Origin: Saccostrea cucullata
Lineage: Eukaryota
Assembly: GCF_032062105.1 (NCBI RefSeq)
Contig: NW_026918862.1
Coordinates: 62,001-126,000, forward strand
Direction: 5' to 3'
Length of the DNA stretch: 64,000 nucleotides
The position numbers were made by a program, and so were the translations under genes. The notes beneath the pieces are model-generated. The model did no database searches. It was not told the origin of the DNA and worked only from the letters and a program-made list of their open reading frames with translations. How positions within the stretch are numbered: position 1 is the first letter of the stretch; each line of letters starts with the position of its first letter. Positions 1-64,000 of the stretch are shown here, one piece after another.

Positions 1-1770
1 TGTAAAAATTCTGCTTGCAATTAAATGTGTCATATGATTTCAGGGTAGTCAATGACTGACAATGAGACCTTTACAAAACATTTTGGAATTTTAGAAGACA
101 ATTTTCTAATTTTGCAAAAGCAGGAGCACTTTTGATACTCTGTGATAATTTCTGAATTCAAATTTAAAATAAGTGAAATATTGCTGTGAATTCCTGCAAA
201 AAACAATTAATTGTAACACCTGCATTTTTAATATACAAATTCTGTGCAACAGGAAAACACCGTTTTAAAGTATTCATTAACATTTAGTAACTAAACAATT
301 GAATTATCAATATTTTTACATCGGTTTTATCACTATGAAGAATATTCTGCTTTAAACTGAATCCTGTTCCATGAAATCAAAGAGGGAATGTAATTTATTT
401 ATGTCGGGTGTTCTTTGTTTGTCATCCTATTAGATATAACAGCAGTACCTTCTTCAAGGATGTGTGCGCATATATAGATAAAAATATAATTATGTAAGGA
501 ACACGTAATACTGAAGATTTTTTTTTATATACGCCGAAAAGTTATATTCAATTCAAAAATAAACTTTTATACATAAAATGGTTGATAAAAGAAAAAAAAA
601 ACATTTAGTTTGTACATTTCTATTTTCTCTCCTCCCTTCAAGGAACCAGTCACTGTAGCAAGGTGGAAATGCGTTTCCTTCGTGATCATGAGACCAAGGA
701 CAGATTCTTTTTCGCGGCGCAGCGTCAAAACTAAGCCGTAAAGATAGGTAGTGACTGTTCCTTCGACAAGCGCTTGGCATTAGAAGTATAAAGTCACAGA
801 TGTTTCGGATGTGACCATAAAAATTCTCACTGCTCAATGGACGTTTCATACGGTGATGTATCTAAATTAATTAGTGAACAATTCTCAAGAGGAGCCTTAA
901 ACAATATACAATCAATCAATCAATCCTGTTAAGGATTTGGTTGGTGTTAAGAGATTACATATGTAAAACGAGACCGTTTGAATGTATGTTTGAATTAAAA
1001 AGAAAATGCTAGTAAAAAGAAGCCAAATAAATAACAGAAACTTTACGTCATCACGGTTCAATATGTACTAGCTTCCTGAGAGTGTTGAATAAGCAATAAT
1101 TGTTTCCTTTAGACTTGTTTCCTACACACATGCCCCTCCTCCAAAAAAAAATGATAAAATCAGCAAGCGTTTCGGTGAAAAATTTAGAAAACTTATTCGG
1201 ATGTTAAGTATTTAGATGTGACTCCAAAAAAAATCATCAGAGCAGGAAGGATACATCCTTAATATATAATTCGTCAAGGTACACTTATATACCCAATGCA
1301 ACTCTATGTATAAGCTCATAATGTCTAGGACGTGTAAGAGTTTTCTTGAAAAGTAAGGAAATTAAGTTGTACAGTCGTCTTGCTATCAAACAACTAGACA
1401 GACATGTCTTATTCTTGGAAAAATAACAATTTTTGTGCTGAACTGTACAGGGATAAGTGTAAATAAACTTCTTTACAGAGTGAAAGGACAGTAAAATGAT
1501 CATAGGTGAAAAGGATGATTCTTCTTTTCCATTATGCTTCAAGATGAACCGATTTTTTTTATGTTTACTCGTCCCAAAGACTTTATTTTTCAATGTTTTT
1601 GTACGATATTTTGGACAGAAAATAAGAAACAGATGGTTTACAATAGAAACTCAAAACAGCTTATTGACAAAACGTGCAACCCATAACTTAAAGCAGGCTA
1701 ATTACAGAAACTCTAATTCAAATGTTGCAAACATCGTGATATTGTATAGCAATTTTTTAGAGCTATTGGA

Positions 1771-1805
1771 TATATAATTATATATCGTTAGGGATGCTGT
1801 TCATC
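1771..1805 (+). promoter_or_regulatory. TATA box / initiator of peptide gene A
   Basis: TATATAA at 1771-1777, ~30 nt upstream of TCA at 1801 and 60 nt upstream of the ATG; homologous TATATA in paralog B at ~15330-15336 (-). Confidence 0.5.
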
Positions 1806-1830
1806 AACTGTTCCCAAGCTGAAGGACACG

Positions 1831-4279
1831 ATGCGATTTCTCTGCATTTACTTGATTGTGAGTAATAACTTTGATTAGCGTTCTGTTCAATTCTTTTCTA
1901 TTTCTCTAGGAGTATCTCAGAATGTACAGTAGTTTTTGAACCAGATTAAAAAAAAATGTGCACAATTTAAAATATCTGTGAAACATAGCTTATTGTCAAC
2001 TTATGACTCTGAAAGTGCTGGTTAAAGATTGCAGCCTTAAAATGTGTTTACTGATATTTTGAAGAATTTCTTTTTTGTGTTACACACGATTTCGCTTAAA
2101 AAATACAACAGCACATGTATGAAGTCGTAACAGTGCTGCTTTGAAAAATAAAGCCTTTTAACCCAACTGTTGATATTTTCTTTTTATCATCAAATTGTTT
2201 GGTGAAAGGTTGTCTCATTTTAGAAATTATTTAGATGAGAAGTATGCTGTTATGTATCGAGTGAACTTTAAAACAAATCTGTATAAAAAAAAAGCTTGTG
2301 TTTGCTTAACTTATTGATATTACGTCACAGATTTATTTGAAACTTAGTTTTTCCTATATTATAGATGAGGATCAAGATATTTACGAATCTTGTCATCACG
2401 AAAAACAAATGTGATTAAAACAAAACTGAGACACGGTCATCAAAATAGTTATCAATATTCTTTGTTCGAATTTAATTTCCATCACGTAGACGCTAAATAA
2501 GGCGGCAGTTAAGTGCTACAGAAACGTACTGGAATGTATCTTGTACAATCCCTCAAAATATCAAAAAGTCACCAATATCACTATAGATTATGAGTTTTTA
2601 AAGGGGCATTGACACAGTTTCAGCTTCAGTTTCAATTTTTTTTCCATTTTCCATTTTTTCCATTTTACAAATATTTAACTAGGGTCTTTATTAAGATCAT
2701 CAACAAGTTGAACGACAGTTGTTTATTATTGTTGTCTAAAGTAACCTGGTTGAATTCTTGCTGCTTTCGATATGTAGGTCCAGTTTTAATTCTCTTTTAC
2801 AATGCTTTGTAAAGCTAGGATGACTAACGTATGTTTTGGCACCTTTGCTAGGTACTAAGTCATCAAGATTCCCTCACACGACATGCGCCTGTATGACCCA
2901 ATATTTAACAGTCTCAATTTTAAGTCTATTAATTTTCAGTATTGTGCTGTCTCTAATGTAAGTGAAATATTAAAAAAAAATGACACAAACCGCACCAACA
3001 ACAAAATACTTAATATTTTTTCATAAGAAGTATATATTTCAGTTATGTTTGATTTACATGAGATGATTTTAACAATTCAACTCCTAAGTTTATGTTTATA
3101 TCTTAAGATCTATATATGTATGTTTATATCTATAGATCTATATGCTAATGTATATGTCCATGTCAATGGCAGAAAGGGAGAGGGCATATTCAGTGAAATT
3201 TAAAGGCGAACGCGGGCCTCATGGCAGAGAGTGTAAATATCATTTGAAATATCTCTCTTTTGCTTTTTATCTGTCTTTTTCTTTGAGAACAAGTGAAATT
3301 TAATTTTTCCAATTTCAAATTTTACAGTTTTTATATGACAATGCCTTGTGTCAGTGGATTTTTACACTAAACTACACAAATTAGATAAAACTCCACTAAA
3401 ATTAGCAGATCCAAATTTTACCTCTATTTATGAAGAAAAACTGTTTTATGTTACCACAATAAGAGAGTCTTTTGATATGAAACAATCTCTAGCCTTCCCC
3501 TTTATTAAATTTTTATTTTAGTCCTTGAATCAAATTAAATAAAAACAGGGCGTTAAGTCTTGGAAGCAAAATGGTGTAAAACACGCACAAATGAGAAAAA
3601 ACTCCACCACAATATGCTGATACAAATTTAACTTTCATTACTGAAGCATTTATTATAGTACAATAAGACAATTATTATTGAAGATTCCACTTATATATTG
3701 ACTTTAAAAAGAAAACAAAACTGTCATGAATAATACATTATTTGTTCTAAAAATGTCTCCAGTAAATATTTTCGAAGCGCATTTGATACAGATTACTTAA
3801 TTTTTATCATGCAATGTTCTGTAAACATTTAATTCTGTGATTATATTGACGAAATCATTCCCCTTTTTTCTGGATCAAGAGTAGGTAGTCGATATAAAAA
3901 ATAATCTCTGCCCCCTTTTCATTTCTTTTTATTTCAGTCTTCGAGAATCAAATTAAACAATAGCAACGAGTAAAAATATGAAAACAAAATTATGTAATAT
4001 TTGCATGCATTTTAATTCTAAAAACATTTTTACAGTGAATGAAGACCAACATGAAATTCCAGATGGACAGAGAGCATTGAAATCCTTGAAGTAAGAATAT
4101 ATCATTTAGGCATGCTATGTTTTCAATTAGTGGAATACTTTTCAATCAACAAAATATCATGTTAACTTTTATTTCATTTTTTATTACTATTTATCAATTA
4201 TTGCCTATCTGGAGACACTTTGCAACCTATATCAATTTGCAGGAAGAAAACATACTGGGACTGGACATTACCTGGATAG
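1831..4279 (+). CDS. Small secreted prepropeptide gene A (4 coding exons, 71 aa)
   Basis: Exons 1831-1857, 3136-3232, 4036-4090, 4243-4279; all introns GT-AG with phases 0/1/2 in frame. Protein MRFLCIYLIIYMLMYMSMSMAERERAYSVKFKGERGPHGRELNEDQHEIPDGQRALKSLKKKTYWDWTLPG*. Hydrophobic N-terminus, KKK site, terminal Gly. The paralog at 13701-15277 has the same exon phases. Confidence 0.75.
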
Positions 4280-4745
4280 ATTCAAGGAACAGACACCACG
4301 ACAATTGAAAACCAAGCCTTGATGTATTTATGCCTTTTACTATAAAGTAAATTATCTCAAGCTTAACATTTGAGTTTCTTTTCAACTATGCTACAGTGTA
4401 TGACGCAGAATTCCACACATGACAGACATTTTTAAATTTTGTATTACCTCATCCTATCAAAAAAAACTTAAGAAATCAATATAATTAAAAAACAGGATTG
4501 AGTAAAAAAAATATGTTATTTTTTTCAGTATAGTTCATCACAGTCTGTTTACTTTTATTAAAGAATGTCTATAATGCACATCAATGGTGTCCAATTCAGA
4601 GATAATAAATAAAAAAATCAATAAAAAATATTGAGTGAAGTTTTATGGTAAATCAAAGCCTGAGGGTTACAAAGTATTCAAGACAGGTGACTACAATCGA
4701 TAATACCGGGTAATTGAATTATGATTTGCAATACAATATACTCTA

Positions 4746-4951
4746 CTATAAACAGGCTTATTTTCGCCCTGTGGTAATTTCGCCCTTTTACAATTGCTAA
4801 AAACTTCCTTCATTTAAATTCACCCAGTCACAATAAAAAAAAAAGAAATTATACTGTGTTCTCTGAATTCCCCCTTTTTAAAATTTGCCAATTTGTGGCA
4901 AGGGCGATAGGGGCGACTTTAACACGGGGACATAAATTTCCATGCATACAG
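4746..4951. mobile_element. Tc1/mariner-type MITE (TA TSD), same family as 56594-56785
   Basis: TA|CTATAAACAGG...CATGCATACAG|TA ends; internal TTTCGCCC/GGGCGA motifs shared, inverted, with 56594-56785. Confidence 0.6.
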
Positions 4952-5019
4952 TACTCCTATGTATTGTGATGTAAACTTTAATTAATTAACACTTTTTCAA
5001 TTTATGTATTTTAACATAC

Positions 5020-5188
5020 NNNNNNNNNNNNNNNNNNNNNNNNNNNNNNNNNNNNNNNNNNNNNNNNNNNNNNNNNNNNNNNNNNNNNNNNNNNNNNNNN
5101 NNNNNNNNNNNNNNNNNNNNNNNNNNNNNNNNNNNNNNNNNNNNNNNNNNNNNNNNNNNNNNNNNNNNNNNNNNNNNNNNNNNNNNNN
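5020..5188. other. Assembly gap
   Basis: Run of 169 N. Confidence 1.
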
Positions 5189-7079
5189 TAATTTCAAGAT
5201 ATTATTTCATTCTTTCATATATATCCAAACCATATGAACGTCCTTTGTATGCATGGAAGGGGCTTTATGTACCAGCGGGCACGAGGAGGTTAGGTGAGGT
5301 ATATGTATGAAAAAAAATGAAGGGGGGGGGGGCATATTATCAATCATTATTGCTAGTATTGAAAATCCATGTTTTGTTAAGCGATCATTACGAAAATTGC
5401 ATTTAGTCAAAAAAACGAAAAGATATGCATACCAACACAGGTTTCTTCAGTAAAATTAACTTAATTTAAACAATATTATTTTTATTATGATTAAACATAT
5501 CAGGATTGAAGAACAGGCATTGCCTATGTATGTCCTTTCAAAAGTAGATTGATTTATAATTGAAAACAATGGCTTATTACTTAGCAGGGTTCATATTATA
5601 CATGTAATGCCTGTTCTAATTACAAAATGACGCAGTATAAGACACACCGGATCAGTGCATTAAAAAGGATTTATTAAATTCTAGCAATTGAAATACAAGA
5701 TTGATTTCCGTGATTTTAAATTTGTAATTCTACTTTCATTTTCAAAATGAAGTTGGTTTTATGTTACGAGAGGTTTCCCCGATACAGTGCCGAATATCGC
5801 ACTTTCTGTTATATTTTAAAAGTACGGTATGAAATTAAACGTGGATCCAGGAAATTTCAACGGGTTCGGGGTTAGGTTGGTCCACACCTATATCAATATA
5901 GATCCAAACTCTGAAGTTTTCTGACAAGCAATAAAATATATCCAAATATGAGTGACTTATGTTTAAGGGGAGGTGAGATTGGGAGAGAGGGGTGCTTTAT
6001 TTCTTAATCATGATTCTCCTTAGCGACCCATCAAATTACCGTAAACGGGTCATTATCTTCTTAGTCTCTCAAAAAGTAATCAAAGTAGTGCTTTTCTTTG
6101 TTTGTTTCTGAGGTGCTTCTCAATGTTCTTCATTGCAAATATCTCAGACGATGTCAATAAATAATTTTTTTCGTCTATCATAAAAATTGAGTGCATGATA
6201 CACAAAAGCATATACACAAAGACTGTAAATACATATGTACAATTTTTACCCGAAGAACAAGTACATGTAAATAGTGATTTCAACATCTAATGGCATACAT
6301 TGCAAAATATTTTGTCCGCCAATAGCGCTTGTTTCTTATCACACACCTACAGGATGTCCATTTCCATGAAACATTGACCTGATTCTGTAAACAGAAATCT
6401 AAACACGGAAAAATAGTTTCCCTTAGAAAATAATTTCTAATTTACACAATTACATATATCAATTAATCTCAAATTAATGAGCTTTTTTATCGGTAAAATA
6501 TATACATTTCCAGATTTCCGAAATTTTACGATTGATATGCTATATACATGTAAACTTAAAAAAAAAATAAAAAAAAAACATGAATGGAACACCCGCTAAC
6601 ACAAACAAACTCACATTCCACGGATACGTCTTTTCCAAATTATTTATTTCTCATAAGAATACATTTGATTAATTATATGTTAATTAAATTTTATAAGAAA
6701 AAATTAGAAGTAATTTAAAATTTCCTCTTTTTATACCTGCTTCTGTTTTATTTTTACCACATCATATCGCTGTTATCAGGAACAAATATAATTCAGGAAA
6801 ACGTCTGCTGTTCTAAAATATTTTTCCAGTAACCATTTTAAAAGTCATAAAAGATAAACAGTTGTCCGTAAATTCGTGGACAGCATTGGTAATAAAAGTC
6901 AAATACTAATATAGTATATGAAAGTTATTTTTTCATAAAATTTTTATATATTTGATTAATCTATAAGTTTTTAACAAAAACAAAGCACAGATGATTCTAT
7001 TTTTATCAAATACAAAAAGGTACACACTCATACCCAGAGCACTGAAAGGAAAATCCTTGAAATTTTGAATAAGTGAATG

Positions 7080-9150
7080 TCTTAACAAGTTTGTACGAAA
7101 TTTTGGTAATTTTAGATTATAATTAGTTTCAGATCGCAAGTTTTAAGAAGTTCAAGAATGAAATTCAAATAAATTATGTGTTAATGTTGCAAATGTTGTA
7201 AAATAATATGTATTTGTATAGATCAACTAGCTCGTAAGCTGTTAACCATCCAAGCTTCTCAAACAGTGGTTTACAAGAAGAATCAGGATTTGCGTCAAGA
7301 ATAATCTTGATGCCCTTTTTATAATTTAAAAAGTCTGTCCATGTCATGCTTGGGGCATTACCCCAAACAGTAAAAAAATAGTTAATAGACAGTAAAATAT
7401 AGGCATTATAATATAGTTTCCTGGTATGAAGAGGGAGAAATTTCTTAATCTTGCGAAGAGTAAATAACTTGTAATTTAAGGTTTTACAAACCGAATCAAT
7501 ATGATTCGCATACTGTAACTTATCATCAATATGTACACCAAGGTTTTTTTTTTCAGTTTCAACCATTTCAACTGTTTTATATGAGGCAAAAAGTTGTAAA
7601 TTTGGATTATTCAGTTTTGATTTTCTTTGTTGTGTTCCCAATAACATACATTTTGTTTTATCTACATTTAATACCATTTGATTTTGAGCAGGGCATTTCT
7701 CATTCTCCTAAAGAACTGAATTTAGTGTATTTTTAACCATCTTGCATTATGATTACTAGAATACAGAGTAGCAGAATCAGCAAACATATCAATATTCGAA
7801 TTGTTTACATGTAAAGGAAGGTCGTTTATGTACAATGAAAAGAGAAGTGCACCCAAAATTGACCCTTGTGATACTCCTGCTGTGACGGGTAAAATATTGG
7901 AATGTGTTCCAAATTTACTACGCTGGATCCTGTTGTAAAGACATGACTGAAACCACTTTATAGCTGTTAAGTCAAATTTGCAATGGGTTAATTTTTCTAG
8001 AAGAATATTATGATTCACAAAATCAAATGCTTTACTAAAATCTATAAATGTAATTCCGATTAGTTCACAACGATCCATTGCATTAAGCCAACTTTCTGTT
8101 AGTTTTGTAAGGGACGTTTGACAGGAATGCAGTTCCCTACATCCCGACTTGGATTGTGCTAGCAGATCAACTTCATTAGTGAAATTTTTTATTAGCTTAC
8201 CTACATGTTTTAAATCAATTTAGATATAGTTGGTACAATAGAAATAGTACGATGATTATTCGGCTCAGATTTGTCCCCTTTCTTAAAAATAGGTGTTACT
8301 TTGGCTTGTTTTCAATTTGTTGGATAAATACCACTCACTATGATAGAGTGGATAAGATATGTTAACATACATATTTACATGCAACTTTCAAAAAACGCGG
8401 TCCAGAAATCATGTATGATTCTAAATTTGCCAGGATCAGATTTTTGTACGACCCCTAGGGGAGACGATATGAAAGGTACGAAAGGAGACGATGTGAAGGG
8501 ACCTGCAAATTTATTATTGTTTAGCCCATTGGTAATAAAATCATCAAGTACTGAGTGATGGCCAATAGTACTTTTGTGTTTTTTTATAAGATAGAATTTG
8601 GAATGCCTTGGCAAAAAAAAAAAAATGAAAGTCATATGAGGACCCTTTCTGATTTGAAGTTTCTTAGAATCATAACCTCCTAAAAACTTAATCATTTTAT
8701 TTATTGTTTTGACTGGTGTTAGTAAGTTTGTGGTTTGACCCCTGGGGTTTTGATGATCCAATGCACTTAGATTTTTGGTGATTTCTTTGCATTGTAAGCA
8801 AATATTTTTTAATGGTCAAGGGTTTCGGAGACAAGGTGTTAAAGTGGAAACAAAATTTCCCTCAAAACGACTGGTGTTGAGCGTGTTTATTGTAAGTTTT
8901 AGTGAGGGTTGCAACTTTTAATTTCAATTCTTGAATTCGATTTTACCAAGGGACATTTACTGTTTCTTTGAGCTTCCTAAGCTGTTCGTCAGACAATCTA
9001 AGTGGTTCCTTCTGAAAAAAATTTAAATAATCAAATGTTACACCGTTTTCAATTTATTTACTTCTGCTTTTTTTATGAACATATAGTTTGTTTTCCATAT
9101 TTTTCCACACAATTTCTTCTAATGTGGTAGGAGAGTAATGATAAACATTT
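7080..9150 (-). pseudogene. Degenerate non-LTR retrotransposon (CR1/L2-like LINE) reverse transcriptase
   Basis: Broken frames with VTPIFKKGD, FIDFSKAFD..NHNILLEKL, GVSQGSILG, MFADS (YADD position), LNVDKTKCM and LGVHID motifs; frameshifts and stops; interrupted at ~8355-8700. Confidence 0.88.
8400..8600 (-). mobile_element. DIRS/Ngaro-like tyrosine-recombinase retrotransposon RT fragment inside the LINE
   Basis: FAGPFTSSPFVPFISSPLGVVQKSDPGKFRIIHD matches the DIRS RT N-terminal pattern (GPF...SPLG.V.K...K.R.IHD). Confidence 0.65.
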
Positions 9151-11406
9151 TCATTTTGACAGAAATTGATTTTATTTTAAAATTATGATTAAATCGTTAA
9201 TTGATAAAATATGAAATATATGCAATAAAGAAAATATAGAAGCGCCACAAATATTCAAAAAAAATTTATTATTATTTACTACTCGAAGAAATTAACTACC
9301 TCAGTAACGTAGTTTAGTGGGTCAATAAAGATGTTCATGCCTTTGGAAATTAAGTAGCCCCCTCCAACCCCCGATCCCCCTCTTTTCAACATAAGTTGAT
9401 TGAATTATTTTCACAGTCAAATAGCTTGGATCTCATTTGAACTTGGTGAAGAGGAACCAAACTCTTAAATAATTCATTGATCCCGGTTTAATTTAAGTTT
9501 TTACCCATTAACTATGAAACAGGCTGCGGAATTCGACACTCTTATTGACCATCTCCCTAAAGATAGTCATCTGCTTTGTAAAAGTGAGGGTAGAATTAAA
9601 AATGTAAAATTGAGGAAATCAATCTTGAATTTCAATTGCTTGAATTAAATATAAGTCCCTCTTAATACAATGACATTGTCTGTCTTATACTTCGTTATTT
9701 TGTAATTATCACGTGTTCTATGATATCAAGCACGCTGAGCATTAGTCATGTTTTTCAAGCATAAATGATTCTACTCGAGAAACATTTTCTTTTCTTTATG
9801 ACTAAATGCTGTTTTCGTTATGCCAGTTTACAAATAAGGTCAATCTTAAGTACTAAAGTTGAATGTTTTCTTTTTTTCAGTCAAGAATTTGTTACACATG
9901 TAGTGAGGTATGAATATGGTATGAGATATGACACAATGAATTATGTATAAAACCGAGAAATAAGCTTTAATTTTGATTATAATCAATTATAAATATATGT
10001 TTAGCATGAAATAAGGTGCACATGAATAAACCTGAATGGAAATGTACTATAAATTAATTAAAGTCTTCCCCAGTTATACGATAGTATACGAGAGCTATTA
10101 GGAAATTATTGAGACAATGTGTATATTTTTAGTTTCTTATAAACACCTTTCCTTGGAAATTTTCATATACGTTAAAAAAGCATTAAAAACTCATAAAAGC
10201 AAGAAATATTTTATGAATATTTTTTTTCTCTTCGAGGAATATAAATGAATCGAAGTTAGGAGAACCGAGCAGTCTCAATAAATATTTTACACCAATATTA
10301 AATCTCCCTGTGGGCCCTTATAGGAGCGAAAATTATTCAATTTATGTGTATATCTTTTTTTTTAATTCAATTTCGACTTCAAATTGTACCAGTTTTTCAT
10401 TTTTTTTTTAAAATTTTCATCATGAATATGGAGATCATTAAAAGAAATAGGCGCAGTAAAGAAATATGATAAGGACGACAAAATGCATTTTGACATCAAG
10501 GTGGAGCAGCGAGCATACCAGAAATTTTGTGAAGCGCTACGTAGAACTCTTATCCAGATTGAAAATAAAAAAAAGAAAAAAAAAAAGAAAAAAGACATGT
10601 CCACAGATTTGTTATTTTATTGGTATATAAATTTTTTTCTACGCGGCTAGGATAAGGCTGTCCGTAAAATATCAAACTGTTCAAACTGAAAGTACTTCTC
10701 TGAACTACCTCGATATGACGTCATAATATAATATAACGTGAAGTCACCGCATACTTGAGCTTACCTGACGGGAAAGTGTCATAATTTTTACATATGGCAT
10801 GTATATTTTTAAGGACGTTGTAGTTTAATTCAAGTGCTGGGATTGATTTTATGCTCAATGTGCTGTTATGATGTTGAACATTTGGAATATATGTATCCCT
10901 TTTCCTTTTGCTTGTCCAGTACGTACATATTCAAACAATAGCGAAAAATAATATGTGAAACAGTCCCCTTACACGTCCGTAGAAAGAGTTAGAATTTTAT
11001 GAATCGTGTTTATATTTGACTGGAACAAGTGAAAGACAAGGATAAATTGAAGATATTCTCTGTGAATTTACAAGAGAATTATTTCTCTCTAACTGAATTT
11101 TGCTGGGGGATTGTATGTAGTTCATCCATTTTTGTATAAATCGCGATAAGGAGTGGAATTTACCCCTTCTTATGTTGGTAAGTTGAGTTTGTCGTAAAAT
11201 ATTTTCTTAAGAAGTAAAATTTAAACCTGCCCCCAACACTTTTTATGTACCAGAGATCACGATGAATAAATATATGTAACAAACTGTGCACAGTAATTTT
11301 GTTTTGCACTTGTGCTGAAGCGATTTTGTGAAACATTTGAGTATGTCATAAAAGTCCGTCACGTGATCAACACAGTCATGTGACATCACAGAATTGCTTT
11401 ATTATA

Positions 11407-11584
11407 CAGCAAAACTCGCTTAAAAGGAAGTAGCTGGGACCTTTGAAATTACTTCGCTATATCATATATAATTCGTTATAACCGTACAAGAAAGTCATTA
11501 AAATTATACAGATGGGGATCCAAAATGACTTTGCTTTATTTGTGCATTCGCGATATCCGTGTTCGTACTAAACGAGTTTTACTG
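11407..11584. mobile_element. Tc1/pogo-type MITE (178 bp)
   Basis: TA|CAGCAAAACTCG ... CGAGTTTTACTG|TA: TIR with 1 mismatch and a TA duplication. Confidence 0.75.
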
Positions 11585-13100
11585 TAATACTTGATTAAAC
11601 GATTATCTCAAGTTCAAACAAGCTCAAAATGAAATCTATATTTTTTAGGCATTTTAAGCCTTCGGACAGTTTTATTATAACTGCGTAACCAGTAATTCAA
11701 ACATTATAGGAAAAATGAATACTCTGTACAAATATAGATTATCACAGAATTAATAACGCTGACATGTGTAGTAGAAAAGTTGTTGTGACATAACTGCTAT
11801 CAGGGGTTACTTTTGCTACGACGGATTATATTTACCTACAACGAATTCGATAGTTTTCAAACAATAGTGAATAAATATGACGCCTTATAAATAGTTCCAA
11901 TAGTTCTGAAATATGTTATTTATAAGGAATACTGCATTATCTATGATTTTTTTGGACCCTATCGAACAAATGTCCTTTCATGAAAGAGAATGAGCGGGTC
12001 TCAATTCAATAGGGATATGTATTTCCAAGAAGTCTACCTTATATGGCAAGGTTATTATTCCTCACATAGTTGCCAACCGAAAACGGTTGTCCAATCAAAT
12101 GACAGATTTAGAAATCATGCTGGTTTACTTCACATTTATATTTTATCACATTCACGAAGTTAAGGTCAATTTACTTTTTATTCTCTTTTACATTTCAGAC
12201 TTTTAATTGTCAGCCAAACATTAAATATTTTAATGTTTACGGTTTTGGGTCAAGAAATGCCCATGAAACTTGTATTCACTGATACAAGGAAATGCGCGTA
12301 GACATACGGCTAGCGAATTACCCACCACACACTTTACAGAATTTTTAACTAATTTTAAACTAGCCAAAGAGGAAAATTGTACGTACTTGCGCTCGTATAT
12401 ATTCAAAGCTTCAAAAAGTAGGGCAGGGTCAAAATTCAATCAGAATTGGATGTAATTATGAAACCTGTACCCAAGTAAGGTTTTTATATCTTTGAAATCA
12501 TGTTTCTGTTTTTGTTAACAAATACTATTCCGTATTGGTACACATATCAATAAAAAGATACATACAGAACTTTGAGAATAATTTAGAAATTCATGTTTTG
12601 TCAATTTACCAAAGGCCGTTGATAACTGCATCCTTTTAAGCAATACATGATGCTTAGGCATACTGTTAATAGCCAGTTTGATGCATGAAAATAAACACTG
12701 ATGTAGCAACAACATATATATATATATTTTAAAAAAAGAATCCTAAAGAAAAGAGAGATGTATTTCTATGTTATAAATGAAAACAAACAGAAAAAGATAA
12801 ATGCTTCCCGGTCGATTTCGATCGAAAACATCTTCCCCTAACGTAACGTTTAAAATTGACGTAGCGATGCTGCCTCCAGGTCGATGGGCATACGTACCGA
12901 GGTATGTTTATAATTTCATCGGAAATTATCTAGATATCCCGTGAATTAGAAAGTTTGAATACTTGTTTTATTTTTTCTTTATATAAAGTCGATGGATTTT
13001 CATGAATTTATATCATGGACATTTTAATTTTATATTACTAACAGATAATATTTAAGCATTAAATTCATATTTTGGGATGCCTTCGGTCCTATAACACACC

Positions 13101-13163
13101 TGGCCGTGCCGACAAATTGAATACCGCGCGTTAGCGCGGTATGATAATTTGTCGGCACGGCCA
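13101..13163. repeat. GC-rich near-perfect palindrome/hairpin
   Basis: TGGCCGTGCCGACAAATT (13101-13118) pairs with 13146-13163; inner ATACCGCGC-gtta-GCGCGGTAT. Confidence 0.9.
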
Positions 13164-13700
13164 TGTGCCGTTTGTGACGTTGGAAAGTTAAATAACGCAA
13201 ATAAACATTGCGAGGGAAAAAATGACAAATTAAATTTTAATGCACATTTGTTGTAATTTTATGTTAATTTTAAAAGGGTAGTTTTTTAAATGAAATTGAG
13301 TCAAAACAATATAGATTTTGTTGTTCATAAATATTGAAAATGCATGTAGTTCCTACTGTATATTCTAACACGCGGTGACAAGGTTTTGCGTGTGTTATAA
13401 AAATTTGAACGTCGTGGATTTCTAATGGATTTCATAAAGAAAATTACACTGAATGTAAATATAATGTGATGGACTGCTTCTAAATGATGTATTTAATAAC
13501 GATATATTTATTTTTTTTTTGGGGGGGGGGGTAACACAAATTTAACTAATGTCATTCATATATGGAATTTATGTAATATATTAGTTGAATTAGTTGAAAA
13601 TTGGTTGGATATCTGTTGAGAAATTTAACTTTATTGTAACAGACATACAGATTCATGAAAGCCTTGGAGTCTGTTCCTTGAATCTCTACACATGTTAAAA

Positions 13701-14642
13701 CTAGTCGAGGTCCCTTCCACCTCGTCTTGGTATACCCCAGAATGATTTCCTCCTGTAAATTCATATCAGCTATAAAGTCCATCAGCATATGTAACAAGTG
13801 ATAAAACAATAATAATATAAAAGGAAATATAAAGTAACTGTTGATATTTTCCAGATTGAATAATATTCCACTAACTGAAAACATGGAATGTATATATGAT
13901 ATAATCTTACTTCAAAGTTTTAAATGCTCTCCCTCCGTCTGGAAGTTGTTGTTGGTCTTCAAACACTCGAAAACCTATTTAGCATTGAAGTACAAGCCAA
14001 GATTTAATCGTTTTGTTTTCATGTTTTAAGGCGCTGTGACTATTTAACTTGATTCTAAGACTAAAATAAAATTTGAAAGGGGGAAGCTGGAGACTGCTTA
14101 ATATCCACAACCTACTGTTGATCCAGAAAAGAAAGTGAGAGGGATTCAATTAATATCAACACAGGCTTAAATGTGTGTAGAACATTGCATAATAAATATT
14201 AAATAGTATTATCAAACGTAATTTCAAAATGTGTACTTGAAACATTTCTCTTAAACAAAGATCTTATGTTTCATAAGAAATATTTTTGCATTAAAATATA
14301 TATTTATATTTTTTAAATTCCCAAATAAAAGATAATTTTATTGTGCTATTAAAAAAATTCTTCTACAATAATGAAAGAAAAATCTGATCTGTTAATTGTA
14401 GTGATATTTTATCCCATTGGTGAAGTTCTTTTTTTCTTGTATTTAAATAAATATGTATGAACTCTTCAACTATAAAGCTGTTTTATTGTGTTATAATTAC
14501 ATAAAAAAAATGAAGGAAATTTTATCTCATTTGTAAAGTTTACATTAATCTACTGACAGCAAAAAAAAATTGTTTTGAAATACACTGTCAAATTCGAAAT
14601 TTTATAAGCTATTTTTTCTTATTTTTATTTACTAGACAAAGC

Positions 14643-14704
<62 letters not shown>

Positions 14705-15277
14705 TTTTCAAGCGATATTTACCCCGTCTACCAATTCGACCAGGTGCGTCATGGTATCCTAAAATTCCTCTTTCTTCTGTTTGGAGTGACAAATTCAGAG
14801 TCAAAGAGATCTAGAGATATAAAAACACATATGAGTTAAACTGGTAAGAAACTGTTTTGTCTTTCAAAAATAGACTCCAATACTTATTTCTTACAAAATG
14901 TATTGAACATTTTTGTTGTTAGTTTTTTTTGCATCCTTAGAAAAAAATATTTTCACTAATATGATATAACAGCAATGCTGAAGACAATCGACTTTAATTT
15001 AAGACATATTCAAAATATCAGTATACACATTTTATGGTTGATTAAAAGTGACTTAAAGATAATCCTTAGACAGCACTACAGCAATTATAAATCGTCAATA
15101 AGCTATGTTTCATATATGTAGGTATTTAAATTGTGCAAAAATGACCCTTTTTTAACTTCATCCAAAAATATTTTATATTCAAACGATACGCGTAGAGAAA
15201 TAAACAAGAATTGAAAGGGAAAGAAAATAATCAAAATTATTACTTACAATTAAGTAAATGCAGAGATATCGAATCAT
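13701..15277 (-). CDS. Small secreted prepropeptide gene B (4 coding exons, 77 aa; paralog of gene A)
   Basis: Exons 15277-15248, 14810-14723, 13974-13911 (or 13965-13911, in frame), 13752-13701; GT-AG introns, phases 0/1/2. Protein MIRYLCIYLIISLTLNLSLQTEERGILGYHDAPGRIGRRGFRVFEDQQQLPDGGRAFKTLKRKSFWGIPRRGGRDLD*. AATAAA at 13630-13635 (-). Confidence 0.75.
14644..14702. repeat. (GA)n microsatellite in intron 2 of gene B
   Basis: ~29 uninterrupted AG/GA units. Confidence 0.98.
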
Positions 15278-18246
15278 ATCCTTCAGTCTGATGAACAGTT
15301 AATGAACAGAATCTCTAACGATACCTCTCTATATATTCCATAGCCCTAAAAAGTGAATGCTATTCAATATCACTGTGTTTGCAACATTTAGAATAACATT
15401 TTTTTTTCTAATTAACATGCTTGACGATAAATGTTTAAAAACGGTCTGCACGTTTTATCAAAGAGTTGTCCTATGTTTTCACTCTAAACCACCTGTTTCA
15501 TGTTTTCTGATCAAAATATTTCAAAGAAAATGATCTAAAAAAAAAGTCCTTTTGACAAATGCAACTGAATGATATCAGTCCAGCTTGAAGCATTATTGAA
15601 CAAGAAAAGTTGCCTTTTCAGTAGTAAACATTTATTGACTTTTAAGACTTAATAGTAGTTTATATAAAATATCCCATTACAATTCAACCCAACAACAAAA
15701 TATATAATTGTTCCACAATGAAACAGTTTCGCTTAGCTGTCCACCAGCCAGACTGCCCCACTCAGTTTCTATAATTTACATGCAAACTCTTACAGGTACT
15801 AAAACGTTCTACTTTCCTATTTCTCCCTTCGCTCACCGTCTGTTCAGCGTTCGTTCAGCGTGCGTTTTTAGTGTTTTGAATATATGGAGAATTTTTAGAA
15901 TATTTGATAAACATTAATAAACACGCAACCGACGATAGTTATGTACAATTTTACATAAAAATACTCTCTACAAGGAATTCTACATTATATCTCATCAGAA
16001 GAGTTTATTTATGTTAAAAATAGTTTTAATCTTAGACTAAATTGTTTGATGCTTAGTTAAGAAGTTTACCTTAAACAGAACACTCATGATTCTTTTGGTA
16101 GGTATTCCGTCACAGATTATAGAATCAATTATTGAATCCAAATTTCTGTACAGGTATTTTTTTTAAATAAATGTATCGGATACTTAAGTTAGAACAGTGG
16201 TTATATCTTTAAAAATATATCGAATGACATGACATTTCTAGAAGTATTTACAAACTTGAATAATAAGTTGTACAGATTAGAAAAAAAGATATTAAAGAAC
16301 GTAATTATTTTACCTTGATTCCATAATTACTATTCCAAAGAAATATTTAAAATATTTAAAGGAGTACTCTCATAAATAATGAAATTTTATTACAAACAAG
16401 GAAGCGTATTTGTGTTTCTTGCTTCCTCTCCTCCCAAGAACTGGTGATAAAAAGCATGCGCACGAGGTTTCCATGTACATCCTATGGATGGATTATTGAA
16501 TCGATGTGATGTAACACAAGGTCTTTTTTTTTCCTTTAAAAATAATATTTGCATTTAGAATGCATGATCTCATCTTTCAACTGCCAACCATATGTTCCAT
16601 AGGTGCGGCCTAAATGATTTCAAAAATAGCCATTCAAGACGAAAAATAGCCTTCTAGTCCCTCTAACCATATGTGCAATCTGTCTATGTTGAAATATACA
16701 CGCAGAAAGCAACTGGTTTTCTCAGTAAATCTGGATATTACGTGACTTTTGTGATGTAATATAATATATCTATTTTTTTTTTTTTAATTTGAACATTATA
16801 TTTGTAACAATCGAATGCATTTCTAAAAAAAACTACTTACGTAAGCAGTGAATACATGTTCATAACAAAGTAATTGAAGAATGTGTCATCTAAACTTCAT
16901 CAAATTTAACTATCCTTTGGAGAAAAGTTTTTAAAAAAAAAAGAGCTACGTTCACTTTATGCATAAATCGCCCTGTCCATATATCAATTAATTCACAATC
17001 ATCCTCTTTCCCATTTTAAATTTTATATCAAAATTAATTAGAGACTTCGTACTTTTATTCCCTATAATAAAATTTCGTTTTTATAATCCGGATATTGGAA
17101 AACAGGCTTGCAGAATTTGTAATCTTGAAATTTGCAGAAAACATGCCTATTTGACTACCTTCGGTATATAATTAAAATAGAAGCACAATAGAAGTAGAAG
17201 CACAGCTCAAGATCCCCTAAAAGCACATGTTCTTTATCTTTAGAAAACAATCTATCTTTATAAATTTCTTATTTTGGATCAGGGGTTACTTATATTTTTG
17301 AAATATTGAAGAAAAAAAATACCTTATTTACAGGATCTTAGGAAAATGACACATTTAATGACTTCATAATACACTGACTAGAGTGAAATTAACGGCATAC
17401 ATGTACTACATAGGCAGTCCAAGTGATTAATACTGCATTTGCAACCTAAATTGAACGATTTCAATTTTGAGAAATTCTCAGGGCAAAAAAAAAAATTGAT
17501 ACATGTAAGTGTCTTCTTCTGAAGAAAAGTTAAAAATAAATTAATTTTATACCTTTTTCCAGTTTTATTATTCTGGGTTTTTTTTTGCTGAACATAGAGT
17601 TTGTTTGTTTGTTTTTTTTTTTTTTGGTTGTTGCCCATACCTTTTCTACACAGTTAATGCGGAAGGGGAGTTATGATAAAAATTTTAGTTTTAACACAAA
17701 ATTGATTTTATTTTAAAATGATGATTTAAATTAAATTTATAATAAAACAGATTACTAATTCCATGACAAATATTTGTATTTCTGATGTACGCGGGTCTGT
17801 TAAGGCAGCACATGGATCAGAATTCTGTAAATTAACATTTTTTTTATAATTATGTAACACTAAGAAATCGGAAAAGTCAAGGATAAAACTTTTACTATAA
17901 TTATGCATTCTATAGACTTCAATGGGACTTCTATTGTAGGAGGCACTTCACCAAGACGTCACCACGTGACGTTTCTAATTAGAAAATATACCTTAATGAA
18001 AAAGTGAAAAGTTTAACACTACCCCGAGATAAATAAGTTCCAATTTATATTCATAGTTATGTAAAAACATCTCTGTACCATGAAAAAAATGTTGCTAGAA
18101 TCCTACTGTCCTCTTACTGTAGCACGTTTTTCATTCCATAATATTTCCATAACTCAAATCAAAATTAGATCAACAAGATGTGTTTGTCAAACACTATGCG
18201 CATACTTTTATCATATACAATACCGACCGAACACAACCTAACAGAA

Positions 18247-18344
18247 AGCAAACCCGAAGCCGACCACGGTTCCCTCTCTTGGTCCGCTTCGGGTTCGCTC
18301 GGGGTCTGCAAGGGCGAACCCGGAGCGGACCCAGAGAGCGAACC
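18247..18344. repeat. GC-rich inverted repeat (probable MITE remnant)
   Basis: 18268-18300 pairs with 18312-18344 (33 nt, 4 mismatches); partial third copy at 18247-18266. Confidence 0.7.
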
Positions 18345-18690
18345 CCACTTTCAGTAGCGGTCTCAGAAAGCGAACGCGCGTTTGGTATTCTTTACGGAGC
18401 CGTCAATCAGGATTAGCGATTAACAGATCTGTCGACTGGGATAAGAGATCGAATGTGTGATGTTATTCGATACAAATCCAAACATTGTATATACGTACAA
18501 GCAAAGCGTGTGAATGCACAGTATACATGTGTAAATCTAGTATGAAAATTGTAAAATACCATTTCATATTTATTATAATTTTCCGGGCTGTATGTTAAAT
18601 TTAATTATTTTCTTTATTTTTTGAATGCAATTAATAAATCATATATTTTAATTTTCCAGGTAGGATGTTAAATGAATATTTACCTATTTA

Positions 18691-19849
18691 TTAAGGTCTC
18701 CCGTTTCCAACGGAAGACAATATTGTTTTCGTTCGGTTTCTTTTTCCCTATTATTATTAAGGTCTTTCGTTTCATACCGATTTATAGCAGGCGAGTTCTC
18801 GTAAACGGTTTGGTCGATTTTCACGAAACTTTCAGATCTGATAGATATTGGTCTGAACCTTATTGGAATTTTTTTATATGTTCGTCGTCACTTCTGGTCG
18901 TGAGATATGGACGATTTACTGATTTTTCAAAGGTCAGCTTGTCCTGGCAATCACTAAAAACGAATGAAGATATTGACTTGAGATTTTCAGTGAAGGTAGA
19001 GGAAGGACTGCTGCATTGCTTTTTTGAGCATATATCTTTCCATTGCAAATGGCGTTGAAGCTCACAAGAGCTCAGAAAATAGGCTCGGAAAATTTGACAC
19101 TTTTTCTCTGATATCTTTATACTTGTAAATTATTTGTTAAAAGATGCATAATAAACGTTGTGCAGAATTGAATTTCCTTTCATTTGATATGAAGAAAAGG
19201 GATGTGAACCCTCAAATGAAGGGCAGAGATGGGCCAAAAGTCTTTCATGTTTAACTCTTTATTTATCATTTTTTTGGTATAAGTAACTGAAGCAAAAATG
19301 TTTATCATAACAATTTGCATCAATGCATTGTAAAATAATGATAATATGTTACGTAATTAGGGGCCATTTGGGGACGAAATGTTTAATCTTAGAATCTTTA
19401 TACCTCCAAGACTGGAAATATTTTGATAAGCAGTATCGAATAAAAGATGCTCAGAATCGTCTTTTAAACATTATACAACCATTCTATATATGGAAAAACG
19501 TCCCATTAACGTTGTAAAGGACTGGCCCCTAAATTTTTCTATCCTACATAGCTCGAAAACAGAAAAAAATCTGTATTGTTATTGAACAAAAATTCTTTGA
19601 AATGAGAAACCTTATCATTAGATAGGAAGAAAGGGTCTGACCCCTCAAATAAGGGGTCCTTAGGGGCCAAAAAGACTTTCATCCATACCTACATGTATTT
19701 AAAAAATTCATAGAAAGTAAAAGAATTTAATCAAAGGAGAGAAGTCTTGATATCATTATGATCTAACGAATATCATAGTCAAAATCATATCTGATCAAAA
19801 AATCGGACGGAAGACCTACTCGTTGCTCGGAAAGAGATCTCATCTAGTT
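18691..19849 (+). mobile_element. Non-autonomous Helentron (HINE), both ends present
   Basis: 5' TTAAGGTCTCCCGTTTCCAACGGAAGAC hairpin; 3' subTIR CGGAAGACCT (19808-19817), degenerate stem CTCGTTGC-tc-GGAAAGAG, CTAG|TT end. Confidence 0.75.
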
Positions 19850-20600
19850 AAGGTCTTCCGTCTTCAGCAGAAGACCTTATTGTTTTTCTTCGGTTTCTTT
19901 TTCACTTTTATTATCATTTTTTTTTCTTACCGATTTTGTGCACGCGATTTCTCGAAAACAGCTCAACAAAATCTTATGAAACTTTCAGGACGTATGGAAC
20001 ATCACTTGAACCTTATGGTTTTTTTCCGTTTCGATGACGTCACTTCCGGTCTAGAGATATCATCGATTTACTGATTTTTAAGGGTCATTTTGTCCACAAT
20101 TTTCTCGAAAAATGGCTATAGATAGAAACTTCAAACTTCGAGGCTAGATACAACTTTGTTTGGAGAGGTGCACAAGATATTTCAAATTTACCGGAAATGA
20201 CGCACGTCGGCGCTCGCTATGGCCCGAAAATAGACCTATTACAAATTTCAAAATTTCGCACACCTTTTCTTCGATATCTTTTTACCTGAAAATATTTTGT
20301 GAAAACATAAAGAACGAAAGATGTGTAGAATTTAAAATCTTTTAAATAGTATCTCGAAAAAAGGGCTGGCCCCTAAAATTAAGGGCCTAGAGGGTCGGAA
20401 AGTTTTTTTTGTATATCTCAAAAAGTATTGAGAATTTATAATACGTCAAAGAAGCAAAGTTGTTGAAAATGTCAAGCTTTATCAAATGGGGTCGTAAAAA
20501 AATACGTCCGGTGACGTCACTTATGGTCAAACCGGAAGTAGTCCAAAATTGCATATCTTTTACTGGTTTTTGGATATCATATGTCAATAATTGGCATTTC
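19848..20600 (+). mobile_element. Second related HINE, head-to-tail with the first (3' end not found)
   Basis: Starts TTAAGGTCTTCCGTCTTCAGCAGAAGACCTTA (terminal hairpin); internal sequence similar to the preceding copy (GAAACTTTCAG, GTCACTTC.GGT, GGCCCCT motifs). Confidence 0.65.
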
Positions 20601-22447
20601 AATTTTTATTAAAATAAAAAAATGAGAAAAAAATAACTGGTCTTTGACAAATTGTATAATTTCATTATCTAAAGATACAGTAAAAAAATAAGTCTAGTGT
20701 ACAGGTACGTGCCCATCATTCGATTATTTTATTTCCATTGTCTGAATTTAAATGTTCCTTCAAATTAATCAAAATTCGCATCAAAATTATTGATCTTCTT
20801 AATTGGGCATTAAACAATTCAACGTGCATGTATATCGTCCTGTATATTACTAGTTCATGTATTTGAAAAAAAAGTGATTCAGGCTTATACAAAAACAATT
20901 CGAGTACAGAATGGAGGAGGACGATTTATAGAAATTCTACAAAAAATCATCAGGCTATAATTAGAACAATCTAATTTAATTATGAGAGTTTACAGCTACG
21001 ATCTCTTTCTTGGTCTCCTTTTCCCTGTATTTATTTATATTTAAATATTTAAAAATAATATAAAAAAGTTACAATTCATTAATGCGTGTATGTGAAGTAG
21101 GAGGGGGGGGGGGGTACTGTATATTAATATATTCTTATTGGGAGAACAAGTATTATTTGTCATTTTTTTTTCACTCTGATTAAAATCATACTCGCTCCAT
21201 AGTTCTGAGCGTAATAAAGATCTGATTTAATCTATTTCTTCTTTTTAATATATGTTACGAACTTTTAATGTGTAACTACTATAAATGAAATTTAGATATA
21301 TTACGTGTAAAATAATTTAATTAACGCAGTAGAGTTAAGGCAACACATGAAAAAAATATGGTAATGAAGTCATAATGAGGTCTGACGTCATGACAGTTGC
21401 TCCGCCCCGATTGATCCATATAAGGAAATAGTGCTCAAATAACTATTTACCAATATTTGCAAGACTTTGTAATAAACAGCAATATTTTCATGTTTAAATG
21501 GAAAATAATTAGTGATTTTCTCGTATATTAAATAGCATGTCTTTAAAATAATTCTCTTTTTAATGTGTCGTTTGTCTGCATCCGGCTTCAGCCAAGCGCT
21601 TGCACCCGGTGATACGGAATGTTGTTTACATATCAAAAAGGTGGCGACATCAGCTGAGATTTGCAGTGGATTTGAATGCAATAACCACGCAATCTTTAAA
21701 GATATAGGGATACAATAAGAGACAAGTCATTGCTTCTCCCTTTTACGAGAATATGAGGACATTATTTCGGAAAATATCGGAAAACTGAGACGATTTGCAC
21801 CAGCTCCGTAGACCCATCACTGCACTGCAATTCCAGGCCAGGTATGTATACGCATATGTGGGGGTACATGTGTAGATCTACATGTAGACATGCTTTCATC
21901 AACATCTAAGAAAAACCCTGAATGCGCATGTTGATTAAGATTTATCATTTATAGTGGTCAGTGAAAAATTGTAATGCATTGCCTTGTGTGTAACCCTCTC
22001 CCTATAATAAGTTGCACACTTTTTAGAACTACCAGGTATTAAAATTTAACTGCACTAAATATGTACTGAGTTCTTGTCAATTAGCTCAATTTCTTTGAGA
22101 CAATGTGTAGTAATGGAGGTCATCAATAACACAAATTTAAGCTAAATTAAATGAAATGTTTTCATTGTTTCAGTCAATGATTCACTAGTGACTAGGCCTT
22201 AACAAGCAATGATGTTTTTTGACATACAAACATGCTACACAATTTAAAAAAAAATATCAGTATCATTATGTTGAAAACATAGAACCTCAACTTCAGATCT
22301 TTGGTTGTAATTTCTAGAAGTTCTAAATTAATGAAAAAAAATATTCTTTTTTGTTTAGATTACATGTACATGAAAAATATTTATATAATGCTTTTATCAA
22401 TGTAGCTGTCCAGAGTTTCAGGCTTAGAGAATGAATAAAGAAAAAAT

Positions 22448-23238
22448 TAGGGATGTCAACGAATATTCGAATATTCGAATATTCATTCGATGAGTTGATA
22501 TTCGAATATAAATTCATGATTCGAATATTCGGATTTTAAGTATACAAGCATCAAAAAGGACAAAAAATGTGGCAAAAACTGAAGTTTTATCAGAAATTGA
22601 ATCAAATTCTCATCGTTGACCAATAATGATATTTTATTTAAAACCAAATTAAAATACACTCCTCTTGGATTACCTTAAAGGTGTGAAGAATGTGTCTATT
22701 AAAATGATATAAATTATTTATTTGATCATTTAATTAGAGATATAACAGTGTCCAGTACTTATAACTAGTTTGTATTGTTGAAAGGACACATTTTTGTTTA
22801 TGCATACATCATTTAAAATCATTATCAGGAAATTATTTAGTAATTGCTTTTAATGTTTCTCCATTAGATAGTTGTTCTGTGTGGTATAAATCTGTAGGAT
22901 TATCAGTGTACACTTTGGTAAGATGATTAATTAATCTGGAACTTATTAAAAGAATCTTTTGAATTTTCGGAGGAAATTTTTTTTTATTACATTTTGGATA
23001 TAAACTCTTCATATATTCTGTAAAATATTTTAAGAATATAATTAAAGTGCATTTACAAAACTCTACATGAAATTTTATTCCAAAATAATGACATAAAACG
23101 TATATATTGCTTTACAAAAGAGTGAAGATATATACATATTATAATGCAAGATGTATTTATTTTATCGAATATTCGAATATATTCGAATACTACTATCGAA
23201 TATTCGAATATCAATTATTGACAATTTTGACATCCCTA
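22448..23238. mobile_element. hAT-family MITE (791 bp)
   Basis: 12-bp TIR TAGGGATGTCAA/TTGACATCCCTA; perfect 8-bp TSD GAAAAAAT (22440-22447, 23239-23246); subterminal TTCGAATA arrays at both ends. Confidence 0.92.
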
Positions 23239-24200
23239 GAAAAAATGTATAATTTCTCCACAGGGTATGCATACTTCTAAAGCATTTCACATTTTAAAGT
23301 ATGCATACTATATAATTTTGTTGATTTTTTTTCATTTTGGTAAAGGTGAAACTCAGAATTTTGTGTAGAAAATATTCTATCAATTACTGTTGTAAATGTC
23401 AGAGGTTTCACTTACCCAGAGAAGTTTTATAACTTATTTTTTGTTTGCCCTTTATAAATATGAATAACATAAATTCATTACAGTATGCAATGTAGCATTA
23501 TTATTAATTTCGTAAAATGTAATGCCATTTTATTCTACAATATATATTTAGTAATCTCATAGCATATAACTGCATATATATTGTGTTGTAGGCCTAGCTA
23601 TTCCCAAATGTTGGACTAATGTATTCATTCAGGCAGCAAGTTAATCTATCATTTAAGGAAAATGGTATGCTTAATATTAGCTATAAACCATACAATATTC
23701 CTGATACAAGATTTTTGAATTATTCTGATAATAAAACTAACAGAAGAATTGAAAACATGTATATGCATTCTATGTTAAATGTTTCAATGCATTTTTTTTA
23801 TTTCACCTTCTTAAAACACAAATTACTTTCAATAATGGTATTTCCTGATTTTCTTATATTTTCAGAATTCATTTTATCCAAAAGAACATTAAGTGATGGA
23901 AATGATTTGCACCTGCCCAGCATTTCTACAGTCTGTCATTGGATTTGTAAACAAATGTTTATTAAATAAATTTCTAGATAGATAATAATTAGACTTTTTT
24001 ATATATACAATGTCTACTGTACAGGTGTTGAAAAGGCCATTAAGATTTGAAAATCTTAACTTGCATAAATATTTTGTATGGAGAGCACTGATGTCCATCA
24101 AGATCTTATTACCAGCATGTACACTGTGTTCATTTATTTTGCAATAATATTACCGAAAACAGGAGACTAGATACCCCCCTGATTGATTCAAAATAAGATA

Positions 24201-24479
24201 GGGGACTATCATTTGATTCTGAGGGAAGGGGTTGGCAAGATTTTCCAAGTCAGATTTTTTTTATTTTCATGTCAATGAAGGACAGATTAATATTTATTTC
24301 CGATCAATAAGATGAAGGACAGATTATTTATTTATTTTTCTCTTCATTGAAAAGTCTTACATGCAAAAAAAGAAATTCAAAGCTCTGATTCGTGGAAGGA
24401 GGGAGGGGATCACTGATCTGCAAGTATTTATTTCTTAAATCTGCCAGCCCCTCCCCCTCAAAATAAAATGGCTGTCCCC
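24201..24479. mobile_element. Harbinger/Zator-like MITE
   Basis: Imperfect ~30-bp TIR GGGGACTATCATTTGATTCTGAGGG... / ...CCCTCAAAATAAAATGGCTGTCCCC; flanks ATA/TTA (TSD imperfect). Confidence 0.55.
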
Positions 24480-24615
24480 TTAACAAATACAGGAGTATAT
24501 CCTAATCCTAATTAGTTCCAAAAACATAAATTAGTTTAAATCCCTTAACAGTAAGCGGTATGTTTGAAAGCGATCGTAGAACATGATCTCGTACATGCAG
24601 AAAGAAAAGAAAAAA

Positions 24616-24657
24616 AACTAGAGCAAAGCTCGTTGCAAAGCAACGAGTGGGTCTTCC
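24616..24657 (-). mobile_element. Helentron 3' terminus (subTIR + hairpin + CTAG-TT)
   Basis: Minus strand reads GGAAGACCC-A-CTCGTTGC-ttt-GCAACGAG-CTTTGCTCTAG-TTT; perfect 8-bp stem at 24629-24647; same architecture as 19808-19849. Confidence 0.8.
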
Positions 24658-25689
24658 TTCTTAGCAATAAGTAGAAAGTGAAATGTTCAAATGTTAACTT
24701 TGAGACCATTCTTTATTTCTTTGACTCAAACAGCAAAAACCTTTTCATAAAGTGGAGTGATCATAAGGATAAATAATCTCTCCAACACCAGAAACTGACC
24801 TACAAAATTTATACAACCTCATTTTTTGACTTGTGAAGTCATTGTTGAAAAGAAATATTTTTTTCGATTGTATCTGATAATGAAGATAATTCAAAACCGA
24901 GTATTTTTTCATTAGTAGTGGTGTAAATCATAAAATATGCTGGGGTTTGTTCTACGCGAAATTTTATGTAAGCGATAAATGTTATTTTTGAAGGTGATTT
25001 CCACCAGATGTCAACAAAGGATTATTATTTGTGTGACCTAACAATAGTTATTTTTTTTTACTTTTTAATTTTGATATCTTTGTAAAAAAAAAAAAAGAAA
25101 CCGGGAATATAATTTGCCAAAAATTGTAGCTATTTAAAGCCATATATGGCATAACTGATCCAAAAATATATTTTTGAAAAATACAAAATTAAGTAAAGAA
25201 ATATAGTTAATACATCTAAATTAAAGCTTTTCATACAATTCTGAACATGGAGAACACCTCCATTCACCTAATAATACAAATATATCTCTATTATGTGTAA
25301 TTTAAATCTTTTGTATTTTTTTCTTCCGAGCCGGAGAAAATTCCGAGAATCCAAATTAAATTGTGATATCTTTATAACGCAACTGACTTAGATTTTGTAA
25401 TATACGGAAAAGTTATATCTTTATATAAAGTAATGATACAAATAATAAGTTCTTATAATTTTAGTCTAATAATTTTCATTGTACATACGCCATATATGGC
25501 TTTATTATGGATAATTATTTTTTCATGAACAGAATGGAAAATAGTTTTAGCGATGGGAATCGGACCAAGTGGCTTTAAAATATATGGCTCAAAGATTTAT
25601 AAGGGAAAGAGACATTCCATTTTTTGTGAATGATAATACGTTTTCGTTGAGATTTAATCTTTGGTGATATTCTGTTTTTTATGCATGAA

Positions 25690-26200
25690 GGATATGGAAA
25701 TAACGAACAGTATTCGATCTCAATGTCCATTAAACAAATATGCAAAATAAGTGCAGAGCAAACATGGACCTCCGAAACATCAGAGGTGGGATCAGGTGCC
25801 ATGGAGGAGTGAGCATCCCCTACTGACCCTTCACACCCAAATAGAAGAAAACACTTGATGTGACCTTCAACTCCACATTTAGATATATATTGATGACGTA
25901 TAGTCAATTAACAGTGGTAATTTCCATTTTTGCATTGATGGGATATATCCTGGTATGCTTTAGGTAAAAGATACCACAGATTTTGACAATTTATTGTATT
26001 CTTGGATATTTTATTTGAAAAAGATGTGAATGCATGGTAATCTAACATCTAGCTATGTTATATGATAAACATGATGGATTTAACATTTTTATCATCAACT
26101 TCCCTGATTTATATAGCAATTTACCTTCATCTGCTTAATACGGAGTGTAGTTTATTCACTTTGCAAGAGCTTGTTCAGCGTATGAACAATTTCAAAATGG
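25690..26200. mobile_element. Penelope-like retroelement remnant (RT fragment on + with inverted 3' segment)
   Basis: Plus strand ~25840-26200 encodes degenerate FNSTFRY-IDD...IYP...VKDTT...LYDKHDGFN..IINFP.LYSN.PSS...FARACS; ~25690-25830 holds GGATGCTCACTCCTCCATGGCACCTGATCCCACCTCTG, recognised as an element 3' segment, in opposite orientation. Confidence 0.7.
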
Positions 26201-28371
26201 GTGTTATTATGGAGGATATGAAATTGTGTATAGTTTGGAACAATGGTGAGAATGTCAACTAAAATAGTAAAAATTAAGCTAATTAGAAGTTTCTCACGGC
26301 ACAGATGTGGGCAATATGTTAATTGTCTTATTGTTATCAACAACAATTTTAAGTCCTTTATGTTGTTAATTTTGTAATTAAGTGGATCTGAATGTAATCC
26401 CATTACATAGCCCCGAGACAGTTACGATCCCACTGAAAGTCCAAAGTAAGGGTAAAACCATCGTATTTTTTGCTTGGGATGGAAAGGGTACGTTACTTTA
26501 AATCATGACTCACATGTTGTATGGAGTTTAAATTTGTACTATATGAATGTTTTGAATATCTGAATTAAGCTTGAGGTTATTGTTAAACTGTGCTGAGATG
26601 TTGTTGTTTGGTATTTTATCAGGCTTTGCATTTAAGTGAGCTTTTAAATTTTTTTAATGATACTTCTTCATTTTTTTTTTAGTTTTTTTTAAATACATGG
26701 TATATGCATTTTTTCATGTGAATACACCTCTGCATATTTAATTTTTTTGCACATTTAACGTTTTTAGTTTGGGTGTAAAGTGTTTTTATGACTGTGCTTG
26801 AAGGGAATATCTGCATTTCATATTTAGGAAAGTCTCTAAATTGTAACTTAAATGGTTGTTTTCTTTGTGCTTGTCTCAGTATGAGAATTATATAAGCTGT
26901 ATGGGATGTGGGTAATTTGAATCTCAGTTTGTATGTTAATTTACATGGATTGTTTGACATTCAATATTTTTCTTTTTATATATGCACGTACAATTGAAAT
27001 TTAATTAACTTTGGAATTCGTAAAAGCCTTGACCTCTAACAGATGACTTGGTCTTGTGATCCATAATAAATATATATTAATGTTTATGAATTGTCATCTA
27101 TGGCATTAATTTATTTCTTTGTTTTAACTTTAATTATGGCTAATCGTTTTTTAGGTTCATGTGTGTGTTTTATTTATACATATAAAGTCATTGTATTGTA
27201 TGTGTCTGGTTCACGTTATTAAAAATAAAATAGCTTCAGCAAGAGTTATTTCCCTTATCATATGTCATTGTTAAACAGTTGTTTGTGACTGGGTTTTGTT
27301 TGGATTATCAAATTTTAGTGCAAAAATTTATGGTGAAAACATTGTGAATGTGTAAAAATGAACATCGTAGTTATATATCATCAGCTGAGTTTATGTGTTC
27401 TCTAATCTTAGCAGCGCCATCTTGTGGAAAATCTCTTCCGTTCTACTTGTATTGGGTGGTATCGATATCTAACGTTATGCTTAATCACGGAAATTTTCTG
27501 TTTATTTAAAAGTAAGGCTCAATGTCAAAATAATTAGTCATGTTCTGGGAATCACATTTTCAAAAGCGATAATAAAGATGACGTGGAGTGCATTTACTAA
27601 CCTAAGTTCAAGCTAACTGATGTTTACAAATCAACTTTGGTACGTCACTACGTGGATACAATATTCATAGTTTTTCAAACCCGATGTGAAAGCGTTAAAT
27701 GTTATCTTTCACAGAAACAAACAATATATCTGTATTAAATAATTTTATTTCAATATTTGGTATGCTTTCATAATTGTAGAACAGGTGTGTTGTGTTCAGA
27801 ATTATACCTGAATACACGCCATTGTGTGGACTTTCATGTTGAAGTAGGTTAGGTAACATTGTTTGTAATTTGTTGTTCAATAACTTTTTCATTTTCATAT
27901 TTGATGTGGTTCTTATGAATGGGTAAATTAATTTGGATCGTTTTGCTTGAAAGTTGTGTTTAAAATTTAAATAAAATCATGTTTTATAATTATTCTAATT
28001 TGTTGTATTTGGTTTTAAAGTTTCATTTGACTTAATTTGTACCTATTTATGGTAGTTTGTTCCTAAACATAAACTTAAATGTAGAAATTTTAATAATGGG
28101 AAGTCTTTTAACTGGTTAGCTGTAAATTTTATCGTTTTTTCCTTGAAGAATGCTTGTAAATTTCTTTAAGTAAATTGCAAATGTTTTGTTTTTTGTCTTA
28201 ATAAATTCTGCTGATAATAACGAATCCAGAAATATATACTTTTTGCATATTTTACGTTTTGTATGTAGTTTTATTGCTGAAAAACTCGTTCTTCGAAAGC
28301 ACAAACGCGGATCAAACTCCATTTTTGAGGCTTTCATAATAGGGTGTTTTCAGCGAGGTCCGCGCTTATTC

Positions 28372-28443
28372 TATATAAGGAGACGCCTCTCGTACTCGGG
28401 TTAGTTCCCGTTAACCAATACTGCAGAGCGAAGCTGATAGAAG
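28372..28443 (+). promoter_or_regulatory. TATA box, initiator and non-coding first exon of the OB-fold gene
   Basis: TATATAAG at 28372; TTAGT Inr-like motif at 28401-28405 (A is 31 nt from TATA); donor AAG|GTAAGG at 28444; acceptor CAG at 28591-28593 just before aaaacATGGCG. Confidence 0.55.
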
Positions 28444-28598
28444 GTAAGGGTTTTCTTTGGGATGTAATAATATGGTTAATATAAGTAAAGGCCTTAAAAT
28501 GAACTGGATTTTTTTACTTTGTCTATGACATTGAATAAGGATTTAATCGTTATGTTTAGATTAACTGTATTCGTGTGATAACCGTTGGTGCAGAAAAC

Positions 28599-31500
28599 AT
28601 GGCGTCGCCGTTAAAGAAACTGAAGAGCGATGATGTAAGTACTTTTGTTGCTTTTCCTTTTTCATTTTTAATTAGTTTTTTTACACGACACTGAAGGATT
28701 ATATTTGATCAGCGGCATTATTCTCCCCCCCCCCCCCCAAAAAAAAAAAATAGCGGGGGGGGGGGGGGGGGCCTTTGTTTCTGACAAAGCAAAACAAAAC
28801 CAAAAACTCTGTAGGCATTTCTGGTTTATTGGATTAGTAATGGAAAATTTAATAGGTTTATTAGGAACAAAGTCTGCATTAATGTTTTTTCAATTTTTTA
28901 TTAATTTATTGTGCTTTTTGCATAAGGGTTTTTTTTTACCTTAACTTTTTTTGATTTATTATTACAATATATGGGTTTGGTTTTGGTTTTATTGGGAAAT
29001 TGTCTAAAATCTCATGAAACTTGTCAGATAGCTAAGCTTTGGATTTGAGACCTTTATTTAATTTGTTATACTATTAAAACAATAGTAAACTTTGTTTTGG
29101 ACATTAAATTAAGGTTTAATTATTTGGTGGTTACAAGATCAACAGTGAGCATTTCTGATCGACAGTGAGCATTTCTGATCAAATTAGTCCATCTTTTGTC
29201 ATTGTTGGTGTCTTTTGAATATTAATTTATGAAGGTATATTCAAGTGTTTGAATTTAATTTAAGGAAGATAATTTGGACTAGTTAAGGTGATGTAATATG
29301 TGTAATATTTGTGATGTTAGTAATGATACTTGGTATAACAGATAATTTATTTCTTAGGGGTGGGGACACTTTATGAGGTCAAAGTTTAAACTTTGACTTA
29401 AATTTGTAAATTATTTTTCTAGAGAGAAATCATAATTTGCCTGTAATCTTGTTAAATTAATTTGAGAAATTAAAGCAGTTTAAAGCTAAAGCCCATACTA
29501 GTCATATATTATAGTTGTAAATGTTGTAAATTATAAGTAACAATTTTAAACTGAAATGTAAAACTATATGAGATGGGTTGTGAAAGTCTTTGGAAAACTT
29601 GATTTGAAATATTTTCTTCAGCATATTATTAACTTACTATAAATTAAATGTAATATTATCTGGCTATTATTGAATTTTTATACACTAAATATTTGCATAA
29701 GAAAGGGCATAATGATTGTGGAAATACTCCGGAAATAGTGATTTACTGAAATTTAAAGTTAAAAATAGTAATCAATACTTTATATATATATATATTTTTA
29801 AAATGATTTTTGAGGCCAAAATTCTTTGTTTGTAGTTACCGATCTATAATTTTCAGGTTGGGTTGGTAGGTAGTTTTTTTTTTAGAAAAAAATTGAGATA
29901 TTTGTTAGATAACAAATAAAAGAGGTTTTGATACACTTACCAGAGATGTATAAGCTGACCACTTTTTATAAACCACAGATTGATAAAAAACGTTTCAAAA
30001 TTTGAAAATTTTAGCATGTTTAGAATTTGAATATTCTGAAATATTGAAATGAAAAAAAAATTATAATTATACCTAATGGCTGAAAAAAGTTTGGGTCGGG
30101 TGCATTTTATTGGGTCGGTAGGCAAATGCAAACATACTTAATTTTATTTTTGGCCTGAGAATAATGTTAAAATTAAGCCATATGATGTAAGTACTATTTG
30201 AGAATTATAAAATGCAGCTGTGTAAGTAATTTACAATAAGAATGAAAATGGTTAGATTTTCAGGGCTTTAGTATATGATTTGCTAAATTGTGCTGGCATT
30301 TTTTTTCCAGCAGGTACACTACTATGTTATTAATTGTTCATGAACTTTAATTTAATAATTTAATATTTGTGTAATTAGTTATATTATTTAGAAATGGTAT
30401 TTAGCTACAAATATATATTAAAAATATCAATTGAAAGTGGGCAATATATAATTATATATTTAAGGTGTTCAATATTCAGCGTAAGCTATATTTTGACTTT
30501 AAAAGTTAAACCTGATATCCCAGCTATGGAATTTTAGTCTTATAATAATGGAATGTGGAACTAAGAATATATGGCCAGAGAAAGATTATTAATAGTTTCT
30601 CAGGTACCGACGCATCAGTTAAAAAACAACCACATTGATCAATTTTATTGACACATTGGAAAGGGAAATAACTCGATTTTTTATTTTTTCTTGTTGGGAA
30701 AATTTCCCCTCTTCATAAATGTTTAAATTGAATTTTTTTGTTAATAGAAAAACCAATAGATTTCTTCTATATTTTCTGTATATTATGAATTAACTTTAAA
30801 ATAAATGTTTGGATTAACTTTAATTAAATTTGAATACATTTTACCCCAGAATAATTACCATTTTCAAAGAAATAAAATTAAGAATTGGTAAATATTATCT
30901 TTTTATTGAACAAATGGTTTTTAAATGGTGCTAAACCTGCTTTGAAAAGAGCCTGCCTGCAGCTTTAAGTTTTTTTGTTTTTGTTTTTTTTCGCCTGAGA
31001 AACTATTGATTATTTTTTTTGGTTTTTAAAAACTTAATTAAGGATCATCCGTTTTACCGGCTCCGCTTATGCGTCGCCAGTTAAAATCAGTTTGCAAGTG
31101 TTAAATTGGCATTAATGGTTGCATATACCAAATTAAAGATAGTTATTCCTTAAATCAAAGAGTGTTTTACAAAATAATTGCATTAGAATTTTGAATTGAA
31201 ACCCTGTCAAAATATGGCTGAATTTATTGTCAACTTGGCATGAAACAATAATAATCCATGAAATACAGTTAAACAACAAAATTGTAAGTGATCAATAATT
31301 AATATGTAATATTTTTTAATGTCTGTATTCTAGTTAAAAACATTAAGAAAATTTAATAAAAACACTACCTAAAATTCTTAGCTATATGAATAATTTATCT
31401 AAACATTTCTAGTATTTTTATAATTAATCAGCAATATAGCCCAAATTCAAAAAACTAGCAAAATAAATCAAGTCAAATTTTTTAGTGAAAATTGACTATT

Positions 31501-34500
31501 AGTATTATCTTATCAAAACTTACCACGGTTACATTCCTATAAAGTTCAATAAATATATTCCAAATGTTCCTCAAAAATCCTTTTAACTGGTTCTTCTTAA
31601 GATGAAACTAACAAGTCATTAGTTAATTTTATTTCTTCCAAGCCATACAATTCCTTACCCCTAAAACACGACTTCTCTAATCAACTTATCAAATCAACAT
31701 ACCAGAAAGCACATATATCTCGAAACATTTTTATTAAGTCTAAGTAGAAGATTAAGTATATAAGTAAAATTTTATCTGAAAACTACATACATGGCGACTT
31801 TTCTGAATGGAAGTAGTTTCCAAATAAACTCTAGATTAAAATAAGTTAAGTAATCTCCATGCATGTAACACAACAAATAACACATTTAACTCCAAAAATC
31901 TTTTACGATCGGGCTCGATGTACACCTTTTACGACCGCCAAGTTTGCTAACATTTCACAAGTTTACAAGGCTATATACCTGCAATAGTCTACTTAAAACA
32001 ACTTAAACTGCAAGAAAACAGGATTCTGTCCATAAATCTATGGTTAATCTACTACGGAAGACCAATCAAAATCCCTGGCACTCGAAGTAAGCTCAAACAG
32101 TTTCACAACTTAACTACTGCTATAATCAGCTGATTTCAATATGTACACGTTACAAACTATTTCAACTCATGTAAATCTGTTAAACTTGTCAATTATCACC
32201 TTTCAACAACATGTAAAGCATAAATTAATACATATTCTTGCATTGTCAATTAACTAAAACACAAAAGAAAAATCATCTCAACCTCGTACAATGTCAACAA
32301 TAATCATGTTCAATAACTGTATAAAACTAATCTGTCAGGCTGTCAATTCACTAAGCTGTTACAAAATATCGATCATCATTCATTCAAAGCCACATATATT
32401 TATTATTTACCACTTGTTAAAATGGCTACAACATTATTTCAATAAATCTTAAGCTTAGTGACTAGCACAGGCTAGACCCTCTGTATAGGTTAATAGCACT
32501 TAACTCATTGATAGTTATAATTAATAGTCCAACAATACAAGTAAATGGCAGCCATATGCAGAAAATTCAATTTTTGTAGGCAGTTGTAAGCTAGGTTCTT
32601 GTTTATTACATTTATTAGGACATTGAAATCAACATTAAAATTTTCTCTTGAACCTAATCAAATTACGCCAGAAAACCACTTTGATCTGCAAACGAAACTG
32701 TCTGGGGAATCTATCTTGTCCTCAGTCCTATACATGTACAGATATGTGACATAACTGCAAAGAAACTGGTAAGGGATTAAAGACTTCTAAGGAAAACTGC
32801 TTATTCCCAACACCCCAGCAGTAACTAGAGAGCAATAAATACCTAACTCCTGGAAACTGTTTGAAAACTTCTAAAAAATTTTAAACTGCTAAAGAATTGC
32901 TTAATAACTGCCCATATATACAGCGGCGGATCATAATATTATAAACAAAATGGCGTCGTCGCGTTATTAGCAACATACGGATCCGGTATATAAAAAAACG
33001 ATTTCTCCATTATAACAGATTTGTATAAATGAAACTTACCTAATATTTTGTGGCATACCCCTTTGATCTTATAATCTTGATCATTCGTTGTGGAAGTGAT
33101 CTGTAAAGGTTCCGTATATAATGAATGGGGATGGTGGTCCATATTCTCCGAATTTCTTGTTCTAGATCCGCTGCGTTGGTAATTCTGTTTGCACATTTTC
33201 TAAGCTGATTTTTCAACAAAAGCCAACAGTTTTCAATTATGTTAGCATCCGGAGATTGGGCAGGCCACAGCATTCCTCGAATATTATTTTCAGTTTTGTA
33301 ATTTAGCACAATCCTTGCGCGATGTACTGGCGCATTGTCATCTTGAAAAATAAAGTCATTCTGTGGAAAATGCTGGGCAACAACTGGCCACAGTTCATTA
33401 TCAATTATTTCCCTGTACTTTTCAGCTTTGATATTGCCATTGACAACTGTCAAAGTACCTGGTCCATTCCAGCAGATACATCCCCATATCATTAGACTAA
33501 CCTTTGCGCCACGACTGGGGCTAATGCATTGCGGCATCCACTCCTCTCCGGGTCTCCGCCACACATATACGCGATTATTTTCTCCAATAATCACCTTACA
33601 TTCATCAGAAAAAATAACACGATTCCAGTCACCATCAACTTTCCAATGCCTTTTCCCCCTAGCCCACTCAACTCGTTTCTTTATGTTTACATCTCGGATT
33701 CGTATGTTTTTTCTTACAACTCGTCTATGGTATTTATTTTGGAACAAACATCTTTTTACAGTTACTTCTGAAACAGTATCCCCCCTAAACTTTTTGAATC
33801 TGGCAGTGATATCTTTCAGAGGTTCGACACGATGTGTTTTTACCAACCTTAAAATTGACCGTTCGTCCTGCACACTAAGTTTTTTCTTTCTTCCCTTTCT
33901 AGGATTATTCTCCACCGAACCCCGCTCCTGATATCGCTTTATCACAGCACAAACTGTACATGGGTTTGATCCCAGGCACTTTGCAATTTTTCATTGTTTT
34001 ATTCCACTCTGAAAACTATTTACGATCCTTTGTTTTAAGCTTGGTGATAAATCTTTCGCCTTTCCCATTCTCTGTTTACATACAGAATGACGTAATTTAT
34101 TGCATCACAATCATGATACGTCATATCTTATTATAACATAATACGTCTTTTAACCCAGTCATGTGCCCTTTTTATTGAAACATGCATACTGAGAGGAGCT
34201 ACAGATAAATAAGAGTGATCGTTTTTTTAACCGCAATTGGAACGCCATTTTGTTTATAATATTATGATCCGCCGCTGTATATCCATGTTGTCCCATTCAG
34301 AGAACATAACAGACGCTGATGACTTTGTTGCACAATGACATGTTGGTGTGATAATTATGAATTCTTATTTGATATATAGTATCTCTTATATGTCTGTATG
34401 TTTTTTCATCCCACTGGTTTGAATGTGCAGGTGATAGCTGATCAAAGTTGGAGACATTATATTAAATGTTTAGGCCAAAGTTTTTTTATGTCTTGGTTTA

Positions 34501-37500
34501 CAATTTCGCCAACCCTTATTTTCCCTATTTACAGAAATAAGAAACTGGATTCTTATATCCAAACGACAGTTTTATAATTTACATCACAAATTGTTTCTGT
34601 GCTAATGACCAATGCATCAAATACTTTGTCGGAACTCCTCTAGATTTTTATCTGGTTGTGAAAAAGTGCATTATAAGAAGTTACACACAAGACGCAGAAC
34701 AGCTGGGTGGCTATCGATGTTGGGGAAGATTATAGATCTTTTTACTGTCAAATAATTAATTCATGTTGCAGTGTGCGCAAAAACTTTTTTTAGCACTAGC
34801 TCAATCGGGCTAGTAATTAAGAACAATTACTAGCCGGAATCAGATTTGTTGTCTCGCTTAAACCAGTCGTAATTCATAGATAGTCATAATGCAGCCATAA
34901 CCGGAAGTATTTTTTAAACCCAAATTGTACAGAGAAGACCGATTGCGGAAAGTTCTTGACACGCTTAAACAAAAGAAACCCACGCACATGTAAAAAGAAA
35001 GGAAACAATAAGAATTCTTATACTTATTTTATTACTTTAAAAGATTTACTAACAAATAAAGGTAAAATGCATGCAACTTTTCACTAGACCGATTGGGCTA
35101 GTGCTGACTTACATTCAACTAGCCCGATCGAATTTTTACTAGTGTTCGGCCATCGGGCTAGTCCTTTTGGCGCACACTGATGTTGTGAATGCATACATAT
35201 TTTTACTGTTAAATTGTGAAATTATTAACTTCTTAAGATCACACATTGGATCCGATAAACATATGTGTAAAATAATCGGTATGCGTGAAAACTTTTATAA
35301 GAAAATGAATTTTATATTTAAAACAAAACTTGAAGAGAAATTAACAAAATCATGACTTTGCCAAAAGTCTGGAAATCTAATGAGAAGAGAAATTTTAGAA
35401 GTTTAAGGTTGTGCTACTATATATGGGTCATTTTCAAAAAATGTCTATTTTTTTAATTACATATTTTGAAAAATGAAAGTGGTTTTACTATGATTTTTTC
35501 AACTTTATTTGAATAATATAGTAATAAACTACTAAAATCCACTGCATTGCATAAAAGAAAATATTTCTTTTAAAAAATATTGACATTTTATCTTAGTCAT
35601 TTAAACTTTAATGTCCTTCCTGTTACTTTCATAAAAAGAGCTGTAAAACTCTATTTCAAAATTTTCATCAAATTATCTTTTGTATACCGTTAATAAATGA
35701 AAAAATTATCACTGAAAGCCAAGATGTTTGACATTCATCTAATATATGAGCGTTTAAAAGCATGTCAAACTACCATATACCAAACAGAAGCAAAATCTAC
35801 GGGTTTTTCTTCATGAAAAGCCTTATTGCGGAATGTTTATATGCTATAGTTGAAAAAAAACATTCTTGTACATTATTTTTGTGATTAGAATAAACAGTTA
35901 CAGAAAGTTATTTAAACAGGTGCTCTGCCAAAGCAATTTAAACTAGGAAAATATACTGGTAACAGTAAGGACTCGGGTAACAGAAAGGACAAAAACAGTA
36001 ACAGGATGGACAAAACAGTGTAACAGGATGGACAATGAAATCTACATTTTAAATAAAAATTGACTTTTTTTAACTTTATTGGTTAGGAAAAGAGAAATAA
36101 ATGTAGAATAAAAAAATGATTTTGTCAAATCTGGCAAATTTGAGACAATAAAAGACATTTATGTCCATCCTGTTACGAAATTTAATTCTAAAGTGCTATT
36201 AAAATATTTATCAGTTCAATTTTTGTTTATTAAAGGTACTCTATGCTGTTGCAAAACTAAGAATTTTTCATAATTTTAAGAAAAACAAATGATGAAACTT
36301 AAATAGGTATATAAATACCAGGGTAATTTGTCCCTCTTGTTACAATTTTTGTCCATTCTGTTACAAGAGTGCATGTTTAAGTTATAATGGCACAATTTGA
36401 AGCACTAACTTATTTCAATATGATTTACGAAGTTTTTTAACATGTGTTATTAAACTTATATTACTTGAAAAATAAAAGTAATTGTTTTTACTGTTAAAAC
36501 TCAAGATATGAAGTCCAGTTTTCCTTACTGTTACCATATTAATGGTAACAGGAATGACAGTAACAGGATGGACATTTCTCATATAAATCACCGGTTATTT
36601 AGTATAACGTACTCTTTTTGCATCATCAAGACATTGAAACAGTTTCTTTGTAACTTAGTAAATCTGATTGTTTTAGCAGAATAAACAATTTAAAGAGTAT
36701 TTGCATATTATGAAGGTAACAGATAGGACATATTTTCATTATACTCTACCAATAAGACAAACTTATCGACCTTTGAACCCTTTCTTTACTCACTTTCAAA
36801 TCATGGCGCTCATAAACTTCAGACAACAGAAAATGATGATATATTGTGTATCATGAAAACAGTTCCTAGGAAAGTGAGATATCTTTTATTTTAACATTTT
36901 CTTTCTGATAACAGGAATGACATAAACTGGTGGGACATGTCACTTCCTGAATGTTAAATGCACGATACTAGTATTTAGTGGGAGGCATAAGTAAAACAAT
37001 CATATTAAATTAATCTGTAAATGAATTCAATTAAAATGAGGTGCAAAATTTGTACATATCTTCACAGGGTAATATTTTCCCTATCATTTAAATAAGCGCG
37101 TTATAAAATTTTTGTTAATGTGACATGGTTTTCCTGTTAAATTTTACTCGGAATGCAGAGAATATTTTTTATAAAACACCTAGGAGATGATCATAAAATT
37201 ACTTATAAGCTATATGACCATGTATATTAACCAACGGGAAAAAAAATTTCACTCTAAAAAATGTTTTCCTATTATTCTGATCAAAAGACAAAAAAGTGGA
37301 CTTTTTTTGAAAATGGCCCATATATCTATGAAAAGAAAAATGTTTGATGAAAAATTAATCTGATATTTAGATACTTTTACATTTTAATTTTAGCATGTTT
37401 AGTACATGTAGTTGAAATTTTATTTGATGTCAATGTTGCTTTATTATTTTTTTCTATAGATATTTATACCTTGTAATTTGAGGAAATTTCTTATAAGATT

Positions 37501-40500
37501 ATTTTCTGTTATTAAATCATTTTAAATATAATGTTTATACAGAAATTTTTTTTGAAAAATTTGTAATTCATAAACAATGAAATATTTTTTTATCGATTAA
37601 TGTGTGCCACATACGCTCCAAGAAGTCTACCTAAATTTCAAAACTTCTCAATTTCTTTGATGGAGAAATTTTTGGTCTTCGTTAATTGTAACCTGGACAC
37701 ACGTATCTTAATTTAAGGTAAAAGTTTGTTGTTAAAGCAGTCAATGACATTCAGAGTTTCCAAAAAGTTTTTCATAAGTGGATGGGTTGACCAGAGAATA
37801 GCAGATTCACTCAATTTTACCCATGTAATGTGTCTATTATGTAAACTCAGACTTTAAATTCATAAGAATCAGAACATTTGTAAAATCTGAATCTGAATAC
37901 CTGAAAATCTAAATCCTGTAAATTATATCTGATAATCTGAATACATTTCAATGCTACTGGAGAAAAAAAATATGTCAAGGTTTCAAATTATTTTATTCGA
38001 CTGCCCAACGCATATTTTGTGCTGTTGTATATCTCTATATACTAAATATAATCAGGCTTACCAAGGGTAAGGCTGGCCTCAAACCCTGAAGGGACAGATG
38101 TGCGTCTATGCTTGTCAGTGTCAGGTAATAGAAAGCCCCTAAAAATAGGAGACCTATAATCAAGTAATCCAACCCCGAACCCGATGTAAATAAGTGTATT
38201 TGTACTACAGTGTCAAAAAATCGTAAACCTAATAAAGTAAAAACTTTGGCCTTAGGTTTTTATTATAGCTTTTAGTCATAGAGCCTCATGCTTTGTTTAG
38301 AAAGGGTCGTTTATGCATCAGATGTAATGTCTATGGGAGAAGTTGAGTCCATTTATGGTAGAAATAAACAATAGGCTACTTTTGTGGAAAAATATTTCAA
38401 TAATTTTAAAGCAAGTATATACAAATAATACAATAGCCTAATTTAAGGAAGTGAAATATTTCAATTATTGAAAAACAAGTATTATAAAAATATATAAAGA
38501 CAATATTTGAAGGGGGAGGAAATAAGCACCTCCTTAAAATTTATCGGTCTTAGAACCCTTGTCAATCATCTGAAATAAGCCTGGGATTGGATACTTTGAT
38601 TTGAATGACATTTTAATAATTGGCTGCTGTTGTGTATATCTTTTGTACCTTGTCTGGAGATTTACCGATCATCGAATTAACTTTCAGGCTTTTGATGCCT
38701 ACTGCACATGCCAAGGTGATAGAGCAGCAATCAAATCGTTGTTTTCTATTTTTTTTTAATTTATAAGAATATGCCATTAATATAGTCAATCTATCAAATA
38801 ATTAAATAAATGACAAGAAAAATCATGGCTAATTAATATATATTATAAATTTGATTTTAAAAGGGTGGATTTTATATCGCGATTACAATCATAATTTTAA
38901 TTTCCGTGTCAAAACATGAGTTACGGTACTTTTAATCCTTCATTAATTAACAAAATAAACTGACCTGCGTTTGAATCTAGTTTCATATTAGTTTAATTTA
39001 TTTTTTTAACAAGTATGACAACATTGTAACATTACTCACGAGTCAAGCGAATTTATATTTATAAGAATAACCTGTACGTATACGTGTCGTTTTTTTTCCG
39101 AGACATGGTGATGAAGTAACGGTATAATAATAAGTTTTAGAAGAGAAATTAAACGGAATTTAACATCTTGCTTTGAATTTAATGTTTGAAATTAATAATG
39201 AGTGTCGAAAAAAAAAAACGATGCAAATGATTTTATTTCACTTTCATAACTGTCAGGGAATCATTACCGCTGTCCATTAGGAACTGACCATTGTTATTTA
39301 CTGAGAGACTGTTCCTCTCGCGTACTGACGCGTAGATGACATGTATTTGAATTACTTCCCTTTTCGTCGCCAGATTACAACGTCAGATTTTGGTGCTGTG
39401 TATTTTTGTTATAACACTTCATTAAAAAACACACTGTATATAAAAAATGTTGAATTATTGAACATATCAATTATTTTATGAAAAGAAAAAAATTGGGAAG
39501 GATTCTGTCTGCAACAAAAAATACTTTATTTTGCATTTTAATTCATGAGCTAAACATGGAAAAAAATGGCCTCAGTTTACAAAGTCATAGGAATTTGCAT
39601 ACTGGTAATACACCCAGGTAATATCCTGTGTGTATTGGTAGTATACACAAGCCAGCGTCGTTCCCTTGGGGCTTCTCATCCGCTTTGATTAAGCTCCATC
39701 CCACACCAAACTTACCTGAGGAAAACCGTAAAGTTAAAAACCTTGTCCTTTAAACGTATGCATGTGTTTTGTCCAACATCACAAGATTTAAATCACTCAA
39801 GGCCCAAACTGGTTGATGTTTAATGATGAAATAAACAATTTGTGGGTTTATTTTTCCATTTGTAATCTAATGTTTCCAGTGGCACTCAGGAAGCTTTTAG
39901 ATTTTAAGTGAGCATAAATAAGTAGCAAAAATTAATGTGGGAAAGTTGATCATGTATCCAGGAAAAATAATTTTTTTTCTTTGTTAATTTCCTCCTTTTA
40001 CTGGATTTTTTCTTTCTGATGTTTGTAAACCTAAATGTAAGACTATACTGTTTCTTTTTGTTCATTTTTTACAGGTATCTGGGATTAATATGTATACAGA
40101 ACATAAATTATTTTATAGTTTGGTGGAATCTGGTTATTTGCTGGAATTAATAATTAGTTTTGTTTTGTAGGGCCCAAAACCCATGACAATGTTTGTGTTG
40201 GAAGATGTTGTAACGAGAAGATACGCCAATGGTGAACAATCATACGGCACGTCGTGGATGGTTTCTAGTGACACTAACTACAAGACACTAAAGCAGGTGA
40301 TCGTGCATGAAAAACATCTAAAGATGCTGAAGAAGATGACTGCTTTTTTAGTTGTTAGATACACTCTGCTGGAGGATGGGACAGTGAAGCTGGGCCAGCA
40401 GACTGTGGTATGTCTTAATTAATATATATAAGTTAAAAGTATAGGAAAGGTATAAATATGATGAAATGTGATTTTACTTATACTTTATAAAATGAGATAT

Positions 40501-43304
40501 ATAAGGATAACTATTTGTTATTAAGCAACTATTTTTAAATACATTGGTTTTAGCTCGTGAAACTGAAATTTTTATTGTGCATTCTATACTGGTTTATCAT
40601 TATTTGCTTCATGGTATTATTAGTGTGTGCCCTTTGCATTTGAATATCTCATTGTTGTTGATATGATAAATTGCAATGAATGTTATTTGTTCTTAAATGT
40701 GTTGATTACTGCAATGATTAAGGTTTTTGGTACAAAGCTTTTATGCATTGTAACATCATCAAAAACCAACAGGTGATCTTTACTTATCACTTGTGGAAAA
40801 ATCTTCGTTTGTAATTAAATATGCATGGGTCATTTAATTGGCCACATTACAGAGTTGCCATGCAAAACAACGTACAAATCACAGTTCATGTTACTTATGC
40901 ATGTTCAGCATTGCAAACATCATAAAAATATGTTGCATTTTGCAGTTAGAATGTGGTACTTATGTAATATTTGACGGAAATTAAATATCAATGACATTGT
41001 TTCAATTAAACTTTGCACTTTTTAACGAGTGTCAAAGTATTCACCTTAAATAGCAAAGTAATAAATATATTTTAAATATTGAGTTCCAACTTTCTAATTG
41101 GTTGACTAAAAACAACAGATTTGTCAGAGACCAGAAGACTTATGCGATAGTAATGCGTTTGTTGTCCATCTGTCTGTCTGTCTGTAAACAATTCTTTCAA
41201 AATGCTATTCCTTCTATAGTTTTGGTCCAATTTCAATATAACACAAGTAGTCTACACTAATATACATAATTCTATGCATGGGTTTTAGATTTTCTATCTT
41301 AAGCTATGCAATTGTGATAAAGTTATTACTTGAAGCCTTAATTAAGTATTGCTATAGGAGAATTTTATTTTTGATTTTTTGCAGGTGTTCTTATATTGAA
41401 AACTAAATTATAAACCCTTGAAACTCCATGAAATTGAAAATTGTCTAGTAAAAAGTGCACTCTTTTCCTATCTGTAACTTGAAACAGAAACTTGAAACTG
41501 TAAACTCAAACTTAATTTCCAGTCATAGTAGAAAATTCATTAACTGCGAATTTTTGGTCTTTTCAACTTTGATTTATAAATATATTTTTGAAATTTGAAT
41601 TGTTTAGTATATATTACAACTGCCCTAAAATAGGATGTTGTGATTGTTATGCATTAGAGGATGGAAGTTTAACTATAATAATATTTTAATCTTGATTTCC
41701 TTTTTTTTAAATTGAAGTGGTTGCTGTATTTTCTTTTATTTTTCTCATTAAAGGTAATGCAGAGCGGAAGGCCCGCAGCCATCACTGATGATGTAATTAT
41801 GACTTTTGTGCAGCCTCCCGTTGTAGAGGAGCTAGGCAGGATAAGTTCTTTCGAGAACAAAAAACGGATCAGCGTCAAGGGGGAGGTCACGAAGGTGAGT
41901 GTAACTTTCTTGATACACATCTCTGATAAAAATATTGGAACATGTGTAATATGAAATTCTGTGCTAAAATTTTTTTTTCTTAAATTGATGATAATATTTT
42001 CCATCTTTGTATTCATGATTATGCAATTATTTTTTGAATAATATAGAAATACATAGTGTTTAAATTGGGAATAATTATTCTTATGCTATTATTACATTTT
42101 TTTAAAGCATTATATCAATTGTATTACTTGAAATTATGTGAAGCATACAATTTCATTTAAGGTCTCAAGCATCATTGAAGGATCAAAGTCAAAGAGAAAG
42201 ATCATTACTCTATCGGATGGCCAGGCTAGCATAGACATCAAATTGTGGGGTGGTCTCTCTGAGACTGTTATTCATGAGGGGACGACCATTGAGGTTTCTT
42301 GCGTCCATGTCGATGTCTATCAGAACAAGCGTTCATTAAACTCCACTGGTGGCACCCAGATCAAGGTGAAATATTGTATTTTTATTTCTTATTTTTTGTG
42401 AAGTTTTTTTTCTAGTACAATAACCTTAAATTTCAACTTTTCATAATTTATGTTCTTGTTACACAATGAAATACTGTGCATGTAATTATTTACATATGCA
42501 AGACATTCAGCTGTGTATTTGATTTAGCGATTGTTGAGTTCTACCAAGTCGATCCGTTAGATCGATACACAGCCAATTGTGATATGTTTACAGTAATGCC
42601 TATTCTAATTCATGACCATTTCCTTGTGTTATTATTTTAGATTACTGATGCTGAAGAAGATTTTCAGGGATACATCGAGGGAGTCTCCTTTGATGAGTAA
42701 GTAAAGTAATAAACAATAGTATGACATTCAAAATTTTTACATGGAAAGTGTTTATTTATTTGGTGGCAAAATTAAATTTGAAGAATTCATTTGGTGTTTT
42801 AAATATGTTTTCTGAAAATCTATTTAGATTAATAATACATAATTGTTTGTTTTGCAGGAGCTGTTTGGCCATCTTTATTAACGACGAGGTTCTAACTTGT
42901 ACTGCTAACCATGTTGACAGCCTCTTCCCAACGCACGAGTTTGTTGACAGAAAGCATGTGAAGGGAAAGAAGAAAGGCAGTATTGTTATGTCAATGTAAG
43001 TTTAAATGCTAACAGCAGTTTTTCCATATTTTAATTGACTCAAATAATTTTTCAACAAAGTGGAAAAGATGAGCAATAAATTTACAGATTATGAGTACAT
43101 GCAACTGAACTTGTGTTAATTAATAATTAAAAACGTAAGGCTATAGACAGTCTGACATAAATTATTTTAAAAAAATTAAGAGAATTTATATAATCATTTA
43201 GTGAGGAGCACATCTTGGCAGAAGAAGAAGATGAGCTGCTTGCTGGTGGCAATCAGGCGGATGAAGAGCAGCTTGATGAGAGCGTTTTAGCTGAGAAGCA
43301 GTAA
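28599..43304 (+). CDS. OB-fold (RPA70/SSB-like) putative ssDNA-binding protein, 7 coding exons, 304 aa, acidic C-tail
   Basis: Exons 28599-28634, 40171-40407, 41754-41894, 42162-42365, 42641-42696, 42858-42995, 43202-43304; all GT-AG, phases 0,0,0,0,2,2; 915 nt open frame. OB motif RISVKGEVTKVS...KRKIITLSDGQASIDIKLWG...EGTTIEVSCVHVDVYQNKRSLNS; tail EEHILAEEEDELLAGGNQADEEQLDESVLAEKQ. The link to the first coding exon across an 11.5-kb intron is less certain; alternative start at ATG 40183. Confidence 0.8.
29814..30155. mobile_element. Harbinger/Zator-like MITE (342 bp)
   Basis: GGCCAAAA.../...TTTTGGCC TIR; 3-bp TSD TGA on both sides; GGGTCGG/GGTAGG subterminal motifs; related copy at 62070-62430. 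Confidence 0.8.
32921..34277 (-). mobile_element. Full-length Tc1 transposon (1357 bp)
   Basis: Perfect 36-bp TIRs CAGCGGCGGATCATAATATTATAAACAAAATGGCGT (32921-32956 / 34242-34277); TA TSD on both sides. Confidence 0.97.
33040..34068 (-). pseudogene. Tc1 DD34E transposase with one premature stop at codon 26
   Basis: ATG at 34068 gives MGKAKDLSPSLKQRIVNSFQSGIKQ*KIAK...; TGA at 33991-33993; then 301-aa ORF with GRKKK, VIFSDE, FQDDNAPVH, WPAQSPDANIIE (34 aa between D2 and E) and GYATKY. Confidence 0.93.
34769..35179. mobile_element. MITE with 6-bp TSD (hAT6-like), 411 bp
   Basis: TIR CAGTGTGCGC(A/C)AAAA; TSD ATGTTG at 34763-34768 and 35180-35185; subterminal ACTAGCCCGA/TCGGGCTAGT repeats. Confidence 0.8.
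35425..37319. mobile_element. Non-autonomous DNA transposon, Sola2-like (1.9 kb)
   Basis: 30-bp TIR GGGYCATTTTCAAAAAA... (4 mismatches); 4-bp ATAT flanks; about a dozen internal GTAACAGGATGGACA-like motifs in both orientations; no ORF. Confidence 0.75.
41100..41400 (+). mobile_element. Degenerate HINE/DINE-like fragment in an OB-gene intron
   Basis: (CTGT)n tract at ~41170-41185 followed by GTAAACAAT..., like the 5' part of non-autonomous Helentrons; boundaries approximate. Confidence 0.45.
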
Positions 43305-43659
43305 TCATCATTTGAGAGGTTGAATTATGGTTAAAGACTTTTCCCTTGCGATGTTGTTACCTTGGACATTATTGAGTCATTTATAGAAAGTCCTTTGAAC
43401 TTTTGAAGTTTTGTTTTGTTGTAGTGGTTGTATGTAGCTTTGGAAAGTTCATAATTTTTCAGTTATAATAGAGAACCGTACATAGTTTGTGTAATTGTAA
43501 TAATTCATTACCTGTACTTTTACTTTTACATGTGATTTTTATATTTGTCTTTGTAAGCTGTACAAAGATTTGTTAAGGTTATGCCTTGAATTCCACACAA
43601 AATGATACAGTTTTGTTCTGATGCAAAAATTCAGTACTTTACTAATATTCCATAATGAA

Positions 43660-44960
43660 AATTTTTTTCCTGATTTTTTAGCATTTTAAGGAAGAGGCCT
43701 TCATTAATCTTTTCCACTTAAGTGCATTTATAAAGAATCCTGATTTTTTTATGCATTGACACAATTCCAATTCAGTATTTCATTTATCAGAAATGGTTTT
43801 TAAAATTGACTTGAACTGGACTGATAATCATTTTATTTTTATTTTCCATTACATGCTGAGTGGCCGGTGTAATTTATGAGTTAGTTTTATACATGTATTT
43901 AAAGTATAGTTTTGAATTGGTGCATTTTTTATGTTTAGCAGCTTTGGTATTACGATTTATAAAATACTCATTATATGTTGTAAAGTATGTTTAGTTTTTT
44001 TAAAATATTTTTTTTATAAGCTCAAGCGTTTTGTATTTGAAAATTGTATGCTCAAGCGTTTCGTATTTGAAAATTGTAGCATGTTAAATTTGTGTTGGTC
44101 AATTCGTTTTGTATTAATTCCAATTCCAATTCAGTATTTCATTTATCAAAAATGGTTTTTAAAATTGACTTGAACTGGACTGATAATAATCATTTTATTT
44201 TTATTTTCCATTACATGCTGAGTGGCCGGTGTAATTTTTGAGTTAGTTTTATACATGTATTTAAAGTATAGTTTTGAATTGGTGCATTTTTATGTTTAGC
44301 AGCTTTGGTATTACGATTTATAAAATACTCATTATATGTTGTAAAGTATGTTTAGTTTTTTTTAAATATTTTTTTTATATGCTCAAGCGTATTGTATTTG
44401 AAAATTGTATGCTCAAGCGTTTTGTATTTGAAAATTGTAGCATGTTAAATTTGTGTTGGTCAATTCGTTTTGTTTTAAACTTGAGTTTTATTTCTTAATT
44501 TAAGGCTTATTGTTCTCAAACTGAATGGAAAATTTTTTCTGATTTTTTAGCATTTTAAAGAAGTGGCTTTCATTGATCTTTCTCACTTAAGTGCATTTAT
44601 AACGAAACTTAGGTGTTTTATGCATTTAAACAATTCAAATTCAGTATTTCATTTATCAGAAATGGTTTTTAAAATTGCCTTGAAATGGACTGATAATCGT
44701 TTTTTATTTTTATTTTCCATTACATGCTGAGTGGCCGGTGTAATTTATGAGATAGTTTTATACATGTATATAAAGTATAGTTTTGAATTGGTGCATTTTA
44801 TGTTTAGTAGTAAAGTATGTTTAGTTTTTTTTACATATTTTTTTTATATGCTCAAGCGTTGTGTATTTGAAAATTGTAGCATGTTAAATTTGTGTTGGTC
44901 AATTCGTTTTGTATTAAACTTGTGTTTTATTTCTTAACTTTAGGCTTATTGTTCTCAAAC
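43660..44960. repeat. Recent tandem triplication (~360-510 bp units) just 3' of the OB gene
   Basis: CAATTC(C/A)AATTCAGTATTT...GAGTGGCCGGTGTAAT block recurs at 43762, 44121 and 44631 with high identity. Confidence 0.92.
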
Positions 44961-45044
44961 TTTACTGATAACTTTTGCACACGTAGCCATGCAATCTCAA
45001 TTGTGCTAGCTAGTTTTAATTTTACTACAGTCCCTTTGTTGTCC

Positions 45045-45618
45045 TTTTTAAGCCCCTGGATCGAAAGATTGGGGGGTATATTGGTTTTGTTCTGTCTGTC
45101 TGTCTGTTTGTCTCAAAACTTTAATCAAGCCCATGACTCTTGAGTGATTGAAACTATGGCTTTCATAATTTATAGGTATGTTACTTCTGACATGACCTTT
45201 CTTTGGGTACCACTAAATTTGACCTTTAACCTTTACCTTGTAGTTGACCTACTTTTATTCTATTTATTGTGAATTTAAACCTTTGCCATAAATTTTGAAC
45301 AGATCGAGATAGAGACTTGATATATAAAATGCTTATTCCACTACATAAGCACTTTCAACTGACACCAAGGACAATGACCTTTTGACCTTGACTTTGACCT
45401 ATATGCTAAAAATAGTTTTTTTTTTCAAAGTTTCGGTTACGTTTTGAACCATAAAAGATAGAGACTTAATATTTAATATGCCTACTTCAAAAATTAAGTG
45501 CTTTCAAACAACACTAAGTCAATGACCTTGTGATTTTGACTGTAATCTTTATGCAGAGAATAGTTTTTTTGAACTCTGTTGCCTCTGAGGGTACTGTGTT
45601 TCACAAACACATCTTGTT
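45045..45618 (+). mobile_element. Non-autonomous Helentron (DINE-1-like HINE)
   Basis: 5' TTTTTAAGCCCC...GGGGGTATA hairpin, (TCTG)n tract, internal TGACCTT repeats, 3' stem TGTGTTT-cac-AAACACA (45595-45611) then CTTGTT. Confidence 0.75.
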
Positions 45619-45737
45619 TTGTAATTATGGTTTTCCATCTCATAGTAAAAAATTCTGTTGTTGGATATGAATATATTTTCTTTGGATATTGTATTATTGA
45701 ACTGTTTCTTATATGCTCAAGTTTTACTAATATTTAA

Positions 45738-46208
45738 TTACTGTTAACTTGCAATATCATGTTGAAGATGTAACTTATTTATTGTACATTGCCCTATCAT
45801 GTTGAGAGCATAACTTATTTACTTCACACTTGCCATTTTATGTTGAAGATATCACTTATTTTCTATAAACTTTCCATATCATGTAGGAGATGTAACTTAT
45901 TTCCTTATTTTGCCTTACATGTTGAATATGTAATTTATTTACTGAACACTTGCCATATCTTGTTGAATATGTAACTTATTTACTGAACACTTGCCATATC
46001 TTGTTGAAGTTTTAACTTAATTATTACAGCACTTTTATCATATCATGTTGCAGATGTAACATGTTTTCTGTACCCTTGACATATCCTGTTGAAGATGTAA
46101 CTTATTTACCGAACAATTACCATATTTTGTTAAGTTTTAACTTATTACTGTAAATGTGTCAAATCATGTTGAAAATGTAACATGTTTACTGTACGCTTGC
46201 CATATCAT
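45738..46208. repeat. Degenerate ~41-bp minisatellite (~11 copies)
   Basis: Unit TGTTGAATATGTAACTTATTTACTGAACACTTGCCATATCT; period 41 at 45961->46002. Confidence 0.9.
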
Positions 46209-48623
46209 TAGATGTGATGTTTTTCTACAACCGTACAAAGTATCCAGAATTTCTTAAATGTGATTCAGTCTTATTTGTTTTTATTTCTTTACCAAATGTT
46301 CTAATAAATATGTAAAAAGTTGTAGTTTTAGTTTTATATGAGAAATTTAAATAGAAGAACAACTCATCTTGGAGCATAACTTTATCTTTAAGAGTAGTAC
46401 ATTAATTGAAATTTCAACTTTAAAAAAAAACCTGTCAGATAGAAGAGCTTAACGAAGCATTACCATGATAATTTGATTGCTCAACACAGCAAAATAAGTT
46501 AAGGGCTATAAATGTAGTTCAATATACATTTACTTTGGAAAGCATAAAAAATTACTTTCATGGCTATGTAAAAAGGTGTAATCTATAACAGATGCTAACA
46601 AAATATGCTTTTTGGGTTTGGTGATAAAATTATATATCTAAAAGTTATTCATTTTGAGATTTTTTCATTAACAAAAAGTACATGTTTATTTTCAAAGTGT
46701 ATAGTCTATTTATGGGCAGAAATCAGTGCTGTTTAGTAACATTGATAAAATGATGAGAAAAGATACAATTGTCTACCTCTGATGTTGCATTACGTAAGAA
46801 AATATTTAAGAACATGTTTTTAAAAGTAAGTGATAACTTTTTAAATTGTTTTGGAAGGAAAGATCACTGTTATTGAATAAAACAACTCCATTAGTTTAAC
46901 TCTTTGTGTTCTGAGTTTCCTGTATATTTATGCATACAGAAATTCTCTGGTTGCAAAATTTCATAGTGCGCTCTGATGAGAGAAAAAATAAATTATACAT
47001 TACTCTATTCACATGTGAATGTAATTGCGTTAATTTAATAATAATAATAATTGTATTAAATTATTGGAGGATGTTAGCTATCACTTTTGACACTTGTGAC
47101 ATTGCCCAGCTCTAACCACGTGGAGGTATCCTCAGAAAAGCCTTTTTTTTTATTTATTTGGATGATATGATTGAAGTTTTGTTGAAGTTATTTTTGCTTT
47201 AATTTCTTTAATCTACTTAAAGGAAGTTAACTCCAAAGACGGAAAATAAAAGGCAGCCTGAATATCAACTTAACTTATTATAATAGGATTATTGTCAAAA
47301 GGTGTCACTTTGATATTTTATTTATTTTTAATATCAGGATATAACTTCTTCCCAGCATTTTATGCAATAAAAAAAAGAAAATGATATCATAAGGTAAACC
47401 AATTTTGCATTGCTCAAATATATCAAAACAGCTGTGTATAATTTAATTATTTAAAACGATTGAGAAGGATTTTACATTAATTGTGCAACTGCGAATTTCC
47501 ATTAAATGAATTATATATTGTAATTATTCAAAACAAGTTTCCAATAAATGGACGGGTGTTTTCCTGGACACAAACATTAGTAACTTGTATAACTAATCCG
47601 AAATTTTCTAGTTTGTCGCAGGTGATCGAATCCGATATTTATGACCCGGGTTTTTTTTAAACATGTAATATATATTTATGTAAATATTACAATAATAAAC
47701 AAAAGGAACTGTTAATTTATAGTTGATATATGACCTGAAACACCAGATTTTTTCATAATTTTATGGATATTTTGCAGAATATGTCTGGAAAAGTTGGGGA
47801 AACTGCCAACTCAGGTCATTTTTGATTTTACCGACTTGAAAATCAATAATCGCCGTTAAACTCTACTATAGGAAGTATATTTATGGTAATTTAGCAGCAA
47901 ATATAAATTTTGTAAAATTACAGCTCGATCAAAAAAGTATGAAATCGGAGTTGTAAGAAAAAACAATCTCGATCTGCCCCTACTTTTAATTTGTCACGGC
48001 CCGGTTTTGCCTACCCAATCTACCGGGTATATGACCTACGCTCCTTTTTTGGCTTTAAAACTAGTTTACTAGGCATGGTTTCCGGTGGGCACTGGGAAAA
48101 TTAAACATGAATTCTTAACACCAAGTAATGAATTGAAAAGTCGATAAGATAAGCTTTCACAGGTTGTGGAAACAGGTGATGACAAATTTTTAATAAGTTC
48201 TATAGTACTATGTTATGTATGTATTGTAGCATTTATTTTCACTGATCATATATGTGCTATCACACAGTTAAGTTTGAAACAATATATCGAAAGTTGTTCA
48301 GGTATCATTTCAGTTATATACTTTTGTGGGATTTGTCCGCTTCATATATACATAAAATCTGACAGGATATTTTCTAGACGATGCACAGAAAAACTTTAAC
48401 ATGATAAACAATCACCGTTTTCCTCATCAAAAATATATAGATCTATAAAATTCTACTGCTAAATATTCAACTACCGGTAATTGGATTCTAGAATTGTGCA
48501 GCTTACAGATAATGTCATCATACTACCAGTGTATGTTAAATATAAAGATTTTGTTCTATTTAAAGTTTACCGATATGAACCAAGGGTTCATCTTAATCGT
48601 TGTGATGGTTCTGTCAAATGGAT

Positions 48624-51600
48624 TTACTTTTTCAGGTTGACTAACACTGCTTCATGATAGCTGTAGTATGTGGGTACCTTAAATGTCTCAAGTTCCAATG
48701 GACATGTTGTGTACACCAAATCTAGTACAGTTTGCTGCTCAGTTGTGGGGAAACTTACAACTTGTGTAAAGCCTTTCTCAAACATGAACTTTTGTACTGG
48801 TCCACCAATTTTTGCATTCTCATTGAAATCCCCAAGTATGATGCCTCTGTAATTTGGTAATAATACTGATTTCATCACATTTTCTAATGCTATCAAGAAG
48901 TCTTTGGCTGGCAAGACAGAAGGTCTGTAAATATTCACCAAAATTACTTGCTCTTGTATTAGCTTTAAAGCTATACACTCTATGTTTTTCCCACAAATTG
49001 GAATTATTACAGCATTTGAGCTTTTTCTGCTGTACACTGCAACACCTCCACCGTTTGATGTACGTAATCTATCTGTTTTACAATTCTCACTATTATATGA
49101 CTCTGCTCTCGATATATGACAGAAATTGTAATCCTCAATTTGAAAGTTTGCTGTATCTTGACCTTGTGTCAGCCATGTTTCTGTTAAACACAGGATATCA
49201 GCATTCCAAAAGCGACAATCATGTTTCAGATTTTCAAAATTTCCAGCTAAACTTTGAATATTGTGTAAGATGATCTTTGTACAACTTAGCAAACTTGATC
49301 CTTCATTTTGGACTGGAAACAAAAGTGGCATTTTTTCAATTGATGATTTAACATCGGCATCAGCATGTATCTTCTTTTCTAGGAGTGCCTCATCTGCTGT
49401 CTCTATAAAAAGCCCTCTCAAAGATGTTACTCGACTTAGTGCAACATATGCCTGTCCAGGGGAGAATGACTTGTCTAAATTAACAACAATTTGGTCTGCT
49501 GTCATACCTTGCACTTTATGGGCTGTGCACGCCCAGGATAACTTTAATGGAAACTGGTGACGAACAACACTTTTTGATTTGTTTACTTTGACTTCTTCTT
49601 CTATTCTCTCTATGAGAACTATGTGCCCATTTGCAGCACTTTTCCCTGTTTTTTTTCCAACATTTTTGTTATCAAATTGAACACCTATTGCTTTGATAGA
49701 AGATTTTCCATTTTTGTGTTCTGTCAGAAAGTGTGAGATATTACCCATTACACCATTGACCAACCCATCATCTACATTGATGTTTCTTATAAGCATAACT
49801 CTTGCATTTACTGAAAGAAGGATGGAAGCACTTAGTCCGTCTAACTTGGTACTTGATAAGGGACTCTCTCTTAGTGAAAGTTTTCCAGTTGTTTTGTCTT
49901 TCTGATAGTCTAATGCATCAATTTCAACAAGTTCTTCAGATGTCTTTTTCAGCATAGACAGATTGAAGTTATTCACCTCATCATTTGTTGAATATACATG
50001 CAAAGCATCTTCTGGACCATCTCTAATACAATTCTTCAGCATATGTTTGGTTTCCTCTGACAAGTTTTCCTCCTTTGTTCGTATGCGTAAAGTGTTTAGA
50101 AACATTGCAAATGGAACATCTTCACGCTGCCTCATCACTTCATTTAATTCAACAAGTTTAAAAAGTTCTAGCCAGTGATCATCAGGATATGATCCATTTT
50201 CTTTGTATAGACGTTCATTTTTTGATTGCTTTACTGGTGGTAGTTGAAAGAAATCACCAACAGCTAGAACTGTAACTCCTCCAAAGGGCTTTTTGCATTT
50301 TTTAATTTGAACAAGTCTTTCATGCACATAGTAAAGGAGCCTCTTATATACCATTGACACTTCATCAATGACAAGGATTTGTAGCGATTCCAGTTTGACT
50401 CTAAGAGTACTAAGACTCTGTTCATTCTGTGGTTCATACGGGAGTGGTAAAAATTTTGTCAATGCAAAAACTTTATGTATTGTGTTTCCACCAATATTAA
50501 AAGCTGCTGTGCCCGTGAATGCTGTTAAGACTACGGAAACACAATCTGGTGATGGAAGATTTTTACTGAACAAACGTTCTGCTTCAAAATGGACAGCTTT
50601 TATCAGATGGCTTTTCCCTGTTCCAGCTCCACCAGTAACAAAAATATGAAGTGGATCAATTTCTTCACCTGCGACTCTTTTTAGACACCAATCTCGCACA
50701 TGATAAAATATTTTCTTTTGTGTTTCATTCAAGGATTGCAGAACTGGTAATATTTCCTGCTTTGTGCTATTACTTTGCTGAACTACATATGAGAGATTTT
50801 CTGTGGGAAATACATTGTCAATATCAGGGAGCACATCATTATGGTCATTTTCCTGCAAATCTGGTCTTTTTCTTGTTGACATACATTCTTTTCTGCTCAC
50901 TTCAGTCTCTGGACAGAGTTGGGCCCATGCATCTTCTGGTTCACCGACCATGTCAAATACTTCTTGAGCGGAGTTAACGACATCTTCATTTTTAGCAAAA
51001 CAAGCTCGATTTGCATCCACAATAGATTTTACAGATTGCAATTTCCTTTTCTTAGACATTCGGATATGTCCCTTTTCATAAAAAGACATGTACAAGTCAA
51101 AACCTTTGGGTTTTAGTTGTTCCTCTTTCCTGTGTGGCAAATAAAGTTGCAGTAAAGACTGATAATACTTTTCTGATGATTTTTCTGAGCTGAACCTTGG
51201 GTATCTGATCACAGCTGGATTTGTTCTTGTTCTCTGCTGTATAAAACCTTTTCCATTCTGCAGCTCATACACAGACTCATTTGGTCCTTTTGGCACTTGG
51301 GATTTTGATAGAACTCTGAACTCTGAACAGAACTGTGCTAGACACATCCCTTGAAACTTATCACTGTCTGGTCGATTTTCATATCGTTCTATAATATTTG
51401 TCATCCAAATACTCTCTTCGTCATCGTCGTCATCATCATCATCACATTTTTGAGCATTTCCTTCATATTTTTTCCTTTTCATTTGAGAAAGAGGTTTACT
51501 AAGGCGGGTTGGGTTGTCACCAACAGGTATAAATACAATTTTTCTAGAACACTCCTTCATTTTTAAGTTACAAACTCTGTACACAGCCTCCTGGGCACTT

Positions 51601-62430: not shown

Positions 62431-63664
62431 TAATGAAGTGACAAAACAGTAGCGAATAAGGAATGATGAGCTACCGCAAAGTAAAAATGTGGCTCTAGCT
62501 CATTTATATCACCATGCTACTGAGTTTATGACAACATGCTAGGCGGTTTAAGATTGTTACATGATAGCATGAAGTAAAAATGCACTACAATACTTATGAT
62601 AATGGTCTAGTGTGTTTATATGACAACACAGTGACAATGTACTTGTGTGTTTGTAAAATGTTTCAGAAGGCTCTTCAAACCGCACCGTTTAGCTTACACA
62701 TAATAGATTGTGTAAAGTTGTGTTAGCATGGCAGCATGTTTTGTGTCAGCACAGGTACATGTTGTTTTAAGTTTCCTTGGCCTGACGGTGTTGAGAACAC
62801 TGTGTTAGCACATTGTTCCTAACACACTGTTACACTTTTACAAATTGCCTTATCAGGACACCATAATTTTTATAACCGACAAGCCATGCATGTTTTTATT
62901 TTTTATAAAAGTACATGTACTGGGGTACATGTAAACCATTTTTCCCATTTAGTTTTCCATATGTTTTAAAAGAACAGGGAATGGAAATCAATTTTTTATA
63001 AGCTTTTATTCATTAATTATAAGTATTTGCCTTATTTCTTCCTCTACATACCTAAGACTGGTTATGTTTCTTTTGTAGTAAGAGAGCAACGATAAACTGT
63101 TTGACCGGTATACCGCGGTTTATTTTTGCATGGTTTGGTTCAGGATACCTCAAACTGTTATCACAGTTCAGTTCCAATCAGTCTGTAATTATCCAAATTG
63201 TTAATTTGGTTCCTCATTTACAATTTTAAAATGGCTTCTGCATGAAACATGAGGTTAATGAAACTGCAGACATGGCAGTTAAACTTGTTTCCAGCCTCAT
63301 ATTTAACGGGTCGAATGATGTTATCACTTTCCCAGTGTTAGTTTAATGAACATGTGATAAAACTTTAGAGTTTAAAGAATATGATGACAATTAAACCTCT
63401 GACTTTTTAACACAATATGTCATGTACCTTGATACGTATTGTGAACTGAATACCGTGATATGTATCATACCATGGGATAGGTGTATTGTTGCACCCCTAT
63501 TATGTAGGCCTAACTTAGTTACTTACACAATGACGTCATGTGACTTCCGAGTCTATTACCCTGTTCACAAGGAGAGTTTAATTCGCAGTAAATTATCACG
63601 AAGTAAACTAATGCGAATCAAATTGATGCAAATCAAACTTTGTTCACATGACCGATGACAGCTA

Positions 63665-64000
63665 ATGCAACACACTGTCAGGCTAACAAGAGTTCACACA
63701 ACACACTGTCACGCTAACACGAATTCTCAAAACAGGCTGTCTCACTATTCACTAACACAAGTTCCCACCAAACGCTGTTGCGATAACACACTGTCATCCT
63801 AAAACCATTTCACACAACATACTGTCATCCTAATACCATTTCACACAACAAACTGTCAGGCTAACACGAGTTCACACAACACACTGTCACGCTAACGCAA
63901 ATTCAAAAAACATGCAATATCGCTAACACGAGTTCACATAACACGCAGTCTGGCTAACACGAGTTCACACATTCAATATGCAATCTTGCTAACACGAGTT
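63665..64000. repeat. Degenerate 31-bp minisatellite running off the window edge
   Basis: Unit ACACACTGTCAGGCTAACA(A/C)GAGTTCACACA; period 31 at 63670->63701. Confidence 0.9.

Follow-up and report, generated by a model that had tools for sequence, protein, structure and literature searches.

A family of predicted two-peptide secreted precursors in an oyster, with recombining paralogs and probable selection on the peptide exons

The window analysed here, a stretch of 64,000 nucleotides from the oyster Saccostrea cucullata, carries two paralogous four-exon genes, A (1831-4279, plus strand) and B (15277-13701, minus strand), which are predicted to encode secreted prepropeptides and which belong to a family of at least 44 distinct copies in this oyster genome (clusters at 97% identity). 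We consider it probable that the family encodes secreted precursors of two peptides each, which diversify through selection on the peptide regions and through swapping of exon modules between paralogs. Recombination constitutes a second source of diversity beside selection, one that was absent from the initial annotation of this DNA.

Gene anatomy and predicted peptides

The initial annotation correctly placed both genes, found their frames open, measured intron 3 at 152 bp in A against 158 bp in B, and saw that the peptide parts differ in length. The introns have phases 0, 1 and 2, and the predicted precursors comprise about 71 residues in A and about 74 in B. Upstream of A lies a TATA-like element (1766-1785, plus strand) of presumed function, with a TATA-like word occurring here in 31 of 44 family upstream regions. 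The coding part of A exon 1 (1831-1857) specifies residues 1-9 of the predicted signal peptide and ends in a phase-0 GT donor. Exon 2 (3136-3232) adds the last 12 signal residues (3136-3171), then a predicted cationic peptide 1 with a Gly-Arg site at its end, before a phase-1 donor; its start overlaps the remnant of a 28-bp minisatellite (3080-3145), the repeat unit of which includes the exon-2 acceptor. Intron 2 (3233-4035, 803 bp) is a mosaic with a switch near 3578-3581. Exon 3 (4036-4090, 55 nt) encodes an acidic spacer with an NEDQ..PD motif, followed by a basic run-up and a phase-2 donor, and is separated by intron 3 (4091-4242) from the coding part of exon 4 (4243-4279), which holds a basic site, a Trp/Tyr-rich predicted peptide 2, a terminal Gly (predicted amide donor) and the stop. 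That Gly results from a 14-bp deletion relative to the closest paralog, L035.

On the minus strand, B follows the same plan, with the coding part of exon 1 at 15248-15277. Exon 2 (14723-14810) carries the signal end and a predicted peptide 1 with a Gly-Arg-Arg terminus, exon 3 (13911-13965) precedes intron 3 (13753-13910), and the coding part of exon 4 (13701-13752) comprises a basic site, predicted peptide 2, a GRDLD tail and the stop. The homologous acceptor of exon 3 (13965-13977, minus strand) reads GAG instead of the family's CAG in B's subfamily (with L047 and L053); an in-frame TAG situated 9 nt before it would, if used as acceptor, lengthen the product by three residues.

Across the family, the predicted layout is a signal peptide (exons 1-2), cationic peptide 1 (exon 2), an acidic spacer (exon 3) and peptide 2 (exon 4). 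Residues 1-21 form a hydrophobic stretch, with a median of 2.6 for the best Kyte-Doolittle window of nine residues, and close with Ser-Thr-Ala in 21/33 cases; homology and hydrophobicity lead us to read this stretch as a signal peptide, which signal peptidase would remove after about residue 21. What follows in exon 2 has a median of 17 residues and a median charge of +4 (+2 or more in 33/37), is Cys-free in 32/37 and contains Gly-Arg/Lys in 23/37. The first nine residues of exon 3 have a median charge of -3, and this acidic spacer may neutralise the cationic peptides until their release. Exon 4 shows neuropeptide-type processing signals, with a dibasic site predicted within its first four residues in 24/40 and an amide signal (Gly-Arg/Lys or terminal Gly) in 26/40. 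From these motifs we infer that the precursors are secreted, cut at basic sites and amidated, releasing two peptides: convertases would cut at Arg and Lys-Arg type sites, and Gly-Arg or a terminal Gly would give rise to C-terminal amides.

Peptide 2 contains two or more aromatic residues in 33/40 copies, and its other properties depend on where it is cut. Cleavage at the exon-4 basic site would leave a median of 11.5 residues with a charge of zero or below in 21/40, whereas cleavage at the exon-3 Arg would leave a cationic peptide of about 20 residues (+2 or more in 29/40). Helical amphipathicity exceeds that of shuffled sequences in only 5/39 long peptide-2 forms and 0/35 peptide-1 forms. This weak amphipathicity and the neutral short peptide-2 cores count against a simple membrane-lytic role.

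The same properties would suit signalling peptides, such as pheromones, spawning or gamete-recognition cues, or paracrine receptor ligands, diversifying by reproductive or receptor co-evolution: the peptide-2 cores are short, aromatic and often uncharged, amphipathicity is weak, and each precursor combines several peptides with dibasic sites and amide signals. However, peptide 1 is strongly cationic, and no shared C-terminal motif was found among the predicted peptides of the family copies. Neuropeptide families usually retain such a motif. Moreover, none of the mollusc-specific precursors in section 2.7 of one survey, compared by their descriptions there, fits (PMC8398477). We regard a signalling function as rather unlikely. 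Host defence against microbes in the manner of the mussel myticalins appears the likeliest role, with about even chances, and other roles share what is left.

Divergence and probable selection in the peptide exons

A and B represent a deep split of the family. Their non-peptide parts remain similar, both on the 5' side (upstream 114/142 aligned bases, exon 1 24/27 or 89%, start of intron 1 109/135) and on the 3' side (end of intron 2 143/193, exon 3 44/55 or 80%, intron 3 116/152, 3' UTR 61/85), so that aligned bases in the flanks and introns agree at 72-81%. The exon-2 peptide half reaches 30/52 aligned bases (58%; 30/61 columns) and exon 4 26/34 aligned bases (26/49 columns). The peptide parts are therefore the least alignable, as first noted, but the further claim that they do not align at all went too far: both beat shuffled sequences (score reached by 1/500 and 0/500 shuffles), and 13 of the 16 nucleotides that open exon 4 are identical. 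Nor is divergence limited to the peptide parts, since the signal-coding half of exon 2 is as diverged as the peptide half (20/36, 56%). Being too distant and too short, the A-B pair alone cannot show selection.

Between A and its closest paralog L035 (+), excess divergence of the peptide exons is found in exon 2 only (peptide part 47/60 identical, against 733/797 and 142/151 in the introns and 30/31 in exon 4). Between B and L053 the excess lies in exon 4, with 11 nonsynonymous and 0 synonymous differences, against 24/326 in non-coding DNA.

For independent pairs picked on non-coding trees, the six closest 5' pairs have a peptide-1 pN of 0.217 against 0.073 for non-coding DNA, and seven close 3' pairs have an exon-4 pN of 0.19, a pS of 0.055 and a non-coding divergence of 0.076, corresponding to 43.5 nonsynonymous and 3.5 synonymous differences. 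Pairwise codon likelihood gave dN/dS values of 0.25-0.6 for the signal, 0.4-0.7 for the spacer and 1.5-2.4 for exon 4 (p 0.013-0.14), with any pair involving L061 (early stop) or L033 (out of register) excluded from the exon-4 tests. For peptide 1 the estimate depends on the cut-off, shifting from 2.2-2.4 in the six closest pairs to 1.0-1.2 with 9 or 13 pairs.

Tree models, in our own implementation with branch lengths from non-coding DNA, covered 28 sequences in seven subfamilies and 24 in nine; S8 (frameshifted exon 4) and F10 (unalignable) were left out of the tree, site and subfamily models. Here dN/dS was 0.39 for the signal, 1.24 for peptide 1 (p=0.27), 0.78 for exon 3 and 1.45 for exon 4 (p=0.04). 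The synonymous rate was 0.8-0.9 of the non-coding rate, so a mutator acting on the exons is not needed. For exon 4 (88 codons, p=8.7e-8) and likewise for the exon-2 peptide (134 codons, p=0.0027), site models favoured including a class of sites with dN/dS>1, in tests that recombination (shown here) and short alignments can inflate; such a class was unsupported in exon 3 (p=0.33) and in the signal (p=0.71). The result holds when any one subfamily is left out (worst p=0.012 for peptide 1, 1.6e-5 for exon 4). By subfamily, dN/dS ranges from 0.4 to 4.2, with 2.4 and 2.6 in A's, 3.5 and 4.2 in B's and 0.4-2.0 in the others, several of which lie at or below 1.

These values show purifying selection on the signal-coding sequence and offer moderately good support for positive selection on both peptide regions, episodic and strongest in the subfamilies of A and B. 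Diversifying selection on the predicted mature peptides, which the initial annotation had proposed from the A-B pair, was thus borne out by the site models once paralogs were added, with positively selected sites in both peptide regions, even though the whole-region value for peptide 1 (1.24) is not significant. Its wording that selection was 'confined' to the mature peptides was too strong, as B's subfamily has a dN/dS of 1.6 in exon 3 and 1.05 in the signal.

An alternative is that the peptide exons are merely unconstrained, their excess divergence stemming from gene conversion or recombination without positive selection. Recombination between paralogs does occur (see below), peptide-1 dN/dS lies near 1 in the larger pair sets, and between A and L035 the synonymous (0.36) and nonsynonymous (0.33) values of the exon-2 peptide are both raised, as a converted tract would give. 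However, a fast-but-neutral site class fits worse than one with dN/dS>1, even if support falls to p=0.016 and 0.023 in that comparison; nonsynonymous differences far outnumber synonymous ones in exon 4 of the seven close pairs; and indels keep the frame. Taken with these points, neutral divergence seems improbable.

A further proposal was that the two peptide modules arose by internal duplication, suggested by the GRELNE/GRDLD echo. It found no nucleotide support: aligned to exon 4 plus UTR, the exon 2-3 junction consensus scores at chance level (812/2000 shuffles reach its score), and exon 4 against exon 2 gives a mean score of 16.5 versus 16.4 when shuffled. GRE at the end of exon 2 occurs in a few copies and is not a family-wide motif, and GRDLD is restricted to B's subfamily. 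Gly-Arg followed by an acidic residue would be expected anyway at two processing sites.

Recombination between paralogs and the genomic family

The 5' and 3' halves of these genes have conflicting histories. Among 22 genes with both halves (near-identical duplicates and L074, with its uncertain exon pairing, left out), the tree of each half is rejected by the data of the other: the 3' tree by 5' non-coding data (AU p=1e-63), the 5' tree by 3' data (4e-7). At the level of single clades, the 5'-tree group of A, L035, L036 and L039 is rejected by the 3' data (AU p=1.9e-5), the 3'-tree group of A, L035 and L037 by the 5' data (p=9e-5), and B with L038 on the 3' data (p=0.003); B with L053 and L047 on the 5' data, one of the four single-clade tests, was not significantly rejected (p=0.055). 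Moreover, the parentage of A switches inside intron 2, where bases 1-349 match L039 (81%) and bases 346-803 match L037 (80%). Intron 2 of L039 is 376 bp long, and A carries two copies of the stretch preceding exon 3, a pattern that we take to have been left by an out-of-register crossover near 3580. The whole mosaic intron recurs at 91% in L035, which lies on a different contig, and this makes a one-off assembly error less likely. The conflicting half-trees and the switch in A imply that the peptide modules recombined between paralogs.

Within 627 kb of examined genome DNA, we located 56 exon-1, 52 exon-2 and 52 exon-3 places; each genome search returned at least 40-56 matches, of which the best 40 candidates were scored. 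The exon-3 places are spread over 37 contigs and fall into 44 clusters at 97%, so some of them are haplotype or very recent duplicates, and the assembly indeed contains near-identical duplicates of family copies. A more sensitive profile gave 62 exon-3 matches. Five family genes fall within 60 kb on the contig of A and B.

The copies bear clear marks of protein-coding genes. A donor was located by homology in 48 of the 52 exon-2 places, yielding 42 unique sequences; phase is kept in 40 of these, over 15 different lengths (64-110 nt), with stops in 5/42, and exon 3 keeps its phase in 40/41 unique sequences. As a control, 29 intron-3 lengths are spread 8/11/10 across the three phases. A protein-coding nature is strongly supported by these patterns. 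High copy number, some broken copies and the lack of a protein homolog or Pfam match in single-exon searches might suggest remnants of non-coding repeats or mobile elements, with gene models arising by chance; this is very improbable given the phase conservation, the GT/AG sites conserved in 38 and 41 of 42 exon-2 sequences, the low dN/dS of the signal and an exon order 1-2-3-4 kept across introns of very different length.

Several copies have unusual structures. In many paralogs the 28-bp minisatellite, its unit containing the exon-2 acceptor and the first codons, has grown into a longer array directly before exon 2, reaching 63.9 copies in L050 (L050:2202-3997). A single gene can hold as many as 74 acceptor-like words, so that the true acceptor comes last in a long series of similar sites. 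A neighbouring paralog, L033, has two identical exon 2 copies in tandem (G000:C999, 40757 and 42184). At G000:C7222, C19265 and C10217, one exon 1-2 unit with a stop in exon 2 is followed by two different exon-3 modules, possibly alternative 3' modules or remnants. In one subfamily (L072, L073, L075 and L076), no family donor can be recognised in exon 2, which runs on into a stop, and an exon 3 still lies 1-2.5 kb downstream.

The window also holds an uninterrupted Helitron ORF of 2622 residues (48624-56492, minus strand) with Helitron_like_N, PIF1, OTU, Herpes_teg_N-like and endonuclease/exonuclease/phosphatase domains. A 316-residue ORF (33040-33990, minus strand) presumably resembles a Tc1/mariner transposase, and between A and B lie broken frames (7174-8219, minus strand) that we take to resemble the reverse transcriptase of a LINE. 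Elsewhere in the genome, a large contig (G000:C10137) carries two COX1 copies 16 kb apart (L092, L093), differing in stop count from the copy on C23869; they may be nuclear mitochondrial insertions or the product of an assembly join.

Relation to known peptide families and significance

The nearest parallels are the myticalins and modiocalins of mussels, described in two papers as secreted, Cys-free, hypervariable cationic peptides flanked by a conserved signal on one side and an anionic region on the other, with convertase sites, amidation, a phase-1 intron after the peptide exon and a tandem multigene organisation including pseudogenes, with gill expression for myticalins (PMC5577615, PMC12294457). 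The present family has the same succession of a cationic, mostly Cys-free peptide and an anionic region. In contrast, myticalins have three exons, of which the first is non-coding and the second holds the signal together with the mature peptide (PMC5577615), and one peptide of 23-42 residues per precursor, whereas the oyster genes have four coding exons, a phase-0 intron that interrupts the signal and, beyond the acidic spacer, a second peptide. The oyster signal departs, compared by eye, from the myticalin consensus printed in PMC5577615. Furthermore, these sources restrict myticalins to Mytilida and report none detected in oyster genomes, whereas the host here is a true oyster, its COX1 being 94% identical to an Ostrea cluster and about 61% identical to the next named matches.

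In the Pacific oyster, Cg-Prp is likewise linear and multigene (11-13 copies), combines anionic and cationic domains, and has been reported to show recombination and positively selected sites (PMC2823732). As described there, Cg-Prp has one intron or none, with the anionic domain before a single cationic domain. The present genes have three introns and a cationic-acidic-basic order. Conotoxins, which are mostly disulfide-bonded, offer another parallel. Their introns are conserved within a superfamily, and point mutations and trinucleotide indels concentrate in the mature-peptide exon (PMC3862624), much as the oyster peptide exons carry positively selected sites and in-frame indels. However, conotoxins are described as venom components of predatory snails with two or three exons, one mature-peptide exon and rare recombination (PMC3862624), whereas our family occurs in a filter feeder, encodes mostly Cys-free peptides and has no Pfam or protein match for single exons. 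Molluscan neuropeptide precursors also combine a signal, several peptides, basic cleavage sites and amide signals, but according to PMC8398477 they are single or few genes with motifs common across species, unlike these dozens of copies without a shared peptide motif.

Protein searches gave weak blanks, the queries being single exons with 16-36 informative residues: 0/29 candidates for the exon-3 profile at E<=10, 0/167 for the exon-2 profile, nothing meaningful in Pfam for six single-exon queries, and two HMMER matches of the exon-2 profile among 1.84 billion representatives, both repeat-driven and without the family layout. No such oyster family was found in the literature searched, the text of papers mostly from non-subscription journals. 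The family, its two-peptide layout and its half-swapping appear to be undescribed, and the evolutionary pattern is of a known kind.

Each precursor would yield two short, cysteine-free peptides, with diversity arising from tandem duplication, from episodic positive selection accompanied by in-frame indels, and from out-of-register recombination in intron 2, which would bring together a peptide 1 and a peptide 2 from different lineages. It is conceivable, and we propose it tentatively, that dozens of genes with two independent bioactive peptides each amount to an oyster arsenal for host defence or recognition, a combinatorial germline library shaped by intron-2 recombination and selection. Few Cys-free defence peptides are listed for bivalves in a 2025 paper, which names Cg-Prp, molluscidins and myticalins (PMC12294457). 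With at least 44 genes, most with two predicted peptides, the family would extend this list by tens of short peptides, inexpensive both to make synthetically and to assay. Genes with such tiny exons are easily missed by annotation, and this family clearly illustrates how modules are swapped at the level of exons under selection. Should the peptides instead serve as reproductive signals, they would be candidates for oyster spawning or species-recognition cues.

Follow-up and report, generated by a model that had tools for sequence, protein, structure and literature searches.

Convergent four-exon paralogs in an inverted duplication of the Saccostrea cucullata genome are predicted to encode small secreted two-peptide precursors

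Organization of the Locus

The window, which is the whole 64,000-nucleotide stretch of DNA analyzed here, contains two convergent paralogous genes, G1 on the plus strand (1831–4279) and G2 on the minus strand (15277–13701), that lie within one inverted duplication. The proximal arms delimited by blastn and mafft, arm A with G1 (1326–4480, plus strand) and arm B with G2 (13500–15801, minus strand), are ~69–71% identical across the blocks aligned against 15801–13500. A distal block of arm A (5386–5755, plus strand) is an inverted match to the distal block of arm B (9822–9568, minus strand) with 73–82% identity. The sole run of N, an intergenic assembly gap without strand at 5020–5188, starts 741 nt after the stop codon of G1, lies outside all eight exons, and is part of neither gene model. 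Similarity of arm B to the flanks on both sides of the gap, from ~4480 to 5386, was looked for and none was found. A listed ORF at 5004–5237 was rejected as an artifact produced by translating N.

Exon coordinates were rebuilt by script for both genes and bear out the earlier note, which had described two convergent four-exon paralogs with intron phases 0/1/2, TATA boxes, and canonical splice sites. All six introns are of the GT..AG type, and in both genes they have phases 0, 1, and 2 at homologous positions in the alignment. The exons had been called invisible in the ORF track, and they are indeed missing from the ORF list because none exceeds 32 codons.

The G1 coding sequence comprises 216 nt (71 amino acids plus stop) in four plus-strand exons. 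Exon 1 (1831–1857) includes the ATG and the first nine signal-peptide codons, is 89% identical to its G2 counterpart, and ends at a phase-0 donor, GTGAGT. Exon 2 (3136–3232) encodes the rest of the signal (3136–3171), the ERER motif (3172–3183), peptide 1 (3184–3222), a G-R site (3223–3228), and the start of the spacer; its acceptor is overlapped by a 28-nt tandem duplication, and its phase-1 donor is GTAAAT. Exon 3 (4036–4090), which encodes the acidic spacer and is 80% identical to G2 exon 3, ends at a phase-2 donor, GTAAGA, that divides the first Lys codon of a tribasic site. The coding part of exon 4 (4243–4279) completes KKK and continues with peptide 2 (4250–4273), a Gly codon (4274–4276), and the stop. 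The G2 coding sequence is slightly longer, with 225 nt (74 amino acids plus stop) in four minus-strand exons. Exon 1 (15277–15248) contains the ATG and 10 signal codons followed by the donor GTAAGT; exon 2 (14810–14723) contains the rest of the signal (14810–14781), the TEER motif (14780–14769), peptide 1 (14768–14733), and a G-RR site (14732–14724); exon 3 (13965–13911) encodes the spacer; and the coding part of exon 4 (13752–13701) completes KRK and encodes the peptide 2 region (13745–13704), with an internal RR and a terminal GG-R, before the stop (13703–13701). About 32 nt of this last exon, stop included, have no counterpart in G1. There is only one clear internal exon indel between the genes, of 9 nt, and the G1 ATG is displaced by exactly one codon relative to that of G2 without an indel.

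The similarity extends to the flanking signals. The 300 nt upstream of G1 are 74% identical to the G2 counterpart, and the TATA-like boxes are aligned. In G1, a conserved promoter block (1720–1752) and a box starting at 1771, 60 nt before the ATG, occupy 1720–1778 on the plus strand; the corresponding block and box of G2, the latter starting at 15335 and 58 nt before the ATG, occupy 15328–15389 on the minus strand. Both ATG codons have a purine at position −3. At the 3′ end, a variant poly(A)-type hexamer of G1 (4341–4346, plus strand; ~65 nt after the stop) is aligned with a canonical hexamer of G2 (13630–13635, minus strand; 66 nt after the stop).

Coding Capacity and Pattern of Divergence

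In simulations of neutral decay at the divergence level of the introns, the ATG, the open frame, and the six splice sites were jointly retained with P of 5e-4 to <5e-5 per copy; for the ATG and open frame alone, with the splice sites granted, the value is ~0.3–1.4%. The predicted frame is the only one open in both spliced mRNAs, and the alternative frames contain 3–6 stops in both copies. The two-sequence comparison of G1 and G2 gave no signal of purifying selection at the amino acid level: dN/dS is ~0.67 overall and ~1.2 in the signal and spacer, where the counts are tiny, and the spacers differ by 12 non-synonymous and 2 synonymous changes. The identities of exons 1 and 3 are no higher than those of adjoining intron or flank (76–88% locally), and their conservation is therefore not in itself evidence of coding.

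Divergence is distributed unevenly within the genes. DNA identity is 73% in the framework formed by the signal, motif, spacer, and basic sites, 65% in the introns, and 51%, with many gaps, in the peptide cassettes (Fisher tests: framework versus cassettes, 0.003; cassettes versus introns, 0.028). Similarity between the peptide-1 cassettes is at the level of shuffled sequence (z 1.3–1.7), as compared with 4.4, the median z of 45-nt pieces of intron that are homologous. Thus, between these paralogs, the peptide cassettes are less conserved than the frame that contains the spacer. This pattern suits fast-evolving secreted peptides, of a defense or toxin-like kind, better than classical neuropeptides. 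A hypervariable mature peptide alongside a pre-pro region that is conserved has been described for MgCRP-I (PMC4558851), myticalins (PMC12294457), and conotoxins (PMC4278219).

Predicted Precursors and Their Processing

Every motif that the earlier note had listed is present in both translations: ERER or TEER, peptide 1 followed by G-R or G-RR, the spacer, KKK or KRK, and a Trp-containing peptide 2. Both N termini are signal-like, as had also been proposed, with a basic residue at position 2 or 3, 18–19 uncharged residues (maximum hydropathy 2.6–2.8), and small residues at −3 and −1. The call was made by these heuristic criteria, which were applied to G1, G2, and 277 control ATG-ORFs of the window; both genes passed and none of the controls did (0/277). 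Where signal peptidase would cut is uncertain by 1–3 residues. The sole cysteine is in the signal peptide. Peptide 1 has 12–13 residues and a charge of +1 to +3, and the predicted peptides in general are short and weakly cationic (net charge 0 to +3). Peptide 2 begins in both precursors with Ser or Thr, an aromatic residue, and then Trp, and it ends with G-stop in G1 and with GG-R in G2. In the spacer, which is bracketed by cleavage sites in both precursors, 10 of 17 residues are identical. It is the only part with recognizable amino acid conservation and could itself be a product.

The basic sites and Gly residues are placed as the convertase and amidation code requires, in agreement with the earlier note, and we infer secretion, the cleavage sites, amidation, and biological role, whereas the gene structure, paralogy, intact frames, and divergence pattern are observed. 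Each gene would give a very small mRNA of roughly 330 nt encoding a prepropeptide of 71–74 amino acids, from which the N-terminal 20–21 residues would be cut off as a signal peptide on entry into the endoplasmic reticulum. Within the secretory pathway, proprotein convertases of the subtilisin type would then cleave behind the Glu/Arg motif (ERER or TEER) and behind G-R or G-RR, as well as at KKK or KRK; a carboxypeptidase would trim the basic residues, and peptidylglycine α-amidating monooxygenase would convert the exposed C-terminal Gly to an amide. The end products would be two short peptides of 8–13 residues and an acidic spacer of 18–19 residues. Four specific amidated products, TYWDWTLP-NH2 and SFWGIPRRG-NH2 among them, had been named previously; the sites they call for are present, but the set represents one reading among several, and peptide 2 of G2 has an internal RR.

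Comparison with Known Precursors

Exon-by-exon protein, Pfam, and metagenome searches, which as single-exon queries have low power, gave no match to any described family, and a full-text literature search found the predicted peptide and spacer strings in no paper. In a collection of 5.8 billion protein clusters, which does contain another protein of the same contig, there was no length-matched predicted protein sharing words with exon 2 of G1 or of G2, or with exon 3 of G1. The earlier proposal of an undescribed family is thus compatible with the searches, at the power that single exons afford.

The myticalins are antimicrobial peptides of Mytilus that are linear and lack cysteines (PMC12294457, PMC5577615). 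Like them, the predicted G1 and G2 products are small secreted cysteine-free prepropeptides with a basic site after the first peptide, often a Gly amide donor before it and an anionic segment after it, a hypervariable mature peptide in a conserved frame, and clustered paralogs. Myticalin genes have three exons with the coding sequence in exons 2 and 3 and a single conserved phase-1 coding intron (PMC12294457), however, whereas in G1 and G2 all four exons are coding and three introns, of phases 0, 1, and 2, interrupt the coding sequence, which rules them out as myticalins by gene structure. The precursor layout also sets the two apart: the mature myticalin is strongly cationic and is followed only by a dibasic site and a negatively charged extension at the C terminus, whereas peptide 1 of G1 and G2 is short and weakly charged and its acidic segment leads to a tribasic site and a second peptide. 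MgCRP-I of Mytilus galloprovincialis (PMC4558851) shares with G1 and G2 the conserved pre-pro region, the hypervariable mature peptide, and an arrangement of four exons and three introns; after its non-coding exon 1, an MgCRP-I gene has introns of phases 1 and 2 and a last exon that begins inside the basic cleavage site, and in the G1 and G2 models the last two introns have phases 1 and 2 and the last exon begins inside KKK or KRK. This family is ruled out by its six invariant cysteines (C-C-CC-C-C), since G1 and G2 have none outside the signal. In addition, exon 1 of MgCRP-I is non-coding and no phase-0 intron splits its signal, whereas in G1 and G2, as modeled, exon 1 is coding and such an intron splits the signal, and MgCRP-I has a single mature module after the pro-region in place of two peptides around a spacer.

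Precursors of linear peptides in spider venom (latarcins and cupiennins; PMC7889660) resemble G1 and G2 in having, after the signal, a four-residue motif of the PQM type with Arg at −1 and Glu within −2 to −4, here ERER at 3172–3183 and TEER at 14780–14769. In both systems short linear peptides, some of them amidated (predicted in G1 and G2), are separated by an anionic linker, and the start of the linker in both G1 and G2 fits the iPQM, in which an Arg has a Glu no more than three positions behind it. A second PQM closes the spider linkers, whereas the G1 and G2 spacer terminates with KKK or KRK and has no Glu at the three positions before it, and the spider peptides are longer, cationic, amphipathic, and many per transcript. 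The PQM protease is not known outside the venom glands of spiders, and nothing points to common descent of G1 and G2 with these precursors. Conotoxin gene superfamilies (PMC4278219) show a similar conserved signal and focal hypervariability of the mature region after duplication, but most of them are disulfide-rich, their site of expression is the cone snail venom duct, and neither sequence nor gene structure links them to G1 and G2. The general layout of neuropeptide and prohormone precursors, which are processed by convertases, carboxypeptidase E, and PAM, is the same in G1 and G2: a signal peptide (by the heuristic call), basic-bounded peptides with Gly donors before the site, and an acidic spacer. 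Within neuropeptide families, conservation falls on the bioactive peptide, whereas in G1 and G2 the peptides are the most divergent part, and the searches run found no orthology to any named neuropeptide.

Interpretation

We give about even chances to the reading that G1 and G2 are intact paralogous prepropeptide genes, derived from the inverted duplication, that yield fast-evolving, outward-directed peptides. The cassettes have diverged beyond the introns, and at the same time the signal and spacer have been kept, as have the promoter and splice sites, which leads us to favor such peptides over neuroendocrine ligands. We think that their roles would be mucosal or host-defense, toxin-like, or in chemical communication. 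Of the neuropeptide, pheromone, and defense roles suggested earlier, the divergence pattern thus argues against the first and for a fast-evolving exocrine or defense function. The weak charge and short length of the predicted peptides are atypical of membrane-active antimicrobial peptides.

A role as neuropeptide or peptide-hormone precursors, with the two short amidated peptides or the basic-flanked spacer as a ligand for the animal's own cells, seems unlikely to us. It would agree with the classical layout of mono-, di-, and tribasic sites, with peptide lengths (8–13 residues) typical of neuropeptides, with the shared start of peptide 2, and with a best-conserved stretch that is flanked by cleavage sites in both paralogs; but divergence of the cassettes beyond the introns, to shuffle level in peptide 1, is the reverse of what neuropeptide paralogs show, the spacers differ by 12 non-synonymous as against 2 synonymous changes, and the peptide and spacer strings are absent from the full texts of papers. 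We likewise regard it as improbable that the locus is not protein-coding, whether non-coding DNA, a spliced non-coding RNA, or decaying pseudogenes, so that the shared ORF would reflect common descent and free choice of exons. The joint retention of ATG, frame, and six splice sites (P of 5e-4 or less), the stops in other frames, the replacement of the start codon one codon away in place of its loss, the signal-like N termini, and the basic sites and Gly kept at homologous positions amid otherwise saturated sequence all argue against this, although a dN/dS near 1 in the conserved parts, exons 1 and 3 no better conserved than their surroundings, and the outcome of the cluster search would be expected from it, and DNA of 70% A+T commonly contains hexamers that resemble TATA boxes or poly(A) signals, the G1 poly(A) hexamer being a variant.

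There is, finally, a slim chance that real exons have been assigned to the wrong transcripts, the true ones being larger or otherwise different, with extra upstream exons (non-coding or coding) or alternative acceptors, and that the actual products are not the 71- and 74-residue precursors. A first exon that is non-coding is known from related mussel peptide genes (PMC4558851, PMC12294457), similarity reaches ~500 nt upstream of the ATG codons, and the 28-nt duplication makes a second acceptor-like site upstream of exon 2 in G1. However, this upstream acceptor would shift the frame, a micro-exon reading of G1 at 2940–2958 falls in sequence absent from G2, the TATA-like boxes are aligned 58–60 nt before the ATGs, and the stops and poly(A) hexamers are aligned at the 3′ ends.

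A bolder proposal, which we consider possible but doubtful, is that with G1 and G2 a lineage-restricted family of two-peptide precursors without cysteines, not described before, comes into view for the first time. Its cassettes would diversify faster than introns in a conotoxin-like manner, and its peptides would be released at a mixture of PQM-like (Glu/Arg) and polybasic sites otherwise associated with spider venoms. Such a family would have escaped annotation since no exon reaches 33 codons and the mRNA measures only ~330 nt.

Lineage-specific secreted-peptide families are found regularly, and G1 and G2 by themselves open no long-standing question; their value hinges on expression and peptide evidence. 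To our knowledge, almost all known defense peptides of this animal group are cysteine-rich, and these genes, if real and expressed, would add a cysteine-free family. They would also illustrate how very small multi-exon secreted-peptide genes can be missed by ORF scans and by standard annotation, even where a genome has been annotated, and the conserved frame with its saturated cassettes would be a compact case of focal hypervariability after duplication.

Gene Models and Predicted Products

The two genes, G1 on the forward strand and its convergent paralog G2 on the reverse strand, were rebuilt by script as four-exon models. G1 comprises exons at 1831–1857, 3136–3232, 4036–4090, and 4243–4279 (+; 216 nt, 71 residues plus stop), and G2 comprises exons at 15277–15248, 14810–14723, 13965–13911, and 13752–13701 (−; 225 nt, 74 residues plus stop). 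Positions 1831 and 15277, which the earlier note gave as the outer limits of the locus, are exactly the two ATGs, and its observation of two paralogous four-exon genes is confirmed by the rebuilt models and their collinear alignment. All six introns are bounded by GT..AG, with phases 0, 1, and 2 common to both genes. The donors in G1/G2 are GTGAGT/GTAAGT, GTAAAT/GTAAAT, and GTAAGA/GTAAGA, and the lengths of introns 1–3, given in the same way, are 1278/437, 803/757, and 152/158 nt. The exons are missing from ORF lists because the longest in either gene is no more than 32 codons. A TATA-like box starts 60 nt (G1) or 58 nt (G2) 5' of the ATG, and the stop is followed after 62 nt (G1, variant) or 66 nt (G2, canonical) by a poly(A)-type hexamer; the positions of both elements align between the genes, and each ATG has a purine at −3.

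A five-exon model of G1, with a 19-nt micro-exon at 2940–2958 and an acceptor at 3170, was rejected because the micro-exon falls within ~870 nt that are absent from G2 and because the four-exon model is collinear across both genes. In G1 intron 1, ~870 nt at about 2063–2915 have no counterpart in G2 intron 1, so that either G1 has gained or G2 has lost sequence here. A 28-nt tandem duplication (2.3 copies, 3092–3155) extends across the acceptor of exon 2 in G1 and creates a second acceptor-like site before the exon, the use of which would shift the frame. An (AG)29 microsatellite (14644–14702) starts 21 nt inside intron 2 of G2.

Each precursor begins with a predicted signal (encoded by 1831–1857 and 3136–3171 in G1 and by 15277–15248 and 14810–14781 in G2) and a Glu/Arg motif, which is ERER in G1 and TEER in G2. 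Peptide 1 has 13 residues in G1 (3184–3222), followed by G-R, and 12 residues in G2 (14768–14733), followed by G-RR. An acidic spacer of 19 (G1) or 18 residues (G2), identical at 10 of the 17 positions encoded within exon 3, leads to a basic site (KKK in G1 and KRK in G2) that is split by the phase-2 intron. Peptide 2 of G1 has 8 residues (4250–4273) followed by Gly and the stop, and that of G2 (13745–13704) has an internal RR and a GG-R followed by three residues; both start with Ser or Thr, an aromatic residue, and Trp. The predicted net charges of the pieces are +3, −3, and 0 in G1 and +1, −1, and +3 in G2. Processing by convertase, carboxypeptidase, and PAM is established for precursors with basic sites and Gly, and the G1 and G2 precursors would be processed in the same way, with several ambiguous choices of cleavage site.

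Evidence for Coding Function

DNA that is A+T-rich will almost always allow one four-exon ORF to be drawn; the coding test used here is whether the paralog keeps the ORF at homologous positions. When either coding sequence, together with its splice dinucleotides, was mutated in simulation at the divergence of the introns (24–39%), the ATG, the open frame, and the six GT/AG pairs survived in 5 × 10−4 to <5 × 10−5 of the trials. With the splice sites granted, the ATG and open frame survived in ~0.3–1.4%. The remaining two frames of the spliced mRNAs contain 3–6 stops in G1 and G2 alike, and there is one clear internal exon indel, of 9 nt. Exon 1 aligns without an indel, G1 having a non-start codon and then ATG, and G2 having ATG and then Ile; the ATG of G1 is aligned with the Ile of G2, and therefore the start has been replaced one codon away. 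Both N termini have a basic residue at position 2–3, then 18–19 uncharged residues, and then small residues at −3/−1, with a maximum 9-residue hydropathy of 2.6–2.8, and such a signal was found in 0 of 277 control ATG-ORFs of at least 30 codons located elsewhere in the window. From these sequence features we conclude that G1 and G2 probably function as coding genes for secreted products, or did so until very recently. Derivation of the ORFs from a transposon was considered and rejected: the exon pieces have no Pfam match, the unit is present in two copies only, and the neighboring ORFs at 1285–1593, 1496–1777, and 13552–13884 also lack Pfam matches and are in other frames. Searches of the window with all exons and promoters (blastn-short) and with motifs in six frames detected no copies besides G1 and G2.

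Inverted Duplication

The segment 1326–4480 (+) is paralogous to 15801–13500 (−), as determined by blastn and global mafft alignment, and a second inverted block is found further in, where 5386–5755 (+) matches 9822–9568 (−) with 73–82% identity. G1 and G2 therefore sit in the arms, A and B, respectively, of an inverted duplication, and the second block shows that this duplication once reached well beyond the genes. The proximal and distal blocks are separated by ~3.7 kb in arm B versus ~0.9 kb in arm A, counting the gap. This gap, at 5020–5188, is the single run of N in the window; it lies 741 nt 3' of the G1 stop and touches none of the eight exons, so that the reading frames of both genes are unaffected. 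From about 4480 to 5386, neither of its flanks has a detectable match in the opposite arm. An ORF at 5004–5237 was discarded as an artifact of N translated as X. The center of the duplication, between G1 and G2, is occupied by a reverse-transcriptase remnant (7174–8761, −) that comprises at least three separate ORFs, with an RVT_1 match on the middle one.

Divergence of G1 and G2

The identity between the two genes is 74% in the 300 nt upstream, 89% in exon 1, 68% in the aligned part of intron 1, 52% in exon 2, 61% in intron 2, 80% in exon 3, 76% in intron 3, and 59% in exon 4. When grouped by predicted function, the framework (signal, Glu/Arg motif, spacer, and basic site) is 73% identical in DNA sequence, the introns are 65% identical, and the cassettes that encode peptides 1 and 2 are 51% identical with many gap columns (Fisher test, 0.003 for framework versus cassettes and 0.028 for cassettes versus introns). 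In a shuffle test, the peptide-1 cassettes are no more alike than random (z 1.3–1.7), as compared with a median z of 4.4 for homologous 45-nt intron pieces and a z of 9.8 for the spacer. The Nei-Gojobori method, which has little power with two sequences of ~70 codons, gives an overall dN/dS of ~0.67, with the cassettes almost saturated at both classes of site and no purifying signal in the signal plus spacer. The conserved exons are no better conserved than their immediate non-coding neighbors, and it is therefore the accelerated change of the cassettes, rather than slow change of the frame, that constitutes the real signal.

Neuropeptide paralogs show the opposite of a pattern in which a conserved pre-pro region is joined to a hypervariable mature peptide. 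Since G1 and G2 combine a conserved frame with hypervariable cassettes, a fast-evolving exocrine or defense-type role may be ranked, with modest confidence, above a neuroendocrine one. The same pattern has been described for MgCRP-I (PMC4558851), myticalins (PMC12294457), and conotoxins (PMC4278219). The small length and weak charge of the predicted peptides are not typical of membrane-active antimicrobial peptides.

Comparison with Known Families

Myticalin genes have three exons with one phase-1 intron in the coding sequence, and in their products an anionic extension follows the cationic mature peptide (PMC12294457). G1 and G2 differ in both gene structure and architecture and are therefore not members of this family. 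MgCRP-I genes have four exons, of which exon 1 is non-coding, with phase-1 and then phase-2 introns, six cysteines, and a last exon that begins within a dibasic site (PMC4558851). G1 and G2 resemble them in the phases of the last two introns and in the split basic site but lack the cysteine array and so are not MgCRP-I members. In spider linear-peptide precursors, the PQM consists of Arg at −1 with Glu at −2 to −4, and the iPQM consists of Arg followed by Glu within three positions (PMC7889660). ERER and TEER fit the PQM, and the starts of the G1 and G2 spacers fit the iPQM, but the spacers end in KKK or KRK rather than in a PQM; the likeness concerns the possible manner of precursor cleavage and does not amount to membership. 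The exon pieces of G1 and G2 have no Pfam match. The two genes are best filed with small secreted prepropeptides that have a conserved frame and hypervariable products.

Searches for relatives were made exon by exon and had low power. A phmmer search with G1 exon 2 against 1.84 billion representatives gave 0 matches, and a word-indexed search returned no candidates for the ORFs containing G2 exon 2, G1 exon 3, and G1 exon 2; the latter queries were the genomic ORFs around the exons, so that the length filter admits proteins of 71–74 residues. Two scans of metagenomes, also of low power, found nothing; one used the alignment of exon 3 and the other the DNA pattern conserved at exon 1 and its donor. 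These blanks show only that the records lack a near-identical protein of comparable length and are mute on divergent relatives, longer fusions, and unassembled small transcripts. The protein collection does contain the exact Helitron protein of the same contig, from NCBI/UniRef, and G1 and G2 thus appear to lack annotation in it at 30–107 residues. A full-text search of 8.4 million papers found none of the four predicted peptides and neither of the spacer cores. The interpretation in the earlier note, a probably undescribed family of secreted two-peptide precursors, is retained in part, as a credible, apparently unannotated mini-gene pair for such precursors, for which these searches gave no recognized family.

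Surroundings of the Genes

The window is A+T-rich (~30% G+C), and its whole 64 kb contain neither a tRNA gene nor an Rfam family that reaches the gathering score. The neighborhood of G1 and G2 is transposon-rich and otherwise apparently gene-poor. The Helitron-type ORF (48624–56492, −) is uninterrupted over 2622 residues and includes Helitron_like_N, PIF1-type helicase, DUF6570, OTU protease, and Exo_endo_phos endonuclease domains, together with a weak match to a Herpes_teg_N-type protease; the ORF seems to encode a Helitron-type transposase that is intact. A Tc1/mariner-type transposase is encoded by a 301-residue ORF (33040–33945, −) with DDE_3 and Tc3-type HTH domains. A G+C-rich hairpin (13097–13167), whose 22-nt arms are 95% complementary and whose 27-nt loop is itself palindromic by eye, is located ~530 nt 3' of the G2 stop. 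Tandem arrays are present at 43762–44478 (two copies of a 361-nt unit, 96% identity), at 45747–46208 (a 41-nt satellite, ~11 copies), and at 63668–64000 (31-nt repeats up to the window end), and strong G/C and A/T strand skew is seen at 26–30 kb and 40–46 kb.

Follow-up and report, generated by a model that had tools for sequence, protein, structure and literature searches.

In the oyster Saccostrea cucullata, a 64,000-nucleotide stretch of one contig (the window) holds a gene for a small OB-fold protein beside an intact Helentron RepHel gene. The locus raises the question of whether this OB gene belongs to the transposon or to the host, and which form of DNA its product binds. We propose with moderate confidence that it is a transcribed 304-amino-acid gene, an optional accessory that likely resides in a large oyster Helentron, and that its three predicted OB domains likely bind the ssDNA displaced in rolling-circle transposition. 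It is best read as an SSB carried by the element, a compact form of the known Helitron RPA-like genes.

The gene consists of seven coding exons, the first intron of which carries an unrelated transposon:

28599..28634, + strand: coding exon 1 (36 nt), aa 1-12, basic NLS-like motif
32916..34282, − strand: Tc1/mariner element in intron 1, not part of the product (41-nt perfect inverted repeats; DDE_3 and HTH Pfam matches)
40171..40407, + strand: exon 2, aa 13-91, OB1
41754..41894, + strand: exon 3, aa 92-138, helices linking OB1 to OB2, then the first OB2 strand
42162..42365, + strand: exon 4, aa 139-206, OB2 core with W167, H187 and Y191
42641..42696, + strand: exon 5, aa 207-225, start of OB3
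42858..42995, + strand: exon 6, aa 225-271, minimal OB3
43202..43304, + strand: exon 7, aa 271-304, acidic tail (modelled with low confidence) and stop

The preliminary description had confined the gene to 40171-43304. The six exons in this interval have GT-AG borders and join in a single frame of 292 amino acids plus stop, free of internal stops, so the one-frame splicing holds for them, but the true exon count is seven. The length of 304 amino acids and the N-terminal SPLKKLK, both given correctly, require exon 1, which lies outside that interval, 11.5 kb upstream of exon 2; the window has a single SPLKKLK, at 28605. Nor is the gene unannotated: our model is letter-identical to RefSeq XP_062610871.1 (P0006; Saccostrea cucullata LOC134272683 isoform X1), annotated without a function as ‘uncharacterized’. 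The Tc1/mariner element in intron 1 has a 316-aa open frame, and its copies elsewhere are 95-97% identical.

All six introns were found spliced out in contigs of public runs, which bears out the junction support that had been asked of RNA-seq. The five downstream joints are all present in runs X1 and X3 and four of them in X5, and the first-intron joint (28634-40171, 11,536 nt) was seen in three of four runs (X1, X7 and X8); the joint-bearing runs come from five coded studies, and their RNA label is a guess, yet the joints skip GT..AG introns. Contigs of runs X2 and X4 contained no joint, which carries no weight as absence. Transcripts extend upstream of exon 1 to at least position 28488, and no canonical polyA signal is present within 1.3 kb of the stop codon. 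The OB gene and its splicing are real.

Two features of the window place this gene in a Helentron context:

24616..24657, − strand: Helentron 3′ terminal box made up of a subterminal repeat, a hairpin and a T run; it faces inward to the OB gene and RepHel
48624..56492, − strand: RepHel, intact, 2622 aa, HLE2/Helentron type (Herpes_teg_N, OTU, basic region at ~aa 650-875, DUF6570, Rep, Pif1 helicase, AP endonuclease)

The OB gene sits between them. Pfam matches give RepHel the combination of Rep, Pif1, DUF6570 and a C-terminal AP endonuclease, which is the HLE2/Helentron signature in the available part of PMC11417382. A sequence resembling a splice acceptor immediately precedes the ATG of RepHel (56490-56530), which makes non-coding exons further upstream probable. 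The OB gene and RepHel are convergent, and a 361-bp tandem duplication and a 41-bp array lie between them (43762-44478, 45747-46208). The box at 24616 displays the subterminal repeat, palindrome and T-rich flank described for Helentron termini in the accessible sections of PMC4067079 and PMC7492417, and its hairpin (−9.8 kcal/mol) was equalled by 2 of 200 shuffles. A relaxed scan of the window from 24616 to 64000 found no other terminal box, 5′ boxes included.

One pair of terminal boxes, with the 3′ box of the same type as at 24616, brackets RepHel in 11 of 12 loci that were picked blind, on long contigs and regardless of OB genes, and delimits elements of 25-39 kb there; 147 kb of Tc1 control DNA contained no such box. 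In five of the 11 bracketed loci (L129-L199), RepHel is antisense to the element; terminal boxes there are stacked in tandem, as if elements insert at each other’s ends. Since 3′ boxes are common genome-wide (8,252 exact core matches) and the 5′ end is not seen in the window, the 24616 box could close another element. A conserved stretch at 18.7-20.6 kb, considered as an element end, was rejected, being a short non-autonomous element and a truncated one with the same termini. Copy comparison for the ends of the window’s element, tried on both flanks, returned only unrelated repeats. Of 150 listed Rep matches (from 509 candidates), 65 belong to open frames no shorter than 2400 aa and mostly show 71-79% identity with the Rep core of the window; by this measure, many intact HLE2 families coexist in one oyster assembly.

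Some relatives of the OB gene elsewhere in the genome keep the same company. With the window left out, a listed Rep is found no more than 35 kb from 6 of 69 OB loci, compared with 0 of 149 Tc1 loci (Fisher P 0.0009; 149 Rep matches used from the list of 150 among 509 candidates), while none of the 69 is near a Tc1. The fetched DNA contained 34 OB clusters. Among the ten multi-exon copies (at least three exon types), an inward 3′ box is found within 10 kb of five and an outward one near one (P 0.008 against a 14% background); these counts are not independent, as two copies on contig C1237 form an inverted pair and three copies were chosen knowing that a Rep is near, and leaving out the latter gives 3/7 inward. 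The corresponding figures for the fragment clusters are 2/24 inward and 1/24 outward. No copy was seen enclosed by both element ends, and on the tree the RepHels that have an OB gene next to them are not grouped together (4 changes; 88 of 500 shuffles were as low). Because half of the multi-exon copies lie inside a 3′ end but an OB family exon was detected with three profiles in none of the 12 blind-picked RepHel elements, the OB gene fits an optional accessory near the element 3′ end, sometimes without RepHel close by. The earlier view of the gene as element-encoded is thus backed by its position between RepHel and the 3′ end and qualified by its absence from those 12 elements. In the window, the OB gene likely lies inside the same large Helentron as RepHel.

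Two observations on individual copies stand apart. Exon 2 (window 39927-40692) is dispersed at 73-85% protein identity, in some copies with stops, on contigs C387, C20921, C22802, C7968, C15884, C5709, C12397 and C18712; in the four of these contigs that were fetched, the intron flanks are present and no other exon of the same subfamily is. At C1237:86-32452, two OB genes in back-to-back arrangement each lie 5-6 kb in from a 3′ box that points outward, with no RepHel in 40 kb, and this pair represents either inverted OB-only elements or an assembly artefact.

The strongest competitor to a transposon accessory is a host gene: the family would have come from Helentrons or been picked up by them, the present copy would now be fixed for the host, where it may bind ssDNA in replication, at telomeres or in repair, and RepHel would be a mere neighbour. 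The 5′ region (exon 1) is single-copy in the assembly and the nearest Rep core is 79% identical to that of the window, so the window’s own element looks old or rare; with near-identical spliced contigs of the OB gene in five studies, there is no sign of recent movement. An 11.5-kb intron that carries later insertions, a full-length relative in the Pacific oyster (68% identical) and the 12 RepHel elements devoid of the gene point the same way. Against this stand 84 exon matches in the genome, several of them copies that are 30-50% identical and share the exon layout, the overrepresentation of family loci close to Rep and a short way inside 3′ boxes, several Pacific oyster copies within one 90% cluster, and a family scattered over animal groups. 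We consider a host gene unlikely on balance.

The form of DNA that is bound was approached through the predicted structure. AlphaFold2, run with an 80-sequence alignment, returned a confident model (pLDDT 91, pTM 0.80) with three β domains at about aa 13-110, 113-208 and 210-275, followed by a low-confidence tail, and the OB protein is predicted to comprise three OB-type domains. OB folds were thus predicted in the AlphaFold and Foldseek check that had been suggested for the 304-aa model, and the description of a compact multi-OB protein lacking a Zn ribbon stands, as the protein contains no CxxC motif. The RPA-type OB pattern read from the sequence agrees with the modelled folds, but the Pfam match to PF01336 (E 1.6e-4) is under the curated cut-off. 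OB3, folded alone, reached pLDDT 84; its best matches are SSB, LEF-3 and PriB (Z 7.7-6.9, over 60-70 of its 76 residues), and the other structures that it matched are presumably OB folds as well. Foldseek returned nothing for the isolated OB3 at E 0.001 (Ten1 came closest, 7e-3), and all its Z scores are below 8; it is likely a minimal OB in the model. A viral fold search also returned baculovirus LEF-3 for the protein (E 5e-10, TM ~0.3), which we take as a common multi-OB fold and not as an origin.

For OB1 and OB2, the structure matches raise an alternative in which the gene is still element-borne and its product is a HIN-like dsDNA binder, with OB1-OB2 clamping element ends or circular intermediates, or masking the DNA from host sensing. 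The first 14 rows of the Foldseek listing are all HIN domains (p204 best, E 9e-14, then AIM2, p205, p202, IFI16 and MNDA), and Ustilago RPA70 follows at rank 16 (E 6e-11). With VIA, the best two-domain match is the HIN domain of p205, a dsDNA binder (Z 15.4, rmsd 5.6, 184 residues aligned), and the domain-pair rmsd is 11-13 for RPA70-AB and Teb1-AB. OB1 and OB2 are also basic (pI 9.6 and 8.8). As modelled, OB1-OB2 are therefore predicted to match HIN-200 at least as well as RPA70. VIA Z values that differ by 1 or less are ties, however, and the p205 HIN is tied with Teb1 OB-B (Z 14.9) and with the Methanococcus RPA domain (Z 14.6, rmsd 1.6, 88 residues of OB2 only); human RPA70-AB comes next (Z 14.1, rmsd 11.3, 186 residues), and the orientation of OB1 to OB2 in the model is uncertain.

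The sequence comparison favours ssDNA. Searched against the PDB, the family profile found Sulfolobus SSB first (E 8e-9, over only ~90 residues) and RPA70 over OB1-OB2 (E 1.4e-7; human RPA70 5e-4), both of which outscore the AIM2 HIN domain (6.8e-4); a nine-sequence profile gave nothing significant against the PDB (best SSB, E 0.49). In the alignment, counted by eye, W167, H187 and Y191 of OB2 correspond to W56, W75 and F79 of SsoSSB, which stack on ssDNA bases according to the available text of PMC5027503. Over ~70 family rows, position 167 is W in 99% and position 191 aromatic in 97%; W167 is the most conserved internal position, and the SSB-type aromatics are the top conserved residues of the family. 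The nearest Atlas clusters are one from a mollusc and one from a chordate, followed by archaeal RPA/SSB. A dsDNA-binding role is accordingly rather improbable, and we retain the interpretation as an ssDNA-binding accessory.

The OB gene is under purifying selection. Exon 2 compared with its five nearest copies yields a dN/dS of 0.05-0.16, more distant copies are saturated at synonymous sites with their frames open, and all six differences in exon 2 between run X1 and the window are synonymous. These data make it very unlikely that the gene is a neutral passenger, captured (gene capture by Helitrons is described in the accessible part of PMC11417382) and taking no part in transposition, despite the many single-exon fragments, some with stops, and two young exon-4 fragments with dN/dS of 0.90 and 0.29.

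Acidic tails of bacterial and phage SSBs recruit helicases, and the preliminary description had likened the C terminus of the OB protein to such a tail. Its last 33 residues do contain 13 D/E and one K/R, but a long acidic tail (at least 20 aa, net charge −6 or lower) occurs in just 4 of the 35 members that reach the third domain among 40 aligned, some of whose models may be truncated, and all four belong to the close oyster group. The tail is a subfamily trait that does not define the family. By analogy with bacterial and phage SSBs, it could dock on the basic region of RepHel, as had been suggested; modelling the OB protein in complex with aa 1900-2385 of RepHel, the Pif1 domain, without alignments gave a score of 0.01, which counts neither for nor against docking. 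The N-terminal basic motif, which plausibly acts as an NLS judging by its sequence, is kept in close relatives, and other subfamilies have a C-terminal basic motif.

Among known systems, the closest are the Helitron/Helentron RPA-like genes (mite Helentron RPA, plant PHRPA/Mothra and HLE2 RPA/Ssb-like_OB), which, in the available portions of PMC4067079, PMC4683698 and PMC11417382, are likewise separate optional genes beside RepHel with tandem OBs and proposed ssDNA binding. RPA-like, Ssb-like_OB and HIN domains are reported for Helentrons (PMC4067079, PMC11417382, in part), and the oyster OB copies without nearby RepHel recall Mothra and the RPA-only partner elements of plants (PMC4683698, in part). 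The mite Helentron RPA is an intronless gene for a 358-aa homologue of RPA70 DBD-A/B with strong CDD matches, whereas the oyster gene has six introns, only sub-threshold Pfam OB matches and a minimal third OB. It also adjoins an HLE2 of the Herpes_teg_N/EN type, whereas HELIANO confines HLE2 RPA to another subgroup.

Outside transposons, crenarchaeal SSB/hSSB1 (Sulfolobus SSB, 1o7i, 2mna) provides the best sequence match to OB2, with aligned stacking positions, but has one OB and not three. SsoSSB, too, has an acidic tail. Bacterial-type SSBs are characterized by a conserved acidic C-terminal tail, in contrast to the sporadic one here. RPA70 (DBD-A, B, C) shares three tandem OBs, including the tandem DBD-A/B arrangement, but an RPA70 orthologue would have a Zn-ribbon DBD-C and ~600 aa; the oyster protein is half that length, lacks an N-terminal F domain, has an OB3 of ~65 aa and packs differently in the model (rmsd 11-17), and PF08646 (Rep_fac-A_C) is absent from all nine close oyster members. 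No RPA32/14-like partner was seen. HIN-200 of the PYHIN proteins (AIM2, IFI16, p202, p204) resembles the oyster protein in its tandem OB pair of ~200 aa and supplies the top Foldseek and VIA matches, tied in Z with RPA-type folds; the oyster protein differs in its 13-16% identity, its third OB and its SSB-type Trp, in having no pyrin or other death-fold domain, and in that PF02760 (HIN) matches none of the nine oyster members. The oyster gene extends the known Helitron RPA-like genes, and the bridge to HIN and PYRIN is the surprising part.

Combining these observations, we envisage the following course of events for the ssDNA-binding accessory. The basic motif would bring the OB protein to the nucleus, where OB2 would stack on bases via W167, H187 and Y191 and OB1 would lengthen the site. 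The protein could then shield the strand that is nicked by the RepHel HUH domain and unwound by its Pif1 domain. Elements that lack the OB gene would borrow host RPA or use the OB protein in trans, and the acidic tail, as a subfamily add-on, may recruit RepHel or another partner. The role of the known Helitron RPA-like genes rests on homology; here an expressed, selected and compact version with named residues is at hand, in a clade where the ends of the 25-39 kb elements serve to delimit them.

The likeness to HIN-200 and the fusions to PYRIN and CARD in fishes were unexpected and had no place in the preliminary description. At E 0.001, a profile search retrieved 234 representatives, of which the best 150 were seen; among 20 members looked up, the named ones come from oysters, scallop, abalone, sea star, acorn worm, fishes and newt. 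An oyster-only profile matched a 13-sequence profile of fish, newt and unnamed members over 221 columns (probability 99.2%, E 2e-19); a second profile-profile comparison was left out, as its two profiles had rows in common. Among 35 members scanned, Pfam cut-offs were passed for HIN by five, all distant (P0091, P0100, P0135, P0149, P0171), for PYRIN by three and for CARD by one. Fish and newt relatives are among those that pass the HIN cut-off, and several carry PYRIN or CARD. In fish proteins P0091, P0140, P0159, P0168 and P0217, an N-terminal extension, in several with PYRIN matches, precedes the three-domain OB unit; in P0152 and P0224, also from fishes, a CARD does so. The newt proteins P0171 and P0228 belong to the same set of uncharacterized proteins with a death-fold domain ahead of this OB unit. 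From their sequences, the fish and newt death-fold-OB proteins look like PYHIN-type DNA sensors outside mammals.

Against the PDB, the fish/newt profile found HIN first (p204 9e-13, p202 4e-12) and RPA70 next (4e-11). The 27 proteins retrieved by a homologue search with this profile include none that bears the name of a mammalian PYHIN; archaeal-type RPA appeared at E ~1e-33. As far as sequence comparison goes, the link to HIN is one of homology across the OB superfamily, and RPA is almost equally close. We draw no order of events, because the family tree lacks HIN sequences and its outgroup, for which the archaeal label of P0180 and others is our assumption, is non-monophyletic. The available part of a 2012 survey (PMC3458909) reports no trace of HIN outside mammals, and that of PMC11417382, the figures of which may bear on which species are meant, counts HIN among domains nearly exclusive to HLE2; the literature searched, mostly without subscription papers, contained no publication linking HIN to Helitrons.

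These results hint that the HIN domain may have originated in connection with a transposon. Speculatively, and with more doubt than belief, we put forward an undescribed animal three-OB family that was spread by Helentrons and fused to PYRIN or CARD in fishes, one such lineage leading to mammalian HIN-200 (AIM2, IFI16). At the sequence level, the family connects the oyster proteins with the PYRIN/CARD-OB proteins of fishes and with mammalian HIN, and makes it testable where this major domain of innate DNA sensors came from. If this scenario is true, a transposon’s own DNA-binding protein became a host sensor of foreign DNA.
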